Shown here: positions 1 to 64,000 of the stretch, piece by piece
Position numbering within the stretch: position 1 is the first letter of the stretch
How the letters are laid out: each line of letters opens with the position of its first letter
NCBI GenBank assembly: GCA_965243135.1
Contig: OZ251539.1
Location: 2,656,001 to 2,720,000 of the forward strand
Direction: 5' to 3'
Source of the DNA: Alphaproteobacteria bacterium
GTDB taxonomy: Bacteria; Pseudomonadota; Alphaproteobacteria; MPNO01; UBA830
DNA length: 64,000 nt
Program-made: the position numbers and the translations under genes
Notes under the pieces: generated by a model
Database searches by the model: none
What the model saw: the letters and a program-made list of their open reading frames with translations, nothing else
Told to the model about the DNA's origin: nothing

Positions 1-82
1 AGAGTATTCCCGCCACGAGCACGGCCAGCGGCAACATGTTCACGGTAAGTATGCGCCGCGTCAGCGGAGAGAAGCCGACCAT
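1..82 (-). CDS. chvG: Sensor histidine kinase ChvG/ExoS, N-terminus only (runs off window)
   Basis: Manual translation from ATG at 82: MVGFSPLTRRILTVNMLPLAVLVAGIL, the typical ChvG first TM segment; lies directly downstream of chvI. Confidence 0.8.
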   Translation of the reverse strand, partial: MVGFSPLTRRILTVNMLPLAVLVAGIL

Positions 83-99
83 CGTCCGACGCCCGCCCG

Positions 100-837
100 T
101 CAGGACTCGCGGTAGCGGTATCCGATACCGTACAGGGTTTCGATCTCGCGAAAGCCGCCGTCGACCGCGCGAAACTTCTTGCGCAGCCGCTTGATGTGAC
201 TGTCGATCGTGCGGTCGTCCACGTAGACGGATTCGCCGTAGGCGGCGTCCATGAGCTGGTTCCGGGACTTGACGTGCCCCGGGCGCTGGACCAGTTCCTT
301 GAGAAGCAAAAACTCCGTGACCGTGAGGTTGACGGGCTTCCCCTTCCATCTGCAGGTATGCCGGTCGAGGTCGAGCCGCAGCTCGCCCCGCTCGATGGGA
401 GGGGTCGAAGCTTCCCCCTGGAACCGGCGGTGCCGGCGCAGCACCGTGCGGATCCGCTCGATCAGCAGGCGTTGCGAGAACGGCTTTCTGACGTAGTCGT
501 CCGCCCCCATGCGCAACCCGATAATCTCGTCCACCTCGTCGTCCCTGGACGTGAGAAAGATGACCGGCAAATCGGTTCGCCGACGCAGCCGGTTCAGCAG
601 TTCCATTCCGTCCATGCGCGGCATCTTGATGTCGAGCACCGCGAGATCGAGCGGGCGGGCGGACAGGTCCCGCAACGCGGATTCGCCGTCGACATAAGTC
701 CTGACGACGAATCCTTCGGCCTCCAGCATCATCGAGACGGACGTCAGGATGTTCCTGTCGTCGTCGACCAGCGCAACGACCGGCTTTTTTCCCGACGCGC
801 TCGCGGCGCGGCGCGGCGCGGCGGCCGCGCCGGTCAC
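100..837 (-). CDS. chvI: OmpR-family response regulator ChvI
   Basis: [50 protein letters not shown]; exact start uncertain. Confidence 0.92.
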
Positions 838-1363
838 GAGAGTCTGCCTCCGCGGCAGCGAGAAACGCAGAACGGAGCGGTCACCGCATCGCCCTTCCTG
901 CCCGGGTCCGGGAACGTCCCGTGGCTGCGGGCAGTTTGAAACGCGACCTCGCCGAACGCAAGCCGCGACGCGCCCGGCTTTTTCGACGGCGCGCTTGCCG
1001 CATGCGTTCGGCGAAGGAAAAGTCCGGCGCGCCCAGCCGTCCGTCCGGTCGCCCGTTCGAAAGACGACCGGGGAGGTCCAGGCGCAACGGTCGATTGTTG
1101 CGCAACTAACCCCGATCTATCGGCCATACAAAACCGTTCCGCGAGATTTTTTCGCGGCGGCGCTTGCCAGGAGCGCGACGCCGAGGGCTGCCCCGTCTGT
1201 CTTCGCGCCGCGACGCCCGAACGCGGAACGGTTATGTCGGCGAGCGGCGCGAGGCCGGGTGAACCATACCCAGAGTTACATGCTACGGGGCGAGCAGGCG
1301 CCGATCATGAGAGTTTGGTTGATCGCGCCCGGCCAGCCCTCGCGAAATCCCGGACGCCGACGG

Positions 1364-1392
1364 TTGACGAATCGGCCCGCGGATGCAACATC
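1364..1392 (+). promoter_or_regulatory. Candidate sigma70-type promoter of topA
   Basis: TTGACG at 1364, 17 bp, then AACATC; weak -10. Confidence 0.35.
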
Positions 1393-1446
1393 TTCGCCGC
1401 CGCGCTCCAGGCGCGGCCCACGTCTCCCCGAATGGAAAATCGACAT

Positions 1447-3993
1447 ATGGACGTCGTCGTCGTCGAATCGCCCGCCAAGGCCAAGACAATCAACAAATAT
1501 CTCGGATCCGACTACAGAGTCCTGGCCAGCTACGGCCATGTCCGCGATCTGCCGTCCAAGGAGGGATCGGTCCAGCCCGACGAAAATTTCCGGATGACAT
1601 GGTCGGTCGACCACGGTTCGGAAAAGCACCTCAAGGCGATCGCCCAGGCCGCCAGGAATGCCGACCGCCTGTATCTCGCCACCGACCCGGACAGGGAGGG
1701 CGAGGCCATCTCGTGGCACGTGCGCGAGATTCTGGCCGAACGCGACGCCCTGAAGCGCGTCGAGGTGAAGCGGGTCGTATTCCATGAAATCACCAAAGGC
1801 GCCGTCGTCAACGCGATCGCCAATCCGCGCGAATTGAACGACGCGCTGATCGACGCCTATCTGGCGCGCCGCGCACTGGACTATCTCGTCGGATTCGGCC
1901 TGTCGCCGGTGCTCTGGCGCAAGCTGCCTGGGTCCCGTTCGGCCGGCCGGGTGCAGTCGGTCGCGCTGAGGCTGATCTGCGAGCGGGAGGCGGAGATCGA
2001 GATCTTCAAGCCGCGGGAATACTGGACGATCGAAGCGATCTTTTCGACCGCGTCCGGACGCGAGATCGCCGCCCGCCTGGTCGCATTGGACGGAAAGAAA
2101 CTCGATCGTTACGGAATGGAGAACGAAGAGGCCGCGCGCGCCGCCGTCGCGGAGATCGAACGCCGCGAATACGCCGTGCGCTCGGTCGAACGCAAGACCG
2201 TCAAGCGCAGGCCGGCGCCGCCGTTCACGACTTCCACGCTGCAGCAAGAGGCGTCGCGCAAGCTCGGATTCGGCGCGACGCGAACGATGCGAACCGCCCA
2301 GAAACTCTACGAAGGCGTGGACATCGGCGGCGAAACCGCCGGCCTGATAACCTACATGCGCACCGACAGCGTCAATCTGGCGGCGGAAGCGATCAAGGCC
2401 GTCCGCGACGCGATCAAAAGGGATTTCGGGCGCGATTACCTCCCCGCGGAGCGCGTGTTCCACCGCAACCGCGCGAAAAACGCGCAGGAAGCGCACGAGG
2501 CGATCCGGCCAACCTCCTTTTCGCGCAAGCCGGCCGACCTCGCCGGCCTTCTGTCCAAGGACGAACGCGCGCTTTACGAACTGATCTGGAAACGCGCCGT
2601 CGCGAGCCAGATGGAAAGCGCGGCGCTGGAGCAGGTCGCCGTCGATTTCGCGTCGCCCGACGGAATGGTCGCGCTGCGGGCCACCGGCGCGGTCGTCAAG
2701 TTCGACGGTTTCATGAGGCTTTACCAGGAAGGCCGCGACGAGCGAAGCGACGACGAGGACAGCGACGCGCAGCGCGTCCTGCCGCCGGTGTCGGAGGGCG
2801 AAACGGTGACGCGCGGCGCGGTGAAGCCGGAACGGCATTTCACCAAGCCGCCGCCGCGCTACACGGAAGCGAGCCTCGTCAAGAAACTCGAGGAACTCGG
2901 CATCGGACGCCCGTCGACCTACGCCACCATCCTCCAGGTTCTGCAGGACAGGAACTACGTTACCCTCGAAAAGCGCAGGTTCTCGCCCGACGATCTCGGG
3001 CGGATGGTGACCGCCTTCCTGACCGAATACTTCCTGCGATACGTCGAGTACGACTTCACCGCCGATCTCGAAAACAGCCTCGACGACGTCTCCAACGGCG
3101 ACAAGGAATGGCGGACGCTGCTCCGCGAATTCTGGACAGCTTTTTCCGAAGCCGTCGGAAAAACCCAGGAGTTGCGCATCAGCGAAGTCATCGAACGGCT
3201 CGACGGCGAGCTCGGCCCGCATTTCTTTCCGGCCGGAGATGACGGGCGCGACCCGCGGCGCTGCCCGGCCTGCGGCGAAGGCCGGCTCGGGCTGAAGCCG
3301 AGCCGCGGCGGCGGCTTCATCGGATGTTCCCGCTATCCGGATTGCCAATACACGACGGAGCTCCGAGTTCAGACCGGAGACGCCTCGTTCACGGGCGCGC
3401 GGGATCTCGGCCGGGATCCGAAAACCGGACTTCCCGTCACCCTGCGCAAGGGCCCGTACGGCTTCTACGTGCAGCTCGGAGAGGCGGAGAAGGGCAAGGA
3501 CAAGCCCCGGCGCGTCTCCCTGAAGCAGGATATGGCTCCCGAGGATCTCGATCTCGAGACCGCGCTGTCGCTGCTCAGCCTGCCCCGCGAGATCGGCCCG
3601 CACCCCGAGACCAAGGACACGATTCTGGCGGGGATCGGCCCTTACGGCCCCTATCTCAAGACAGGAAACCGTTACGTTTCCCTTGCCGCGGGCGACGACG
3701 TGCTGACGATCGGCCTGAACCGCGCGGTAACGGTGATCGCCGAAGCGCAGCAAAAAACCTCGAAACGGGGGAAGACGATCGGAATTCACGACGGACGACC
3801 CGTGGAATTGCTTGACGGCCGTTACGGCCCGTACGTCAAGCATGGACGGACCAACGCTTCGCTTCCGCGGGACGCGGACCCGGACTCCCTGTCTCTCGAA
3901 CAGGCGCTCGAGCTTCTCGCGGCGCGCAAGGCGAGGACCGGCGCAAAAGGGAAAACCCGAAGGACCGCCAAAAAGGCGCGGGGCAAAGCCTGA
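1447..3993 (+). CDS. topA: DNA topoisomerase I
   Basis: VVVESPAKAK, ATDPDREGEAI, SAGRVQS, LITYMRTDS (catalytic Tyr), C-terminal Zn ribbon and Topo_C repeats; start trimmed from the 1234 ORF (1432 also possible). Confidence 0.97.
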   Translation: MDVVVVESPAKAKTINKYLGSDYRVLASYGHVRDLPSKEGSVQPDENFRMTWSVDHGSEKHLKAIAQAARNADRLYLATDPDREGEAISWHVREILAERDALKRVEVKRVVFHEITKGAVVNAIANPRELNDALIDAYLARRALDYLVGFGLSPVLWRKLPGSRSAGRVQSVALRLICEREAEIEIFKPREYWTIEAIFSTASGREIAARLVALDGKKLDRYGMENEEAARAAVAEIERREYAVRSVERKTVKRRPAPPFTTSTLQQEASRKLGFGATRTMRTAQKLYEGVDIGGETAGLITYMRTDSVNLAAEAIKAVRDAIKRDFGRDYLPAERVFHRNRAKNAQEAHEAIRPTSFSRKPADLAGLLSKDERALYELIWKRAVASQMESAALEQVAVDFASPDGMVALRATGAVVKFDGFMRLYQEGRDERSDDEDSDAQRVLPPVSEGETVTRGAVKPERHFTKPPPRYTEASLVKKLEELGIGRPSTYATILQVLQDRNYVTLEKRRFSPDDLGRMVTAFLTEYFLRYVEYDFTADLENSLDDVSNGDKEWRTLLREFWTAFSEAVGKTQELRISEVIERLDGELGPHFFPAGDDGRDPRRCPACGEGRLGLKPSRGGGFIGCSRYPDCQYTTELRVQTGDASFTGARDLGRDPKTGLPVTLRKGPYGFYVQLGEAEKGKDKPRRVSLKQDMAPEDLDLETALSLLSLPREIGPHPETKDTILAGIGPYGPYLKTGNRYVSLAAGDDVLTIGLNRAVTVIAEAQQKTSKRGKTIGIHDGRPVELLDGRYGPYVKHGRTNASLPRDADPDSLSLEQALELLAARKARTGAKGKTRRTAKKARGKA

Positions 3994-4002
3994 TCGGGCC
4001 GC

Positions 4003-6108
4003 ATGCTGCCGACACGGAACCAGCTTCTGGAATTCGTCCGAAGCGCGGACGGAGAGCCCGGAAGCCGCGAAATCGCGCGCGCCTTCGACGCAAGAGGCGC
4101 GGAACGGGAACGGCTGTACGACATGTTGCGGGAATTGCGACGCGACGGCGAGCTCGAGCCGCGCGCCCAACTGCCGCCGGTCGCCGTCGTCGAGATCGCG
4201 AGGATCGACAGCGACGGAGAGCCGGTCGTCCGGGTGGCGAACAAGGAGAACTCCGCCATCCGCTTCGCGGCGGACGGACCGGCCCCGGGCGTCGGAGACC
4301 GTCTTCTCGTCCGGCTTTCGCGGACGGCGGACGGTTCGTATACGGCGAGAACGATCAAGAGGCTCGAAAGGGCGCCGCGAGACATTCTGGGCGTTCTCGA
4401 AATCGTCGACGGCCGCAAGCGGATCGTCCCGACGGACCGGCGAGCGAAGGCGGGGAAGCCGATCGTTGCGGATTCCGACGTTTCCCCGGGATCCCTCGTC
4501 GTCGCCAGGACCGGACGGGACGGTCGCGCGCGAGTCGTCGAGACCGTCGGCAAGCGGGCGCGACCGAGCGCGATCGCGCTTCGCGCCCGCGACATCCCGA
4601 CGGAATTTTCCCGCGAAGCCCTCGTCGAGGCGTCGAAAGCGAAGCCGCCGCCGCCGGAAGGACGGACGGACCTTCGACAGGCGCCGCTGGTCACGATCGA
4701 CGGCGAGGACGCGCGCGATTTCGACGACGCGGTGTGGGCGGAGCCGTCGCCGGACGGCGGCTGGCATCTGCTCGTCGCGATCGCCGACGTCGCCTGGTAC
4801 GCGCGTCCAGATTCCCCCCTCGACCGGTGCGCCCGCGAACGGGGCAATTCCGTCTACTTTCCGGACCTCGTGGTGCCGATGCTGCCGAAGGAATTGTCCG
4901 ACGGGCTGTGTTCCCTGGTTCCGGGCGAGGATCGCGGCTGCCTCGCGGTTCGCCTGCGGATCGACGCCGAAGGAAATCCGCTGCGCCACGAGTTCGTCCG
5001 GGGGATCATGCGATCGGCGCGCCGCCTGACCTACGAGGAGGTCGAGGCGGCGCGCCGCGGCTCCGGACCGTTGGCGGATCTTGTCGCGCCGCTATACGGC
5101 GCCTTCGAAGCGCTCCTCGCGGCCCGCAAAAGGCGGGGCGCGATCGACCTCGATCTTCCCGAACGCCGCGTCCTGCTCGATTCCGACGGCAATGTCGCGG
5201 CGATAGCGTCCGCCGCAAGGCTCGACAGCCATCGCCTCGTCGAAGAGTTCATGATCGCCGCGAACGTCGCCGCCGCCCGAACCCTGGATCGCGCGCCGTG
5301 CATGTACAGGGTTCACGACCGGCCGGCGGCGGGAAAGATCGAGGAACTGCGCGAGATTCTCCGCCATGTCGGAATCAGGCTGGAGCGCTCTCCCCGGTCC
5401 GGGAACCTCCAGCGGGTCGTCGAACGCGCCGCGGGCGCGCCCGAAGCCGACATGATCAATCTCTGCGTTCTCCGCGCGCAAGCCCAGGCGGAATATTCGC
5501 CGGGCAACATCGGGCATTTCGGGTTGGCGCTCGAACGATACGCTCATTTCACGTCGCCCATCCGCCGTTACGCGGATCTGCTGGTTCATCGCTCCCTCAT
5601 CGCCGCGGAAGGTTTGGGCGAAGGCGGTTCAAGGCCGAAGGACAGCGCCGCCTTCGCCGCGCTCGGGCGTCACCTGTCCATGACCGAACGGAGGGCCGCG
5701 GAGGCCGAACGCGAGGCGTTGGACAGGCATGCGACGATCCATCTGGCGGATCGCGTCGGCGCGGAGTTCGCGGCCCGCATAGCCGGCGTCCACAGGGCGG
5801 GATTGTTCGTGACGCTCGACGAGACCGGCGCGAGCGGTTTCGTGCCGATGTCCGCGCTCGGCGACGAGCGTTTCGACTTCGACCGCCTGCGTCTGACGGG
5901 GCGCGTCTCCGGCGCCGTCTACGCGATCGGAAATCCCGTCACGGCGCGGCTCGACGAGGCGAACGTCCACACGGGATCGCTGACGTTCTCGATCCGCGAC
6001 GGCGGGTTTCGGACCGACGCCGCGTTCCGCGGCCCCCGGCGTCCGCAACGCGCCGCCAAGCGCAAGAAGGGCGGGCGCCGCAAGAACGGAGGGCGGCGCG
6101 CGCCGTAA
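4003..6108 (+). CDS. rnr: Ribonuclease R
   Basis: TIDGEDARDFDDA, HFTSPIRRYADL, S1 domain, basic tail; follows topA. Confidence 0.93.
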   Translation: MLPTRNQLLEFVRSADGEPGSREIARAFDARGAERERLYDMLRELRRDGELEPRAQLPPVAVVEIARIDSDGEPVVRVANKENSAIRFAADGPAPGVGDRLLVRLSRTADGSYTARTIKRLERAPRDILGVLEIVDGRKRIVPTDRRAKAGKPIVADSDVSPGSLVVARTGRDGRARVVETVGKRARPSAIALRARDIPTEFSREALVEASKAKPPPPEGRTDLRQAPLVTIDGEDARDFDDAVWAEPSPDGGWHLLVAIADVAWYARPDSPLDRCARERGNSVYFPDLVVPMLPKELSDGLCSLVPGEDRGCLAVRLRIDAEGNPLRHEFVRGIMRSARRLTYEEVEAARRGSGPLADLVAPLYGAFEALLAARKRRGAIDLDLPERRVLLDSDGNVAAIASAARLDSHRLVEEFMIAANVAAARTLDRAPCMYRVHDRPAAGKIEELREILRHVGIRLERSPRSGNLQRVVERAAGAPEADMINLCVLRAQAQAEYSPGNIGHFGLALERYAHFTSPIRRYADLLVHRSLIAAEGLGEGGSRPKDSAAFAALGRHLSMTERRAAEAEREALDRHATIHLADRVGAEFAARIAGVHRAGLFVTLDETGASGFVPMSALGDERFDFDRLRLTGRVSGAVYAIGNPVTARLDEANVHTGSLTFSIRDGGFRTDAAFRGPRRPQRAAKRKKGGRRKNGGRRAP

Positions 6109-6192
6109 CGGCGTCGACCGCGGCGCCCGAGCGGCCGGCAACCGAGAAGACGCCCTCTAACGCCTCCGAAGCGCAACGCACGGAGAAATGTC

Positions 6193-6221
6193 TTGACCCA
6201 ACCGGTTCGCGAGGGCAGTTT
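6193..6221 (+). promoter_or_regulatory. Candidate promoter of rpmG
   Basis: TTGACC-N17-CAGTTT, 32 bp before the ATG. Confidence 0.4.
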
Positions 6222-6253
6222 GCCGGAAACGACAGACATTCGGGACGACTCCC

Positions 6254-6421
6254 ATGGCCAAGGCGAACACCATCCTCGTGAAGCTCGTGAGCAGCGCCGA
6301 CACGGGATACTTCTACGTTGCGAAGAAAAACGCGAGAACCCAAACGGAAAAACTGGAGTTCCGCAAATACGATCCGGTCGCCCGCAAGCACGTGATCTTC
6401 AAGGAATCCAAGATCAAATAG
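6254..6421 (+). CDS. rpmG: 50S ribosomal protein L33 (Cys-free form); not in ORF track
   Basis: [55 protein letters not shown], 55 aa. Confidence 0.97.
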
Positions 6422-7295
6422 CGCCGCAAGAATCCCGGCGAGCGTCGGACGCCGCATCGAACAGCAGCGCGCGCGGCCGTCCGGCCAGGTCGCGGCGCAT
6501 TTTGCGCGCCTCCAAGCCTGCGCCGGCAAATATCGCCGTAACGGACGCGGCTTGGGCCGGACCGATTTCCACCACGCAGAAACCGTCCGCGCTCAGCTGC
6601 CGCCCGACCTCCGGCGCGATGGCGCGATAGGCTTCGAGGCCGTCGGCGCCGCCGTCGATGGCAACGCGGGGATCGTGATCGCGCACTTCCAGCGCCAGGT
6701 TCTCGATCTCGTCAGACGGCACGTAGGGGGGATTGGAGACCACGACGTCGAACCGCGACGCGATATGCCGGGTCCAGTCGCCCGCGACGAACAGCGCGCG
6801 CGACGAAACTCCGATCGCTTCCGCGTTGATTGCCGCGACGCGGCACGCCTCGCGATCGATATCCGTCCCGATCCCGCAGGCGCCCGGCAGCGCATGCAGC
6901 AAGGAAAGCAGCAGGCATCCGCTGCCGGTCCCGAGGTCGAGAACGCGGAGGGGACGCGCGGGGTCCACGATCCGCTCGAGCGCCGCCTCCACCACCGCTT
7001 CGCTGTCGGGCCTCGGATCGAGCGTCGCCGGACCGATCCGGAACGGCAGGCTTCGGAACTCCCGCTCCCCCAAGATCCGCGCCACGGGCTCCCTCCGGGC
7101 GCGCCGCGCCACTGCCTCCCGGAATCGCCGCAAGGCGGCCGGCGGCAGCGGCGCTTCGGGTTCGCGCAGCATCTCTTCCCGGCTCAGATTCGCGGCAGCC
7201 GAAGCCAAGGCGCGCACGTCCGTCGCGGCTCCCGGAATCCCCGCGAGGGCAAGATCCTTCGAAGCGCGCCGCAGCGCCGCCGCCAGCGTGGTCAC
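6414..7295 (-). CDS. prmC: Release factor glutamine methyltransferase
   Basis: [13 protein letters not shown]; 4-bp overlap with prfA; 8-bp convergent overlap with rpmG. Confidence 0.95.
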
Positions 7296-8362
7296 GAAGC
7301 TTCCGCGAGGCGGCGAGCCTGATCTTCGGATGCGAGCGCATCGATGATTTCGTCGAGCGCCTCTCCCTCCAAAACGCGCTCCAGCTTGTGCAGCGTCAGA
7401 TTGATTCGGTGATCCGATACGCGGCCCTGGGGAAAATTATAGGTTCTGATTCGTTCTGACCGGTCGCCGGAGCCGATCTGGCCCCGCCGATCCGCCGCCC
7501 GCTCGGCCGCCAATGCCGCCCTCTCGGCGTCGTACAGCCGCGCCCGGAGAATCTTGAGAGCCTTGGACCGGTTCTTGTGCTGGGATTTCTCGTCCTGCTG
7601 CGAAACGACGATGCCGGTCGGCAGGTGCGTTATGCGAACCGCGCTGTCGGTCGTGTTGACGTGCTGGCCGCCGGCGCCCTGCGAACGAAAAGTGTCGACC
7701 CGCAAATCCTTTTCGTCGATACGGACGTCGACCTCCTCCGCCTCGGGCAAGACGGCAACCGTCGCCGCCGACGTATGTATCCGGCCCGACGATTCCGTTT
7801 CCGGCACGCGCTGGACGCGATGAACGCCGGATTCGAACTTCAGCCGCGAGAAGGCTCCCTTGCCGGCCACCTCCGCGACCGCTTCCTTCAGTCCGCCAAT
7901 GGCGGTTTCGGACGCATGCAGAAGATTGAAGTTCCAGTCATGGCGTTCGGCGTAGCGTTGATACATGCGGAGCAGATTCATCGCGAACAGCGCGGCCTCG
8001 TCGCCGCCGGTACCCGCCCGCACCTCCAGAATGGCGCTTTTCTCGTCCGCCGCGTCGCGCGGAAGCAGCATGACGCCGAGCTTTTTCTCGATCTCGGGAA
8101 CGCGAGCGGCCAAATCGCGAAACTCTTCTTCCGCGAGCGCCTTCACGTCGTCGTCGCCGTCGGGATCCGTCATCAGCGCGGCAAGATCGCCCGCCTCGCT
8201 CTCGGCCGCGCGCAGTTCCTCGATGCAGGCCACGATAGGCGCCAGCTCGGCGAATTCCTTGGACATCCGCACGAAGTCCGCGGCGTCCGCGCAATTCGAC
8301 ATCAGCGACGACAAGTCGCGATGGCGTTCCAGAATCTGATCGAGACGCCGGTCGAAGCTCAC
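7292..8362 (-). CDS. prfA: Peptide chain release factor 1
   Basis: [16 protein letters not shown] (PxT), [12 protein letters not shown]. Confidence 0.97.
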
Positions 8363-8727
8363 GCTTCACCCCCTCCGCGACATCCGTCGGCCCAGGAAAT
8401 CCGCCCCGAGGCGGGCAGCCCGGATCCGGCGGCTTTCGAAGCTTCGGAGCAGCGCCGCCCATTGCGTCCCGGGCCGAGAGCGAAAGGCGGCCTACGTTCC
8501 GAAGGACTTCCGCGAGTTCGAACATGGAAGCGTCGACGCTAACCGACAAAACGTCTTTCGTCCATCCGCCCGCTCGGCGCCCCGCTCCGGCAGCCCGTCC
8601 ACCCGCGCCTGCGGCGAAATTCCTGGCGGAAACGGCGTCCGCCCCCGACGAAGCGCAGGTCCTGCCCGCGTCGCGGACAGCGTTCCCTCGCGGAGGCGGC
8701 CGTCGAAATGACCGGACGGGAAGCCGT

Positions 8728-9260
8728 TCAGGCGGTCTCGCACCCGACGACGTTGCGCTCCTCGCGGCTGAACTCCACCCCGATCAGGTGGACCGAACGC
8801 CCGAGACGGCGGTACTTGTCCGCATAGCCCTTCTCCCGCAGCTGCGCGATCGCGGTCCCCTCCCGCCCGCGCTCCACCACCTTGAACTCGAACAGGTAAA
8901 CGCGCCCGCCGACGCGGATCGCCATGTCGGCGCGCCCCCGGCTGCCGCTGTCCTCGGCCACCGGCTCGAGGCCCTCCATCAAGAAGCAGCTGTGGATGAC
9001 GCTCGCGTAGTGGGCCTCGTACCGCGCGACGGGGCTGTTCGCGTACCACTGGTGCGGGATGGCGGCGAAGACGCCGCGGAACAGGGCCTCGATGCGCTCG
9101 AAGTCGTTCGCTTCCAGCAGTTCGCCCAGCCGCAGGTTCTCCGCCTTCCCGCGGGCCTCGACCGGGAGCAGTTCTTCCAGCAGGGCCTCGCCCAGACTCT
9201 GGCGCACCTCGAGGTTCGGGTAGCCCAGCCTGTAGCGCCCGTCCTCCTCGCCGACGATGG
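8728..9260 (-). pseudogene. 3' exon of intron-interrupted AAA-ATPase/PD-(D/E)XK nuclease gene (copy 1)
   Basis: Near-identical to the C-terminus of 20369-21901 (GRADMAI..VYLFEFK, AQLREKGYADKY). Confidence 0.9.
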
Positions 9261-9399
9261 GTAGAGTCGAGGACTGGCGCGTTAGTTTTAGGGTCCGGTG
9301 GATGTTCCGTCGCTTTCGCTCCGGGCCTCAGTCCGGCTCCCTTGACCACGTTTCCAGTCCCCGCTCGTCAAACCGGACGTGCGGATTTCCCGCGCTTCG

Positions 9400-10222
9400 G
9401 TCGAGATCATGCCTTCGCCCACGGAAAGCTCTTCGTTCGCGGTGTAAGGCGGGTAAGACCTATTTCGTATAGGTATTTGTCTGGAAAGCGCACATACTTT
9501 CCTTTACGCACCTTGTGCTTGCGACAGAGCCATTGGCGCAGCCGACGGGTTGCGTGTCGATCGACGGCGGCATAAGCGGGACTAACTTGCCCCAGTGCGA
9601 AATAGTTTCCCCGTTATTACCCTGTTGAGGCGTTTTACCATCTCGTCCGGTTCGAGTTGTCCGTTCTTTCGCGCCGTCATTTCACTGTTGGCTTATGCTC
9701 TGGACGCTTGCCGGGTTTGGGCGCGTTCCAATGTAGGATCGTCCCGTGTTCCGTCGGTAGTTGCGTCCAATTCGGTACCCTAGGTATTCTAGTGGTTTCT
9801 CGGGTACCTGTATGCCTTCTCCGCGTTTATCGGCAGTTTCAGCCTTTCCATGAGTGCTTCGACTGCCGCCAGCATCTTGCTGGCCGGCGCTTTGCCGAGC
9901 ACTACGCTGTCCAGTTGACGATCTTCGCGCAGAAGTTTCGAGCGTAGCCCAGTACCTTCCAGCCCAGAATGAAACGGCGCATGGTTGCTGAGTAATGGGG
10001 AGATCGGCGCTCCTTGCGGAGTGCCTTTCCTTTCCCTGCGCGCCCGGTTCGTGCGGCGTTTGCCGCCTTTGCCGTCGTCCTCTTCCACTGCCATTTCCAG
10101 CCATGCCTTGACCCAGCCCAGCATTCGTCCATCGCTTACGCGACGGGCGACGGACTTCATCAGTTCCGCATGAGGGATTTGTCCGAAGTAGTCGGACAGG
10201 TCCGCGTCCACTACCTCGTGGT
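9400..10222 (-). pseudogene. Group II intron RT/maturase, 3' part (frameshifted, YADD lost)
   Basis: VVDADLSDYFGQIPH, GTPQGAPISPLLSN, then frameshifts; the sequence reads KIVN-(W/L)DSVV where YADD is expected; downstream end approximate. Confidence 0.88.
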
Positions 10223-11871
10223 CAGAAATTCCCGCTAAGGTGGCCGCCCTTTGCGAAAGGCGCGTCGAGATAGCGTCGTTACCGAGGGACCAGCCGCCGC
10301 GACGCACCTTCCCCGCTTCGGCTTGGTGCCGACTTAGCCTTGACCATCCTGTTTCCCCTGAAAAACTTGCTTTAGCACATTCGGTCACGGTGCCAGGTCA
10401 GGAGGTGTCGTAGGGAATTCCCTCTGCTTTCCGGTATCCAAACGCGATCATTCGGTAGAGTGTTTCCCAGTCCTTCAAGAAGTATTCGAGAAACAATCCC
10501 CGCGCCTTTTCCCAGAAGTAAATGGGCCGCTTGGCCTTCGTTTGCGCCTGTTGGAACAGTTTGCAACATCGCTGTTGAATCTGGTCAATCAGGAACGCCA
10601 GCATCATCAGGAACGCAAAGACCGTCGACAGATTCTTGTTACCGTGACCGAAGTTGTGCTCAAAGCAGTAGCCTTGGTTCTTCAGGGTGTTGAAAGTTTC
10701 GTTCTCGATCTTCCAGCGCGCCCGCCCGGTGCGCATCAACTCCATCAGGTTCCCTTCGTCAATTGGCAGATCCGTGACCCAGGAGAAACGTTGTTTCTTG
10801 CCGTTTGGGAGCTTCTCCCAGTATTCGAGAAAGTTCACTTTGAGGTCGAAGTGCGTATCGTTCAGAGGCACTCCGTTAAGATACCGGAATTCGTGCCGTA
10901 TGTTGTCACCGTCCGTGAACTCCCGGCGCTCCACGGACGGCGCGTTGTTGACCCACTCGAACAGGAACTTGTGGTCGCCGGGCTTCGCCCCCAGTATGAA
11001 ACGCATGTCTAACTCCTTGAGAAGATTGGCATGCGGTCCGTTCGAGGCCAGCCCATCTTCCAACACAACCAGCTTCAGGTGCGGGTGTTCGCGACGCACA
11101 TCTTTCAGAAGCCGTTTCGCTGCGTTGCGTTCGCAATCGTTCTTTTTTGCGCCGTCTTCCTTCAGGATCGGTTCCGGTGCAAACGGAAAAACCTCCTTTT
11201 GTTCCGGATGCACCAGAACGGCTCCCAACATCTGGTGGTAGTAGGTAATCGTACCGTCGCGGTGGTGTTTCTCGCAGCAATTTTTACAGTGCACCTTGTC
11301 CGACGAGAAGTATCCCGTTCCATCGATCGAAAGAGCGTAATGCCCGTTCAGACAAGTGTATTCTTCCAATCCCTTGCCTCGTTGCAAAACCTGGAACATC
11401 TTCGTGAAACAACGCCGCAATTGCCGCGGACAGACTTCGTCAAGCCGTTCGCGCATCGCAGTGTCCGACGGCACGCGCTTGACGCCGTATAAGGTCGCGA
11501 GGTTGTGCCGAACCACTTCGTCGGCGTGCGCGGCCTCGTCGAATTGCAGAAGCGACGCATACTTCATACCGAACACCGCTAGACCCGACATCAGACAGTC
11601 CGTCTGGTTCAGCCCCCTGCTCGCGATCGGATCTTCGATACGGTCGAAACAAGCTCGCACTTCCTTCAGCAATCCCGGAGCGCTGAGCGTCTTGCGCATG
11701 CCTGGCATTCTGGCCATTTTGGTTACAATCCCGCCTCGCCTTCGGACCACTTTCCAGAGAAAAATGCTCCGCTCGAAGGCAAATAGCCCCGAATCACCTC
11801 GAAAAGTCCACGAAAGACTTTTTTCCGGCCCCATATTTTTCAAGGGTTTCGAGCCTTAGCGGGAATTGCTG
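10223..11871 (-). mobile_element. Insertion sequence, 1649 bp (ISNCY-like DDE element)
   Basis: 18-bp TIRs CAG(A/C)AATTCCCGCTAAGG (17/18 match); 9-bp TSD CCTCGTGGT at 10214-10222 and 11872-11880; family assignment tentative. Confidence 0.93.
10398..11717 (-). CDS. DDE transposase (intact)
   Basis: SIDGTGYF, EDGL, GRARWKIENETFNTLKNQGY. Confidence 0.9.
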   Translation of the reverse strand: MARMPGMRKTLSAPGLLKEVRACFDRIEDPIASRGLNQTDCLMSGLAVFGMKYASLLQFDEAAHADEVVRHNLATLYGVKRVPSDTAMRERLDEVCPRQLRRCFTKMFQVLQRGKGLEEYTCLNGHYALSIDGTGYFSSDKVHCKNCCEKHHRDGTITYYHQMLGAVLVHPEQKEVFPFAPEPILKEDGAKKNDCERNAAKRLLKDVRREHPHLKLVVLEDGLASNGPHANLLKELDMRFILGAKPGDHKFLFEWVNNAPSVERREFTDGDNIRHEFRYLNGVPLNDTHFDLKVNFLEYWEKLPNGKKQRFSWVTDLPIDEGNLMELMRTGRARWKIENETFNTLKNQGYCFEHNFGHGNKNLSTVFAFLMMLAFLIDQIQQRCCKLFQQAQTKAKRPIYFWEKARGLFLEYFLKDWETLYRMIAFGYRKAEGIPYDTS

Positions 11872-12355
11872 CCTCGTGGTGGCCTTGTCTCAGCAACTGG
11901 TGCACCCGATTGACCGCGTCAAGTGCGCCTCTTTCCGGTCTGTAGGCATACTGCTCCGGTTGCAGGTCGGCTTCGAAGATCGGCGACAATATGAGCATCG
12001 CCGCCGTCTGTGCCACCCTGTCCCGTATGCAGGGGATGCCCAGGGGCCGAAATTTTCCGCGCTGTTTCTTTGGGACCTGCCGTACCGCGGTCGGTCGGTA
12101 GGTTCCTTCTTTCAGGTCCCGCGCCAGTTCCTCAAGCCATTGGTCCCTTCCTTGCGCTTCCGCTATCGTCGTTCCGTCCGTCCCGGCAGTCCCTCCGTTT
12201 CGACGGACGTCTTGCCAGGCTGTGAACAGCACTTCGTAGCTCCATACCTTGTCGCATAGCGAGTAGAACCGGTAGCTTGGGGATTCCTTCGCTTGTAACG
12301 TTATCTGGAGTCTCCGAACTTTCTCCGAGGCTGCTAGGCTTTTGCCAGTCCTCAT
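11872..12355 (-). pseudogene. Group II intron RT/maturase, 5' part
   Basis: RFYSLCDKV, GTAGTDG, FRPLGIPCIRDRVAQ, IFEADL..QYAYRP; cut by the IS within HHE-VVDAD. Confidence 0.9.
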
Positions 12356-12831
12356 GTCCTTTCTTCCTTCCAACGCTTCTCTCGACCCAAGGCCCCTTTC
12401 CTCCACCGGCATTACCCGGCTTCTCCGGTACTACGGGCCTCTCCGCCACCCGCCGGCCTGCCCCTCGCGGGGTTCCGGTTGACTCGTGCGCGTCACCGAC
12501 AGGGCTTCCCGTGTTGCTGCTTCCTTCATCTTTCATGCGTGCCGACACCCCGGCGGAAACGGTCGGTGCTTTTGTCGTTCTCTTCCCGACCGTCGGCGGC
12601 TTTCCCCTAACCTCAGGAGGGTCAGCTCCCGCATTGACCGTTTCGAGGCCTGCTCAATGTTCACTGCTCGTTTCGGCCCGCATGTTCGCTGAGCGGCCTT
12701 CGCCGCCCTTTCCCAGAGTGCTTCAGCCTACATCGTTACCTCCGTAAACCGCCCTGGCTGCTACCAACCGGAACGACAGTTGTTGGGTGGGATTCGCACC
12801 CACCAGAAGAAAGCGCCTTTCCACGGCACAC

Positions 12832-13812
12832 TGAGGTAGCCGGTCTGGAACAGAAGCGCCTCGATCGAAACATTGTCCACGTCGACGGACGAAAGCAGGC
12901 TCTCGCTGCCGGTCATGCCGTCCAGATCAGGGGTAGGCAGGTCGCGGCGCGTCAGCGTCTCGACCAGGAAGGTCGGCGTGCCGCTCTGAAACCAGTACGG
13001 GCGGAACTCGCGCCGCCGAAACAGCAGCAGCAGGCCGAACGGATTGTAGACCCTCTCCGGTCCGCGCCAGTTGTAGCCGTTGTACCAGCGGCGGATTTCG
13101 TCCCGGTCCAGGCCCTCGAGTTCCGGGGCGAAGACCGCATCCAGTTCCGCGTCCGTGTAGCCGCAGATGTCCGAGAACTCCGGCTCCAGCGTGACGTCGA
13201 TCAGGTTGTTCAGGCCCGAGAACAGGCCCGCCAACTTGCTCACCCCCGTCAGGAAAACGAAACGGAGATGCCTGTCGCAGGCCACCCCGTACAGGCTGCG
13301 CAGGAAGTCGCGGTTGGCCAGCGCCAGTTCCCGGTCGCCGAGCGCGTCCAGAATCGGCTTGTCGTACTCGTCCACCAGCACGACCGCCCGCCGCCCGGTG
13401 CGCTCGTGCAGGGCCTCGATCAATTCGTGGAAACGGACCGCCGTCCCGGCGGGGCCCGGTTCGAGGCCGGCGCGCCTCTCCGTCGCCGCCAGTTGCCTTT
13501 CCACGGTTCCCCGGACCCCGTCCGGGGTGTCGAAACGACCCACGCCGCTGAAATCCAGCCGCACCGGCGCGCCGACCAGTCCCACTTGCCGTGCACGGCG
13601 AGGCCCCGGAACGGCTCCTCGCTTCCCTCGAACAATTCTTGCAGCGTGTCCACCAGCAAGCTCTTGCCGAACCGGCGCGGACGCGACAGGAAATAGTAAT
13701 CGCCCCCTTCGACGAGGCGGCGCACATGGTCCGTCTTGTCGACGTAGTAGCAGTCCCTCGTCCGGATTTTCCGGAGGGAAGTCAAGCCGGTCGGAAGCAT
13801 GCGTCTCGTCAT
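12832..13812 (-). pseudogene. 5' exon of AAA-ATPase/PD-(D/E)XK gene (copy 1), frameshifted
   Basis: YYVDKT, SRPRRFGKS (Walker A), LVDEYDKP (Walker B); 7-nt deletion near 13565. Confidence 0.9.
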
Positions 13813-13828
13813 CCACGCAGAATAGTCC

Positions 13829-13862
13829 GCCGTGGCGGAGTCGTCGCCGTGGCGGAGTCGTC
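13829..13862. repeat. Perfect 17-bp tandem duplication in the promoter spacer of copy 1
   Basis: GCCGTGGCGGAGTCGTC twice, between TTGACG (13864-13859) and TATTCT (13824-13819). Confidence 0.85.
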
Positions 13863-13959
13863 AAAGAAGAGGCAACCGTTCCAGGGCGAGAACGGGCGGT
13901 CGTTGCCAAGCCGCTGCCAGCGACGAGAGCAGCGGCAGCGGCGCGCGAGGCGGCGGCGT

Positions 13960-14290
13960 TACGGACGGCGGAAGGCGGCAGCGATGCGGGAGTTACCGGT
14001 CAGAAGACCTCCGTGGTCAGCTCTCGAACGGCTTGGCGTCGGCGAGCCTGCGGCAGGAGATCGTCCGCGCAACCGAACGAGCGCGGCGTTGCGGGCGAGG
14101 GTACGGGCACCGCTGCCGACATGATTGCGGCGACGATCCTCGTCATAAATCATGTCGCGAACACGCCCGTTTTCCCGGTGACGGCGAGCGGAAATCTCGG
14201 CCGGTCGTCCGCGGCGGAACGGAGTCGCTCCGCAAGCGATCTCCAGAGTCGTCCCGACGACCTTTCCCAATTTTCCGACGTATGCGTGCG
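13960..14290 (-). pseudogene. ISAs1-family transposase 3' relic
   Basis: TTLEIACGAT...ARRHRENGRVRDMIYDEDRRR...ARTLARNAAL resembles ISAs1 RxHWxIENxLHxVRDxxxxEDxxR; homologous to 28800-29130; bounds approximate. Confidence 0.6.
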
Positions 14291-14352
14291 GAAGGACGCC
14301 CCGACGGACGCGCCGCGGCCGGCAGGCCCCGGCAGGTTCGAAACCCGGCAGG

Positions 14353-15597
14353 CTACCTGTATCTCTCGAGAAACGTGTTCAGATCCGAAAACGACACCGA
14401 TTCCTCCGCGCCGGAATCCAGATCTCGCACGGTCGCCGCCTGCCGCTCCATCTCGTCCTCGCCGATGATTACCGCCGCTCGGGCCCCGACCCTGTTCGCC
14501 CGCTTCATGCGTTGCTTCATCCTGCCTCGATAACCCAGATCGACGCGGTATCCCGCGCGGCGGAGATCCTCCGCCACCCGCAACCCCGCCCGCTCGGCCC
14601 GTTCGCCTGCGGGCACGACCGCCAAAGGCCGGGATTTCGGCGGCGACTCGCCGATCAGCATCGACAACCGTTCGATGCCGGACGCCCAGCCCACTCCCGG
14701 AGTCCGCGGTCCGCCCATGGTCTCGACGAGTCCGTCGTAGCGCCCGCCCGCAAGTACGGCACCTTGCGCTCCGAGCGCGTCCGTCGTGAACTCGAAAGCG
14801 ACGTGACAGTAATAGTCGAGGCCGCGCACCAGCCGCGGATTGCGGCGATACCCTACGCCAAGGCCGTCCAGTCCTTCGAGGACGGCGTCAAAGAAATCCC
14901 GGGATTCCGTATCCAGAAAGTCGTCAAGCGCCGGAGCGCCGGCGACCACAGCGCGGTCGCCTTCGTCCTTGGAGTCCAGAATGCGCAACGGATTGCGATC
15001 GAGACGCGTCCGGCTGTCCTCGGACAACTCCTGCCGCCGATCCCCGAAATACTCCTCCAGACGCCGCCGATAGGCTGCGCGGCTCGCCGCATTGCCAAGT
15101 GTGTTCAGTTCGAGGGTGGCGCGTCCGGCCACCCCGAGAGCGTCCAGAACCGCCGCGCCGAGCGCGATCACCTCGACGTCGCCGACCGGCTCCTCGACCC
15201 CTAGCAGCTCGACGCCGATTTGGTGAAACTGCCGCAGCCGGCCTTTCTGCGGACGCTCGTGGCGGAACATCGGACCCGCGTAAAAGCATTTGAACGGAAG
15301 CTGTCCGCTCAGTCCGCCGGATATCAGCGCCCGGGCCACGCCCGCCGTGCCCTCGGGCCGCAAGGTAAGGGAATCGCCGCTCCTGTCCTTGAAGGTGTAC
15401 ATCTCCTTCGTGACGATGTCCGAAGCGTCTCCGAGCGTCCGCGAGAACACTTCCGTGAACTCGAAAATCGGAGTCGCCATCTCATCGTAGCCGTAGCGTT
15501 CGGCGACGTTCCGTCCCGTCTCGATCACGCGACGGACGCACCGCGCCTCTTCCGGCATGACGTCCCGGGTGCCGCGCACGGGTTGAAGCGAAGACAT
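14353..15597 (-). CDS. hisS: Histidyl-tRNA synthetase
   Basis: LRPEGTA, FRHERPQKGRLRQFHQ, LVRGLDYY, GGRYDGL. Confidence 0.97.
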   Translation of the reverse strand: MSSLQPVRGTRDVMPEEARCVRRVIETGRNVAERYGYDEMATPIFEFTEVFSRTLGDASDIVTKEMYTFKDRSGDSLTLRPEGTAGVARALISGGLSGQLPFKCFYAGPMFRHERPQKGRLRQFHQIGVELLGVEEPVGDVEVIALGAAVLDALGVAGRATLELNTLGNAASRAAYRRRLEEYFGDRRQELSEDSRTRLDRNPLRILDSKDEGDRAVVAGAPALDDFLDTESRDFFDAVLEGLDGLGVGYRRNPRLVRGLDYYCHVAFEFTTDALGAQGAVLAGGRYDGLVETMGGPRTPGVGWASGIERLSMLIGESPPKSRPLAVVPAGERAERAGLRVAEDLRRAGYRVDLGYRGRMKQRMKRANRVGARAAVIIGEDEMERQAATVRDLDSGAEESVSFSDLNTFLERYR

Positions 15598-15664
15598 GAG
15601 CGGGTTCTACGGCATTATCCGGATATGCGAAACCGCCGCCTTCCGGGGTCCGCGGCCGGCCGCA

Positions 15665-16759
15665 TCATCGCTCGAGCAAGCTGCGGTCAAGCGAAATCCC
15701 GCGCAGAACTTCGCCGGCGGAACCAAGCAACGGCGCCTCCTTTCCATCCACGATGAGGCGCAATCCGCCGGCGTTTCCGGTGTCGAGCAGGAGATTCGCG
15801 CCCGGCGGCGCTTCGTAAACGTCTCCAGCCTGCATCATGCCGGAGTAGAACTCGTCGCCGTTCCCGTCCCGCACCAGAACGTAGCTGTTCGCGACCGCGC
15901 GGACTTCGATGCGGGCGGGCTCCCCGCCCTCCGCAGGGGCGGCGGCGGCCTCGGCGTCCGGCGCAGGCGCCGCCGGGGGCGGAGCGCGCGTTTCGGCGGC
16001 GGCGACTTCCGGCGGAGCGGCGACCGGCCCTTCCCCTGCCCCGTCGTCCGCATCGGCGCCGTCCATCCGCGCCGCAAGGGGCTCGGGCGTCGCCGCAGGC
16101 TGCGGCGAGACCGCGTCCGCCGGAGGCGGCGGGCCTCCGGGCCGGGCCGGGCCGGTTTCCACCGCGGCGGGCGGCGGCGGAGAAACCTGCGAGGCCGGGG
16201 CAGTCTCCCGTTCTTCGCCGACCTCCGCGACGGAAGGAGCCGAGCCCCCCGGAGAAACGTCCGGCGCAGAAACGGCGCCTGGCGAGGGATCGGACAAGCG
16301 CGCGTCTTCGGGCCCGCTTCCGAAAACGCCGGAAGTCTGCAAGGGACTTTTTTCGTTCGAGTAAAGGTAATGCCAGCCCCCATAAGCCGCCAGCGCGATG
16401 ACGGTCGCCAGAAGGAAAATCGGGCCCGTCGGCAAGCGCCCCTCTTCGACCGGGGACAGGAGATCGAGCCTCTGCTGTTTTCCGATGTTCACGCCCGACG
16501 TCTTGAGCTTCCGAAGGATTTCGTCGCTGTCGAGGCCCAGCAGGCCAGCGTAGGCTCGCAAAAACCCGCTCACGTAGGCGGCGCCCGGCAACTCCGAAAA
16601 CTTCCCCGCCTCGATCGCTTCGAGATGCACCGTCCGGATATGCAGTTGCGCCGCCACGTCGTCGAGCTGGTAGCCCAACGCTTCCCGCGCGTCCCGGATC
16701 GTCGCTCCGATCTCGACGGCTTCCGATTGAGCGTCCGCGTTAACGATGGTCGTGTTCAT
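15665..16759 (-). CDS. rodZ: RodZ-like protein (HTH, TM, DUF4115)
   Basis: N-terminal HTH (GFLRAYAGLLGLD), one TM, Pro/Ala-rich linker, LDTGNAGGL. Confidence 0.8.
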   Translation of the reverse strand: MNTTIVNADAQSEAVEIGATIRDAREALGYQLDDVAAQLHIRTVHLEAIEAGKFSELPGAAYVSGFLRAYAGLLGLDSDEILRKLKTSGVNIGKQQRLDLLSPVEEGRLPTGPIFLLATVIALAAYGGWHYLYSNEKSPLQTSGVFGSGPEDARLSDPSPGAVSAPDVSPGGSAPSVAEVGEERETAPASQVSPPPPAAVETGPARPGGPPPPADAVSPQPAATPEPLAARMDGADADDGAGEGPVAAPPEVAAAETRAPPPAAPAPDAEAAAAPAEGGEPARIEVRAVANSYVLVRDGNGDEFYSGMMQAGDVYEAPPGANLLLDTGNAGGLRLIVDGKEAPLLGSAGEVLRGISLDRSLLER

Positions 16760-17008
16760 TGCTCCGTGCCCCTGAGCAGCTCGCGCACGCCGCCATCCCG
16801 GCCGCCGCGGCACGGATTCTGGCACCGTTGCGCGTTCGTTCCAAGAAAAAAGCGAACGCGGCGTCCCGCCATCCGCGGGAACCGCCCGGATCGACCGAGG
16901 GCCATGCGCCGATTCGCGCAGGAAGTCCCGGTCCGCGAGTTCCGGGTCGATCCTCCGGCGGGCGGGCGCCGCCGTCGCCAGAGCGGCTTTCTGTCGGCGA
17001 CAGGCGGC

Positions 17009-18034
17009 TCAACCGACAGCCCGGCTCGCGCCGGTCAAGGCGTCCAGGGACTGATCGACGAGTTCGGCCAAGATCTCGGCGACGGGCTGAACGTTCCTCA
17101 CCATGCCGACGCTCTGCCCGGCCATCATCGAACCGTTTTCGACGTCGCCCTCGACAGCCGCCCGCCGCAACGCGCCCGCCCAGAAATGCTCGATTCTCAG
17201 CTGCGCTTCCTCCTTGGCGAGTTCGCCGCGCCGGCTGGCGTCGATCACCTCGCGCTGCACGCGCTCGAACTCCCGCGTCGCGTCGTTCCGAAGCGCGCGC
17301 ACCGGGATGACCGGAAATTCCGGATCCAGCTGCATCGACGGAACCGCGTCGCGCGCGGAAGCGCGGATGAACGCCTGCTTGAATCTGTCGTGAGCGACGG
17401 ATTCGCTGGCGCACGCGAAACGGGTGCCGATCTGGCATCCGGCGGCGCCCATGTTGAGATAGGAAACGATCGCCTCGCCCCGTCCGATGCCGCCGGCCAC
17501 GAAAACGGGAACGTCCCGCAGATGCGGCAAAATCTCCTGCGCCAGTACGCCGGTCGACACCGGTCCGATATGTCCGCCCGCTTCCGCGCCCTCGACGACG
17601 ATAGCGTCCGCGCCCTGGCGCACCAGCCGCCTCGCGACGGCGAGCGTGGCGGCGAAGCACACGACCCTGGCTCCGCCGTCCTTCGCGCGCCTGATCGCCG
17701 ACGCGCCCGGCAGCCCGCCGGCGAGAATGACGAAATCGACGGCCTGCTCCAGGCAGACGTCGATCAGGGCGTCCAGTTCCGGATGCATCGTGATAAGGTT
17801 CACTCCGAAGGGCTTGTCCGTGCGGGCGGCGGTTTCGGCGATCTCGTCCGCCAACAGGCCGGGAGTCATGGCGCCGCAGGCGATCACTCCGAAGCCGCCC
17901 GCGTTCGAAAGAGCCGAAACGAGGTTGCGTTCGGACAACCAGGTCATCGCCCCCCCGAGGATCGCGTATCGAACGCCGAGGAAATCGCGCCCGGCCCTCC
18001 AGAGGGCGTCGAGTCGCACGCGGGCTTCGTCCAT
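17009..18034 (-). CDS. Nitronate monooxygenase/FabK-like flavin oxidoreductase
   Basis: ILGGAMTW, EGAEAGGHIG, AGGIG, QIGTRF, MAGQSVG. Confidence 0.88.
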   Translation of the reverse strand: MDEARVRLDALWRAGRDFLGVRYAILGGAMTWLSERNLVSALSNAGGFGVIACGAMTPGLLADEIAETAARTDKPFGVNLITMHPELDALIDVCLEQAVDFVILAGGLPGASAIRRAKDGGARVVCFAATLAVARRLVRQGADAIVVEGAEAGGHIGPVSTGVLAQEILPHLRDVPVFVAGGIGRGEAIVSYLNMGAAGCQIGTRFACASESVAHDRFKQAFIRASARDAVPSMQLDPEFPVIPVRALRNDATREFERVQREVIDASRRGELAKEEAQLRIEHFWAGALRRAAVEGDVENGSMMAGQSVGMVRNVQPVAEILAELVDQSLDALTGASRAVG

Positions 18035-18057
18035 GCCGTTCGCCTCCCCTGCGGCCT

Positions 18058-19278
18058 TCAGGCGGCGTCGAGCCCGTAGGCGGCATGCAGCGAACGCAGC
18101 GCGAGTTCGGTATAGGCGTCCGACACCAGAACGCTGATCTTGATCTCCGAGGTGGAGATAACCTGGATGTTGATTCCTTTTTCCGCGAGCGCGGAAAACA
18201 TGCGCATGGCGACGCCGGCGTGACTGCGCATTCCGACGCCGACGACGGAAATCTTCACTACCTCGGGATCCCCGATGACCCGCTCGAACCCGAGCTCCCC
18301 GCGTTTCGCCTCCACGAGCTCCAGCGCGGGGGCGAGGTCGTCCCTGGGCACGGTGAAAGTGAGGTCCGTCGCTTGGCCGTCTCCGGAAACGTTCTGAACG
18401 ATCATGTCGACGTTGATCCCGGCGTCCGCCAGAGGCCCGAAGATGCTGGCCGCGATCCCCGGCCGGTCGGGAACGCGGATCAGGGTGACCTTCGCTTCGT
18501 CCAGGCTGTGCGCTATTCCGCTGACGACTTCGTGTTCCACGATTTCTTCCTCGTTGACGACGAGCGTGCCGGAGGCGTCCGCGAAGCTCGACAGCACCTG
18601 CAGCCTCACTCCGTGATTCATTGCGAGTTCGACGGACCGGGCGTGAAGAACCCGGGCGCCGAGGGACGCCAGTTCCAGCATTTCCTCGTAGGTTATCCTG
18701 TCCAGCTTTCGGGCCCTGGCGACGATGCGCGGATCGCAGGTGTAGATTCCGTCGACGTCGGTATAGATGTCGCAACGGTCGGCGCCGATCGCAGCGGCGA
18801 GAGCGACCGCCGAAGTGTCGGAACCGCCGCGCCCCAACGTGGCGACGCGGTTGTCCGGCGCCAGTCCCTGGAACCCGGCCACCACGGCGACCTGTCCCGC
18901 TTCGAGTCGGAGAACGATCTCTTCTCCCCGGACTTCGTCGATGCGCGCGCGGCCGTGCAAGCCGTCGGTCCGGATCGGCAGTTGCCAACCCAACCAGGAT
19001 CGGGCGTCGACGCCCTCGGCCTGCAGCGCCAGGGCCGTCAGGCCGGCGGTGACCTGCTCGCCGGAGGAAACCACGACATCGCATTCGCGCGCATCGCGAG
19101 GCGGCGATATCGAGCGCGTCCACTCCACCAGCTGGTCCGTGGCGCCGGCCATCGCCGAAACCACGACCGCAACCTGGTCGCCCGCCTCGACAGCGCGCTT
19201 GACCTCCGCGGCAACCGCCCGGATTCGGACGAGGTCCGCGACGGAGGTTCCGCCGAATTTCTTGACGATCCGGGTCAT
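18058..19278 (-). CDS. lysC: Aspartate kinase
   Basis: KFGGTSV, LGRGGSDTSA, two ACT domains. Confidence 0.96.
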   Translation of the reverse strand: MTRIVKKFGGTSVADLVRIRAVAAEVKRAVEAGDQVAVVVSAMAGATDQLVEWTRSISPPRDARECDVVVSSGEQVTAGLTALALQAEGVDARSWLGWQLPIRTDGLHGRARIDEVRGEEIVLRLEAGQVAVVAGFQGLAPDNRVATLGRGGSDTSAVALAAAIGADRCDIYTDVDGIYTCDPRIVARARKLDRITYEEMLELASLGARVLHARSVELAMNHGVRLQVLSSFADASGTLVVNEEEIVEHEVVSGIAHSLDEAKVTLIRVPDRPGIAASIFGPLADAGINVDMIVQNVSGDGQATDLTFTVPRDDLAPALELVEAKRGELGFERVIGDPEVVKISVVGVGMRSHAGVAMRMFSALAEKGINIQVISTSEIKISVLVSDAYTELALRSLHAAYGLDAA

Positions 19279-19405
19279 CGCGCTTCTCCGTAACGGCGCG
19301 CCGACAAGCGGCACCTGCCGCCCGGCCCAACGGGTTCGCCAACTTGCCCTGCGCGGCGCGCGGGCATAGATACGCGCAGGCAACGATTCAGGCAAGCAAA
19401 CCCGA

Positions 19406-20182
19406 ATGTCGAAAGCGGCGCGAGGCGGCGGCGAAAGCAAGATGACGGATCCAGCCGAAATCGCGCGGTTTTCGGCTCTCGCGGATCAATGGTGGGATCC
19501 GTCGGGAAGTTTCCGGCCGCTGCACAAGCTCAATCCCCTCCGCCTCGGCTACATTCGCGACCGGCTTTGCGAGCGTTTCGGACGCGACCCTCGTTCGCTC
19601 GCGCCGCTAACCGGTTTGAGGGTGCTCGACGCGGGTTGCGGCGGCGGCCTGATCTCGGAGCCCATCGCCCGCATGGGCGCCGACGTCACGGGCATCGACG
19701 CGTCCGAGGCCAATATCGGCACGGCGCGGCTTCATGCGGCCCGCAACGGAATCGAGATCGATTACCGGCGCGCATCGCCCGAGACTCTCGGCGCCTCGGG
19801 CGAGCGTTTCGACGCCGTTCTGGCGCTCGAGGTCGTCGAACACGTCGCGGACAGGGACATGTTCATCGACGCTTGCGCTTCCCTTGCGAGCGGCGAAGGC
19901 GCGATCATCCTGTCGACGCTGAACCGGACGCCCAAGGCGTTCCTCTTCGGGATCGTCGGCGCCGAATACGCGCTGCGGTGGCTGCCGCGCGGCACGCATG
20001 ACTGGCGCAGATTCTCCCGTCCCTCCGAACTGGGCCGGGCCCTGCGGCGGAACGGAATGGCCGTAGCGGACGTGTCCGGCATGAGTTTCGATTTGCTGCG
20101 GAACGAATGGCGGCTGACGGGGGACGTTTCGGTCAACTACATCCTGTTCGCGCGCAGGGGCGGATCGCCGCTGCCGCCGTAG
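19406..20182 (+). CDS. ubiG: Ubiquinone biosynthesis O-methyltransferase
   Basis: WWDPSGSFRPLHKLNP, LDAGCGGG, LEVVEHV; divergent from lysC. Confidence 0.95.
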   Translation: MSKAARGGGESKMTDPAEIARFSALADQWWDPSGSFRPLHKLNPLRLGYIRDRLCERFGRDPRSLAPLTGLRVLDAGCGGGLISEPIARMGADVTGIDASEANIGTARLHAARNGIEIDYRRASPETLGASGERFDAVLALEVVEHVADRDMFIDACASLASGEGAIILSTLNRTPKAFLFGIVGAEYALRWLPRGTHDWRRFSRPSELGRALRRNGMAVADVSGMSFDLLRNEWRLTGDVSVNYILFARRGGSPLPP

Positions 20183-20246
20183 GTCTCCGTCCGTGCGAGA
20201 GACCGTCGGCAGGTTCGGGCCGGCAGACGCCTCGCCGAGGGCGGAC

Positions 20247-20368
20247 GCCGTTTCCGCCGGGAATTTCGCCGTTCCGACATCGCAGGCGCGAACGGGCGGA
20301 GCCGAAAAAACAGCGCGGCGCAAGCGCCTGCTTTTGACAGCTCAGCCACGGCGGCCTACTCTCTTCGA
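20247..20368 (+). repeat. ~120-bp direct repeat, copy A (recurs at 21989-22110)
   Basis: GCCGTTTCCGCCGGGAATTTC...GCGCAAGCGCCTGCTTTTGACA...CCTACTCT repeated ~1.74 kb downstream. Confidence 0.85.
20334..20362 (+). promoter_or_regulatory. Sigma70-type promoter, probably producing a leaderless mRNA
   Basis: TTGACA-N17-TACTCT, then 6 nt, then ATG (20369); no Shine-Dalgarno. Confidence 0.7.
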
Positions 20369-21901
20369 ATGGCGAAACACATGCTTCCGATCGGCTTGAC
20401 ATCCCTGCGGAAAATCCGGGGGATGGACTGCTACTACGTCGACAAGACGGACCATGTGCGCCGCCTCGTCGAGGGTGGTCAATATTATTTCCTGTCGCGT
20501 CCGCGCCGGTTCGGCAAGACCCTGCTGGTGGACACGCTGCAGGAGTTGTTCGAGGGAAGCGAGGAGCCGTTCCGGGGCCTCGCCATACACGACGGGTGGG
20601 ACTGGTCGGCGCGCCATCCGGTCGTGCGGCTGGATTTCAGCGGCGTGGGCGATTTCGACACCCCGGACGGGGTTCGGGGAACCGTGGAAAGGCAACTGGC
20701 TGCGACGGAGAGGCGCGCCGGCCTCGAACCGGGCCCCGCCGGTGCGGCGGTTCGTTTCCACGAGTTGATCGAAGCCCTGCACGAGCGCACCGGGCGGCGG
20801 GCGGTCGTGCTGGTGGACGAATACGACAAGCCGATTCTGGACGCGCTCGGCGACCGGGAGCTGGCGCTGGCCAACCGCGACTTCCTGCGCAGCCTGTACG
20901 GGGTGATCAAGGCCTGCGACAGGCATCTCCGTTTCGTTTTCCTGACGGGGGTGAGCAAGTTATCGGGCCTGTTCTCGGGCCTGAACAACCTGCGCGACAT
21001 CACGCTGGCGCCGGAGTTCTCTGACATCTGCGGCTGCACGGACGACGAGCTGGACGCGGTCTTCGCCCCGGAACTCGAAGGCCTGGACCGGGACGAGATC
21101 CGGCGCTGGTACAACGGCTACAACTGGTGCGGGCCGGAGAGGCTCTACAATCCGTTCGGCCTCCTGCTGCTGTTCGCCGAGCGCAAGTTCGGCAACTACT
21201 GGTTCCAGAGCGGCACGCCGACCTTCCTGGTGGAGACGCTGGCGCGCCGCAACCTGCCCACTCCCCGCCTGGACGGCATGATCGGCAGCGAGAGCCTGCT
21301 CTCGGCCTTCGACGTGGACAGGATTTCGGTCGAGGCGCTTCTGTTCCAGACCGGCTACCTCACCATCGTCGGCGAGGAGGACGGGCGCTACCGGCTGGGC
21401 TACCCGAACCTCGAGGTGCGCCAAAGCTTGGGCGAGGCCCTGCTGGAAGAACTGCTCCCGGTCGAGGCCCGCGAGGAGACGGAGAACCTGCGGCTGGGCG
21501 AACTGCTGGAGGCGAACGACTTCAAGCGTCTCGAAACCCTGTTCCGCGGCATTTTCGCCGCCATCCCGCACCAGTGGTACGCGACCAGCCCGGTCGCGAA
21601 GTACGAGGCCCACTACGCGAGCGTCATCCACAGCTGCTTCCTGATGGAGGGCTTCGAGCCGGTGGCCGAGGACAGCGGCAGCCGGGGGCGCGCCGACATG
21701 GCGATCCGCGGCGGCGGGCGCGTCTACCTGTTCGAGTTCAAGGTGGTGGAGCGCGGGCGGGAGGGGACCGCGCTCGCGCAGTTGCGGGAGAAGGGCTATG
21801 CGGACAAGTATCGCCGCCTCGGGCGTTCGGTCCACCTGATCGGGGTGGAGTTCAGCCGCACGGAGCGCAACGTCGTCGGCTTCGATTGCGAGACCGCCTG
21901 A
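20369..21901 (+). CDS. AAA-ATPase-like domain + PD-(D/E)XK nuclease (DUF1703-type), intact copy 2
   Basis: RPRRFGKT, VDEYDKP, FLTGV, WYNGY, YNPF, RAD..EFK. Confidence 0.9.
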   Translation: MAKHMLPIGLTSLRKIRGMDCYYVDKTDHVRRLVEGGQYYFLSRPRRFGKTLLVDTLQELFEGSEEPFRGLAIHDGWDWSARHPVVRLDFSGVGDFDTPDGVRGTVERQLAATERRAGLEPGPAGAAVRFHELIEALHERTGRRAVVLVDEYDKPILDALGDRELALANRDFLRSLYGVIKACDRHLRFVFLTGVSKLSGLFSGLNNLRDITLAPEFSDICGCTDDELDAVFAPELEGLDRDEIRRWYNGYNWCGPERLYNPFGLLLLFAERKFGNYWFQSGTPTFLVETLARRNLPTPRLDGMIGSESLLSAFDVDRISVEALLFQTGYLTIVGEEDGRYRLGYPNLEVRQSLGEALLEELLPVEAREETENLRLGELLEANDFKRLETLFRGIFAAIPHQWYATSPVAKYEAHYASVIHSCFLMEGFEPVAEDSGSRGRADMAIRGGGRVYLFEFKVVERGREGTALAQLREKGYADKYRRLGRSVHLIGVEFSRTERNVVGFDCETA

Positions 21902-21988
21902 AGCCGAGCGAGTTCGACGTCCCGCTGGCGGCCCACGCATGGCCGCCGCCCGCTCCGCGGGCCCGGCTTGGCTTCGTCGGGAGCAGCA

Positions 21989-22110
21989 GCCGTTTCCGCC
22001 GGGAATTTCACCATTCCGGCATCGCAGGCGCGAACGGGCGGAGCTGAAGAAAACAGCGCGGCGCAAGCGCCTGCTTTTGACAACTCAGCCACGGCGGCCT
22101 ACTCTCTGGC
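21989..22110 (+). repeat. ~120-bp direct repeat, copy B, with TTGACA-N17-TACTCT (22077-22105)
   Basis: Direct comparison with 20247-20368. Confidence 0.85.
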
Positions 22111-22117
22111 GAAACGC

Positions 22118-22990
22118 ATGCTCGGCTTGACCTCCCTCTGGAAAATCCGGACGAGGGACTGCTACTATGTGGACAAGACGAAGCATGTGCGCCGCCTCGT
22201 CGAAGGGGGCGATTACTACTTCCTGTCGCGTCCGCGCCGGTTCGGTAAGACCCTGCTGGTGAACACGCTGCAGGAGTTGTTCGAGGGAAGCGAGGAGTTG
22301 TTCCGGGGCCTCGCCATACACGACGGGTGGGACTGGTCGGCGCGCCGATGCGGCTGGATTTCAGCGGGGTAGGAGATTTCGACACTCCGGACGGGGTTCG
22401 GGAAACCGTGGAAGCGCAGCTGGAAGAGACGGAGATGCAGGCCGGTCTCGAACCGGGTCCCGCCGCCGGGGCGGCGGTCCGTTTCCGGCGCCTGCGCTGC
22501 ACGAGCGCACCGGGCAGCGGACGGTCGTGCTGGTGGACGAACAAGCCGGTCCGCGCTCGGCAACCGGGAGCTGGCGCTGGCCAACTGCGATTTCCTGCGC
22601 AGCCTGTACGGCGTGATCAAGGCCTGCAACAGGCATCTCCGCTTCGTTTTCCTGACGGGAGTGAGCAAGTTATCGGGCCTGTTCTCGGGCCTGAACAATC
22701 TGAACGACATCACGCTAGGACGAGCGCTACGGCACCATCTGCGGTTACACGGACGCGGAACTGGACGCGGTCTTCGCCCCGGAACTCGAGGGCCTGGACC
22801 GGGACGAAATCCGCCGCTGGTACAACGGCTACAACTGGCTCGGACCGGAGAGGGCCTACAACCCGTTCGGCCTCCTGTTGCTGTTCGACAAACGCAAGTT
22901 CGGCAACTACTGGTTCCATAGCGGCACGCCGACCTTCCTGACGCTGACGCGCCGCGACCTGCCCACTCCCGACCTGGACGGCATGGCCGG
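22118..22990 (+). pseudogene. AAA-ATPase/PD-(D/E)XK gene copy 3, multiply frameshifted and 3'-truncated
   Basis: Fragments YYVDKTK..RPRRFGKT, FLTGVSKLSGLFSGLNNL, FGNYWFHSGTPTFL; ends after LPTPDLDGM. Confidence 0.9.
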
Positions 22991-23063
22991 CGGTTACGCG
23001 CCGCTTCGCGAAGGCTCTGCCGCGGGCGACGTCCGGAACCGCGCCGCTTCCCCCGGAGAAAAG

Positions 23064-23531
23064 TTACGCGTCCGGCTTCGCCGGCCACGGTATTCGGCGA
23101 TATTCGATTCCTTCGTCCCGAAGTTCGGACGCCTCTTCGGACGAAGCTTCTCCGTAGATCGACCTTGGCTCGGATTCGCCGTAATGAATCTTGCGCGCCT
23201 CTTCGGGAAATTTCTCGCCAACGTAATCGCTGTTTTCCTGCACGTATTTCTTGAGCTGGTGCACGGCCTCGACGTATTCGCTCAACTTCTTGTCGGCCGG
23301 CGTCAACGCGGCGTTGGGAGGCTCGCGCGGCGTCAACGCGGCGTCGGGAGGCTCGCGGCCTTTGGACAATCCGCCGAGCCGCGGCGCGACAGGTCCCTTC
23401 CGCACGCGGGACTCGCCGCACACCGGGCATGCGATCTCGCCTGCGTCGGCCTGTTTCCTGAAAGTCTCGCCATCCTTGAACCATCCTTCGAAGGTATGGC
23501 CTTTGCGGCAGGTGACGTCGAACACGATCAT
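23064..23531 (-). CDS. DUF1178 family protein
   Basis: CxxxHxFEGWF, CPVCG, YVGEKFPEEARKIHYGE. Confidence 0.9.
   Translation of the reverse strand: MIVFDVTCRKGHTFEGWFKDGETFRKQADAGEIACPVCGESRVRKGPVAPRLGGLSKGREPPDAALTPREPPNAALTPADKKLSEYVEAVHQLKKYVQENSDYVGEKFPEEARKIHYGESEPRSIYGEASSEEASELRDEGIEYRRIPWPAKPDA
23298..23357. repeat. In-frame 30-bp tandem duplication in the DUF1178 gene
   Basis: Encodes REPPDAALTP-REPPNAALTP; 1 mismatch. Confidence 0.85.
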
Positions 23532-23622
23532 GACAACGAATTTACGACCAAATTCGATTTTGCCAAGCGTTCATTTCCTTGCCGGAAAGCGCTGGGCCGC
23601 GGCGGAACCGGCGTCGCCCGGT

Positions 23623-24594
23623 TCACGGCGTCCGGCTCGCCGCTCGACAAGGCGGCGCGTCGCCCGCCGCCGCGAACCGCCGCGCGTTGGCGAGCGACGG
23701 TATCGCTTGCCGCGCCTGCCGAACCCGAGCGGGGTCGATGTCGGCGACGATCACGCCGGGCTCCTCGTCGGCCTCGGCGACGACCCGGCCCCAAGGATCC
23801 ACGATCAGCGAATGGCCGTAGGTGCGGCGCGCTCCGGCGTGTTCCCCGCATTGCGCCGCCGCGAATATCCAGCACCCCGTCTCTATCGCGCGGGCGCGCA
23901 GCAATACGTGCCAGTGCGCCTGTCCGGTCTTTCTGGTAAATGCCGAGGGTACGCCGATGAAGTCCGCGCCCGCCTCGGCCAGATGGGCGTACAGCGACGG
24001 AAAGCGAACGTCGTAACAGATCGTGAAACCCAGCCTGCCCCAAGGCAAATCAGCGCAAACCGCGCGATCGCCCGGCTCGTAGGTGTCGGATTCGCGGTAG
24101 GCTTCGCCGTCTTCCAGATCGACGTCGAACATGTGAATCTTGTCGTAACGAGCGGCGATCGCGCCGCCAGGATCGACCAGATAGCCGCGATTGGCGATCC
24201 GGTCGCCCTCCAGGACGGTGGCGATAGACCCGACATGCAGCCAGATCCCCAACTCGTCAGCAAGCGCAGCGAAAGCCGACAAGGGAACGCTTTCTCCGGA
24301 AGCCTTTCGCTTCAGGGCGGCGCGATCCGGTTCGATCAGCGCTGCGCACTCCGGAAGAGAAACGAGATCCGCGCCTTCCCCGGCGGCCCTTCGAACGAGC
24401 TTCGATGCCGCGTCCACGTTGGGACCGATCTCGTTGCCGGCACTGACCTGCACGCAGGCGAGGCGGAAAGAACCCGACGCCGCCCGCGGTCGAGCGACGC
24501 CGGGTTCGCTCCGCCCGGCGCCGTCCCGCTCCGCTTCGAGCGGGCCGCGGGAAGTCGCGACGACGGGGGATCGCCGAGCCGAAGCAGAAACCAT
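23623..24594 (-). CDS. Carbon-nitrogen hydrolase (Nit1-like)
   Basis: LPE, YDKIHMFDV, ICYDVRFP (E-K-C triad), RARAIE; start uncertain and probably further downstream. Confidence 0.9.
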   Translation of the reverse strand: MVSASARRSPVVATSRGPLEAERDGAGRSEPGVARPRAASGSFRLACVQVSAGNEIGPNVDAASKLVRRAAGEGADLVSLPECAALIEPDRAALKRKASGESVPLSAFAALADELGIWLHVGSIATVLEGDRIANRGYLVDPGGAIAARYDKIHMFDVDLEDGEAYRESDTYEPGDRAVCADLPWGRLGFTICYDVRFPSLYAHLAEAGADFIGVPSAFTRKTGQAHWHVLLRARAIETGCWIFAAAQCGEHAGARRTYGHSLIVDPWGRVVAEADEEPGVIVADIDPARVRQARQAIPSLANARRFAAAGDAPPCRAASRTP

Positions 24595-24651
24595 GTTCGT
24601 GCAGCCTGAAATTTCGCGGTTCGAAATATAACGGCGCGATGGGAATTCGTC

Positions 24652-24691
24652 ATCCTCGGCGCCGAGCCCGGATCCTCGGCGCCGAGCCCGG
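24652..24691. repeat. Perfect 20-bp tandem repeat, each unit containing a 12-bp palindrome
   Basis: ATCCTCGGCGCCGAGCCCGG twice; palindrome CTCGGCGCCGAG. Confidence 0.85.
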
Positions 24692-25229
24692 GAAGTCCGG
24701 AGGAGAACGGCAGGCGGTAGTTGCCGACATCGGACGGCGCGCGGTCCGCCATGCAGGATTCGCGAACTCCTCGCCGCGGCCGCTACGGAAACGCGCATCG
24801 GTCACCCTGCAGGTAGCGACGGCGCGAACCGAGAGAGCGCGCCGTTGCGCTCGTCGTCATAGATCCGCCGTTCCGCCGCCCTGAGCGCAGGTGCGTTCGA
24901 GGGTCAAGCTTTTCTCGTGGAGGCGCAAGCCCGGTCCGTCGAGACGCGAGCCTGCGACGCCCCGCGCCTTTCCGACGAACGGCGGATTCTTCGACAATCC
25001 TGCGACGCTCTCGCGCTGCCGTCAGCCTGTGTCGCGCTTCGCGCAGGGCCGCTCCCCGAGGGGTCGACGGCTTCGGGAGTCAACCACGGACTGACCGGTC
25101 CGCCGGAACGAGCGATGAGACGTCCCAAGCGGCGCTTCCTCGGGCCGAAAGGGCGAGCCGCGCCGTCGAGCGTTTCGGCGAACCGCCGGTTCCGCGCCGA
25201 CGACGACCGCGGGAGAAATTCCCGGCGGA

Positions 25230-25946
25230 TCAGCGTTCGGTCAGCAGGCGTCCGTAGCCGGGCACGGAATCGCCTATGTCGAGCAAGCGCAGCGCATGCC
25301 AAAGCATGGCCTGATTGCTGGTGACCGCCGGCTTGCCGATATCCGCTTCGACGGATTCGATCGCCTCGATCGCCCGAACGGCGGTGCAGCTGATGAACGC
25401 GGCATCCGAGCCGGGCTCGTCCTGCGCGTTGACGCGGCGGCGCCATTCCTCCGGTTCGACCGCCAGCATCGCGGCCCCGTCTCCCGCGATGCCCATTCCG
25501 GTTTCCGACAACACCTCGATGCCGTGCGACTCCAGAAACGCGACCTCCCGGTCGTTGGTCTCCTGAATGTATGGCGTGGTGAGCGTGATCTTCTCTGCGC
25601 CGAAAGCCTCGAACGCCCCGAGACACGCCTTGGATGTCGATGTCGCGTTCCGGCCCGTCGCGTTTACGATGCGGTCTATGATCGCGTCGTCGAAACCGGG
25701 CGCGAACATCGAGGCGGCCGTGCAATGGAACACGATCAGATCGACGTCCGCGTCGGCCAGCAGCGTCGCGCTCCGCTCCACATCCGAGATCATCTCCCTG
25801 ACATGCTCTTCGCGGCTGGACATCAGCTTCATCCGCGTAGTGTGCAGCGACACGCCGTCCGGCAGCAGGGAGCCGATTTGCGGTTCCGCAGCCTGGTTTA
25901 CCGAAGGCAGCAGCATGCCGATGCGAGCGCGCGTACCGTATCTCAT
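25230..25946 (-). CDS. Maleate cis-trans isomerase/Asp-Glu racemase family protein
   Basis: IGMLLPSVN, FHCTAAS, TPY, ISCTA, TSNQA (two catalytic Cys). Confidence 0.88.
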   Translation of the reverse strand: MRYGTRARIGMLLPSVNQAAEPQIGSLLPDGVSLHTTRMKLMSSREEHVREMISDVERSATLLADADVDLIVFHCTAASMFAPGFDDAIIDRIVNATGRNATSTSKACLGAFEAFGAEKITLTTPYIQETNDREVAFLESHGIEVLSETGMGIAGDGAAMLAVEPEEWRRRVNAQDEPGSDAAFISCTAVRAIEAIESVEADIGKPAVTSNQAMLWHALRLLDIGDSVPGYGRLLTER

Positions 25947-25984
25947 CCCCGCTCCCCTTCGTCGCGCCGGACAACACCCGGCAT

Positions 25985-26413
25985 TCAGAGGTATTTCGCC
26001 AGATCCGGCTGGCCCGGCACCATTTCGATGTCGGGATCCATGTACACCCACGGCAGTGCGCTGTCGGTCCAGATGTTGAGCTTGATCGGCACCCAGCCGG
26101 GATCGTCAAGCGTCCCTGCGTAGACTACCCGAAGTTGCGGCCGGGCCGACGGAATCGAGAACAGAACCGTGCCGCATTTGTCGCAAAAATTGACGGCGAT
26201 CGCGTTGCCGCTGTCCGCGATCCGGGTGCGGGCGGCGGGCGCGCCCTTGTCCAGCGCGAGGGCTTCGGTCCTTACCTGCATGGATATCCCGAAAGCGCTC
26301 CCGGTGCGTCTCTGGCATTCGGTGCAATGACAGCAGTAGGAGATCAGCGGTTCGCCGGTAACGCGATAACGGATCTCGCCGCAGGCGCAACCGCCTTCAT
26401 AGGGCGCGGGCAT
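25985..26413 (-). CDS. GFA/CENP-V family Zn-binding protein
   Basis: GGCACG, CHCTECQR, FCDKCG. Confidence 0.9.
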   Translation of the reverse strand: MPAPYEGGCACGEIRYRVTGEPLISYCCHCTECQRRTGSAFGISMQVRTEALALDKGAPAARTRIADSGNAIAVNFCDKCGTVLFSIPSARPQLRVVYAGTLDDPGWVPIKLNIWTDSALPWVYMDPDIEMVPGQPDLAKYL

Positions 26414-26514
26414 TTAGTATCCTTCCCTCACCGTATATTCTCCGTTGATCAAATATACGGCGCGTTTCGCGTCGATGGCGAATCGACGACGGGAGGCCGC
26501 AGGGAGATCCTCGC

Positions 26515-27549
26515 ATGTTTCTGAAGAACTGCTGGTACGCGGCCGCGCATGCGCGCGAACTCGAAGACGGAGGCCCTCTCGGACGAACGCTCCTGAACGA
26601 ACCCGTCGCGATGTACCGCGCTTCGAACGGATCGGTCGCAGCGCTCGAGGACCGCTGTTGCCACCGGCATCTCCCCCTGTCGCTGGGCGCCGTGGTCGGA
26701 GACCGGCTGCGATGCGGCTATCACGGGCTCGAATTCGACGTCTCGGGTCGTTGCGTCGCCGTTCCCGGACAATCGCGAATACCGCCGGGCGCGGCAGTCA
26801 AATCTTATCCGCTCGTCGAGAAGCACGGCTTCCTGTGGATCTGGATGGGCGAAGCGCCGCCGGACGCCTCAATGATTCCGGACTGGTGGTGGGTCGACGA
26901 CCCGGGTTGGGGGTTCAATCCCGGCCGCCTGCTCCATATCCGATGCCACTATGAACTTGTCACCGACAACCTGCTCGACCTGTCCCACCTCGGCTACGTG
27001 CACCGCGGGACGCTGGGAAACGACGCCATCGTGGACTTTCCGGTCAGAACCGAGCGAAACGGCGATATGGTGCGCATGACGAGATGGATCCTGGATCGTC
27101 CGCCGCCGCCGCTGTTCAAGACCGCCGGAGACTTCGAAGGAACCGTCGACCGCTGGCAGATCGTCGAGACGACGACGCCCGGCCACACCGTGGTCTACGC
27201 CGGCTGCGGCCCCGTCGGCGCGGGCGACGGCTCGGCGGAATACGACGAAGGCATCCACATTCGCGCGCTCAACGCGCCGACGCCGGAAACCGAGACGTCC
27301 ACGTTCTATTTCTACGGCCATGCGTGGGATTTTCGCATCCACGACGCCGCGTGGAAGCGACAGATGCACGACGGCTTCCTCCAAACGTTTCTGGAAGACG
27401 CGGCGATACTGGAAGCGCAGCAACGCTCGCTCGACCGCGACCCCGACCGGCCGCTGGTCGACATCGGCGTGGATGCGCCGGGCCTCGCCTCGCGGCGCGC
27501 GCTGGCCGCGCGCATCCGAACGGAACGCCGGACAAAACCCGCGAAGTAG
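26515..27549 (+). CDS. Rieske oxygenase alpha subunit, VanA/TsaM-like
   Basis: CCHR..CGYHG; DNLLDLSHLGYVH; ED..ILEAQQ. Confidence 0.92.
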   Translation: MFLKNCWYAAAHARELEDGGPLGRTLLNEPVAMYRASNGSVAALEDRCCHRHLPLSLGAVVGDRLRCGYHGLEFDVSGRCVAVPGQSRIPPGAAVKSYPLVEKHGFLWIWMGEAPPDASMIPDWWWVDDPGWGFNPGRLLHIRCHYELVTDNLLDLSHLGYVHRGTLGNDAIVDFPVRTERNGDMVRMTRWILDRPPPPLFKTAGDFEGTVDRWQIVETTTPGHTVVYAGCGPVGAGDGSAEYDEGIHIRALNAPTPETETSTFYFYGHAWDFRIHDAAWKRQMHDGFLQTFLEDAAILEAQQRSLDRDPDRPLVDIGVDAPGLASRRALAARIRTERRTKPAK

Positions 27550-27583
27550 GCTAAACTTGGACGTTCATTAAGGGAGAGTTCGC

Positions 27584-28633
27584 ATGTTCCTTCGCAACGC
27601 ATGGTACGTGGGCGCCTGGGGCACGGAAGTCGGTCGTCAAAACCTGCTCCGGAGAACCCTGCTGAACGAACCGGTCGTGTTTTACCGCCAGGAGGACGGC
27701 GCGCCGGTCGCCCTCGCGGACAAGTGCGCCCACCGGCATGCGCCGCTGTCGGCGGGACGGCTCGTCGGAGACGACATCGAATGCCCCTATCACGGCCTGA
27801 CCTACAATTCCGGCGGCGAATGCGTGCGCGTGCCCGGCCAATCGACGATTCCGCCGGGCTGCCGCGTGCGGTCGTATCCAACCGTGGAACGCTATCAGTG
27901 GATCTGGATCTGGATGGGCGATCCGGCGCTCGCGGATCCGGAAAGCATCGAGGATTTCCACTGGATGGACGACCCGGACTGGCGCGCCAAGGGAGAGTTG
28001 ATGCACCTGCGGGCGAACTACAAGCTGCTTGTCGAGAACCTGCTCGACCTCTCTCACCTGACGTTCATTCACAAGACGACGCTCGGCACCGACGCGATCG
28101 CCGAAACGCCCATGAAATTCGAGCGCGGCGACGACCGCGTCACCGTGACCCGCTGGATAATGGATTCGCCCGCGCCGCCCTTCTTCAACAAGGCCGGAGG
28201 ATTCCGGGAAGGCGAACACGTGGATCGCTGGCAGCATATAACCTGGACGCCCCCGGCCTTCGTCAGGCTGGACATCGGGGCGGCGAGAGCCGGCACCGGA
28301 GCGATCGACGGGAACCGGTCGCAGGGCTTCACGATGCGCAACCTCAACGCCATCACCCCGGAGACGGAAAAGACGACCCACTATTTCTGGGCGCAGGCGC
28401 ACGATTTCCGGATCGACGAACCGTGGATCACCGATCTCCTTGTGCAGAACATTCACGAAGCCTTCCTCGAAGACCTCTGGATCATCGGCCTTCAGCAGGA
28501 AAACCTCGATTGCGGCGCAACGCCGCCCCGCGTCGACATCAACCACGACGGCGGCGGTCTCCAGGCGATCCGAATGCTGGACACGCTGATCGACGCCGAG
28601 AGCCGTCCGAGAGCTGCGCGGGCGGCGGAATGA
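27584..28633 (+). CDS. Rieske oxygenase alpha subunit, VanA/TsaM-like (paralog)
   Basis: CAHR..CPYHG; ENLLDLSHLTFIH; GGGAGAG RBS. Confidence 0.92.
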   Translation: MFLRNAWYVGAWGTEVGRQNLLRRTLLNEPVVFYRQEDGAPVALADKCAHRHAPLSAGRLVGDDIECPYHGLTYNSGGECVRVPGQSTIPPGCRVRSYPTVERYQWIWIWMGDPALADPESIEDFHWMDDPDWRAKGELMHLRANYKLLVENLLDLSHLTFIHKTTLGTDAIAETPMKFERGDDRVTVTRWIMDSPAPPFFNKAGGFREGEHVDRWQHITWTPPAFVRLDIGAARAGTGAIDGNRSQGFTMRNLNAITPETEKTTHYFWAQAHDFRIDEPWITDLLVQNIHEAFLEDLWIIGLQQENLDCGATPPRVDINHDGGGLQAIRMLDTLIDAESRPRAARAAE

Positions 28634-28799
28634 CGCGCGGCCATGCCGCGTTTCCGCTCTGGATCTCGTCTTTTCAAGACAGCTCGTCGATTCCCGTCCT
28701 TCGAAAAAAACGCGCGGTCGGCGCTCGTCGTTGTCTGGTCGTCGAACTCGACAAAACCTGGGACGGGTAAGTCGAACTGCCCTGACGACGGCGGGCGTT

Positions 28800-29130
28800 C
28801 CGTGCGCATACCTCAGAGAATAAGAAAAGTCGCCGGGACAACTTTTGAGATCGTTCACGGAGCGACCTCCGTCCCGCCGCGGAGGACCCGTCGAGATTTT
28901 TGCTCGCGGTCGCCGGAAAACGGGCATGTTCTCGACATGACTTGCGACGGACCGCCGCCCCAACCGCGTCGGCAGCGACGCCCTCGCCCGCCAAGCTCGT
29001 TCGGTTGCGTGGGCCTGCCGCAAGCTCGCCGGCGCCAGGCCGTTCGAGAGCGGACCAGGGAGGTCTTCCGACGCCCGACCGGAGGCTTCGCTTCCCGCAC
29101 CGCCGCCGCCTCGCCGCGCTTGGCAACGAA
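28800..29130 (+). pseudogene. Second ISAs1-family transposase relic
   Basis: GTTFEIVHGATSVPP...ENGHVLDMTCD; inverted homolog of ~13960-14290. Confidence 0.55.
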
Positions 29131-29249
29131 CGCCTCCCTCAACCGCCCCGTGCTCCGATTCGCCCTAGCGGCAGCCGCGCGAACTTTTATTTTTCCTTCC
29201 TTGCAGCGTCGCAGACCATTCTCCGTCCGCGCGCCCGCTCCGGGCGCGG

Positions 29250-30848
29250 TCAGGTTCCTTGATTGGGGTCGCGATAAAGTTCGCCGACGACCTGCGTTCG
29301 TCCGGGCATGCTTTCGGTTAGATGGTACCTGCCGTCGCGGTCGCGGCCGAGCCGGCCTGCCTGACGCAACGCGTCGAGCGCGCACGCGACTTCGCGTCCG
29401 TCGTCGCTGCCGACCGCTTCGACGATATGGGAAAAGAACATCGGGCCGTTCTCGAGAGCCTGCTCGACCGTCTGAAAGCGCGGCCGTCCGTCGAACGTTT
29501 TGGCGGCGCACCTTACGAACCGGATTTCGGCGTCGCGGCCGAACGGCCGGGTGCAGTCGAAGCCGGCTTTCGCTCCGGTTCGCCGCCCCTGCAGCGACGG
29601 ATCCATCGTCATCGAGGTCATGCCGGTGAGCATGACGATGTCCTCGTCCGCCTGAAAGCGGGTGCCGAACGCCCATTCGACCTGCCGGTCGTCACGGATG
29701 TCGACGTCCTCGTCGAAGACCCAGATATGCTTCAGCGGCCGAAGGCCGCCGAACAACGCGGCGATGGCGTTTCGCGCGTCGCCGGGCATGCGCTGCTTCA
29801 ACGACACCCGAAGCGCGTTGGACCCGCCCGCCATCGGGCGGAGGCAGGCCGCGACCGGCTCGCGCACGGCGTTCCGCAGGATGCGCATTGCGTCGGCCTC
29901 CACCCGGAGCGCCATAATGCTGGCCGAATCCGTCTGGTCGAGGACGAACGCTGTCCCGTGCTGCAGGGTCTGGTGCAGCACGTCGCTGCGCATGGTGATC
30001 GCGGTGCACGTGAACACCGGATCCATGTGGATCGTGCCGTAGTAGCCCATGTACTCGCCGAACGGACCTTCCGGTTCGCAATATCCGCGTTCGTCGAGAT
30101 ATCCCTCCAGCGCGATCTCGGAGTCGGCCGGAACGCGGATGTCGTTGGTCAGGCTCTTCACGACGGGCGCCGCTTCGCCCCGCATGGTGGCGATCAGGCT
30201 CAGTTCGTCGCCCGGGATCCGCGTGGTGGCCGCGAAGAAGTCGAGCGGATGGCTGCCGATGGTGAACGTGACCGGCAGGCGCTCGCGCCGTTCCGCGCAG
30301 CCCTCGTAGATCCGCTTGAGGTCGGAGGGCGCCGTGACGTTGGTTCCTGCCTGATAGCGGTTCCGCAGCGACAGCCGCCGGCTGCCGACGTTGGTGCGGC
30401 CGGTTTCCGGGTCGATCGTGTAGTCGATGCCCGAAGAGATGTACGAACTCCCGTCGAATTCGTGCTGCGGATGAAACGGCAGGACGGTCAGGTCGACATC
30501 GTTGCCGGTGATCGCAACCGCGTGCAGCGGCGCCTCGCCGGAGGGCACCTCGACCACCTTTTGCGGGTTGGCCAGCCGCCGATGAAGTTCGTCGTAAACA
30601 TCCGCTTCGGTGCTGTCCAACGCGGCGACCAGGCGCTTGCGCGCCGCCGCCGCCTTGGCGATCACCTCCACTTGTTGCGGTCCGGCTTTCCTGAAGAGGA
30701 CCGCCTTCGGCGTGGCTTCGATGATCGCGCTCAGGCCGGTCAGGGGAACCGGCTCGTCGTGGATCTCCACTTCGTCGAGGCCGATCAGGCGCTCGACGAA
30801 GCGGCGTAGACGGAAGCGTTCGTAATCGATTCCGGGCGTAGCGGACAT
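29250..30848 (-). CDS. UbiD-family prFMN-dependent (de)carboxylase
   Basis: NVGSRR, EGPFGEYMGYY, DEDVDI..VEWAFGTRFQ, DPS. Confidence 0.92.
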   Translation of the reverse strand: MSATPGIDYERFRLRRFVERLIGLDEVEIHDEPVPLTGLSAIIEATPKAVLFRKAGPQQVEVIAKAAAARKRLVAALDSTEADVYDELHRRLANPQKVVEVPSGEAPLHAVAITGNDVDLTVLPFHPQHEFDGSSYISSGIDYTIDPETGRTNVGSRRLSLRNRYQAGTNVTAPSDLKRIYEGCAERRERLPVTFTIGSHPLDFFAATTRIPGDELSLIATMRGEAAPVVKSLTNDIRVPADSEIALEGYLDERGYCEPEGPFGEYMGYYGTIHMDPVFTCTAITMRSDVLHQTLQHGTAFVLDQTDSASIMALRVEADAMRILRNAVREPVAACLRPMAGGSNALRVSLKQRMPGDARNAIAALFGGLRPLKHIWVFDEDVDIRDDRQVEWAFGTRFQADEDIVMLTGMTSMTMDPSLQGRRTGAKAGFDCTRPFGRDAEIRFVRCAAKTFDGRPRFQTVEQALENGPMFFSHIVEAVGSDDGREVACALDALRQAGRLGRDRDGRYHLTESMPGRTQVVGELYRDPNQGT

Positions 30849-31150
30849 GGCGTTTCCTTCCAGTGAGTTGTGCCCGACGGCCGCGCCGCAGCTGGATGCG
30901 TCCGACGGAATCGTCGCCAGCTTCTGGGGCGCCGGTCTTCGCGGACAATCGCACCATGTTCCGCGTTCGTCGTCGTCGGCCGGATTTTCGGATCCGCGCA
31001 GCGGTCGCGTCAAGCGGAAAGAAGCGCCGTGTCCCGGCGCGCGAAAGGACGCAGCGCAAACGCCTCCCGGCCGATTTGCCGTTTCGGCCGGGCCGGGATA
31101 CGGTTCGCTCACCCGGCTGGCGTCCGGCGCTCCCCGAGACTGGGATGGGC

Positions 31151-32683
31151 ATGAGCGAATATTCGGCAAACGCTTTCAGACTCCGGCATTTCGTCGAACG
31201 GCTCGAAGAGGCCGGCGAACTCGACCGCATCGGCTGCCGGGTCGAACTCGCCGATGTCGCCGCCCGTCTCGACGGCAATCCCAAAGCCGTCCTCTTCGAA
31301 GCGGCGGGTCCGGAAGAAGCGGAGCTCGTCGGCAACGTCATGGGCGGGCGGCGGCGCATCGCGATGGCGCTGGGCGTCGAGGAAAAGGATCTCCTGCATA
31401 CCGTAATCGAACGTCTGCGCGGTTCGGTCCCGCCGGTCGAGGTGTCCGCGGCGGAAGCGCCGTGCCAGGAGGTCGTTTGGCGGGGCGACGAGGCGGACTT
31501 CACGCGCCTTCCAATTCATCTCCAGCACGAGCTCGACGGCGCGCCGTACATTTCCGCCGGTATCGACATCGCGTCGAGCATCGACGGCGCCAAGCGCAAT
31601 GTCGGCTACCGGCGGATCATGCTGCGCGGCCGCAGGGAGGCCGGCATCGACCTCGTTGCGCCGAGCGATCTTCGCGGCATGTACGCACCGTATTCGCAGC
31701 GGAATCTGCGCATGCCGATGGCTTTCGCGATCGGCTCCCACCCGGCCGACGGCATCGCGGCGACGAGCATGACCGTCCACGATGACGAACTCGGCGTAAT
31801 GGGTTCGATCCGCGGCGCGCCGGTGCCGCTGGTCAAATGCGTTTCGATCGACGCGTGGGCGCCCGCCGATGCGGAGTTCGTTCTCGAAGGGCATCTCGAC
31901 GGCAGGGGCTGGTGCGAGAGCGAAGGACCGTACGGGGAATATGTCGGATATTACGGACGCATGAAAACCAATCCCGTGTTCGAGCTGACCGCGATCACGA
32001 TGCGCGGCGACGCGCTGTTCCAGACGCTCACGATCGGCGGTCGCCACCTCGAATGCACGGACACGGCGCAACTCTGCGCGCTTCGAACCGAGGCGGCCGT
32101 ATGGCAGGCCCTCGAAACCTCCGTCCGCGATCCCGTCGCGGTCTACGTAACGCCTTCCTGCGGTGGAATGTTCAACGCCAGGATCAGCATCCGGCAGAAT
32201 TACCCGGGCGAGGCGCGGAATGCGATCTCGGCGGTTCTGGGATCGAAGGCGGACGTGAAGCACGTCTTCGCGGTCGACCCCGACATCGACATCGGTTCCG
32301 ACAAGCAGATGGACTGGGCGCTCGCCACCCGCTTTCAGGCCGACAGGGATTTCATGCCGCACAGCGGCTACCGCGCGGTTCCTCTCGACCCGTCGCTCGA
32401 CGGCGGCCGGCTGGGGTCCAAGGCCGGGTTCGACCTGACGTTTCCGTTCGGTTGGAATCCCGAAACCGATTACCTTGTTCCGGAGCCGCCCAGCTTCGAC
32501 GAGCGCGGGACGGCGACGGTGCGCGGCGCTCTCGAAACGGGTCCGAAGACGTTCCGCGACCTGATGGAGGCAACCGGCAGCCGGGACGGCCGCGAGGTGG
32601 TGATCGATCTCGACGAGGTGCGCAAGAAGATCGGGATCGAGCGCCTGGACGACGGCCGTTACGTCCTTGCGAATCGGTCGTAA
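31151..32683 (+). CDS. UbiD-family (de)carboxylase, divergent paralog
   Basis: NVGYRR, EGPYGEYVGYY, DPDIDI..MDWALATRFQ, LDPS. Confidence 0.92.
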   Translation: MSEYSANAFRLRHFVERLEEAGELDRIGCRVELADVAARLDGNPKAVLFEAAGPEEAELVGNVMGGRRRIAMALGVEEKDLLHTVIERLRGSVPPVEVSAAEAPCQEVVWRGDEADFTRLPIHLQHELDGAPYISAGIDIASSIDGAKRNVGYRRIMLRGRREAGIDLVAPSDLRGMYAPYSQRNLRMPMAFAIGSHPADGIAATSMTVHDDELGVMGSIRGAPVPLVKCVSIDAWAPADAEFVLEGHLDGRGWCESEGPYGEYVGYYGRMKTNPVFELTAITMRGDALFQTLTIGGRHLECTDTAQLCALRTEAAVWQALETSVRDPVAVYVTPSCGGMFNARISIRQNYPGEARNAISAVLGSKADVKHVFAVDPDIDIGSDKQMDWALATRFQADRDFMPHSGYRAVPLDPSLDGGRLGSKAGFDLTFPFGWNPETDYLVPEPPSFDERGTATVRGALETGPKTFRDLMEATGSRDGREVVIDLDEVRKKIGIERLDDGRYVLANRS

Positions 32684-32753
32684 GCGTTCGGCGGGGCCGC
32701 AAGCGAAGGAGCGTCGCGTGACTTGTTCCCCGGCGCGCGACGGCGTCGTTTCC

Positions 32754-33212
32754 ATGTCGCAACTTCAGCTTCGGGACCTTTTGGATTTCTATATGGAGTT
32801 CATCCACCGGAACGACCCCGCCGGACCGGGCCGCAAGGAGGAGGAGGTCGTCGCGGCGTTCCGTTCGCGCTCCTGCGACTTCCGCTTCGGCGCGCGCGAG
32901 AACGTCTGCGCGGCTTTCGGGGCGCACGAAGAACTCTTCGGCAAGCCGATGGACGACGCCGCGGCCGTGAACGAAGAGCTCAAACCCATCCTCAGGCAAG
33001 CTCACCCTCGCTCCCGGCAGGATGACCGAGGAGGATCCCAAGCCTTGCTAACGGGCCGGGCGGAGCGAGCGGGACCTTCGCCGTCTGCGCAGGCCGGAAC
33101 TGCTCAGCCGCATGGTCCTCGGCCACGGCATCGACAAGAAGCGGGACGAGGAGGCTTTCCGCGCCCGCGGCGCGCCCGAGAAGATGACGCAAGGCGACAA
33201 GAGCCAATATAA
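32754..33212 (+). pseudogene. Probable fragment of an unidentified gene
   Basis: Protein-like codon usage (MSQLQLRDLLDFYMEFIHRND...) that appears to switch frame near 33000; family not recognised. Confidence 0.3.
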
Positions 33213-33405
33213 TGAGATGGTCGCCGCAAGCGTACGTCCGCCGTCGCGGAGTTGACGCGTCGCGGAGACGCCGACAGGGCGTCCGAGGCAGGCGGTTGGC
33301 CAAGCTTGCCCCGCGGAACGTCGCCCGTTCGGGCGGTCGCCGGGAGGTTGGCGCGGCGGCGGATAGTCCGGCGGCAGGTTCTGCCGGGCGGTTGGGGACA
33401 GGAGC

Positions 33406-34392
33406 ATGACAAGATTTTTCTTCGCGTTCCGGGCGCTGTTCTGCGGGGCGATTCTTCTGTCGGTCCATCCGGCCGCTGCGGCCTGCACGACGGGACCGCT
33501 CGCTTTCGGTTTCTACGCCTTTTTCGCGCCGATGAGCTACAGCGGCGACGCCCCGGATGCCCATCGCGGCTACGAGGCGGATCTGCTGACCGCCCTTGAA
33601 GCCATGGAAGGGGCGGGCCTCTCCTTCTCGCGGCGTCCCATTGCGGCTTGGGACGACATCTGGCAGCGGCCGGCCCGCGGCGAGTTCGATGTCGTGGGCG
33701 GCGGCATCACGATTCTCGACTCCCGAACGCGCGATGCCACCGGCGAACGGACGATCGCCTTCACGTCCGGGCACGTCGCGTTTCGCCAATCGCTTCTTGT
33801 CCGCGCCGCCGACGCGGAACGCCTCGCCCGGCACGCCGATCTGACCCGCGACGTGCGAGTCGGCGCGCTTGCCGGCACGACCGGGGAATACCGCCTGCTC
33901 GAGCTGACGGGCCTGGTCGATGCCGACGGCGTTCTGATCGCCGGCGCGCGCGTCGATACGCCGAACGGCGCGGTGGTCGCCGACGGCGGCGGGGAGTATT
34001 TCGTCAGGGCGGCGGGAGCGTCGCCGAGCCTGGCCGACCGGCGGCGCATCGATCCGCCGTCCGATTCCATGCCTCAAGTGATCTATCTCGGTTCGGAAGC
34101 CGGCGAAGCCGAACTCCTCGCGGCCCTGCGCGCCGGCCGGATAGATGCGGTGGCGAGGGGAGAAATCGGAAATCGCGAAGCCGCGTCCGGCGGCGACCTC
34201 GCCGTCACGGCTCTCGATTCCAAGGCCGAGCGCGGCGGCTTTGCGCTCGCCGTGAAGGACGCGGCGCTGGTCGCCTGCCTCGACCGCTTCGTCGGCTGGC
34301 TGACCGACGGAGGACGCATCGGCTTCGCCGAGTGGCACGAGAACCGGTCGGTCTTCATGTCGCGCGCCGAAAAGTGGAACCGGAGCCGCTGA
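33406..34392 (+). CDS. Periplasmic substrate-binding protein (family 3-like)
   Basis: Signal peptide, FAPMSY, GYEADL, DVVGGGITI..R, GALAGTT; AGGAG RBS. Confidence 0.75.
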   Translation: MTRFFFAFRALFCGAILLSVHPAAAACTTGPLAFGFYAFFAPMSYSGDAPDAHRGYEADLLTALEAMEGAGLSFSRRPIAAWDDIWQRPARGEFDVVGGGITILDSRTRDATGERTIAFTSGHVAFRQSLLVRAADAERLARHADLTRDVRVGALAGTTGEYRLLELTGLVDADGVLIAGARVDTPNGAVVADGGGEYFVRAAGASPSLADRRRIDPPSDSMPQVIYLGSEAGEAELLAALRAGRIDAVARGEIGNREAASGGDLAVTALDSKAERGGFALAVKDAALVACLDRFVGWLTDGGRIGFAEWHENRSVFMSRAEKWNRSR

Positions 34393-34423
34393 CGGGCCGC
34401 CGGAAACGCCGACCGGCGCGCGC

Positions 34424-35644
34424 TTATTTTCCGGACATGTTCGCGATTTCCCGGCGGAACCTGTGGCGGAGCGCAAGGCTCCAGGCGAAGGCGGCGAGAA
34501 TGGCCGCCGCCGCGATCGCCACCGGCCATCGAAACCCGACGAAATCCGAGACGGCTCCCATGATGAACGCGCCGACGGCGGGCGTGCCCAGCCACAGGAT
34601 GCCGTAGAGGCTGACGACGCGTCCCCGAATCGAGTCCGGGACTTCTGCCTGAACGAGCGATTGCACGATGATTCCGCAGGCGTTGAGCAGGAAGCCCCAG
34701 ACCACGAAAACGGCGGCGGCCGCCGCGATGTCGGGCGCGGCGGCGAAAGCGGTCTGCGTGACGAAGAGCAGGAAGAGCGAAGCGATCAGTATGTCGCCGA
34801 GACCGCGCAGGCGGCCGCGGCGCGACAGCCAGATTCCGGACAGCAACGACCCGAACCCGGCGCCGGCCGTCAGCAGCGCGAGGCCGTCGGCGTCCATTCC
34901 GAAGACCGCGCCGGCGAAGCCGGGCAACAGTTCGGCGACGGCGCGGCCGAAGAACGATACGCCGAAAAGGAGCACGAGCAGGGGGCCGATCAGTCGATGT
35001 CCGGCGACATGCCGGACTCCTTCGAGGATTTCCGACGGAACGTCCATGAGGGACTTCTTCCCGGAAATCTGCTGGCGGGCGACGATCAGGTACAGTCCTG
35101 CGAGCATCGGAACGTAGCTCAGCGCATTGACGACGAACGTCACGCCGACTCCGAAGTAAAGAATGATCGCGGCGGAGATCGCCGGGCCGATCATGCGGGA
35201 GCTGTTCCAGATGGTCGAATTGATTCCGATGGCGGCGGCGATCTCCCGCCTGTCGACGATGGTGCCGATCAGCGCCTGCCGGAACGGCTGATGAATTCCC
35301 TGCAGGGAACCCTGAATCAACGCGAAGCAGAACAGCCGTTCGATCGTCATCCAGCCGGCAAGGGTGAACAGGGCGAGTCCGGTCGCCTGAAGCATGTGGG
35401 CGTACTGGACGAAGCGCACCGCCTTCAGCCTGTCGACCCGGTCCGCGAACGCCCCCGCGATCGGCGCGACGACGACCGTCGGCGCGAGATCGGCGAAAGC
35501 CACCAGGCCCAGCCAGGTTCCCGAGCCGGTCAGCTCCCAAGCGAACCAGCCGACCGCCATGCGCTGAACCCACGTGCCGATCAGCGACGGAATCGCGCAA
35601 ATGGTGTAAATGCGGTAATTGCGGTTGGCCATCGCGACGGCCAT
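34424..35644 (-). CDS. MFS transporter (MFS_3-like)
   Basis: ~12 hydrophobic segments, GTWVQR, GAFADRVDR, RGRVVSLY; start approximate. Confidence 0.88.
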   Translation of the reverse strand: MAVAMANRNYRIYTICAIPSLIGTWVQRMAVGWFAWELTGSGTWLGLVAFADLAPTVVVAPIAGAFADRVDRLKAVRFVQYAHMLQATGLALFTLAGWMTIERLFCFALIQGSLQGIHQPFRQALIGTIVDRREIAAAIGINSTIWNSSRMIGPAISAAIILYFGVGVTFVVNALSYVPMLAGLYLIVARQQISGKKSLMDVPSEILEGVRHVAGHRLIGPLLVLLFGVSFFGRAVAELLPGFAGAVFGMDADGLALLTAGAGFGSLLSGIWLSRRGRLRGLGDILIASLFLLFVTQTAFAAAPDIAAAAAVFVVWGFLLNACGIIVQSLVQAEVPDSIRGRVVSLYGILWLGTPAVGAFIMGAVSDFVGFRWPVAIAAAAILAAFAWSLALRHRFRREIANMSGK

Positions 35645-35706
35645 GCCGCCGAGCCAGGACGGCTTCCCCCGCGCTGCGACGCCCGGCGCGGACCTTCCGC
35701 GGCCGG

Positions 35707-37158
35707 CTAGAAGATTCCGAAGTATTCCCGGTGCTCCCAGTCCGTGACCGTCGACAGGAAACGCGCGATCTCGGCTTGCTTGATGGTGACGATGTAGTCG
35801 ACAAAGCGGTCGCCCATCGTTTCCCGAAACAGGCCGCTGTCGCGCAACGCATCGACCGCTTCCATCAAACTGCCCGGCAACGGCTCTCCTTCGGCGTCGT
35901 AAGGCGTGTCGGTGGCGGCGGACGGTTCGAGATCGTTCGCGATGCCGTCCAGGCCCGACAGCAATTGCGACGCGAAATACAGATAGGGATTCGCGGCAGG
36001 TTCGCCGACCCGGTTTTCGATCCGCGATCCCCGGTCGTCGGGAGCGGCGAGGACCCGGATCATGGCGCCGCGATTGTCTTTCGACCAGACCGCGCGGTCC
36101 GGCGCCAGCGAGTGGGGCCGGAACCTTTTGTAGCCGTTGATCGTCGGCGTCGTGAAAACCGAGGCCGCGCGGGCGTGCCGCAGCAGCCCCGCGACGAACC
36201 GCCGGCCGGTTCGCGAAAGCGCCTCGCCGTTTTCCGGCATGAAAGCGTTGGTCCCGGTTTCGCGTTCGAGCAACGACTGGTGAAGATGCCAGCCGCTGGA
36301 AAACAAGTTGGGAAGCCCCGGCCTGCACATGAAGGTCGCGTGCAGCCGGTTGCGCCGCGCGATCTGCTTGACGGCGCTCCGGAACAGCACCATCAGGTCG
36401 GCCGACTCCAGGCCCGCGGCCGGACGAAACGTCGCTTCGACCTGGCACGGCCCGAATTCCACCTCCATCGACCGCAACGGCATGCCCAGTTCGATCAGGT
36501 TGCCGCGCAGAATTTCCAGCGCGGGGTCGAGTTCGTCCGCCCGCTGCTCGGTGAGGTACTGAAATCCGTGGGCAAGCAGGCCGACATCGGGCGGCGTTCC
36601 CGGCTGGGTAGCGTGTTCGGGCGAAAGCTTCGGATCTTCGAGCATGAACAAATGGAATTCCACCTCGAGTCCCGCGACGTAGTCGTAGCCCGCCTCCGCC
36701 GCCCGCCGGACGGCGTCGCGGCACAGCGCGCGGGTGGAAAACGGCACGGGCGTCCCGTCGGGGAAGTAGATGTCACACAGCATCCAGCCCGTGGACTGCG
36801 CCCATGGCAACGTCCTGAACGTCGAAGGGTCGGGAACCATCACGAAGTCGCCGCCGCCGGTCATTTCTTCCATGTCGAATCCGCCCCCGGCGGCGAACAC
36901 GGGGTAGACCGTCCTGTGCGACGTGTCCTTGGCGAGCAAGGTGGTCGTCATGGTGCAGCCGTTGCGCATGGCGCCCGCCGCTTCTCCGGCCATCAGCGTC
37001 TTGCCGCGGAGTATTCCATGCTGGTCGGCGAAGGAGAGGCGGACGACGTCGAGTTCGTTGCGCTCGATTCGTTTCAGGACGTCGGCGCCCGCCAGATGGT
37101 CGTCGTCGCTCCAGAGTCCGTGACGTTCGACGAGCCCGTCCCTTCCGCCTTCGATCAC
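35707..37158 (-). CDS. Glutamine synthetase-like gamma-glutamyl ligase
   Basis: DQHGILRGK, GLEVEF, EFGPCQVE, SSGWHLHQS, DNRGAMIR, IENRVGE; GTGA overlap with the upstream Rieske stop. Confidence 0.9.
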   Translation of the reverse strand: MIEGGRDGLVERHGLWSDDDHLAGADVLKRIERNELDVVRLSFADQHGILRGKTLMAGEAAGAMRNGCTMTTTLLAKDTSHRTVYPVFAAGGGFDMEEMTGGGDFVMVPDPSTFRTLPWAQSTGWMLCDIYFPDGTPVPFSTRALCRDAVRRAAEAGYDYVAGLEVEFHLFMLEDPKLSPEHATQPGTPPDVGLLAHGFQYLTEQRADELDPALEILRGNLIELGMPLRSMEVEFGPCQVEATFRPAAGLESADLMVLFRSAVKQIARRNRLHATFMCRPGLPNLFSSGWHLHQSLLERETGTNAFMPENGEALSRTGRRFVAGLLRHARAASVFTTPTINGYKRFRPHSLAPDRAVWSKDNRGAMIRVLAAPDDRGSRIENRVGEPAANPYLYFASQLLSGLDGIANDLEPSAATDTPYDAEGEPLPGSLMEAVDALRDSGLFRETMGDRFVDYIVTIKQAEIARFLSTVTDWEHREYFGIF

Positions 37159-38423
37159 AGCGGCGCGGCCCATGCCGACCGTTCGCGCCGGAGCGCTTCG
37201 GCGGCCTTCCATGCCCGCTCCCAGCCGTTCGCCGGCGCTATCGTATCGATCGCCGCCGGGCCCTTTTCGCCGTTCGGCGGCGGCGGCCCGTCGCCGAGCG
37301 CCCGGATCAGCCTGCGGCGGTAGGCGGCGATGCCCTTGTCCGAAGCGCCGAGATGTTCCTTCGTGCGGTCGTAAATCGGTCCGGGAGCCTCGACCGCCCA
37401 CTGGTCGTGAACGTTGATGTCGAAGCCCATGCCCGTAAAGGTGCGCTCCCGCTGTTCTTCGGGATCGAATCCGTATTCGTTGGACCGGTTCTTGCGGGAC
37501 CGGTAATCGGGAAGCGTGTAAAGTTCCAGCCGTTGGGCGCGCATGAGGTCGCGTTTCACTTCGGTCTCGAACGCCGTGAAGATCGCGTACCACCAGCAAT
37601 GCGTATCGTCGACGGGAACATGCCATTGGGTGATGTTCATGTCGTTCGACATGGGAATGACGATGGCGTTGGGGAACAATTGGTTCGTGACGCGCACGTG
37701 CAACCGCCCGTCGCCGATTCTGCGGAGCGCGGTCAATCGGAGGCCGTAGCCGGTATCGTCCACGCGGATTTCGGGGCAGGGATGCTCCCGCAGGAGCCGG
37801 GTGACCGGAACGTCTTCCGTTTCGTCGCCGAACTGCCGACCGTAGTCCTCTTCCCGATCCTCGAAGAAACGGTGGAGAAACGAGGCATGCGCGGGATCGA
37901 TTCCCACTTCCAGGGCCTGCAACCAGTTGCACTCCATGAAGCCCTTGAAGGCGAAGGCGAACGCTTCGGGCGCGGCGAAGCAGTCGAACTCCGGGAGTTC
38001 GGGCGGGTCGCCGTTCCCGAGCCAGGCGAACACGATTCCGTTGCGCTCGACGCAGGGGTAGGCGACATGTCGGATTTTTTCCCGGAATCGGCTGCCCGGC
38101 GGTTCGGCCGGCTGCTCCAAGCACCGGCCTGCGGAATCGAACAGCCAGCCGTGGAACGTGCAGCGCAATCCTCCGTCCTCGAGTCGGCCGTAGCGGAGGT
38201 CTGCGCCCCGGTGCGGGCATCGCCGGCCGACCAGGGCGCATTCGCCGGCTTCGTCGCGGAAGAGGACCAGATCCTCGCCCATAAGCCGCACCGGCTTCAC
38301 CGGGCGGTCGCCATCCAGTTCCTCGGTCAACGCCGCCGGTTGCCAGTAGCCGCGCATGAGCGAACCGCAGGCCGTTCCCGGCCCCGTTCGGGTCACCAGT
38401 TCGTTGTCTGCCTTGCTAAGCAT
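37155..38423 (-). CDS. Rieske oxygenase alpha subunit, phthalate 4,5-dioxygenase/LigX-like
   Basis: TRTGPGT, CPHRG..CTFHG, CNWLQALEVGIDPAHASFLH, DRTKEHLGASD. Confidence 0.92.
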   Translation of the reverse strand: MLSKADNELVTRTGPGTACGSLMRGYWQPAALTEELDGDRPVKPVRLMGEDLVLFRDEAGECALVGRRCPHRGADLRYGRLEDGGLRCTFHGWLFDSAGRCLEQPAEPPGSRFREKIRHVAYPCVERNGIVFAWLGNGDPPELPEFDCFAAPEAFAFAFKGFMECNWLQALEVGIDPAHASFLHRFFEDREEDYGRQFGDETEDVPVTRLLREHPCPEIRVDDTGYGLRLTALRRIGDGRLHVRVTNQLFPNAIVIPMSNDMNITQWHVPVDDTHCWWYAIFTAFETEVKRDLMRAQRLELYTLPDYRSRKNRSNEYGFDPEEQRERTFTGMGFDINVHDQWAVEAPGPIYDRTKEHLGASDKGIAAYRRRLIRALGDGPPPPNGEKGPAAIDTIAPANGWERAWKAAEALRRERSAWAAPL

Positions 38424-38569
38424 TCGGGGATTCTAACTGCATACCTCGCCGGATCCAATCCGAGGCGTCCGCGCCTCGCGATTTTCGCCGGGCCGCCCGT
38501 CTCGCCGCGCCGCTGGTCCGAACGCGGTCGCGCCGTCTTGGGAAAGCGCCCGCAGGCGACCGCCTGTTC

Positions 38570-38940
38570 GACCTTTTCCGCCAATCTTGCGAGCCGTTCG
38601 CTTGCGAGGAGCGCGAACAGGCGGCTGCGGGGAGAGTTCAGGCTTTTCCGGGAGGATTCGCGCCACATCGCCGCGTCGTCCGCAGCCATCGGGCCGCGGC
38701 TGCGGGATTTCAAGCGCGAATCCGAGCGGCGCGGCGAAACGGAAACGGTCGCAGAAGTCGAGATACTCCGTCCGGTCCGCGCGAATATCCTCGACAGCGC
38801 TCTTGACCTCGACGATCATGAACTCGCCCTCCAGCCCCGAGACGTCACCGCGGCGGCCGTTGGGCGCTCGGTCGGCGTTCCCGGTCCGCGGCGCCGAGCG
38901 CGACGAGGGACGTGGTTTCGGACGCCGGCCCGGCGAGCGG
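38570..38940 (-). pseudogene. mmcB: MmcB-family DNA repair endonuclease relic
   Basis: NGRRGDV..GEFMIVEVKSAVEDIRADR..YLDFCDRFRFA, then in another frame FALLASERL; deletions and frameshifts; bounds approximate. Confidence 0.7.
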
Positions 38941-39255
38941 TCAATCGCCCTCCGCGGTGGCGGGCGCCGCCGCCGGATTCCATTGTCCGCGCCGCATTCG
39001 CGAAATAACGTATCGGCTGAACAATCCGGCCTTGCGGAACGGTTCGTCCGCTGCGAACGCGTCGGCGGCGGCGCGAGACGGGACGTTGACGATCAACAGG
39101 CTTCCCGTCCGCGCGTCGCTGTCGTCGGCAAGCGTCGCGCCGCCCAGGACGAGGATATCCTCGTGCCTGGCGAGATAGTCGAAATGAGCTTGCCGGTTTT
39201 CTGCGCGAATGCGGTTGGCGTCGGGCCCGTCGACGCCATGGATCACGTAAAGCAC
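38941..39255 (-). CDS. YciI family protein
   Basis: R..NRQAHFDYL, GSLLIV, ADEPF..AGL. Confidence 0.88.
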   Translation of the reverse strand: MLYVIHGVDGPDANRIRAENRQAHFDYLARHEDILVLGGATLADDSDARTGSLLIVNVPSRAAADAFAADEPFRKAGLFSRYVISRMRRGQWNPAAAPATAEGD

Positions 39256-39273
39256 GCCGCATCTCCGGGCGCT

Positions 39274-40275
39274 TCAGGCGCCGCGCATGAGCTTCAGGAT
39301 CTCGGTGGCGGGAATGCCGTTCTCTTGCCATTCGGCCACGACTTCCCGTTCGAGCTTGGCAAGCATCGACAGCGCCTTGCGCACCTCCGCGTCCGGAAGC
39401 CTGACGAGATTGTGGGCGTCTGAGGCGGCCAGAAAGGCCATGCCCTTGGCGTGTTCGGCATCGTAAATTTTTCCTCCGGTCTCGCCCCAGTTGCTGCCGA
39501 CCGACTTCTCGATGATGTCGCGATGCGCCGGCGACAGCTCGTTCCAGCTTTGCTTGTTCATCACGATGAACATGGGCGAGGAGCCGAACGGGATCCCGCT
39601 CGCGAAGTGACGGGTCACTTCCTTGATCTTGAAAGTGTGCAGAACCGTCGGGGAGACGAGCACGCCGTCCACGGTTCCCCGGGCGAGGGCGTTGTAGAGC
39701 TTGGTGATCGGCATGGGCACCGGCACGGCGCCGAGGGCCTTGATCGACCGCGCAGACATCTGCGAGGGAGTGCGGAGCTTGAGGCCCTTGAGATCGGCGA
39801 CCGTCTTGATCGGCTTGTTCCTGGTCATGATGATCGGCGGATCGATAGCCCAAAGCGCCAGCACCTTGACCTGTTCGTATTCCTTGCGGAGCGCGGGGGA
39901 CTGGGCGTAGGCCGCGTTGAGGCGGCGGGTGCCGTCCTGCGCGCTGCCCATGACGTTGGAAAGTTCCACCAGGGTCGTGGCCCGGAACAGTTTCGAAGTG
40001 TAGCCCTGCAGGCCGAAAGAGATGTCGGCGACGCGGTCGAGCGCGCGCTTGAACTGCTTGGCCGGGCCCTTGCCCAGCTTGCCGGCCACGAACAGCTTCA
40101 CCTGAAGACCGGCGTTCATCGCGTTGATGTCTTTCGCCCACGGCGAAATCATGCGCGCGTTTACAGGGTGCTTCGGTCCGGTAAACGACGCGACTTTGAG
40201 TTCCGCGGCATCTGCCTGAGGCACTGCGAGCAGGCCGACTGCCGCGGTCAGAACGAGAGAAGTGCGCTTCATCAT
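39274..40275 (-). CDS. dctP: TRAP transporter solute-binding protein
   Basis: Signal peptide, DLKGLKLR, LGAVPV, YNALARGTVDG, MNKQSWNELS. Confidence 0.9.
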   Translation of the reverse strand: MMKRTSLVLTAAVGLLAVPQADAAELKVASFTGPKHPVNARMISPWAKDINAMNAGLQVKLFVAGKLGKGPAKQFKRALDRVADISFGLQGYTSKLFRATTLVELSNVMGSAQDGTRRLNAAYAQSPALRKEYEQVKVLALWAIDPPIIMTRNKPIKTVADLKGLKLRTPSQMSARSIKALGAVPVPMPITKLYNALARGTVDGVLVSPTVLHTFKIKEVTRHFASGIPFGSSPMFIVMNKQSWNELSPAHRDIIEKSVGSNWGETGGKIYDAEHAKGMAFLAASDAHNLVRLPDAEVRKALSMLAKLEREVVAEWQENGIPATEILKLMRGA

Positions 40276-40309
40276 CAGGGTGTCCTCCTGCCGGTGCGTT
40301 ATGATCGCG

Positions 40310-40338
40310 ATTGTGGAACAGGATTGGCGCGTCGTCAA
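40310..40338 (-). promoter_or_regulatory. Internal sigma70-type promoter for dctP
   Basis: TTGACG-N17-CACAAT on the minus strand, followed by AGGAGG RBS. Confidence 0.6.
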
Positions 40339-40655
40339 TCTTGAGGCGTCTGCACTGCGCCCTTTTTCGGGGCCGCCGCCCGGACGCGGGCATGTTCCGT
40401 CGAGAGAGCGCCGGGCGGTCGAGCAGCGGTGGAACGGCAATGGACCTGCAGCGTCGCTCCGCCCGCCCGTCGGCAGGGTCGCGAGGACGGCCGATCGTCA
40501 GAAAAGAAACGAATGTCCGGCCGCTGCGCGCAGCACAGCGGACTTGGGCCTGACCGCATCCCGAGCGCAGGCGGTCAGGGGGAAAGCGGTCGAACGACCG
40601 CAGCGATCCACTGCGCAGTTTTACCGGGCCCGCCGGCGCCTGAGGGCGGGAGCGA

Positions 40656-41969
40656 TCAATCGAAAGATTCGATCATCGTGTTGGGCAGGAACAGGGCCAG
40701 CTCGGGGACCGCCAGAAGAAAAAGCAGGCAAAGGGCCATTGCGATCCAGAACGGGACGATCCCGATGAAGATCTCCTTCAGCGGCACGTCTTCCGCGATG
40801 CCCTTCACGACGAACACGTTGACGCCCACCGGCGGGCTGATCAGCCCCATCTCGATCACGATCACGACCACGACGCCGAACCAGATGGAGTCGTACCCGA
40901 GCTCGACGATCAGCGGATGCACGATGGGCAGCGTCAACACCAGCATCGCGAAACCCTCGAGGAAGGTTCCCAGAATCATGTAGGCGGCCATGATGATCAG
41001 CATGATCGCCGTGCGCGGAAGCTCCGCGTCGATCAGCAGCGCGGCGAGATCGGAAGGAATTTCCGTCAGCGCCATGAACGGGTTGAAGACGTGCGCGCCG
41101 ATCAGGATGAAGAAGGCGAGACCGGTCGTGCGGATCGTCTGCAGCAGGACCCTGGACATCGAATCCGCGTTCACCCGTCTGCGCGTCAGAGCCAGAACGA
41201 AGGCCAGCATCGCGCCGACGGCGGCAGCTTCGGTCGGCGTGAAGACGCCGGTATAGATGCCGCCGATGGTAATCAACACGATAAGGATCATCGGTCCCGC
41301 CTGGGCGAGCGAGGACACCCGTTGACCGCCGGTGGACCGTGGGCCGGCCGGACCGAGACCTGGGTTGATCCGGGTCATTATCGCGATCGAAATCATGAAC
41401 AGCGTCGTCAGCAGCAGGCCCGGAACGACTCCCGCGAGAAACAGCCGCCCGATCGATTCCTCGACCAGGATGGCGTAGATGATGAAGCCCGTGCTCGGCG
41501 GGATGAGGATGCCGAGGGTGCCGCCGGCGGCGATGGCTCCGGTCGCGAGGCGGCTGGAGTAATTGTAGCGCCGCATCTCCGGCAGCGCGACGCGGCCCAT
41601 CGTCACGGCCGAGGCCACGGACGAGCCCGACAAGGCGGCGAAGCCGGCGCAGGCGGCGATGGTCGCAGAAGCCAGCCCGCCGCGCCAGTGGCCCAGACAG
41701 GAATAGGCCGCCGCGTAGAGGTCGCGGCTCATCCCGGATATCGAGGCGAAATTGCCCATGAGGATGAAGAGCGGAATCACGATGAATTCGTAGTTCGACA
41801 CGATGACCCACGCTTCGTCGGCCAGCGTCGACATCGCCGCGTTCCAGCTGTTGAGCGCCCAGATGCCGGCGACGCCCAACAGCGTCATCACGATCGCCAC
41901 CGGCATGCGCAGACCGAGCAGCGCGAACAGGGCGAGCAGCCCCAGGATCCCGACCCAAGTGGGACTCAT
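40656..41969 (-). CDS. dctM: TRAP transporter large permease
   Basis: IPLFILMG, SGSSVA, GGTLGILIPPS, FTPTEAA, SPPVG. Confidence 0.93.
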   Translation of the reverse strand: MSPTWVGILGLLALFALLGLRMPVAIVMTLLGVAGIWALNSWNAAMSTLADEAWVIVSNYEFIVIPLFILMGNFASISGMSRDLYAAAYSCLGHWRGGLASATIAACAGFAALSGSSVASAVTMGRVALPEMRRYNYSSRLATGAIAAGGTLGILIPPSTGFIIYAILVEESIGRLFLAGVVPGLLLTTLFMISIAIMTRINPGLGPAGPRSTGGQRVSSLAQAGPMILIVLITIGGIYTGVFTPTEAAAVGAMLAFVLALTRRRVNADSMSRVLLQTIRTTGLAFFILIGAHVFNPFMALTEIPSDLAALLIDAELPRTAIMLIIMAAYMILGTFLEGFAMLVLTLPIVHPLIVELGYDSIWFGVVVVIVIEMGLISPPVGVNVFVVKGIAEDVPLKEIFIGIVPFWIAMALCLLFLLAVPELALFLPNTMIESFD

Positions 41970-41973
41970 GCGT

Positions 41974-42492
41974 TCATGGCGGCGGCGCGTCTGCCTCGCC
42001 GCGCCAGGCGCGCAGCGCCATCACGAAAAACGTCAGGGCGAATACGGCGCTGCCGGCAATCATGACGGCGATGAACGGGGAGTGCGGGATTTCGATCAAT
42101 TCCGTCGCTTCGCCGATTTCCATCGCGTCGCCTAACAGGACGATGCAGCGCCAAGTCAAGAGCGCCACCAGCAGCGAAGAAAGGATCCGCATCGTCACGT
42201 CCGTCCAGCGGGTGAGATTGGGGCGTCCGAGTCCGGAAATCACGTCGACGGCGATATGCCCGCCGGTCCAGCCGCAGTAAGCGAAACCGAGGAACGCCAC
42301 CGGCACGAGGCTGACCGAGGCGAGGTCCGTTCCGCCCAGCGGGGGCGCGTTGAAAACGCGGCGCATCAGGACCGAATAGCAGACGAGCGCCATCAGCCAC
42401 ATCAAGGCGACGCCTGCGACGATCGCCATCGCCTTGACCGAGCGGTCGAGCGCCTTTTCGGCCCCGGTAAATTCTACGGTATCCCGCTCCAT
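41974..42492 (-). CDS. dctQ: TRAP transporter small permease
   Basis: 4 TM segments, GHIAVD. Confidence 0.88.
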
Positions 42493-42561
42493 CCCGCTCC
42501 CCGCTTCGCCCGGCGACGGACTTGCCGTCCGGCCGGCAGGGTTCGCGCGCCGTTCGAGAGG

Positions 42562-42638
42562 TGGCGCACCCGACAGGATTCGAACCTGTGACCTCTGGCT
42601 TCGGAGGCCAGCGCTCTATCCGGCTGAGCTACGGGTGC
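42562..42638 (-). tRNA. tRNA-Arg(CCG)
   Basis: 77 nt GCACCCGTAGCTCAG...CTGGC-CTCCGAA-GCCAG...GTTCGAATC...GGGTGCGCCA; encoded CCA. Confidence 0.97.
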
Positions 42639-42841
42639 GATGCGCCGTTCCGCCGCCATTGATAGCACGGAGCAGGATTCGCGGCAAGCGCTCGCGCGAG
42701 GAAGCGACGCCCAGCACCTGCGGCTCTCCGCCGATTTCCTTCCGTTTCGGCGTTCTTGCGCGGGCATTCCCAGATGGGGAAGGCGGTTCGCGGTCGCAGT
42801 TCCGACGGCGTCCCGCAACGGGACGCCGCCCGGACCGCCCT

Positions 42842-43111
42842 CTACTCCTTGGCGCGTTCGATGATCACCCTGCCCCGTCCGCGCCGAATGTGGTAACCGC
42901 CGCGCGGAATTCGCAACTTGCCTTCTTCGACCATAGGCGTGAGGGCGGCGGTGAGCACCGCGACGCCCGGGTCCTCGGGAGCCTCTTTGCTCTGCTGCCC
43001 CATCCATTTCCCGAACGCGTCGTCGGCGATATCCGGTCCGAGCGATTTCCTCAGAGCGGTGAGTTTACGTAGCTGACCTTTCGTCAGTTGGCTTTCGTCG
43101 AAGCTTGTCAT
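42842..43111 (-). CDS. Small basic hypothetical protein
   Basis: LTKGQLRKLTALRKSLG..AFGKWM..GYHIRRGRG; AGAGG RBS; own candidate promoter. Confidence 0.75.
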   Translation of the reverse strand: MTSFDESQLTKGQLRKLTALRKSLGPDIADDAFGKWMGQQSKEAPEDPGVAVLTAALTPMVEEGKLRIPRGGYHIRRGRGRVIIERAKE

Positions 43112-43162
43112 CGATCCTCTTTCCATTGTTTATGTCCCCGAGGGGACGAACGCAACGACGCG

Positions 43163-43192
43163 AATCTAGTGCAATCCGGAGTCGAAAGTCAA
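43163..43192 (-). promoter_or_regulatory. Candidate promoter of the small basic protein
   Basis: TTGACT-N18-TAGATT. Confidence 0.5.
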
Positions 43193-44107
43193 CGGGCGTT
43201 TCGAATCTTTATCGGGAATTTTTTCGGCAGAGAAGCGACGCATCGGCGGCGAACGGCCGGGCGAGGCCCAATCGCCGCTCGTCCGTTCTACGCGCCGACG
43301 GGCAGTTGCGAGACGGAAACCGAATCGGAACAGGCGTTCGCGACTCCGGCCCGCAACCGCTGCGGCGTGGAAAATCGTCGCCGTCCATCGTGGAACGCAG
43401 GCGCGAATCGACATTGGTTCGGCATTGGCTCAAACGGGCGAACGCTTTCCGGATTTTCGCTTGCAGTCGTCCGTTAAGCGGTCTCCTCGCGCCTCCGCCG
43501 TAGCCGCCTCGGTTCGTTCGTCCGAACGTCGCTTTGTCTTCCGATGCATGCAAGCGTACAGGGCGCAATCTCCATGCGTTCGGAGGCATTGTTCCTGGCG
43601 GAAAAGGCGTTCGTTCCGTCAGCAACGAAACGTCGTTGTATTTTCGTCGGATCGCAAGAATTTGCGCGAAAAGCGACGGCTTCTCCCCTCTGCGGTCGGC
43701 GAAGCCACCGAATCCGCGTCGATCCGGAGCTCGTTCGAGCTGCCGGGGATTTTCTGGAACGCTCGCCGCAGCCGCCGTTTTCGGCTCGAGCCTGCCGTCC
43801 GCGCCGCTGTCCCCGGAAAACGAGCGCTACGTTGCCAAGAACTGCGCGACGGACGGCCGTTGGCCGACAATCCCGACAGCCATTTCGAACGCGGCGGGCC
43901 GAATTTTTTTGCGCGTTGCGGCGCGACGCGCCGGCATTTCGTTGCGCGACGAAGCGCGGGCCTCGGGCTTCGCGCGTTCGGCGTTCGAACCGCGCGCATT
44001 CGAAGCAGGGCTTCGGCGGACGACTTCCCGTCGGCATTCCGCGCAGTTGCGGTCGGAGAGAGGCGAACTTCCCGAAAGCGGCCGGCCCGCGGCGCGCAGG
44101 GAAACTC

Positions 44108-45247
44108 TTAGCCGCGAACGGAAGGGGGAGTTTCGCGAATGCTTTCGCGCGACTCCGATCTCAAGCGTTGCCGCGCGGACCGATGCCCGCGCCCCGCGGT
44201 GATTCGCGCGCCGGCCCCGAAGAGCGGAGCGAGAAACGGAAGATCCACAAGGCCCGGTCGCCGGGCGGCGCCGGATTTCGATCGAAGCGACATCGCCGCC
44301 GGGGCGTCCGAGCCAGAGGGCAACGGGGCCGCGGAGTCCGCGATCCAGGCCGCTATGTCGTCGAGCGCGACCTGCGCGTTCAGGTCGCGCAACAGCATGT
44401 GCCAGCCGTCCCGGTAAAGGACGACCCGGGCGTGCGCCCTGCGGAACAAGGCGAGCGCGGGTTCCGGAGGGACGAGTTCGTCCCGCGCGCCGAAAAGGAC
44501 CAGCGACGGCAACCGCGGCGCGGCGGCGAGGGCCGCATCCATTGCGTTCACCAATCCCTCGACGGCGTCGATCCGCGTCCGCTTGACGATCAGCGGATCG
44601 CGGCCGAGCGCGCGCAGCATTCCGACGTTGTCGGACGCCTGCACGTTCAACCCTTCGGCGGTGAGCGGATACCAGGGGATGGTCCGAGCCGTCAACCAGA
44701 GAGCCGCGCTCGCGAAGAAGCCGAGCCGGCGCCGGCCGCGCAGCGCCGGAGCGACGAGAACGAGCCCGTCCGCCCGCAGCGTCGGCGCCGCAATCATGGC
44801 GATCGCTCCGCCCATGCTCTCGCCCAGCACGTAGACCGGAATGCCGGGATGGCGGGTCCGGACGAGATCGAGGGCGGCGGCGGCGTCCGCCGCCATGGTC
44901 TTGTGACCGGCCCAGATGCCACGGTGCGGCGCTTCGCCGAACCCGCGCTGATCGTACGCGTAGGTGGCGATGCGCTTTTTCGTCCAGTATTCTCCGGGTC
45001 GTTCGAAGGCGCGGGAATAATCGTTGAAGCCGTGGAGCGCAAGGATGACGGCGCGCGGCCGCCGGTCCGGCATCCAGCGCCTCAGCGGAAGGACCGCGCC
45101 GTCCGCGGCGACGATCCGGTCGTCTTTCAGTTGCGGCGGCGAGAGGAAGGGGCCGGCCGGCTCGACGCGAGGAGCGCACGCGCCGAGCGCCAGCGCGCCG
45201 CAAAGCGCCGCGAAAATCGTCGGCAGGGGCGGTTGCCTTACCGGCAC
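44108..45247 (-). CDS. Alpha/beta hydrolase (lysophospholipase-like), probable lipoprotein
   Basis: Lipobox LGAC, LHGFNDY, DQRGFG, GESMGG. Confidence 0.88.
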   Translation of the reverse strand: MPVRQPPLPTIFAALCGALALGACAPRVEPAGPFLSPPQLKDDRIVAADGAVLPLRRWMPDRRPRAVILALHGFNDYSRAFERPGEYWTKKRIATYAYDQRGFGEAPHRGIWAGHKTMAADAAAALDLVRTRHPGIPVYVLGESMGGAIAMIAAPTLRADGLVLVAPALRGRRRLGFFASAALWLTARTIPWYPLTAEGLNVQASDNVGMLRALGRDPLIVKRTRIDAVEGLVNAMDAALAAAPRLPSLVLFGARDELVPPEPALALFRRAHARVVLYRDGWHMLLRDLNAQVALDDIAAWIADSAAPLPSGSDAPAAMSLRSKSGAARRPGLVDLPFLAPLFGAGARITAGRGHRSARQRLRSESRESIRETPPSVRG

Positions 45248-45325
45248 GTTCGACTATCATTTCCCGCCGCGCCGGCTTTCCCGGGCGGGCGGGAAACGCG
45301 CTTGCAGGCTGCGGAGAAACGGAAA

Positions 45326-45487
45326 ATGCTGTTGCCGCCCGATATCGTCGAGGTCGAGACGACGGAAGTGTCCTGCGACGGCGGGGAACTCGGACATCCG
45401 AAAGTGTATCTGGCCCTGCAGGACGGCGAGGTCGAATGCCCGTACTGCGACCGCAAGTTCGTTCTCAAGCCGCGTTCCGCCCCCTGA
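45326..45487 (+). CDS. zf-CHCC zinc-finger protein
   Basis: VSCDGGELGHPKVYL..VECPYCDRKF. Confidence 0.88.
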   Translation: MLLPPDIVEVETTEVSCDGGELGHPKVYLALQDGEVECPYCDRKFVLKPRSAP

Positions 45488-45500
45488 CGGGCCGGCCGCC

Positions 45501-46037
45501 TCAGACCGGCGCCAGCACCATCACCATCTGACGGCCTTCCATTTTCGGAAACTGCTCGATCCTGCTCGTTCCGTCGAGGTCGCTTCGCACCCGGTCCAGA
45601 ACGGCGAGGCCGCGCTCCTGGTGCGCCATCTCCCGGCCTCGAAAGCGCATCGTCACCTTCACCTTGTCGCCGTCGTCGAGAAACTTCCTCATGAACCGCA
45701 TCTTGATTTCGTAGTCGTGATCGTCGATTCCGGGCCGAAGCTTGATTTCCTTGACCTCTATCGTCTTCTGCTTTTTGCGGGCTTCGTTCTTCTTCTTCTG
45801 CTCCTCGTATTTGAACTTTCCGTAATCCATGATCTTGCAGACCGGCGGAGCGGCTCCGCCGGCGACGACGACGAGGTCCATGCCTGCATGCGACGCGTAA
45901 TCGAGCGCTTCGCTTCGGGAGACAACGCCGATTTGCTGGCCGTCGGCGCCGATCAGACGCACCTCGGTCGCCTGGATCGTTTCGTTCACGGGCCGCTCGT
46001 CCCGCACGGGCGGCGCCATCATTGGAGGTCTTGCGAT
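45501..46037 (-). CDS. infC: Translation initiation factor IF-3 (probable ATC start)
   Basis: [22 protein letters not shown]; AAGGAG 7 nt before an in-frame ATC. Confidence 0.95.
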
Positions 46038-46092
46038 GGATTTTCTCCTTTGCTCGTTTGTCTTTCCGGTCCGGCTCGTTCCGCCGTCGGCG

Positions 46093-48009
46093 TCATGGTG
46101 AACGGCATCCGTCCGCAAGTCTAGCCACAGCCTCTTCGAGCGCAAGAACTTCCTGTTCCTTGCCGCCGAGGCTGCGCAGCGCGACCCTGCGGTTCTCCAC
46201 CTCGCGCCGGCCGACCACAAGAATGGCGGGCACCTTGGCGAGGCTGTGCTCGCGCACCTTGTAGTTGATCTTTTCGTTGCGAACGTCGAGTTCCGCCCGA
46301 ACGCCTGCGCCCTCCAGCGCGCTCCGGACTTCCTCGGCCCAGGCGTCGGCGTCCGACGTTATCGTCGCCACGACGGCCTGAACCGGCGCCAGCCACATCG
46401 GCAGGCGCCCGGCGTAGTGCTCGACCAGGATGCCGATGAAGCGTTCGAACGAGCCCAGAATCGCCCGGTGAAGCATGACCGGGCGGTGCTTCCTTCCGTC
46501 CTCGCCGACATAGGCGGCGTCCAGCCGCTCCGGCAGCACGAAATCGACCTGCAGCGTGCCGCACTGCCAGTCCCGCCCGATCGCGTCGCGCAGCACGAAT
46601 TCCAGCTTGGGGCCGTAGAACGCGCCCTCGCCCGGGTTCGGCTCGTAGTCGAGGCCGGTCGCCTCGACGGCCTCCACGAGCGCCGCTTCGGCGCGGCTCC
46701 AGACCGCGTCGTCGCCCGCCCGCACCGGCGGACGGTCGGCGAACTTCACCGCCACGTCGGAGAACCCGAAATCGGCGTAGACGCTCGTCAGCAGTTCGCA
46801 GAACGCCGCCGTTTCGGACGTGATCTGGTCCGCCGTGCAGAAGATGTGCGCGTCGTCCTGGGTGAAGGCCCGCACCCGCATCAACCCGTGCAGCGCCCCC
46901 GAAGGCTCGTAGCGATGGCACGAGCCGAACTCCGCCATGCGCAGCGGCAGGTCGCGGTAGCTGGTGATGCCCTGGCGGAATATCTGCACGTGGCCCGGAC
47001 AGTTCATCGGCTTCAGCGCCAGAATCCGGTCGTCGTCGGTTTCCGCGGTGAACATGTGCTCGCGGAACTTGTCCCAATGGCCGGACGCTTCCCAGAGCCC
47101 GCGGTCGATGAGCTGCGGCGTCTTCACCTCGACGTAGCCGGCTTTCTCGAGGCGCTTCCGGACGTAGGACTCGAGCGCGCGGTACAGCGTCCAGCCCTTG
47201 GGATGCCAGAAGACGCTGCCGACGGCCTCCTCCTGGAAATGATACAGCTCCATCTCGCGGCCCAGCCGCCGGTGGTCGCGCTTTTCCGCCTCCTCGAGCC
47301 GTTCGAGATGCGCGGCCAGTTCCTTTCCGTCCCGCCACGCGGTGCCGTAGACCCTCTGCAGCATTTCGTTGCGGGAGTCTCCGCGCCAATAAGCGCCCGC
47401 CACGCGCAGCAGCTTGAAGCCGCCGCCGACGTGGCCGGTGGACGGAAGGTGCGGCCCGCGGCACAGGTCGAACCACTCCCCCTGCCGGTAGATCGAAACG
47501 GTTTCGCCGGCCGGGAGGTCGCGGACGATCTGCGCCTTGTAGCTCTCGCCGAGGCCTTCGAAGAGGCGGATCGCCGCCTCCCGGTCCATCTCCTCGCGCG
47601 CGAACGCTTCGTCGCGGCCGACGATTTCGCGCATCCCGGCCTCGATCTTTTCGAGATCGTCGGTCGTGAACGGCGCGTCGCGCGCGAAATCGTAATAGAA
47701 ACCGTTTTCGATCGCCGGGCCGATGGTCACCTGCGTGCCGGGGTAGAGGCGTTGCACGGCTTCCGCCATGACGTGCGCCGCGTCGTGCCGGATCAGTTCC
47801 AGCGCTTCGTCGGACTTGCGGGTTACGATCTCGACGGCGGCGTCGCGATCGATCGGCCGGGCGAGATCGCGGATTTCTCCGTCGATCCTGACGGCGATCG
47901 CCGCCTTCGCCAGGCCGGGTCCGATATCGGCCGCGAGTTCCGCTCCGGTCACCGCGTGGCCGAAGCGGCGTACGCTGCCGTCCGGCAGGGTGATGTTCAC
48001 GCCGTCCAT
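46093..48009 (-). CDS. thrS: Threonyl-tRNA synthetase
   Basis: [42 protein letters not shown]. Confidence 0.97.
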
Positions 48010-48134
48010 GTTCCGTTCGCCAGATTCCAGAATTCGACTGCCGCCGCGCCGGGCGTTTAACGCAATCCCGCCGTCGCGGCAACCTCGGCGCCGCGGTCCG
48101 CCGCCGGTTCCGGCGGCGGCGAGCGGACGTTCCG

Positions 48135-49268
48135 TCATGCTTCGAGAAGTTCGCGGTAAACTGACATCGTCCGGTCGCACATCAGGGTTTTCGTGAAGTT
48201 CTTCTCTATATGGTCGCGCGTGCGCCGGGCGTTGGCGACCCTCTCTTCGGGCGTCATCGCCAGCGCCTCGCGCAGCGCGCGCGCGAGCGACGCCGGTTCG
48301 CGGGCCGGGACGAGCCAGCCGTTCTCGCCGTCGATCACCGTCTCCCGCAGGCCGCCGAGGTCGGTCACGATGACGGGACGGCCCATCGCCTGCGCCTCGA
48401 CGGAGACGCGGCCGAACGGTTCCGGTTCGACGGGAGCGAAAACCACGGCGTCGGCCAGCATGTAGGCGGCGGCCATGTCGCGGCAGGGCTCGGTCAGGCG
48501 CACGATCCCCTCCAGCCCGTTCCGCCGGATCTGCGCCCGGAGTTTCTTCCGGTAACGCGGGCTGCCGTGGTCCGCGCCGACGAGCAGTATGCGGTAGTTC
48601 GGATGATCGAGCTGGCGGGCGGCCTCGACGAGGACGCTGTATCCCTTGCGTCGGCTCGGCCGGCCGGGCGACATGATGACGTACGCGTCGTCCGGCAGGC
48701 ACCACTCCCGCGCCAGCTGGACGATGCGCTCCTGCGACACCGCGTGAGGATCGAAGATGTCGGTGTCGACGCCGCGAGGGATGGTCCGCAGCCGGTCCGC
48801 CGGAACGCCGTAGACTTCCGACACGTGGCGTCTCGTGAATTCGGATACGGCGATGACGAGATCGCCGCTCGCCATGACGCTGTTGTACGGCTTCTTCAAC
48901 GGGTAGCCGCCGCCGTAAAGCCCGTGGAAGGTGGTGACGAAGGAAACGCCCTGGCTCCGCGCGGCCGCGCGGGCGCTCCAGGCGGGCGCGCGGCTTCGGG
49001 CGTGCACGATATCGATTTCGTAGTGGCGGATGATCCTTTCGATGAGCGCCACGTTGCGCCGCATCGTCCAGGGGTTCTTCGAGCACAGCGGCGCCGTTAC
49101 GTGAATCCCGCCCGCCCGCTCGACGTCCTTGGTCATGGTGCCGCCGGCCGAGGCGACGACCGCTTTCCATCCCTCGGCCGCCAAGGCCGCGGTGATTTCG
49201 ACGGTGCCGCGTTCGACGCCGCCGAATTCCAGACGGGGCAGCACCTGCAGAACGGTGGGAACTTTCAC
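48135..49268 (-). CDS. Glycosyltransferase family 4
   Basis: [30 protein letters not shown]; GTG start after GAGGAG. Confidence 0.9.
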
Positions 49269-49296
49269 CGTTCGCTCCTCGATAGTATTACTGACG

Positions 49297-50103
49297 ATGG
49301 ACGCGTCCAACGAAGGCCGACGCCCGATGAACTCGGACAGCGAACCTCGACCGGGGATACTATCACGCAACGGCGCGACAATCGCGTACCGGCGGATCGA
49401 CGGCGCGACTCCCGGAGTCGTGTTTCTCGGCGGCTTCATGTCGGACATGCAGGGAACCAAGGCCCTGGCGCTGGAACGCCATTGCCGGGCGGCGGGCCGC
49501 GCCTTTCTGCGCTTCGACTACCAGGGGCACGGCGAGTCCTCGGGCGAGTTCGCCGACGGCACGATCGGAGTCTGGACGGACGACGCCCTGGCGGCGCTCG
49601 ACCGCTGCACCTCCGGCCGGCAAATACTGGTGGGATCGTCGATGGGCGGATGGATCATGCTGCTGGCGGCTCTCGCCAGGCCGCGCCGCGTGGCCGGGCT
49701 GGTGGGCGTGGCGGCCGCGCCGGATTTCACGGAGGACCTGTTGTGGGAACGCCTCGACGACGCGCGCCGCGAGGAGCTGGCCGTCGAGGGAATCTGCATG
49801 ATGCCGGGCGGCGGCGAGCCCGTCACCATGAAGCTTGTCGAGGACGGAAGGAAGCGCCTGCTTCTGCGGCGGCCGATACCGCTGCGCTGCCCGGTCCGCC
49901 TGCTTCACGGCATGCGGGACGAGGACGTGCCGTGGACGACGTCGATCCGCCTGGCGGAGCGGCTGCTTTCCGACGACGCGCGGGTCGTCCTCGTCAAGGA
50001 CGGCGATCACCGGCTTTCGCGCGACGGGGATATCGGTTGCCTGACGGGCGCGGTCGACGAACTCGCGGGCAGGCCCGCGATGGCCCGCAGCCCGGCGCGA
50101 TAG
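49297..50103 (+). CDS. Alpha/beta hydrolase (ABHD10-like)
   Basis: GFMSDMQGTKA, GSSMGG, KDGDHRLS. Confidence 0.88.
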   Translation: MDASNEGRRPMNSDSEPRPGILSRNGATIAYRRIDGATPGVVFLGGFMSDMQGTKALALERHCRAAGRAFLRFDYQGHGESSGEFADGTIGVWTDDALAALDRCTSGRQILVGSSMGGWIMLLAALARPRRVAGLVGVAAAPDFTEDLLWERLDDARREELAVEGICMMPGGGEPVTMKLVEDGRKRLLLRRPIPLRCPVRLLHGMRDEDVPWTTSIRLAERLLSDDARVVLVKDGDHRLSRDGDIGCLTGAVDELAGRPAMARSPAR

Positions 50104-50927
50104 TCGGGGAAGGCCAGCTCCACGCCCAGTTCTTCCTTCGTCCGGCCGTTGCGGACCCGTCGATTGTCCGCCCAGAAGGTTCGCGCCCGGGGCGACAACT
50201 CCGCGTCGGAGAACGCGATCAGGGGCGGCGGCTCCACGCCGAGAAGTTCGCAGGCGTAAGCGACGACCTCCGCCGGCTCCGCCGGTTCGTCGTCGCAGAC
50301 GTTGTAGATGCCGCCCGCCTCCGGCCTCGCGATGGACGCCTCGAGCACCGTCGCGATATCCTCCACGTGTATGCGGGAAAAATAGTGCCCCGGCTTGTCG
50401 ATGCGCCGCGCCGTGCCGTCGCGGATCCGGTCGAAGGCGGACCGGCCGGGTCCGTAGATCCCCGCGAGGCGAAAGACCTGCACGGCTACGCCCCGTTCCT
50501 CGCCCCATTGCAGCCAGGCGCGTTCCGCCGCGACCCGCCTCGCGCTGCGCTCGCTGCCGGGGCGGGTTTCCGAGGTTTCGTCGACCCATCCGCCGCCCCG
50601 GTCGCCGTAGACTCCCGTGGTCGACAGATATCCCGCCCATTCGACGGTCCGCGGCAAATCCGCGGCGTGTCGCCGCAGGACCGGGTCCCCTTCCGCGTCG
50701 GGCGGAACGGACGACAGCAGATGCGTGGTCCCGGCGAGCGCTTGCGGGCGATCCATGGGCGCCGTCCCGTCGAACAGCGCCGCTTCCATGCCGAGGGCGC
50801 CGAGCGCGGCGCGCCTGCGGGCGCTCCGGCAGGTGCCGGAGATCCGCCACTTGCGGGCGTTCAGCCGGCGGCTCAACGCCATGGCGGCATAGCCGAGGCC
50901 GAAGCAGAACAGCTTCCGGCGCCGCAC
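50007..50927 (-). CDS. NAD-dependent epimerase/dehydratase (atypical SDR)
   Basis: FGLGY, YLSTTGVYGD, RLAGIYGPGR, RIHVEDI; start approximate. Confidence 0.88.
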   Translation of the reverse strand: MRRRKLFCFGLGYAAMALSRRLNARKWRISGTCRSARRRAALGALGMEAALFDGTAPMDRPQALAGTTHLLSSVPPDAEGDPVLRRHAADLPRTVEWAGYLSTTGVYGDRGGGWVDETSETRPGSERSARRVAAERAWLQWGEERGVAVQVFRLAGIYGPGRSAFDRIRDGTARRIDKPGHYFSRIHVEDIATVLEASIARPEAGGIYNVCDDEPAEPAEVVAYACELLGVEPPPLIAFSDAELSPRARTFWADNRRVRNGRTKEELGVELAFPDYRAGLRAIAGLPASSSTAPVRQPISPSRESR

Positions 50928-50956
50928 GGCCGCGGTTCCCGTCGCGGCGGACCGCC

Positions 50957-53272
50957 TTACGGCCGGGCGGCGCGGATCGCCTGCCACACTCTGAGGGGCG
51001 TAAGCGGCATTTCCGCGTCGGTCACGCCGAGCCCCGAGAGCGCGTCGACGACGGCGTTGACCACCGCCGCGGTCGCGCCGACCGTGCCGGATTCTCCGCC
51101 GCCCTTCACGCCGAGCGGATTGGTCCGGCAAGCCGCCGCGAAATCCCGCGTCTCGATCATCGGCAGGTCGTCGGCCCGCGGCATGCAGTAGTCCATGAAC
51201 GAGCCGGCGAGGAGCTGGCCTTCGGAATCGTAGGTCACGTCCTCCATGAGGGCCTGGCCGACTCCCTGCGCCACTCCGCCGTGAACCTGGCCGGCGAGCA
51301 GCAGAGGGTTGATCACCTCGCCGGAATCGTTGACCGCCACGTGGCGAATCAGTTCGACGGCGCCGGTGTCGGGGTCGATTTCCACTTCCGCGAAGTGGGT
51401 TCCGTTGGGCCAGTTGGGACCGCTCTCCGGCGTCCAGGCACCTTCCGCCGAAAGTCCGACGCCGAGCTCCGCCGGCCAGCCCATGGGCATGAAGGTCTGG
51501 GCCGCGAGTTCGCAGATGTGAATCGACCGGTCGGTGCCGGCGACCTTGAGCGCGCCTTCTTCGAACTCGATGTCTTCGGCGGCCGCCTCCAGCAGGTGGG
51601 CGGCGATCTTCTTCGCTTTTTCGACGATCGCGTCGGCCGCGGCCCGCAAGGCGGAACCGCCGATCGACATGGAGCGGGATCCGTAGGTGCCGCGTCCGAA
51701 GGTCACCGCGTCGGTGTCGCCCTGGACCAGGCGGACGCGGTCGAACGGGACGCCCAGCCATTCATGGATCATTTGCGCGTAGGAGGTCCGGTGGCCCTGC
51801 CCGTGGCTGAAGGTGCCGGCCGCGACGGTCACGCCGCCGGTCTCGTCGAAGCGGATCTCCATCCGGTCGTTGAAGGGCGCCGCGAAATCGATGAAGGAGC
51901 AGACGCCGAGGCCGCGAAGCCGGCCCCGCGCGGCGGCCTCCTCCCTGCGGGCGGCGAAGCCGGCCGCGTCCGCGACGCCGGCGGCGTGGGCGGCGAGCGC
52001 CGGAAAATCGCCCGAGTCGATCACGGTCGGCACCGGCGTCGCGTACGGCATCTTCTCCGGGGAGACGTAATTGCGCCTGCGCAGCTCGATCGGATCCGCG
52101 CCGAGCTCGTCGGCCGCCATGTCGAGCAGGCGTTCCACGACGTAGATCGCTTCGGGCCGCCCTGCGCCCCGATAGGGGCCGGTCCAGGCCGTATGGCTGA
52201 ACACCGCGCGGATGTGGACGTGCATCGCCTGAAAATCGTAGACGTTGGGATAGACCATGGCGCCGATGCAGGCGGACACCGGCGCCGATGCGGACAGATA
52301 CGCGCCGAGGCCGTAATCGGCGCGCACCCGCAGCCCGAGAATCCGCCCGTCGCCGTCGAGCGCCAGTTCGCCCAGACAGTCGGCGTCGCGTCCGTGGGTG
52401 TCGCTGACCAGCGATTCGGACCGGTCGGCCGTCCACTTGACCGGCCGCCGCAGCCGTCTTGCCGCCCAGGCGCACAGGGCGTCTTCGGGGAAGACGTTGT
52501 TCTTCATGCCGAAGCCGCCTCCCACGTCGGGGCAGACGATGCGAAACGAACCCGCCGGGACGCCGAAGATTTCCGCGAAGACGGGGCGGTGCTGGTGGGG
52601 TCCCTGGCTGGACATCCAGATCGTGAAGCTGTCCTGTCCGGGATGATATTCGGCGAGGGTCGCCCGCGGTTCCATCGCGTTGGCGGAGATGCGGTTGTTG
52701 CGCAGGCGCGCCTTGACGACGTGCCGGGCGGAAGCGAACGCGGCTTCCGCGGCGTCGCGGTCGCCGAGCTCCATGTCGAACCACAGATTGCCGGGCGCGT
52801 CGTCCCACACGAGGGGCGCGCCTTCGACCGCAGCGTCGCGCGTGGAGCCTGCCGCGGGCAGAATTTCGTAGTCGACTTCGATCGCCTCCGCGGCGTTCCG
52901 CGCCTGCGCCAGAGTCTCGGCGACGACGAAGGCGACCGGATCGCCCACGCACCGCACCCGGTCCCGGGCGAGGATCGGATGCGCCGGCGTGTAGGTCGCG
53001 GGGCCGCCGAAAGCCATCGGCGGCACGTGGCAACCGATGTCGCGGAGACCGTCGGCCTCGACGTCCCGGCCCGCGAGAACCGCGAGCGCGCCGGGCATGC
53101 GCGCGGCGGCGTCGGTGTCGACTCCGTTCACGCGGGCATGGGAATGGGGCGATCGCAAGACGTAGCCCACGGCCTGCCGCGGCAGGTCGATGTCGTCGAC
53201 GTAGCGGCCGCCGCCTCTCAGAAGCCGCGGATCCTCCGTTCTCGGAACGGGCTGGCCGATGCCGAATTTCAT
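50957..53272 (-). CDS. Xanthine dehydrogenase-family molybdopterin large subunit (form II CoxL-like)
   Basis: REDPRLL-like N-terminus, VGGGFG, YRGAGRPE, GQGHRT, GQVHGG, KGGGE. Confidence 0.9.
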   Translation of the reverse strand: MKFGIGQPVPRTEDPRLLRGGGRYVDDIDLPRQAVGYVLRSPHSHARVNGVDTDAAARMPGALAVLAGRDVEADGLRDIGCHVPPMAFGGPATYTPAHPILARDRVRCVGDPVAFVVAETLAQARNAAEAIEVDYEILPAAGSTRDAAVEGAPLVWDDAPGNLWFDMELGDRDAAEAAFASARHVVKARLRNNRISANAMEPRATLAEYHPGQDSFTIWMSSQGPHQHRPVFAEIFGVPAGSFRIVCPDVGGGFGMKNNVFPEDALCAWAARRLRRPVKWTADRSESLVSDTHGRDADCLGELALDGDGRILGLRVRADYGLGAYLSASAPVSACIGAMVYPNVYDFQAMHVHIRAVFSHTAWTGPYRGAGRPEAIYVVERLLDMAADELGADPIELRRRNYVSPEKMPYATPVPTVIDSGDFPALAAHAAGVADAAGFAARREEAAARGRLRGLGVCSFIDFAAPFNDRMEIRFDETGGVTVAAGTFSHGQGHRTSYAQMIHEWLGVPFDRVRLVQGDTDAVTFGRGTYGSRSMSIGGSALRAAADAIVEKAKKIAAHLLEAAAEDIEFEEGALKVAGTDRSIHICELAAQTFMPMGWPAELGVGLSAEGAWTPESGPNWPNGTHFAEVEIDPDTGAVELIRHVAVNDSGEVINPLLLAGQVHGGVAQGVGQALMEDVTYDSEGQLLAGSFMDYCMPRADDLPMIETRDFAAACRTNPLGVKGGGESGTVGATAAVVNAVVDALSGLGVTDAEMPLTPLRVWQAIRAARP

Positions 53273-53428
53273 GGACGCCTCCCCGGCGGGCAGTATTGCG
53301 GTTTCCGGATATTCGTTCATATATGCGGGCGTGTCGAGGGCGAGGCCGGCCGCGGAAACCCGGCGGCGCGCGGGGCGCCGGCTCCGTTCGCTGGACTTCG
53401 CCCGCCGCCCCGCCATATTGCGCACGCC

Positions 53429-54265
53429 ATGGAACTGCCTTTCAGAAAGATGCACGGGCTCGGAAACGACTTCGTGGTGATCGACGCGCGTCCGGGGGAG
53501 CCGTGGGCCGGATTCGCCGTCGATTCCGCCTGGGCGGCCGCCGTCGCCGATCGCCATACCGGCGTCGGATGCGATCAGCTGGTCGCGATGGAAGAATCAC
53601 CCGGCGGGCGCGAAGACGTCTTCATGCGAATCTGGAACGCCGACGGCGGCGAGGCGGGCGCCTGCGGCAACGCGGCCCGCTGCGTCGGGGCGCTGCTGAT
53701 GGACGAGCGGGGCGCCGACGCCGTCCGCATCCGGACCGTCGCCGGCGCGCTGTCGGTCGCGCGCGCCGCCCGCGGCATGGTCGCGGTCGACATGGGCGCG
53801 CCGCGATTCTCGTGGGACCGGATACCGCTGAGCGGGCGGGCCGACACCCTGCACCTGAACCTCGGGCGCGGCCCGCTTTCCGATCCGGCGGCGGCCAGCA
53901 TGGGCAATCCGCACGCGACCTTCTTCGTCGACGAGGTCGAAGCGATTCCGCTCGCCGAGATCGGGCCGGCGCTCGAGATCGATCCTCTTTTTCCCGAAGG
54001 CGCCAACATCGGCGTCGCCCGCATCGACGACGCCGACCGGATGCGCCTGCGGGTCTGGGAGCGCGGCGCCGGCGTCACGCTCGCTTGCGGCACGGCGGCC
54101 TGCGCCGCGGTCGCGAACGCCTGGCGCCGCGGCCTCGCCGGACGCGGCGTGACCGTCGCCATGGACGGAGGATCGCTGCGGATCGACTGGCGGGAGGACG
54201 ACCGGATCCTCATGACGGGGCCGGCGGAGACGAGCTTCCACGGACTGCTCGAGACGGGATCCTGA
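53429..54265 (+). CDS. dapF: Diaminopimelate epimerase
   Basis: KMHGLGNDF, ACGNAARC, MGNPH, WERGAG.TLACGT. Confidence 0.96.
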   Translation: MELPFRKMHGLGNDFVVIDARPGEPWAGFAVDSAWAAAVADRHTGVGCDQLVAMEESPGGREDVFMRIWNADGGEAGACGNAARCVGALLMDERGADAVRIRTVAGALSVARAARGMVAVDMGAPRFSWDRIPLSGRADTLHLNLGRGPLSDPAAASMGNPHATFFVDEVEAIPLAEIGPALEIDPLFPEGANIGVARIDDADRMRLRVWERGAGVTLACGTAACAAVANAWRRGLAGRGVTVAMDGGSLRIDWREDDRILMTGPAETSFHGLLETGS

Positions 54266-54267
54266 TC

Positions 54268-55518
54268 GTGGACGCTCCCCGGATTCTCACTTTCGGATGC
54301 CGGCTGAACAGCTTCGAATCCGAGGTCATGCGCGAGCAGGCGGCGGCCGCCGGCGTGTCGAACGCGATTATCGTCAACGGCTGCGCGGTCACCGCCGAGG
54401 CCGAGCGGCAGGTGCGGCAGGCGATCCGCCGCGCCAGGCGGCGGCATCCGGAGGCGCGCATCGTCGTCACCGGTTGCGGCGCTCAGATCGCTCCCGAAAA
54501 ATACGCCGCGATGGAGGAGGTCGACCGGGTGGCGGGCAACGCCGAGAAGGTCGATGCCGATTTCTGGGCGGGGTTGGCGGAGGCGCCGCGCGTGTCGGTC
54601 GGCGACATCATGGCCGCGCGCGAGACGGCGTCCCACATGGTCGCCGGCTTCGAAGGCAGGACGCGCGCTTTCGTCGAGATACAGCAGGGGTGCGATCACC
54701 GGTGCACTTTCTGCGTCATACCGTTCGGGCGCGGCGCGAGCCGCTCGTCGGCGCCGGGCGCGATCGTCGAGCAGGCGCGCCGCCTCGTCGCCGGAGGGTG
54801 CAGGGAAATCGTGCTGACCGGGGTCGACATAACGGATTACGGAAAGGACCTGCCGGGGGCGCCGACGCTGGGCGGGCTGGTTCGCCGGCTGCTGAAGCTG
54901 GTTCCCGGCCTGCCCCGGCTCAGGCTGAGCTCGATCGACCCGGCGGAGGCCGACGAGGACCTGTACGGCGCGATCGCTTCCGAACCCAGGTTGATGCCGC
55001 ATCTTCACCTGAGCGCGCAGTCGGGCGACGACACGATCCTGAAGCGCATGAAGCGTCGGCATCTCCGCGCGGACATCGAAAACTTCGTCGCGCGCGCGCG
55101 GCGCCTCCGTCCCGACTCGGCGTTCGGCGCCGATCTCATCGCGGGCTTTCCCACCGAGACCGAGGAAGCCTTTCGCAACACGCTGTCCCTGGTGGAGGAT
55201 TGCGAACTGACATGGCTGCACGTCTTTCCCTATTCCGAGCGTTCCGGGACGCCGGCGGCTCGAATGCCTCAGGTGCCGGGCGAGGCGAGGAAGGCGCGGG
55301 CGGCTCTTCTGCGGGCGGCCGGGGCGCGGCAGGCGCGGCGGTTTCTCGACGCACGCGTCGGCGGAACGGCCGACGTGCTGGTCGAGCGCGAGGGAGAAGG
55401 ACGCTCGCCCCAGTTCGCCGTCGTGCGGCTCGAGGACGGGGCGGCGGCCGGCGTCATCGTTTCGGCGCGCATGCTGCGGCGCGACGGCGAAACCCTGTTG
55501 GCCCGGAAGGCGGCATGA
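54268..55518 (+). CDS. mtaB: tRNA t6A37 methylthiotransferase
   Basis: FGCRLN, CAVT, GCDHRCTFC (radical SAM); dapF-mtaB-ftsY synteny. Confidence 0.92.
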   Translation: MDAPRILTFGCRLNSFESEVMREQAAAAGVSNAIIVNGCAVTAEAERQVRQAIRRARRRHPEARIVVTGCGAQIAPEKYAAMEEVDRVAGNAEKVDADFWAGLAEAPRVSVGDIMAARETASHMVAGFEGRTRAFVEIQQGCDHRCTFCVIPFGRGASRSSAPGAIVEQARRLVAGGCREIVLTGVDITDYGKDLPGAPTLGGLVRRLLKLVPGLPRLRLSSIDPAEADEDLYGAIASEPRLMPHLHLSAQSGDDTILKRMKRRHLRADIENFVARARRLRPDSAFGADLIAGFPTETEEAFRNTLSLVEDCELTWLHVFPYSERSGTPAARMPQVPGEARKARAALLRAAGARQARRFLDARVGGTADVLVEREGEGRSPQFAVVRLEDGAAAGVIVSARMLRRDGETLLARKAA

Positions 55519-56450
55519 GCGACCGGCAGAAGGGAAGATGGTTCTCCCGTCTCCGCGACGGGTTGCGGCGCTCGTCGTCCCGGCTGTCCGACGGCATCGG
55601 CGCCATTTTCGCCGGGGGCAGGCTCGACGCCTCGACGCTGGAGGAACTGGAAGAGTTGTTGATCGCATCCGATCTCGGCGTCGCGACCGCGGCCAGGCTT
55701 TCGGCGTCGTTGGCGAAAACGCGCTTCGACGGGGAGGTTTCCGCGGACGAGGTCCGCGAGGCGATGGCGGACGAAATCGCCCGGATCCTCGAGCCGGTCG
55801 CCGTGCCGCTGGCGGCCGACCCCGCTCATCGGCCGCACGTCGTTCTCGTCGCGGGGGTGAACGGTTCGGGCAAGACGACCACCATCGGCAAGCTCGGGAA
55901 GCGTTTCGCGGAAGAGGGCAAGTCGGTCATGTTCGCGGCCGGCGACACGTTCCGGGCAGCCGCGATCGAACAGCTCCGGATCTGGGGCGAGCGGGCGGGC
56001 GCCCCGGTCGTCGCGAGAGATCCCGGGTCCGACGCGGCGAGTCTCGCCTTCGAGGCGGTGGACGCCGCCCGCGAGGCGGGGAGCGACGTATTGATCGTCG
56101 ATACCGCGGGCCGGCTGCAGAACCGCGACGACCTTATGCAGCAGTTGCGGAAGATGGTGCGCGTGATCCGGAAGCAGGACGCGACGGCGCCCCACGATTG
56201 TCTGCTGGTGCTCGACGCCACGGTCGGACAGAACGCGCATTCGCAGGTGGAGACCTTCCGCGCTATGTGCGATCTAACGGGTCTCGTGGTGACCAAGCTG
56301 GACGGTTCCGCACGGGGGGGCGCGCTCGTGGCTTTGGCGGAGAAGTTCGGCCTGCCCGTCCACGCCGTCGGGGTGGGCGAAGGGGAGGACGATCTCCGGC
56401 CGTTCGAGGCCCGGGCGTTCGCGCGCAGCCTGATGGGAATCGCGGACTGA
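55515..56450 (+). CDS. ftsY: Signal recognition particle receptor
   Basis: GVNGSGKTTT, DTFRAAA, DTAGR, TKLDG. Confidence 0.96.
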   Translation: MSDRQKGRWFSRLRDGLRRSSSRLSDGIGAIFAGGRLDASTLEELEELLIASDLGVATAARLSASLAKTRFDGEVSADEVREAMADEIARILEPVAVPLAADPAHRPHVVLVAGVNGSGKTTTIGKLGKRFAEEGKSVMFAAGDTFRAAAIEQLRIWGERAGAPVVARDPGSDAASLAFEAVDAAREAGSDVLIVDTAGRLQNRDDLMQQLRKMVRVIRKQDATAPHDCLLVLDATVGQNAHSQVETFRAMCDLTGLVVTKLDGSARGGALVALAEKFGLPVHAVGVGEGEDDLRPFEARAFARSLMGIAD

Positions 56451-56897
56451 CGGCGTTCGGGGAGCGGCAAGAATTCGCGCCCTCGCAGTCGAACGGTCGA
56501 CAAGTATTTGATGGGAGACGACCAAGGACGTATGAATGCGAAGCGCTCCGGGCATACGGTTCATGGACATGAGGGCCAAGCCGTGGTGTCTGGCGCGCAA
56601 GGGAGGCGGGCACCACGGTGCGGTCGGTCGGCGACAATGAGGCGGACAATGAGCGGTTCGTCATGCGGACAATGATCGCTTGCCTTAAGGCTAGCGTTAC
56701 CTATAGGAAGTTCGACCGGGATGCGAACAATAGAAGGTGCCGCTACGCGCCCGGCGAGAAGCTCGCTTTGACATACGAGCCGTATTCAGTACGCTTGCGC
56801 TGCGTGTTGGCAGCGCTTCGCCTTCCGTCGACCGAAGCGCGGGCGACCCGGTCAATCGTCACGCACGGCTTCGGCATTGTGCGAAGAGGGCTCTAAC

Positions 56898-57590
56898 ATG
56901 CGGATCGAGCCGGAGATCGATGGGATTAATATCGTTTTGGTCGGCGATTTCAATCCGACTGTGTTCACGCCGGCGTGGTTCGCGCTGCATGAATTCCTGC
57001 CGAAGCCCGCCGCGGACGGCGCAAAGGTGGATACCATCCATCCGCAGTTAACGGTTTTTTCCTTCGATTGGCTCCGCTTGCAGGTCGGAACGGATCGCTT
57101 TGTCGCTGAAACCGTGCAGGCACCCTATATTCGTGTATGCGACTTCGTCGGGCGCGTATTTACGGAACGCCCGGGTCAATCGTCGCTCAGGGCACTCGGA
57201 ATCAACCGCGGCGTTCATTTTCGGGTGCGGGATCGCGCCGATATGGATCGCATCGGCAGAACTCTGGCGCCGGTGAAACCTTGGGGCTCTTGGGGACGAG
57301 GTCTCGAACCCGGCGGCGGGCATGGCGGCATGGCATCGCTTACAATGTCGCAAGTCAAAATCGAAGGAAGGCCATCCGACGACCGGATCAACGTTAGAGT
57401 GGAACCGTCTGATCTAATTACTGGTCAAGGACGCGCCGGGATTCGCGTGCATGTCAACGATCATTATACAACGAGCGATACGGGTCCTGGAGCCAGTGAA
57501 CGTTTGTTGACAATTATCAAGAGCGGTTTCGATGGCTCCTTGGCGCAAAGCGGCGAAATCGTCGATCATGTCATGTCCTTGGCAGAATGA
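56898..57590 (+). CDS. Hypothetical protein (possibly TIGR04255-like)
   Basis: IVLVGDFNPTVFTPAWF, ALGIN, VNDH; beta-rich; family label tentative. Confidence 0.65.
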   Translation: MRIEPEIDGINIVLVGDFNPTVFTPAWFALHEFLPKPAADGAKVDTIHPQLTVFSFDWLRLQVGTDRFVAETVQAPYIRVCDFVGRVFTERPGQSSLRALGINRGVHFRVRDRADMDRIGRTLAPVKPWGSWGRGLEPGGGHGGMASLTMSQVKIEGRPSDDRINVRVEPSDLITGQGRAGIRVHVNDHYTTSDTGPGASERLLTIIKSGFDGSLAQSGEIVDHVMSLAE

Positions 57591-57605
57591 CAGGAAATCC
57601 GGTCG

Positions 57606-58205
57606 ATGCATCAGGCAGATCTCTCCACCGCAATGTCGCAAGCCAATAGGTCCGAGACGCGCGATAGTTTCGACTCGGAAATCGCGCATGAGGATATCGT
57701 TCGGCGTGCGGTGGCAAGGTTCGATCTCGAGTTCAGGCGCGGGATCGACGCTACCCAGGGAACCAGCACGCACCAGGCCAACGCGAGTTCCCGATCGCCT
57801 GTTACCGACCGTAGGCAGGTCGACCTTTCCCGAATCGTGGATTTGCCGAGATTGCCGGTTCGGCGAATGCCCGCGACGCGGTTTCATGCCCTGCAGGAGT
57901 GGGAGGGCTATGTCGTCGAGATCGGCGGCAAGGAATTCACGGCGCGGCTGACCGACATCACGGCCGGAGCGTCGTATGAGCAGGAAGAAGCGATTATCCC
58001 CCTTTCGGAGGTCTCGGACGGCGATGCCGAGAAGATGCGCGAGGGGAGCGTCTTCCGCTGGGTGATCGGTTACGAACGCTCTGCCTCCGGAACCAAGAAG
58101 CGCGTTTCCCAGATCGTGTTTCGCGACCTTCCGGCGATCACCGAGGCCGACCTGCGAGCCGGCAAAGCGTGGGCACGGGAGACGATGCGGTCGTTCGGGT
58201 TGTGA
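57606..58205 (+). CDS. Hypothetical protein with a beta-barrel-like C-terminal domain
   Basis: LQEWEGYVVEI..FTARL..GSVFRWVIGY; GTGA overlap with the next gene. Confidence 0.7.
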   Translation: MHQADLSTAMSQANRSETRDSFDSEIAHEDIVRRAVARFDLEFRRGIDATQGTSTHQANASSRSPVTDRRQVDLSRIVDLPRLPVRRMPATRFHALQEWEGYVVEIGGKEFTARLTDITAGASYEQEEAIIPLSEVSDGDAEKMREGSVFRWVIGYERSASGTKKRVSQIVFRDLPAITEADLRAGKAWARETMRSFGL

Positions 58206-59277
58206 CGGCGGCGGAAACGCTTCCGGGACATGACGAGATCGAACTTGCGCTTTTCGGCCCGGGGTACGGCGAGAGCGTCGTCATGCATATCGGCGACGGT
58301 GAATGGGTGGTCGTCGACTCCCGCATCGACAAGGACGGCAGACCGAACGCTCTGACCTATCTGGAGAACCTCGGCCTCGATCCGGCCGAAGTTGTCGTTC
58401 TGATCGTGGCGACTCACTGGCACGACGACCATATCCGCGGGATGGAGCGCGTGGTCGAGGCACAGGGCCCGCTTTTGTTGCTCGGCTGCGCTAGGTCTCC
58501 AGGAATTTCTTTCCATTGTCGGCGCTCTCGAAGACCGCAGCTTTTCCGGTTTCGGTTCCGGGGTTCGGGAACTTCACGGCGTCTTCACCCGACTTCGCGG
58601 AGCGGCGTCGAGGCCGACGTTCGCCCTCGCCAACCAACGCGTTCCCATGCGCAACGAGTGCGAGATCTGGTCCCTCTCGCCCGACAGCGGAGTCTTCCAG
58701 AATTTCCTGAAATCTATCGACGGTCTCGTGCCCGGCACCGGTCAAACCAAGGCTCGACTTCCCGGCCCGACGCCCAACGAGGCGGCGGTCGCGCTCTGGG
58801 TCGAGGTCCAAGACATCGCGGTATTGCTTGGGGCGGACTTGGAGAAGTCGGGCTGGACAGTCATTTTGCGAAGCAAGGAGCGTCCTGTCGGCAAGGCGTC
58901 GGCGTTCAAGGTCCCGCATCACGGATCCGCGAACGCCGACGAACGGGAGGTATGGACGCGAATGTTGGAGTCGGCTCCCTTCGCCGTGCTTGCGCCTTGG
59001 CGCAGAGGCGGCCATGCCCTTCCGGGCGAGAACGACGCGCAGCGCATTCTTTCGCGCACAGGGAATGCCTACGCGACCGCGAAAGACAGCCGACGTGCGC
59101 CCAGGCGCCGGGAAAGAATGGTCGAGCGGAGCATCCGGGAGTCCGGCCTCCAACTTCGAGAGCTGGCGATGTCCCCCGGCTGGCTTAGGTTACGGCGGCC
59201 GCTCCACCCAAAGGCGCAATGGTACAGTCGAGAAGTTTGGGACCGCGTGCCATCTCAAGGACTTCGCTGCGCCGTAG
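58202..59277 (+). pseudogene. MBL-fold (ComEC/Rec2-like) metallohydrolase, frameshifted
   Basis: FGPGYGES, ATHWHDDH, then NEAA, LLGADLE and KVPHHGS in another frame; shifts near 58460-58490, 58630 and 59225. Confidence 0.8.
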
Positions 59278-59655
59278 CCGACCGCGACGGCGGGCGTCCG
59301 ACAAAGCCCGCGCAAGTCGGCCCGATCAAGCGCGGCCGCCGATCGTCGAACCCGAGTCCGAAAGCGCGAGGAGACTTCATTTCCGGCGACCATCGCACTT
59401 CCGAAGGAGCGCGGCGGCCGTTGACGCCCTCGCGGGCGGGTGCTGTCCTCGCAGCTGTCTACGGACGCGGAGGTTTCCGTTCGCGCTCTGGCTTCATGGG
59501 GAGCCCGCGGGTAATCAACGGAGAAGCGAAGTCGCGAAACAAGACCGGCAAAATCATCGGCCGCGCCCACGATTGCGGCGATTGCAAACGGTTTGCGCTT
59601 TCGCCGATATAGGGCGGCTCGACGCCGCTGTCATCACGAACAACGGAAACGCGAA

Positions 59656-60699
59656 ATGACCGAATCCAGACGATCTTTTCTCGGCAGCGGCGTTGCCGCG
59701 GCGCTGGGAGCCTCCGCGTTGGCCGCGTCGGCGGCGCATGGCCGCCCGACGATTCGCTGGCGCCTTCAGACCTATGCGAATCCGGCCCTTGCGGAACATG
59801 TCGTCAAGCCCGCGGTGGACGCTTTCAACCGGGCCGCCAACGGCGAAATGGAGATCGAGCTCTTTTTCGCCGACCAGCTCGCGCCCGCAAGCGAGCTTTT
59901 CGAGGCGTTGCGGAACGGCACGGTCGACATCGCGCAATCCGACGACGATTCGATCGCCGCTCCGACCGACGTATCCGTGTTCGGAGGCTATTTTCCGCTT
60001 GCCCTGCGATACAGCCTCGACGTGCCCGTCCTGTTCAGCCGCTACGGGCTCGGCGAAATCTGGGATGCCGCCTACGCTGAAGTCGGCGGCGTCAAATGGC
60101 TGTCGGCGGGCGCGTGGGACCCGTGCCATTTCGCGACAAGGAAACCGATCCGGCGGCTGGCCGATCTGGAGGGCAAACGCATTTTCACCTTTCCGACCGC
60201 CGGACGCTTTCTCCGGAGATTCGGGGTAGTCCCCGTCACGCTGCCATGGGACGAAGTGGGATCGGCGATGCGGAACGGGGCGCTCGACGGCATCGCGTGG
60301 TCGGGAATCACGGAGAACTACACGGTCGGCTGGGCGGACGTGACCGAATACTTCCTCACGAACAACATCTCGGGGGCCTGGATCGGCCATTTTTTCGCGA
60401 ACGAGGATCGCTGGAACGCCCTTCCTGAGCACCTCAAAACGTTGTGGCGTCTGGCGATGGATTCGTCCCATTATTACCGTCAGCACTGGTACTGGGGCGG
60501 CGAGGCCGATCTCAGGACTCGGGGATCCAGAATGCAACTCACCTCCATTCCGGCCGAGGAATGGGCCACGGTCGAAGCCGAGGCCGACCGGTTCTGGGAC
60601 GAGATTGCGGCAGTCAGTCCGCGTGCGAGGCAAGTGGTCGAGATTTTCCGGCAATACAACGCCATCATGGCGAAAGCGGGCCAACCTTACCGCTGTTAG
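59656..60699 (+). CDS. TRAP solute-binding protein with Tat signal
   Basis: SRRSFL twin-arginine signal, WRLQTY, DLEGKRI, GALDG; no permeases adjacent. Confidence 0.88.
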   Translation: MTESRRSFLGSGVAAALGASALAASAAHGRPTIRWRLQTYANPALAEHVVKPAVDAFNRAANGEMEIELFFADQLAPASELFEALRNGTVDIAQSDDDSIAAPTDVSVFGGYFPLALRYSLDVPVLFSRYGLGEIWDAAYAEVGGVKWLSAGAWDPCHFATRKPIRRLADLEGKRIFTFPTAGRFLRRFGVVPVTLPWDEVGSAMRNGALDGIAWSGITENYTVGWADVTEYFLTNNISGAWIGHFFANEDRWNALPEHLKTLWRLAMDSSHYYRQHWYWGGEADLRTRGSRMQLTSIPAEEWATVEAEADRFWDEIAAVSPRARQVVEIFRQYNAIMAKAGQPYRC

Positions 60700-61145
60700 T
60701 TCGGCGGCTTTTTCCGCTCTTGTGCCGGCTCGCCGCGCTTCTGCCCGGCGCGCCGAGGAAAGGAGAAAACTGATCGTATGCGCCAACTCTTTGTCCGTCG
60801 CGCAGCCGACTTCGAGTCGGGGCTGCCCGCCTGCGAGGTTGGCGAGATCCTGCCGGCCCCTGCCGCCCGGCTGCGTTCTCCTTGCGGCGAATTGACTCGC
60901 CAGCCCCCCAACGGCGGAAACTGCCGGTCGTCTGCGTTGCGCTTCCGACCTCGTAGGGGGTATATGATCGCCAAGATTTTCGTAGACCTTTCCGGGAGCT
61001 TCGGTACTGTCTGGCTCGGGAAAATTTTCTCGCTTCGCGGCAGTTCGTCCATTGGCGATGACGCCTCCTCTGCGGCTACCCGCGAATGCTGTCCGTCTTG
61101 GCGGGAATTGACGTAATCTTGGCGCATGCGCTTGAGGAAGAGGCC

Positions 61146-64000
61146 ATGGAACCGCCTCCACGGGCAGTTTACGACGACCCTGCACGCCACTGGGACTTCT
61201 TGACCCGGCCCTCGGACGACGACTTCGAAGGTCAGCACTTCGACCGCAAGGAGGCTGGCCAAAGGACGAGCGAAGCTCGGAGACTCGAAAAGCAACTGAA
61301 ACGACTCCGGGATGGTATCGCCGAAACGGTTTCCGCCTTCGCCAACAGCAATGTCGAGGGCGGCCTCCTCGTGATCGGAATCGCTTCCAACGGCGCCGTC
61401 GAAGGCGTCAACCATCTGACGGAGCGGCAGAAGAACAGCCTCACCGACATTGGGAGCCTGCTCCACTTTCAGGCGGCCGAAGCGAAGCTTCACGTATGCA
61501 CGGACTCAGCTGGCCAAAGCAACGCCATCTGTCTGATCTATACCCCCTATGCGGACAGCGGCATCTGCGAAACGCCGGGATCTGCACCGAAAGCGTGGGA
61601 GCGACGCGGCCCCCAGAACGTGCCCGTTACGCTGGAGATGCGAGAGCGGCTCAGAGACAGGAAAAATCTTTCGAATTTCGAAAATGCGTTCTGTTGCCCC
61701 TATGACCCAACCGATCTCTCGAATGACGTTCTTGCGGAGTTCCGCAAGGTGTTTCTCCCGGAAGCGGTTAAGGACTTCTCGGACGAACGGCTGCTTTATG
61801 AGGCGGGGGCGCTGATCCGCAGGGATGGAGAATACTGGTTTACGAATGCCGGGCTTCTGTTCTTCGGATCGAATCCGCAACGGGTGCTTCCTGCATCGCA
61901 CGTCCGCTTGTTGCGATTCGGAGCGATCTCTGGGGATTTCGCTAAGCGCGGGCTGCCTACATTCGACCAGAAGTTTACGGGCCCGGTAACGAAGCAGATC
62001 CGCGAAGCGAGGACGTTCTTCAGAGAATCCGCGTTCTTCAAGCGATATCAAAAGCGTCGGGAGGCAGGCGGCTTCGCCGAGGAACCCGAGTTTCCGCCCA
62101 CCGTCATCGACGAGGCCATAGTGAACGCCGTGGCGCATCGGGACTATCGGACCGCCATACCGATCGAATGCGAAGCCTACGCGGATGCCTTCGTCGTCAA
62201 GAACCCAGGCCGGATGACGCAACGTGACGCCGATCTTCCATCCCGTTTCTCGTTGGCGGATGTCGTGCTCGACTCGATGCCTAGGAATCCCAAGATTTTG
62301 GAGTGGTTGAAGCTGATGCGGGATCCCCGCGGCGCAGCGTACGTACAAGCCATCAGCGAAGGCACGAAGCAGATGGTCACGGCCATGGAAGATCTCGGAT
62401 TGCCCGCTCCTTCATTCCGCCTGGCCTCGAACGAGACATTGATCAAGATCGAAAGCAAAGCTGAAGAACGCGAAGCCGCTATCCTGGCCGCGAACGAAGA
62501 CAAGCCAACGGAATTCTGCAATCTGTTTCTCCTGAGGTTTCGACAGCAAGGAAATCCGGTCGGGTACGATGCCTTCGGCTCGCGGTATGGAGAGATCGTC
62601 AAGACGCTGCGCGACGCTCTCAAGGGAAACGGATGGCATATCGACAGGGATGGATTCAGCAGGATATTGGCGCATAGAAAAGGCATGGAGCTTGAAGCGC
62701 CGGAAGACGTGAGATCCATTTTGCGTTTCTATCCAGCGTACGAATTCCAGATTCGAGAGTATCATCGGCGCTATTATTTGTGCATCGACTATAAATGCTT
62801 GGCTCTCAACGTAAGGAAGCTCTCCGTTGCGAGACAACGACTCGCCCGAACCGATCTGGAAGGCCGACGTTGCATCGCGGAGAAGCACGGATGGAGGGAA
62901 GGCCGTCTGTCTGAATTCGGCGACGAATTCGCGCAAGTCCGGTTCTTTGATACCGAAACGGAAGAGTCCGTTTCCGTCGATAAAGTTATTCCCAATGTCT
63001 CCAATGCGATGTTGGAAACCATGCTGAAGAAGGAAGGATCCTCGTTCGATTTCTCTGCTGCGCTCCGAAAGCACAGTTTGGTCACGAGGTCGAACGCCGC
63101 GAAGGAACGGGCGGAGAGAACGCTGACTATGGCGAATCATATTGCGGATACGGTGTTTCCATTGCGACATTGCGACCTCGACATAGACGTCGTTTCCGAT
63201 CCGGTTCGACTTTCTGAACGAAAAGGATCTTCGAAAGGCGAAATGTTCGTTCGACGCTTGCCGGAGCCGGAGGCGGAGTTTCGGCAACGCGAGCTGTCGC
63301 GAGATATCCGGACCGGAATCACGAAGTACGGTGCATATGACGATCAACCGCAGCGGATCGAGCTGATTCCCGTTTGCACGAATTCGATGCGAAAGGGAAT
63401 GGAAAAATTGATCGGTCGCTTGGTAGGGGGACGGCATAGATACCGTGGATCCGAACGCACTTTTGCGGCGGAGTTCTCGTATTCGACGATCGTCTCCGTG
63501 GATCGCGTCGAAAATATCCGGGGAGAAATCGAACGTCTGCTGGACCGGCGGCCAAAAGGCCACGCCGACGCACGGTCCCTCTTTCTCGTTTACGCTCCGG
63601 AAGAGGGCTATTCACGCGATGACCATACGGCGCCATATTTCGCCAACAAGAGACTGTTGCTGGAAAGAGGCGCGCCCTGTCAGATGGTTGATACGCCGAC
63701 ACTTGAGAACGCCGATTGGAAGGACCTGAATCTGGCCTTGAACATCTGCGCCAAATGCGGCGTTCGACCCTGGGTCTTGCCCGATAGAATCCCGGAAGCG
63801 GATTTTTTCGTGGGACTGTCCTATACGCAATCCGAAGACGGTCGGCGAATCATGGGTTTTTCCAACGTATTCAACAGCTACGGCAGGTGGGAGTTCTATC
63901 GCGGAAATGCCTCGTATTTTGATTTCGAGGATCGAAGCGTTCGGCTTGCCGGTTTGATTGAATCAACGTTAGAAAGACTCGAATCCCGACTGTCTTCGAC
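61146..64000 (+). CDS. Schlafen/AlbA_2 + HATPase_c_4-like + long prokaryotic Argonaute fusion (3'-truncated by window; not in ORF track)
   Basis: Stop-free frame of 951 codons from ATG 61146 after GAGGAAGAGG; EGQHFDRK and SAFANS..GGLLVIGI; EAIVNAVAHRDY, NPG, PRNP; MID Y831-K835-Q846-K870, NLALNICAKCG.PW; PIWI start DFFVGLSY. Confidence 0.88.
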   Translation, partial: MEPPPRAVYDDPARHWDFLTRPSDDDFEGQHFDRKEAGQRTSEARRLEKQLKRLRDGIAETVSAFANSNVEGGLLVIGIASNGAVEGVNHLTERQKNSLTDIGSLLHFQAAEAKLHVCTDSAGQSNAICLIYTPYADSGICETPGSAPKAWERRGPQNVPVTLEMRERLRDRKNLSNFENAFCCPYDPTDLSNDVLAEFRKVFLPEAVKDFSDERLLYEAGALIRRDGEYWFTNAGLLFFGSNPQRVLPASHVRLLRFGAISGDFAKRGLPTFDQKFTGPVTKQIREARTFFRESAFFKRYQKRREAGGFAEEPEFPPTVIDEAIVNAVAHRDYRTAIPIECEAYADAFVVKNPGRMTQRDADLPSRFSLADVVLDSMPRNPKILEWLKLMRDPRGAAYVQAISEGTKQMVTAMEDLGLPAPSFRLASNETLIKIESKAEEREAAILAANEDKPTEFCNLFLLRFRQQGNPVGYDAFGSRYGEIVKTLRDALKGNGWHIDRDGFSRILAHRKGMELEAPEDVRSILRFYPAYEFQIREYHRRYYLCIDYKCLALNVRKLSVARQRLARTDLEGRRCIAEKHGWREGRLSEFGDEFAQVRFFDTETEESVSVDKVIPNVSNAMLETMLKKEGSSFDFSAALRKHSLVTRSNAAKERAERTLTMANHIADTVFPLRHCDLDIDVVSDPVRLSERKGSSKGEMFVRRLPEPEAEFRQRELSRDIRTGITKYGAYDDQPQRIELIPVCTNSMRKGMEKLIGRLVGGRHRYRGSERTFAAEFSYSTIVSVDRVENIRGEIERLLDRRPKGHADARSLFLVYAPEEGYSRDDHTAPYFANKRLLLERGAPCQMVDTPTLENADWKDLNLALNICAKCGVRPWVLPDRIPEADFFVGLSYTQSEDGRRIMGFSNVFNSYGRWEFYRGNASYFDFEDRSVRLAGLIESTLERLESRLSS

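Follow-up and report, generated by a model that had tools for sequence, protein, structure and literature searches.

A probably functional single-chain Schlafen-Argonaute gene related to RzAgo in a high-GC alphaproteobacterial genome

Introduction

The closest characterised relative of the gene described here is RzAgo from Runella zeae (WP_028663822.1), the model of the SLFN-pAgo family in a preprint of May 2026 (Kuzmenko et al., bioRxiv 10.64898/2026.05.29.728809). As this preprint reports, RzAgo senses DNA using RNA guides, ATP binding brings it into a tetramer, guide loading brings it into inactive filaments, and target recognition leads to tRNA cleavage and abortive infection. Among the mutants described there, D32A abolished tRNA cleavage and E314A abolished ATP hydrolysis, both with severely reduced defence, and D72A was hyperactive and gave stronger defence. 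In the same account, Y828 contacts the 5'-adenine of the guide and reads it together with Y1086, the Argonaute core is without a canonical N domain, and the second Schlafen lobe comes from the partner subunit. For the family, the preprint presents E-x4-(D/E)-x-K and SAFAN sequence logos as family-wide, lists 78 proteins with lengths of 1,071-1,187 residues, and describes single-gene systems with no fixed partner that are often found near defence genes.

Some of this logic has been observed in other defence systems. Short pAgo systems, including SPARDA, and long-B pAgos with partners follow the same sensor-effector principle, in which an inactive Argonaute with its guide switches on a toxic effector that is controlled by oligomerisation. 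Nevertheless, their effectors are NADases or DNases, whereas the protein described here carries a predicted Schlafen RNase fused in cis, and the filament reported as the off state of RzAgo is the on state in SPARDA (bioRxiv 10.64898/2026.05.29.728809; PMC13434031). The preprint also describes a tRNA-cleaving antiviral logic common to SLFN-pAgos and mammalian Schlafens, and bacterial Schlafens (Perez Taboada et al. 2026) are presented as phage-activated tRNases in a review (PMC13434031).

A first-pass annotation, made from the letters of the DNA, had proposed a fusion of Schlafen, ATPase and Argonaute modules at the present locus, and had stated that no functional characterisation of such fusions was known, which the preprint on RzAgo has since made outdated. 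Nonetheless, a defence fusion that is real and of mechanistic interest was recovered by reading the sequence alone. The mechanism having been reported for a relative, the locus is real but its biology is no longer new; what it adds is a well-supported, intact member in a high-GC genome and in a clade distant from RzAgo.

The gene and its start

The window, that is the whole stretch of 64,000 nucleotides that was analysed (positions 2656001-2720000 of its contig), holds codons 1-951 of a 1120-codon SLFN-pAgo gene at positions 61146-64000 of the plus strand, an assignment that is based on colinearity with RzAgo and on the PADLOC model PDLC02394. Translation from 61146 gives 951 residues with zero stops, and the ORF listing contains a plus-strand frame from 61086 to 63998 (971 residues) that is open at its 3' end, in agreement with the open frame of at least 951 codons in lower-GC DNA noted at first pass. 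When the DNA past the window was translated, the C-terminus was recovered: the gene ends 508 bases beyond the window end, at window-equivalent position 64508, and occupies positions 5146-8508 of L003, the extended DNA segment that includes the sequence behind the window, with a product of 1120 residues. The GC content of the gene is 0.558, compared with 0.663 in window positions 1-56000, and it is 0.53-0.59 over positions 61000-64000 as against 0.69-0.73 at 52000-56000.

Judged from sequence, translation probably starts at the ATG at 61146, rather than at the one at 61086, because the purine-rich stretch GAGGAAGAGG lies a few bases 5' of it, the aligned Met is the start in the three closest homologues, and DNA similarity to these three homologues begins at 61117-61146. 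The intergenic leader (60700..61145, plus strand), in which this purine-rich stretch immediately precedes the ATG as the ribosome-binding sequence, presumably contains the gene's own promoter; a simple scan of the leader for a sigma-70 consensus or promoter-like site returned none. Where the DctP gene ends, a terminator-like hairpin is found at window positions 60690-60707 (L003 4690-4707). In one of the strain variants, 7 nt are inserted in the leader behind window position 61125.

The domains are joined without an intervening stop or frameshift, both in the gene's own frame, noted as uninterrupted at first pass, and in contigs from public runs of three studies, in which the frame is found with neither insertion nor deletion and the sequence is kept nearly identical. 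The public runs listed with the sequence include no RNA run, which bears on expression in neither direction. Among the 37 in-gene differences listed, 22 are synonymous and 15 are non-synonymous, and strain variants differ from one another most of all in the loop at codons 80-86.

Schlafen and ATPase modules

The Schlafen/AlbA_2 nuclease domain spans residues 28-160 (window 61227..61625, plus strand) and was delimited by Pfam, Foldseek and conservation, the Pfam model SLFN_AlbA_2 (PF04326) matching it with an E-value of 1.8e-8 and 35.4 bits against a cut-off of 25.3. The translation reads E28-GQHF-D33-R34-K35, which gives the E-x4-D-x-K pattern, followed by S63AFANS68-NVE-G72GLLVIGI79, in which S63-N67 form the SAFAN box. 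In a MAFFT alignment of 60 sequences, from which all conservation counts given here are taken, E28 is present in 58 and K35 in 59, and the position of D33 is acidic throughout (D in 51/60, E in 9/60). A separate model of residues 1-450 (pLDDT 90.4) was used for Foldseek and matched the N-domain of SLFN13 (5yd0, E 2.3e-6), with five mammalian Schlafens (SLFN11/12/13/14/5) found at E-values from 2e-6 to 8e-4.

Mammalian SLFN11/12/13/14/5 and the present protein have in common the nuclease-lobe fold, the E-x4-(D/E)-x-K motif and the SAFAN box. On the other hand, mammalian Schlafens consist of a two-lobed core, a linker and an SF1 helicase and have no Argonaute, whereas here a single lobe is followed by a GHKL ATPase and an Argonaute serves as sensor; in Foldseek, the part of the mammalian chains that aligns amounts to no more than about 150-190 columns. 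The model thus places the protein outside the SLFN11/13 architecture, of which it is not a member, and suggests that it works like a Schlafen nuclease lobe.

Another reading of this domain is that AlbA_2 is a nucleic-acid-binding module and the whole protein a guide-directed binder or silencer with no collateral RNA cleavage. Ryazansky et al. (2018) listed fusions of Schlafen/AlbA_2 with long-B pAgos under 'DNA-binding domains' in their survey (PMC6299218), relatives carry public names such as 'putative DNA binding domain-containing protein' or 'predicted HTH transcriptional regulator', and Alba proteins do appear among the fold matches of the 1-450 model. Those matches are weak (E 0.1-0.2), however, and the Schlafen nuclease folds are matched far more strongly; E28, D33 and K35 are intact here and nearly invariant, and the equivalent RzAgo mutant D32A is reported to have lost tRNA cleavage and most of its defence (bioRxiv 10.64898/2026.05.29.728809), all of which makes a pure binder extremely improbable.

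Directly behind G72GLLVIGI79 follow A80-S81-N82-G83, a stretch that the first-pass annotation had read as GIASNG in place of the usual acidic motif and had taken as a warning that nuclease activity was not assured. The reading of the letters stands, but the stretch is no argument against activity, because an acidic residue at position 81 or 82 occurs in only 20/60 family members and because defence by RzAgo D72A was reported to be stronger.

The predicted GHKL (Bergerat-fold) ATPase occupies approximately residues 300-436 (window 62043..62453, plus strand) and was recognised by its N-box residues E323 and N327, by Pfam and by Foldseek. The Pfam model HATPase_c_4 (PF13749) covers residues 340-431 with an E-value of 1e-5 and a score of 25.8 bits on the window part and 25.4 on the full protein, which is 0.2-0.6 bits short of the Pfam cut-off of 26. 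The motifs E323AIVNAVAHRDY334, K352NPG355 and P379RNPKI384 are present in the translation, and E323, N327, H331, R332 and G355 are each conserved in 60/60 sequences. With the 1-450 model, Foldseek found the AlbA_2-ATPase protein DIP2311 (3lmm) at an E-value of 2.1e-18 over about 425 columns, and also the catalytic domain of VanS (E 0.012) and PDK4 (E 0.07), so the HATPase_c_4-like module proposed earlier is borne out by motifs and fold with a Pfam score just under the threshold. The N-terminal 450 residues therefore match 'Schlatpase' proteins such as DIP2311; in these and in bacterial Schlafen defence proteins an HTH, an Ig-like domain or another sensor stands in the place of the Argonaute. 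A complex prediction with two copies of residues 1-450 and ATP scored 0.00, which speaks neither for nor against oligomerisation.

Argonaute core

The Argonaute core was placed by Foldseek at residues 456-1120 and comprises L1, PAZ, L2, MID and PIWI; the window holds residues 456-951 of it (62511..64000, plus strand). The translation contains C458NLFLL463, near which the core had been said to begin (about residue 459), as well as Y831 and K835. On the 951-residue window part, the PADLOC pAgo model PDLC02394 matched residues 3-946 with 1275 bits, and a sequence search of the PDB returned RsAgo, the long-B pAgo of Rhodobacter sphaeroides, as the best match (E 1.3e-10, residues 820-1119). The full-length AF2 model (pLDDT 86.7, pTM 0.72) gave RsAgo entries at Foldseek ranks 1-4 (6d8p, 5awh, 6d8a and 6d9k), with an E-value of 1.5e-30 and a TM-score on the target of 0.65 over about 800 columns against the 752-residue RsAgo. 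A PAZ domain, an inactive PIWI and RsAgo as the best match by both sequence and fold are features of a long-B pAgo.

The MID 5'-end binding pocket is formed by Y831, K835, Q846 and K870 (window 63636..63755, plus strand), each of them conserved in 60/60 sequences, and the RsAgo pocket is of the same Y-K-Q-K type. The PIWI domain starts at 63783 and runs to the window end at 64000 on the plus strand, with S892 (63819-63821) at the position of the first catalytic Asp. In phmmer alignments with AaAgo (1yvu) and CpAgo (9jh8), S892 lies under the Asp of 'G-I/L-D', S960 under 'HRDG' and R1091 under 'Y-x-D', the codons of the last two residues being located beyond the window end; position 892 is S in 57/60 sequences and position 960 is S in 55/60. 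Taken from these alignments, PIWI is predicted to be catalytically dead at these three positions of the tetrad, the alignment at the fourth, the Glu finger, being unreliable.

The claim of a MID pocket and a PIWI start within residues 740-951 or so fared differently by method: it is borne out by Foldseek, by the PADLOC model and by the search of PDB sequences, but Pfam Piwi (PF02171) gave no match on the protein at E-values up to 1 and none in the whole genome at E-values up to 0.01. Since RzAgo is also missed by this model, the result probably reflects limited model sensitivity and is not evidence against a PIWI domain.

RsAgo (PDB 5awh, 6d8a, 6d8p) likewise has an inactive PIWI, but it is without a Schlafen or ATPase module and about 100 residues longer than the 665-residue core found here. 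An N domain is probably missing here, as described for RzAgo, which would fit a core shorter than RsAgo. Moreover, the NCBIfam RsAgo-type model scored 34 bits against a cut-off of 700, and the protein is therefore not an RsAgo equivalog.

Relation to RzAgo and the SLFN-pAgo family

A BLAST comparison aligned RzAgo with the protein over its full length and colinearly (residues 3-1120 here, 2-1111 in RzAgo), with an identity of 39% and a score of 778 bits. Both proteins have the domain order SLFN, GHKL ATPase and Argonaute core, similar lengths (1120 and 1111 residues) and a dead PIWI, and each forms a system of one gene without a fixed partner. Features of the family that are found in the sequence and fold are a length of 1120 residues within the range of 1,071-1,187, an N-terminal SLFN domain (PF04326) with its motif and SAFAN box, a GHKL ATPase with catalytic Glu and Mg-binding Asn between SLFN and the Argonaute core, and a core with PAZ, MID and PIWI in which the catalytic residues are replaced at three aligned positions. 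D33, E323, N327, Y831 and Y1095 correspond to D32, E314, N318, Y828 and Y1086 of RzAgo, and these five are kept here, as is K835. Of the sites mutated in the RzAgo study, D33, E323/N327 and Y831/K835 are thus conserved and D72 is the exception. E323, N327, Y831 and K835 are conserved in 59-60 of the 60 sequences, and Y1095 in at least 90% of them.

Some differences are also seen. RzAgo has H27 and W33 where the present protein has the consensus residues E28 and R34, and the basic patch K46/K47 of RzAgo corresponds to R55/D56, of which only the first is basic. D72 of RzAgo lies inside a one-residue insertion that occurs in 2/60 sequences, RzAgo and the homologous locus L083, and is without a counterpart here, its placement differing by method (opposite A80 in BLAST, in a gap in MAFFT). 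The same two sequences are the only ones of the 60 with H in place of E28, so that D72 and H27 of RzAgo are exceptions among these sequences and not the rule. In a midpoint-rooted tree of the window's protein and 61 homologous loci, which included RzAgo and had no other long-B pAgo as outgroup, phyla are mixed and RzAgo falls across the root from the window's protein. The host of the present gene is a high-GC bacterium and its closest SLFN-pAgos come from Gammaproteobacteria bins, whereas the host of RzAgo is a Bacteroidota isolate.

Stretches encoding a relative number 143 among the GTDB species-representative genomes, and at least 119 further clusters (at 90% identity) have an identity of at least 52% to the window's protein. 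The family therefore appears to be far larger than the 78 proteins of the preprint, whose member list may already include this protein or close relatives. No stop was found over the matched range in 61 of 69 homologous loci; six are broken, two of these by insertion sequences.

Genomic context

The neighbours scanned comprise ftsY, an MBL-fold gene, DctP, a haem-oxygenase-like gene, hydrolases, monooxygenases and a sulfatase; no defence genes were found among them, with only weak LmuA matches by PADLOC on the MBL-fold frames. A full-length copy was found only in the window's own genome among the 31 searched (0/30 relatives), and four genomes of the same genus have no syntenic counterpart of the locus; the own genome contains 8 further partial matches, to residues of about 55-430. 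DNA similarity to the closest loci ends at the gene boundaries, no conserved neighbours emerged from a blastn comparison with the five closest loci, and the GC content of the gene is below that of its flanks in all six loci checked. Around the gene no convincing direct or inverted repeats were seen, with only short matches of 63-90%; L003 1-10000 has no Rfam match, and no tRNA adjoins the gene, the nearest being a tRNA-Arg at window 42562-42638. Since the gene has no companions in its lower-GC segment, which is specific to this genome, it is most likely a lone cassette that was acquired horizontally.

The absence of a defence island among the neighbours scanned, the apparent frameshift in the adjacent MBL-fold gene and the six broken homologous loci would suit a silent or decaying passenger of this segment with no defence for the host. 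We consider this highly improbable, given the intact 1120-codon frame with all motifs conserved, the independent contigs free of insertions and deletions, the predominance of synonymous changes and the near-identical sequence across the runs of three studies.

Proposed mechanism

From the architecture, folds, intact motifs, dead PIWI site, family membership and lone-cassette context observed at this locus, we think it likely that the gene encodes an intact, probably functional SLFN-pAgo, a single-chain anti-phage system that would act by an RzAgo-like mechanism. The dead long-B Argonaute core would load short 5'-phosphorylated RNA guides, probably with 5'-A, in its MID pocket, and the guide-loaded protein would be kept inactive within a higher-order assembly. 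Once the guide pairs with complementary DNA of an invader, the protein would be released from the inactive assembly, and the nuclease would cleave tRNA, thus stopping translation and aborting the infection. The kinds of guide and target, the assembly into filaments and tetramers, tRNA as the substrate and defence as the phenotype are here taken over from RzAgo by analogy. A guide-triggered, ATPase-gated Schlafen nuclease leading to abortive infection had already been suggested from the window, and this idea matches the experiments reported for the colinear RzAgo (bioRxiv 10.64898/2026.05.29.728809). Several points count against the RzAgo-like mechanism, namely an identity of just 39% to the sole characterised member, the missing D72 counterpart, the altered K46/K47 patch, the lack of defence neighbours and of a promoter match, the PF13749 score below its cut-off, the absence of a Pfam Piwi match and the position of RzAgo across the midpoint root.

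The same architecture could also serve a specificity or regulation other than that of RzAgo, with DNA guides, RNA targets, no guide-dependent filament or a looser restraint of the nuclease owing to the missing D72 insertion. The low identity, the opposite sides of the midpoint root, the confinement of the H for E28 and of the D72 insertion to RzAgo and L083, the reported hyperactivity of RzAgo D72A and the variable loop at codons 80-86 all lean this way. However, the MID pocket and both 5'-A-reading tyrosines are conserved, RsAgo has also been solved with guide RNA and target DNA, as the titles of its entries state, and in the preprint the E-x4-(D/E)-x-K and SAFAN logos apply to the whole family, and we regard such a divergence as decidedly unlikely. 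The RzAgo-like mechanism remains our preferred reading, and the protein could serve as a second, more consensus-like case for the generality of the filament-to-tetramer switch.

It is conceivable, although we rather doubt it, that RzAgo is atypical at the nuclease site and that the majority type, to which 58/60 sequences including this protein belong, has the higher intrinsic nuclease activity, because these same 58 have Glu at position 28 and are without the D72 insertion, and RzAgo D72A is reported as hyperactive. If this were true, the majority type would lean more than RzAgo on guide-loaded sequestration or on another brake. Codons 80-86, the loop that varies even among strains, might encode a tuning element or a point of attack for phage inhibitors.

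Gene extent and integrity

On the forward strand, a frame opening at window position 61086 or 61146 runs without a stop to the window end, as the first-pass annotation had described, and it closes at position 8508 of L003, a 20 kb stretch spanning that end (L003 coordinates are window coordinates minus 56000), giving 1120 residues counted from the ATG at 61146. The proposed extension of the contig has thus yielded the C-terminus of the product, here called P0002, of which the window holds codons 1-951. The ATG at 61146 is the likely start codon, as judged from sequence, because GAGGAAGAGG stands just 5' of it and the first residue of each of the three closest homologues is a Met aligned to it. 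The lower GC content reported for the gene is also real, at 0.558 versus 0.663 in window 1-56000.

The gene is covered by contigs of four public sequencing runs from three studies, and a stop or frameshift in the reads, which would have separated the domains, was found in none of them within the frame. The contig of run X1 equals the window sequence with no difference, and those of X4, X6 and X7 differ within the frame by substitutions only. The low-depth X4 contig has the sole indel among the run contigs, a 7-nt insertion behind window position 61125, 21 nt 5' of the ATG. There are at least 37 in-gene differences (each scored singly, with three outside the frame excluded), and 22 of the 37 listed are synonymous, eight more lying beyond those listed. 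The low-depth strain variant in X4 has changes clustered at codons 80, 82 and 86 (window 61383-61402), in the loop that follows the SAFAN strand. Several runs with a near-identical gene (among X4 and X7-X9) are labelled sponge metagenome.

Domain architecture and fold

All the Schlafen, ATPase and Argonaute motifs that had been quoted were found in the translation at their residues. In Pfam, SLFN_AlbA_2 matches residues 28-160 over its cut-off, and HATPase_c_4 matches residues 340-431 with an E-value of 1e-5, 0.2-0.6 bits below the cut-off. The existing PADLOC model PDLC02394 'pAgo', of 1121 positions, matches the window part of P0002 over residues 3-946 with 1275 bits, and the sole NCBIfam match, far below threshold, is to an RsAgo-type model. 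RsAgo also ranks first in a sequence search of the PDB (E 1.3e-10, residues 820-1119), followed by the Aquifex, Clostridium perfringens and short pAgos.

An AlphaFold2 model built from a 60-sequence alignment was confident (mean pLDDT 86.7, pTM 0.72). In a Foldseek search of the PDB it matches four RsAgo entries best (E 1.5e-30 to 1.4e-29, TM on target 0.64-0.65, about 800 aligned columns), and PIWI and AGO proteins of animals rank below them together with other pAgos. A separate model of residues 1-450 (pLDDT 90.4) matches the stand-alone AlbA_2-ATPase protein DIP2311 (3lmm; E 2.1e-18) and the nuclease domains of SLFN13, SLFN12, SLFN14, SLFN11 and SLFN5 (E 2.3e-6 to 7.9e-4). It also matches, less strongly, the ATP-binding domain of the histidine kinase VanS (E 0.012) and pyruvate dehydrogenase kinases (E 0.06-0.07). 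Taken together, the Pfam and PADLOC matches, the PDB sequence search and Foldseek support the proposed Schlafen-ATPase-Argonaute fusion, and the three-part architecture is therefore correct.

The annotation had further placed the protein among non-slicing Argonautes, and the catalytic positions agree. P0002 'FFVGLSY' aligns with 'FVGIDIS' of AaAgo (1yvu) and 'FVGLDVG' of CpAgo (9jh8), 'VFQYSARL' with 'VVHRDGRL' and 'VIHRAGFS', and 'KYARDI' with 'HYSDKI' and 'GYADKI', respectively. We take the aligned AaAgo and CpAgo motifs to be the catalytic Asp motifs of PIWI, so that S892, S960 and R1091 fill three catalytic positions. The family has similar residues there, with S at position 892 in 57/60 sequences, S at 960 in 55/60, and G, K or R at 1091 in 57/60. 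The PIWI domain of P0002 is thus predicted to be inactive, as read at these three positions, the Glu finger being unaligned.

Comparison with a characterised relative

The statement that such fusions lacked functional characterisation has been overtaken, since RzAgo, the Schlafen-ATPase-Argonaute fusion (SLFN-pAgo) of Runella zeae, is characterised in a preprint by Kuzmenko and colleagues (bioRxiv 10.64898/2026.05.29.728809, 30 May 2026); in the full-text literature on Schlafen-pAgo fusions, no other functional study was found. According to this preprint, SLFN-pAgos are 78 long-B proteins of 1,071-1,187 residues that make up one monophyletic group. Their N-terminal part contains AlbA_2 and a GHKL ATPase (PF13749), and they are described there as having neither a PIWI tetrad nor a conserved partner gene. 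RzAgo is guided by small RNAs of about 21 nt that begin with 5'-A, and it targets DNA. Guide RNA drives it into helical filaments in which the Schlafen domains are kept away from each other, these filaments dissolve in the presence of target DNA, and ATP bound by the GHKL domain leads to a tetramer in which two Schlafen domains make up a two-lobed nuclease. Guide-loaded RzAgo with a complementary DNA target and ATP cleaves tRNA, an activity abolished by D32A. In Flavobacterium johnsoniae, the wild-type protein protects against two large phages, and this defence is severely diminished in D32A and E314A and enhanced in D72A. Before this, Ryazansky et al. 2018 noted Schlafen/AlbA_2 domains fused to a few long-B pAgos and termed them DNA-binding domains (PMC6299218), and a 2026 review (PMC13434031) summarises Perez Taboada et al. 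as describing bacterial Schlafens as phage-activated tRNases.

P0002 and RzAgo, the latter taken as the unchanged translation of locus L080 of Runella zeae DSM 19591, whose numbering matches D32, K46/K47, D72, E314, N318 and Y828 of the preprint, align colinearly along their whole lengths, with a pairwise score of 778 bits and 39% identity. Counted in the 60-sequence family alignment, E28 of P0002 is present in 58/60 (H in two, RzAgo having H27), D33 is D in 51 and E in 9 (RzAgo D32), and K35 is present in 59/60 (RzAgo K34). S63, F65 and N67 (59, 60 and 59 of 60) are conserved in RzAgo as well. E323 and N327 in the ATPase part (RzAgo E314, N318), as well as Y831, K835, Q846 and K870 (RzAgo Y828, K832, Q843, K867), are each found in 60/60.

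It is close to certain that P0002 is a member of the SLFN-pAgo family: five of six sequence-level marks of the family were found in it, the sixth being monophyly with RzAgo, for which the tree held no outgroup. The identity of 39% and the conserved functional residues make it rather probable that P0002 would work as RzAgo does, and the mechanism put forward in the annotation, guide-target recognition switching on the fused Schlafen nuclease, perhaps gated by the ATPase, was judged right by homology to RzAgo. The foremost rival reading keeps the same machine but gives the more consensus-like clade of P0002 another specificity or resting-state control. The two proteins share the residues listed above except E28 (H27 in RzAgo), and they also differ at the basic patch K46/K47 of RzAgo, which is R55/D56 in P0002, and around D72, which sits in a one-residue insertion found only in RzAgo and L083 in the 60-sequence alignment and lies opposite A80-S81-N82-G83 of P0002. 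The annotation had cautioned that GIASNG replaces the usual acidic motif, leaving nuclease activity unassured. Position 81 or 82 is acidic in 20/60 sequences, and the caveat therefore describes a real feature; the feature is nevertheless the family norm and does not argue against activity, the sole mutant reported at that position, RzAgo D72A, being more active, not less. Operation in the manner of RzAgo remains the preferred reading.

The finding is real and the kind of system is already described and characterised, so P0002 is an added member of a known system type, not a new type, and its significance is modest.

Family distribution

A profile search of genome contigs, seeded by a 24-sequence alignment, gave 176 pattern matches, 143 of which encode relatives; 80 loci were kept, including that of Runella zeae DSM 19591 (L080). 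Of 8000 candidates scored in a protein database search with P0002, 609 matched with an E-value of 0.001 or lower, and the best 119 of these (query excluded) have 52-83% identity, 113 of them spanning 100% of the query. Translation over the matched range was stop-free in 61 of 69 loci, 11 of the 80 with a partial match being left out. Among the remaining eight, L055 and L079 are the stand-alone Schlafen-ATPase genes described below. The SLFN-pAgos of L082 and L037 are broken by insertions of about 1.6 kb (9557-11165, with an IS110-family transposase inside, and 8252-9862, with an rve-type integrase/transposase inside), and those of L013, L057, L072 and L077 are disrupted by frameshift, by a stop or by deletion of their Schlafen domain.

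In a FastTree phylogeny of 62 rows with midpoint root, the nearest to P0002 are two Gammaproteobacteria bins and a Longimicrobiales bin, all within a starred 13-row set of seven phyla. Poribacteria and other bins of the sponge-metagenome kind are the source of many homologous loci. Two Poribacteria genomes have a full-length SLFN-pAgo with a stand-alone Schlafen-ATPase gene immediately 5' of it (L055 8001-9224, L079 8001-9245). The stand-alone gene has 40% identity to P0002 residues 3-430, and the arrangement is reminiscent of Poribacteria operons that the preprint discusses (bioRxiv 10.64898/2026.05.29.728809). In the cyanobacterial loci L044, L047, L051 and L058, tblastn with P0002 aligns only from residue ~164 on. 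L044 nevertheless encodes a 1179-aa frame with Pfam AlbA_2, HATPase_c_4 and Piwi matches. The Schlafen domain of L044 must therefore be a divergent one of another type, which fits the preprint's account of two Schlafen clades and of exchange of domains.

Genomic context and mobility

DNA similarity between the P0002 gene and its closest loci starts and stops at the gene ends. A full-length match is absent from all 30 relatives searched, of which 4 share the genus, 14 the family and 12 the order, and five have partial matches only, within residues 41-432. The window's own genome (G000, contig C1, in which the window occupies 2656001-2720000) also matches the Schlafen-ATPase part (residues ~55-430) partially at eight more places, 715697-716563, 4485531-4486067, 4912796-4913197, 3509346-3509753, 4682155-4683054, 1101972-1102430, 4034153-4034593 and 389087-389509, presumably stand-alone or differently fused Schlafen-ATPase genes.

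The gene sits in a genome-specific segment, window 56460-64760 (L003 460-8760), between ftsY and a haem-oxygenase-like gene. In each of the four same-genus genomes the L003 flanks fall at three separate places, the ftsY end (3-459), the haem-oxygenase-like gene (8764-9471) and a hydrolase/monooxygenase block (10222-14000). L003 3013-8763 has no DNA match in these four genomes, and only weak matches (65-70%), to 893-1284 and 1882-3012, occur elsewhere, in genomes G002 and G004. The scanned neighbours (ftsY, unassigned ORFs, an apparently frameshifted MBL-fold gene, DctP, the haem-oxygenase-like gene, two alpha/beta hydrolases, two luciferase-like monooxygenases and a sulfatase) gave no convincing match to defence families. 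The overlapping forward frames 58169-59188 and 58647-59612 each match metallo-beta-lactamase-fold models, and both match the same PADLOC LmuA model weakly, in its N- and C-terminal parts (E 0.007 and 7e-5); the stretch 58169-59612 looks like one gene split by a frameshift, real or an assembly error.

The SLFN-pAgo gene is lower in GC than its flanks in L003 and in all six other loci checked (L004, L005, L006, L012, L007 and L080), by 3.5 to 13 points whatever the GC content of the host, as in Runella (L080), with 0.349 versus 0.433 in the flanks. This suggests a compositional bias of the SLFN-pAgo family, or repeated recent transfer.

Follow-up and report, generated by a model that had tools for sequence, protein, structure and literature searches.

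The last part of the window (the whole 64,000-nucleotide stretch of DNA that was analysed) is taken up by an SLFN-pAgo gene at 61146..64000 (+), which holds codons 1-951 of 1120 and whose stop lies 508 bases beyond the window end. Reading the ORF in the window together with its continuation in the same genome gives an uninterrupted frame across all 1120 codons. A longer frame, 61086..>64000 (+), begins at the first in-frame ATG and would yield 1140 aa (same-genome locus L002:2087-5509). ATG 61146 is the likelier start codon compared with ATG 61086, because a Shine-Dalgarno-like run read directly as GAGGAAGAGG (61134..61143 (+)) lies 3-12 nt 5' of it, the database protein call is 1120 aa long with 100% identity to the SLFN-pAgo product, and the N-termini of the homologues coincide with this second ATG; no such run precedes the upstream ATG 61086. 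Numbered from ATG 61146, the Y831 codon starts at 63636 and the S892 codon occupies 63819-63821, and the positions given in an earlier note on this DNA are therefore exact.

The predicted product is a full-length SLFN-pAgo comprising a Schlafen AlbA_2 nuclease, a GHKL ATPase, and a long-B-type Argonaute core. The domains follow the order Schlafen AlbA_2, GHKL ATPase, compact Argonaute N-lobe, MID, and a PIWI that lacks the catalytic Asp residues; the length of 1120 aa falls inside the SLFN-pAgo range of 1071-1187 aa, and all the invariant family residues that we checked are kept. The PADLOC model PDLC02394 was matched over positions 2-1121 of 1121 with 1584.5 bits; under the name 'pAgo', PADLOC already has this end-to-end model for the Schlafen-GHKL-Argonaute architecture. 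Compared with RzAgo, the SLFN-pAgo of Runella zeae (Kuzmenko et al., bioRxiv 10.64898/2026.05.29.728809, preprint of 30 May 2026), the protein shows 40.6% identity over 1090 aligned positions and is collinear (MAFFT), and a search of the Runella zeae genome gave E 9.9e-244 over residues 3-1120 at 40% identity. Residues D33, E323, N327, Y831, K835, Q846, K870, and Y1095 correspond to D32, E314, N318, Y828, K832, Q843, K867, and Y1086 of RzAgo, respectively, so that the RzAgo residues with a mutational effect (D32, E314, and the assigned Y828/K832) are conserved.

The Schlafen AlbA_2 nuclease domain (residues 28-160, 61227..61625 (+)) scores 35 bits against Pfam PF04326 (SLFN_AlbA_2; cut-off 25.3, E 1.9e-8 to 2.4e-8), and the family profile weakly reaches human SLFN12 (7lrc, E 0.017, profile 29-164). 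Both signatures that define the SLFN-pAgo family, the E(x)4(D/E)xK motif and the SAFAN box, are present. The nuclease motif E28-x4-D33-x-K35 (61227..61250 (+)) lies in the sequence FEGQHFDRK, where D33 faces RzAgo D32 in the MAFFT alignment; among the 63 species-genome family sequences, E28 is found in 62, D or E at position 33 in all 63, and K35 in 62. The SAFAN 'Schlafen box', a motif named in the RzAgo preprint (bioRxiv 10.64898/2026.05.29.728809), was read in the protein sequence at S63-N67 (61332..61346 (+)) and is similarly conserved across these sequences (S 61, A 53 with G in 9, F 62, A 56, N 60). It is very unlikely that the protein is instead a guide-directed DNA binder or regulator, in which AlbA_2/HATPase_c_4 binds nucleic acid or regulates and the target is silenced or marked without killing the cell. 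Ryazansky et al. 2018 (PMC6299218) do class Schlafen PF04326 on long-B pAgos as a 'DNA-binding domain', the source databases name homologues 'predicted HTH transcriptional regulator' or 'putative DNA binding domain-containing protein', and the surroundings of the gene are metabolic, not a defence island. However, E-x4-D-x-K and the SAFAN box are kept in nearly all 63 family sequences, and according to the preprint, tRNA cleavage and defence by RzAgo both need the aligned Asp: its SLFN domain cleaves tRNA after RzAgo has bound both guide and target DNA, D32A abolishes cleavage, and protection against phage is lost in D32A and E314A (bioRxiv 10.64898/2026.05.29.728809).

The GHKL-type ATPase region, with approximate limits at residues ~195-450 (61728..62495 (+)), was assigned from Pfam, the family profile, and the RzAgo alignment, in which it is collinear with the RzAgo ATPase domain. 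PF13749 (HATPase_c_4) matches residues 340-431 with 25.4-25.8 bits, marginally (0.2-0.6) under the gathering score of 26, and the family profile matches 3lmm in this region (E 1.2e-4). The E and N that mark the GHKL domain of SLFN-pAgos are E323 and N327 of the N-box E323-x3-N327 (62112..62126 (+)), facing E314 and N318 of RzAgo; they are found in 62/62 family sequences having a residue at those positions. In the preprint's account, E314 and N318 of RzAgo coordinate Mg2+ and the gamma-phosphate, and E314A loses both hydrolysis and defence (bioRxiv 10.64898/2026.05.29.728809).

The Argonaute part starts with a compact N-terminal lobe (L1/small PAZ-like barrel/L2) at residues 452-722 (62499..63311 (+)), delimited from fold matches of an AF2 model. 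The model of the lobe alone (271 residues, pLDDT 91.7) has Argonaute N-lobes as its best fold matches, namely 8xih (Z 12.0) and MpAgo (Z 11.9), followed by RsAgo 20-323 (Z 11.7, 232 residues aligned) and AfAgo-N (also Z 11.7), and APAZ proteins match it with Z 8.8-9.5. Model residues ~106-172 resemble Tudor/KOW barrels (Z ~7), and this ~60-residue barrel occupies the PAZ location. The earlier suggestion of a possibly reduced PAZ is thus only partly right: the lobe ahead of MID is indeed compact, but according to the preprint the SLFN-pAgo core keeps L1 and PAZ and the canonical N domain is missing (bioRxiv 10.64898/2026.05.29.728809), and our fold alignments are at the level of ranges, which alone do not separate the loss of an N domain from the loss of PAZ.

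The MID domain spans ~residues 723-880 (63312..63785 (+)) from HMMER and from structure alignments, in which the structures of short pAgos and AfAgo begin to align at model residue ~699-707 (Z ~21-22). Its 5'-end binding pocket consists of Y831, K835, Q846, and K870 (63636..63755 (+)), each opposite an identical residue of RsAgo (HMMER pairwise, 5awh/6d8a, E 1e-10 to 2e-11) and opposite Y828, K832, Q843, and K867 of RzAgo (MAFFT). We take the aligned Y, K, Q, and K of RsAgo to be its 5'-phosphate pocket. The four residues are invariant in 35/35 close homologues and in 63/63 species-genome sequences, which bears out the YKQK motif first noticed from the letters of the window. As described in the preprint, guide binding is lost when two residues of the MID pocket are mutated (RzAgo-YK; bioRxiv 10.64898/2026.05.29.728809); we assign this mutant to Y828/K832.

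The window covers only the beginning of the inactive PIWI domain, residues 881-951 (63786..64000 (+), HMMER and fold), and the domain continues to residue 1120 beyond it. Pfam Piwi (PF02171) gave no match at E<=10 with either the whole protein or its C-terminal 540 aa, and the identification of PIWI is based on PADLOC, PDB, and fold matches. AaAgo (Aquifex aeolicus, 1yvu) and CpAgo (9jh8) are slicers and served as references for the catalytic tetrad. FFVGLSY aligns with 'fvgiDis' of AaAgo and 'fvglDvg' of CpAgo (HMMER), and S892 (63819..63821 (+)) falls on the Asp of both, so the Ser reported at the first tetrad position stands; it is Ser in 62/63 sequences and Ala in RzAgo. The earlier note had left the rest of the tetrad, beyond position 64000, for inspection. 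The third position is S960 by the AaAgo alignment ('hrDg') or A961 by that of CpAgo, the fourth ('ysDk'/'yaDk') is R1091 with D1092 adjoining, and neither is Asp; the region of the second position, the glutamate finger, is a poorly aligned loop, YFDFEDRS, with acidic residues within. The DEDX tetrad of slicing long-A Argonautes thus has no Asp counterpart here at positions 1, 3, and 4. Judged from its sequence, the PIWI domain is incapable of canonical slicing, because S892, S960/A961, and R1091 stand at these positions.

A non-canonical site that cuts through other acidic residues, for example D926/E928/D929 or D1092, would be favoured by the acidic residues of YFDFEDRS and YARDIAY near tetrad positions 2 and 4, and by the D (49/63) or N (11/63) found at the D1092 position, but we regard such a slicer as exceedingly improbable: positions 1 and 3 carry S and S/A in this protein and in almost every relative, and to our knowledge these two positions bind metal in all known slicers. 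Long-B pAgos are all described as inactive in the sources consulted (PMC6299218; bioRxiv 10.64898/2026.05.29.728809). Residues 454-1120 have RsAgo as their best fold match (Z 22.9, rmsd 4.3, 613 residues aligned), RsAgo is also the best single-sequence phmmer match among solved structures (E 1e-10), and the closest solved sequence relatives by family profile are EcAgo (23wq) and then RsAgo. The sole NCBIfam match is to the RsAgo-type model (E 9.4e-9), with a score far below the model's cut-off. Together with the non-acidic tetrad positions 1, 3, and 4 and with the preprint's placement of the SLFN-pAgo family within long-B (bioRxiv 10.64898/2026.05.29.728809), the relationship to RsAgo supports the earlier description of a long-B-like, non-slicing sensor.

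The gene does not lie in a defence island; around it are genes for FtsY, a DctP solute-binding protein, a haem-oxygenase-like protein, hydrolases, luciferase-like oxygenases, and a sulfatase. PADLOC at E<=0.01 returned nothing from six of the eight neighbour ORFs scanned; the other two are the halves of a metallo-beta-lactamase-fold gene, adjoining the SLFN-pAgo gene and split across two frames, and have weak LmuA matches. Conserved partner genes were considered and rejected: tblastx of 26 kb against 80 related loci revealed no shared flanking genes, with nothing but short fragments of low identity beyond the gene itself, and tblastn of six neighbour ORFs against the related loci gave nothing at E<=1e-3. 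We found no tRNA genes in window positions 45000-64000 or in the 17-kb L002 stretch, and no integrase or transposase families among 27 neighbour ORFs scanned. The gene is probably a horizontal acquisition. Its GC is 0.53-0.59, compared with 0.63-0.72 in its surroundings, and a search of 40 related genomes at E<=1e-20 (4 from its genus, 20 from its family, and 16 from its order) did not find it. Of the four same-genus genomes, three carry the downstream haem-oxygenase-like gene and none gave a match to the upstream DctP gene at E<=1e-30; in the two congeners compared, only the haem-oxygenase-like gene aligns at the DNA level.

Could the gene be a decaying or silenced passenger, its frame intact by chance after recent transfer and its function or expression lost? 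Degraded copies do occur: 11/81 loci examined are interrupted or spread over two or three frames, one (L040) is N-terminally short without a SLFN match, another (L007) has an internal deletion fusing residues 1-40 to 688-1120, a 72-bp relic in the same genome as the present gene matches its 3' end at 79% identity, and the adjoining metallo-beta-lactamase-fold gene is itself broken. Against these stand 1120 unbroken codons, a Shine-Dalgarno-like site, and the invariant family residues at every position checked, and certain split copies elsewhere may be assembly indel errors; a passenger of this kind therefore seems to us very improbable. For the 81 loci, ORFs were picked with BLAST as a guide; the longest ORF, rejected as a criterion, lay in the wrong frame at several high-GC loci.

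Across 185,579 species genomes, 140 matching stretches were confirmed, and the best 120 of 665 protein-cluster matches have 52-100% identity and are full-length except for a handful of 956-1085 aa. These two counts show that the SLFN-pAgo family extends beyond the 78 proteins of the preprint set (bioRxiv 10.64898/2026.05.29.728809). The nearest relatives, at 72-81% identity, are Gammaproteobacteria and Longimicrobiales MAGs, not Bacteroidota. The SLFN-pAgo system itself is already known in print (bioRxiv 10.64898/2026.05.29.728809), and the protein here, encoded in a high-GC genome, is one more intact but uncharacterised member of a defence family explained mechanistically in 2026; taken alone, this copy matters little.

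By analogy with RzAgo, we consider it highly probable that the gene product acts alone, as a single-polypeptide abortive-infection system of the SLFN-pAgo family; this functional reading is drawn at ~40% identity to one characterised member, whose source is a preprint. According to that source, RzAgo is loaded in its host with 18-23 nt 5'-A RNAs, uses RNA guides against ssDNA targets, and forms guide-induced filaments and ATP-driven tetramers (bioRxiv 10.64898/2026.05.29.728809). The Argonaute core of the present protein would likewise load small 5'-phosphorylated RNAs, which probably begin with A because Y831 and Y1095 match Y828 and Y1086 of RzAgo. The guide-loaded protein would be kept inactive, as it is in filaments in RzAgo, and the inhibition would be lifted when the guide pairs with complementary DNA of the invader. 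[quoted passage not shown] In RzAgo, the action ends in aborted infection (bioRxiv 10.64898/2026.05.29.728809). The proposal that the fused N-terminal module serves as the output is experimental for the 40.6%-identical RzAgo, as far as the preprint describes it, and by analogy would extend to the present protein, where the matching residues are present. As to the earlier suggestion that the protein may need another source of guides, the term 'biogenesis' has 0 occurrences in the text of the preprint (bioRxiv 10.64898/2026.05.29.728809).

RzAgo and the protein here are alike in domain order, length class (1111 vs 1120 aa), YKQK pocket, 5'-base contacts (Y831/Y1095), SLFN Asp, K35, SAFAN, the GHKL E-x3-N, a PIWI without catalytic Asp, and the absence of a conserved partner gene. 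They differ in host, RzAgo coming from Bacteroidota and the present gene from a high-GC genome, and at two motif positions where RzAgo is the outlier among the 63 sequences, H27 replacing E28 and A replacing S892; the atypical state of RzAgo at these positions helps the choice of further members for study. In addition, RzAgo D72 has no aligned counterpart and falls in a one-residue gap by A80/S81, and the basic pair K46/K47 lies opposite R55/D56, beside an 8-residue indel. The missing D72 counterpart and the exchange at K46/K47 suggest that regulation of the nuclease may differ from RzAgo in detail; loss of D72 is reported to make RzAgo hyperactive (bioRxiv 10.64898/2026.05.29.728809). From the full E-x4-D-x-K, with H first in RzAgo, and the lack of an acidic residue at RzAgo D72, one might go further and see in the protein and its close relatives a differently regulated sub-type, with an intrinsically 'hotter' Schlafen relying more on guide-loaded inhibition. 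We think this unlikely; if true, it might account for the many split, truncated, or relic copies elsewhere.

In the case of RsAgo (Rhodobacter sphaeroides, long-B; 5awh, 6d8a), which has RNA guides and DNA targets (PDB entry titles), the YKQK residues and the inactive PIWI are shared, but RsAgo has only 777 aa, lacks a Schlafen or GHKL module and any fused effector, and has a larger N-terminal lobe (20-323 vs 271 residues). The short pAgo systems, SPARTA (TIR-APAZ), SPARSA (SIR2-APAZ), SPARDA (DREN-APAZ), and SPARHA (HNH-APAZ), with separate or fused effectors, follow the same logic of an inactive MID-PIWI sensor, RNA guide, DNA target, oligomerisation, collateral effector, and abortive infection, and their MID-PIWI folds match the SLFN-pAgo protein (Z ~21). 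However, their effector and APAZ are usually on a second protein, their effectors are NADases or DNases, and a short pAgo is MID-PIWI alone with a separate APAZ N-lobe, whereas the protein here has its own N-lobe at residues 452-722. The filaments differ as well: those of SPARDA arise upon target binding and switch the nuclease on (PMC13434031), and those of RzAgo, according to the preprint, precede target binding and are inhibitory (bioRxiv 10.64898/2026.05.29.728809). With the bacterial Schlafen defence proteins and mammalian SLFN11/12/13, the protein has in common the AlbA_2 fold, the acidic active site, and the SAFAN box. Schlafens are described as tRNases activated through oligomerisation (PMC13434031; bioRxiv 10.64898/2026.05.29.728809), but the bacterial and mammalian proteins use other sensors, an Ig-like domain or an SF1 helicase/ATPase, and in the preprint's description mammalian Schlafen has two lobes per chain whereas SLFN-pAgos have the catalytic lobe only (bioRxiv 10.64898/2026.05.29.728809).

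The SLFN-pAgo reading frame occupies 61086..>64000 (+) of the window (G000:C1:2656001-2720000, contig C1 of source genome G000) and extends beyond the window end; in the fetched continuation, the stop lies 508 bases further on, with 1140 codons counted from the first ATG. Translation most likely begins at the second ATG, position 61146, because GAGGAAGAGG lies ahead of it, the database version of the protein (P0002) has 1120 amino acids, and the homologues begin there. The residue numbering of the earlier note is a count from this ATG, with the Tyr831 codon beginning at 63636 and the Ser892 codon at 63819-63821, both on the + strand.

That note described an Argonaute with an intact MID 5'-phosphate pocket and a Ser at the first catalytic Asp, and both features are confirmed. 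Tyr831, Lys835, Gln846, and Lys870 each stand opposite the identical residue of the long-B Argonaute RsAgo in HMMER alignments, and opposite Tyr828, Lys832, Gln843, and Lys867 of RzAgo, the characterised SLFN-pAgo of Runella zeae, in a MAFFT alignment. None of the four varies among the 35 close homologues compared, nor across a family set of 63 sequences comprising our protein, RzAgo, 60 more intact loci, and L007, an internally deleted copy. The segment FFVGLS892Y is aligned to 'fvgiDis' in AaAgo and 'fvglDvg' in CpAgo, both slicing Argonautes; therefore, Ser replaces the first catalytic Asp, and this position is Ser in 62 of the 63 sequences. Past 64000, Ser960 occupies the third tetrad position (Ala961 when aligned to CpAgo) and Arg1091, directly followed by Asp1092, the fourth. 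The glutamate-finger position falls within the loop YFDFEDRS, where the alignment is of low confidence. Judged from these alignments, the tetrad loss reaches positions outside the window, out of the earlier reader's view.

The Pfam scan of the protein gave SLFN_AlbA_2 at residues 28-160 and HATPase_c_4 at residues 340-431, the latter very slightly below the cut-off, and no Piwi match. The PADLOC model PDLC02394 'pAgo' is covered from 2 to 1121 of its 1121 positions (1584.5 bits), and this end-to-end match indicates that the exact architecture was already modelled in a 2023 defence database. In a full-length AF2 model (pLDDT 76.8), residues 454-1120 align with RsAgo (Z 22.9, rmsd 4.3, 613 residues aligned) and with many other Argonautes, and short pAgos align from approximately residue 700 onward. 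Segment 452-722, folded alone (pLDDT 91.7), matches Argonaute N-lobes and APAZ proteins, and its model contains a small Tudor/KOW-like barrel at the PAZ location.

Around the gene lie an FtsY gene, two ORFs of unknown kind, a gene for a metallo-beta-lactamase-fold protein that is divided between two frames, and one for a DctP solute-binding protein. On the opposite strand, the downstream genes encode a haem-oxygenase-like protein, hydrolases, luciferase-like oxygenases, a sulfatase, and an acyl-CoA dehydrogenase. No neighbour common to this locus and 80 related loci was found, in agreement with the available text of the preprint on the lack of a conserved family partner (10.64898/2026.05.29.728809). 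The split gene at 58169-59612 (+) consists of two overlapping frames, 58169-59188, with an N-terminal Lactamase_B match, and 58647-59612, which carries the gene on; the arrangement reflects either a frameshift that has made it a pseudogene or an indel error in the assembly. Its two pieces weakly match the PADLOC LmuA model PDLC03854 (front 3-80, back 212-287). The stretch 56500-58300 is low in GC (0.58-0.61 vs ~0.70 upstream) and contains two ORFs, 56877-57590 and 57606-58205 (+). Both lack Pfam and PADLOC matches, and the 80 other loci have no relative of either ORF close to their SLFN-pAgo genes.

The SLFN-pAgo gene was likely acquired horizontally, since its GC is 0.53-0.59 vs 0.63-0.72 in the surroundings, a search of 40 related genomes at E<=1e-20 did not recover it, and its closest relatives (72-81% identity) come from MAGs that carry Gammaproteobacteria and Longimicrobiales labels.

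Elsewhere in the genome, outside the window, a 72-bp relic at G000:C1:4874278-4874344 (-) (L083:5280-5345) shares 79% identity with the last 72 bases of the gene and translates as ...TAAFLRQ-PFELHPSLETTPWLI. No ORF was found upstream of it, and it looks like the leftover of a lost second copy. Besides the SLFN-pAgo gene, 13 more places, in open frames 168-772 aa long, exceed the Pfam SLFN_AlbA_2 cut-off, which makes the genome rich in Schlafen/'Schlatpase'-type proteins.

Among the 81 family loci examined, a single frame spans the protein in 61, four cyanobacterial loci match only from residue 164, three are cut by contig ends, one is N-terminally short, one is internally deleted, and 11 are split or interrupted, some possibly through assembly errors. 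Damage is frequent among the genes of other genomes: L007 joins residues 1-40 straight to 688-1120, ~1.6-1.9 kb separates the two halves in L017 and L021, and L040, which occurs as a second copy alongside L058 in one genome, is missing the SLFN part, with others also affected. L043, L044, L049, and L053, from Nostoc, Stigonema, Scytonematopsis, and related MAGs, encode ~1190-aa members whose first ~240 residues do not align with our protein; nevertheless, L044 and L049, the two scanned, have SLFN_AlbA_2, HATPase_c_4, and Piwi matches. This fits the two SLFN clades in the available preprint text (10.64898/2026.05.29.728809), and the SLFN_AlbA_2 scores are consistent with a swap of Schlafen domains between clades.

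The family is described in a preprint posted on bioRxiv on 30 May 2026 (10.64898/2026.05.29.728809), the only place where a full-text literature search found the term 'SLFN-pAgo'. Its available text presents 78 proteins of 1071-1187 aa as a monophyletic group within long-B; they join an SLFN domain and a GHKL ATPase to a pAgo core without the N domain and the tetrad. There, RzAgo uses 18-23 nt 5'-A RNA guides against ssDNA targets, forms inhibitory filaments that are induced by guide loading and disassembled by target DNA, assembles ATP-driven tetramers, and cleaves tRNA in a target- and D32-dependent manner; D32A and E314A abolish phage protection, and D72A increases it. Long-B pAgos with fused Schlafen domains were already listed in 2018, then taken as DNA-binding fusions in the available text (Ryazansky et al., PMC6299218).

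For comparison, we identified the RzAgo gene in the sequence record of Runella zeae. It encodes a protein collinear with ours (40.6% identity across 1090 positions), and D32, K34, E314, N318, Y828, K832, Q843, K867, and Y1086 of RzAgo are identical here. In contrast, RzAgo has His where our protein and 61 others have Glu28, and Ala where the others have Ser892, and its D72 has no aligned counterpart in our protein (local sequence GI-ASNGAVEG). With the MID pocket kept, the tetrad Asp residues lost, and this collinearity, the main inference of the earlier note, a long-B-like non-slicing sensor with a fused N-terminal output module, is upheld. By its sequence, the SLFN-pAgo of this genome is a new member of the defence family already described.
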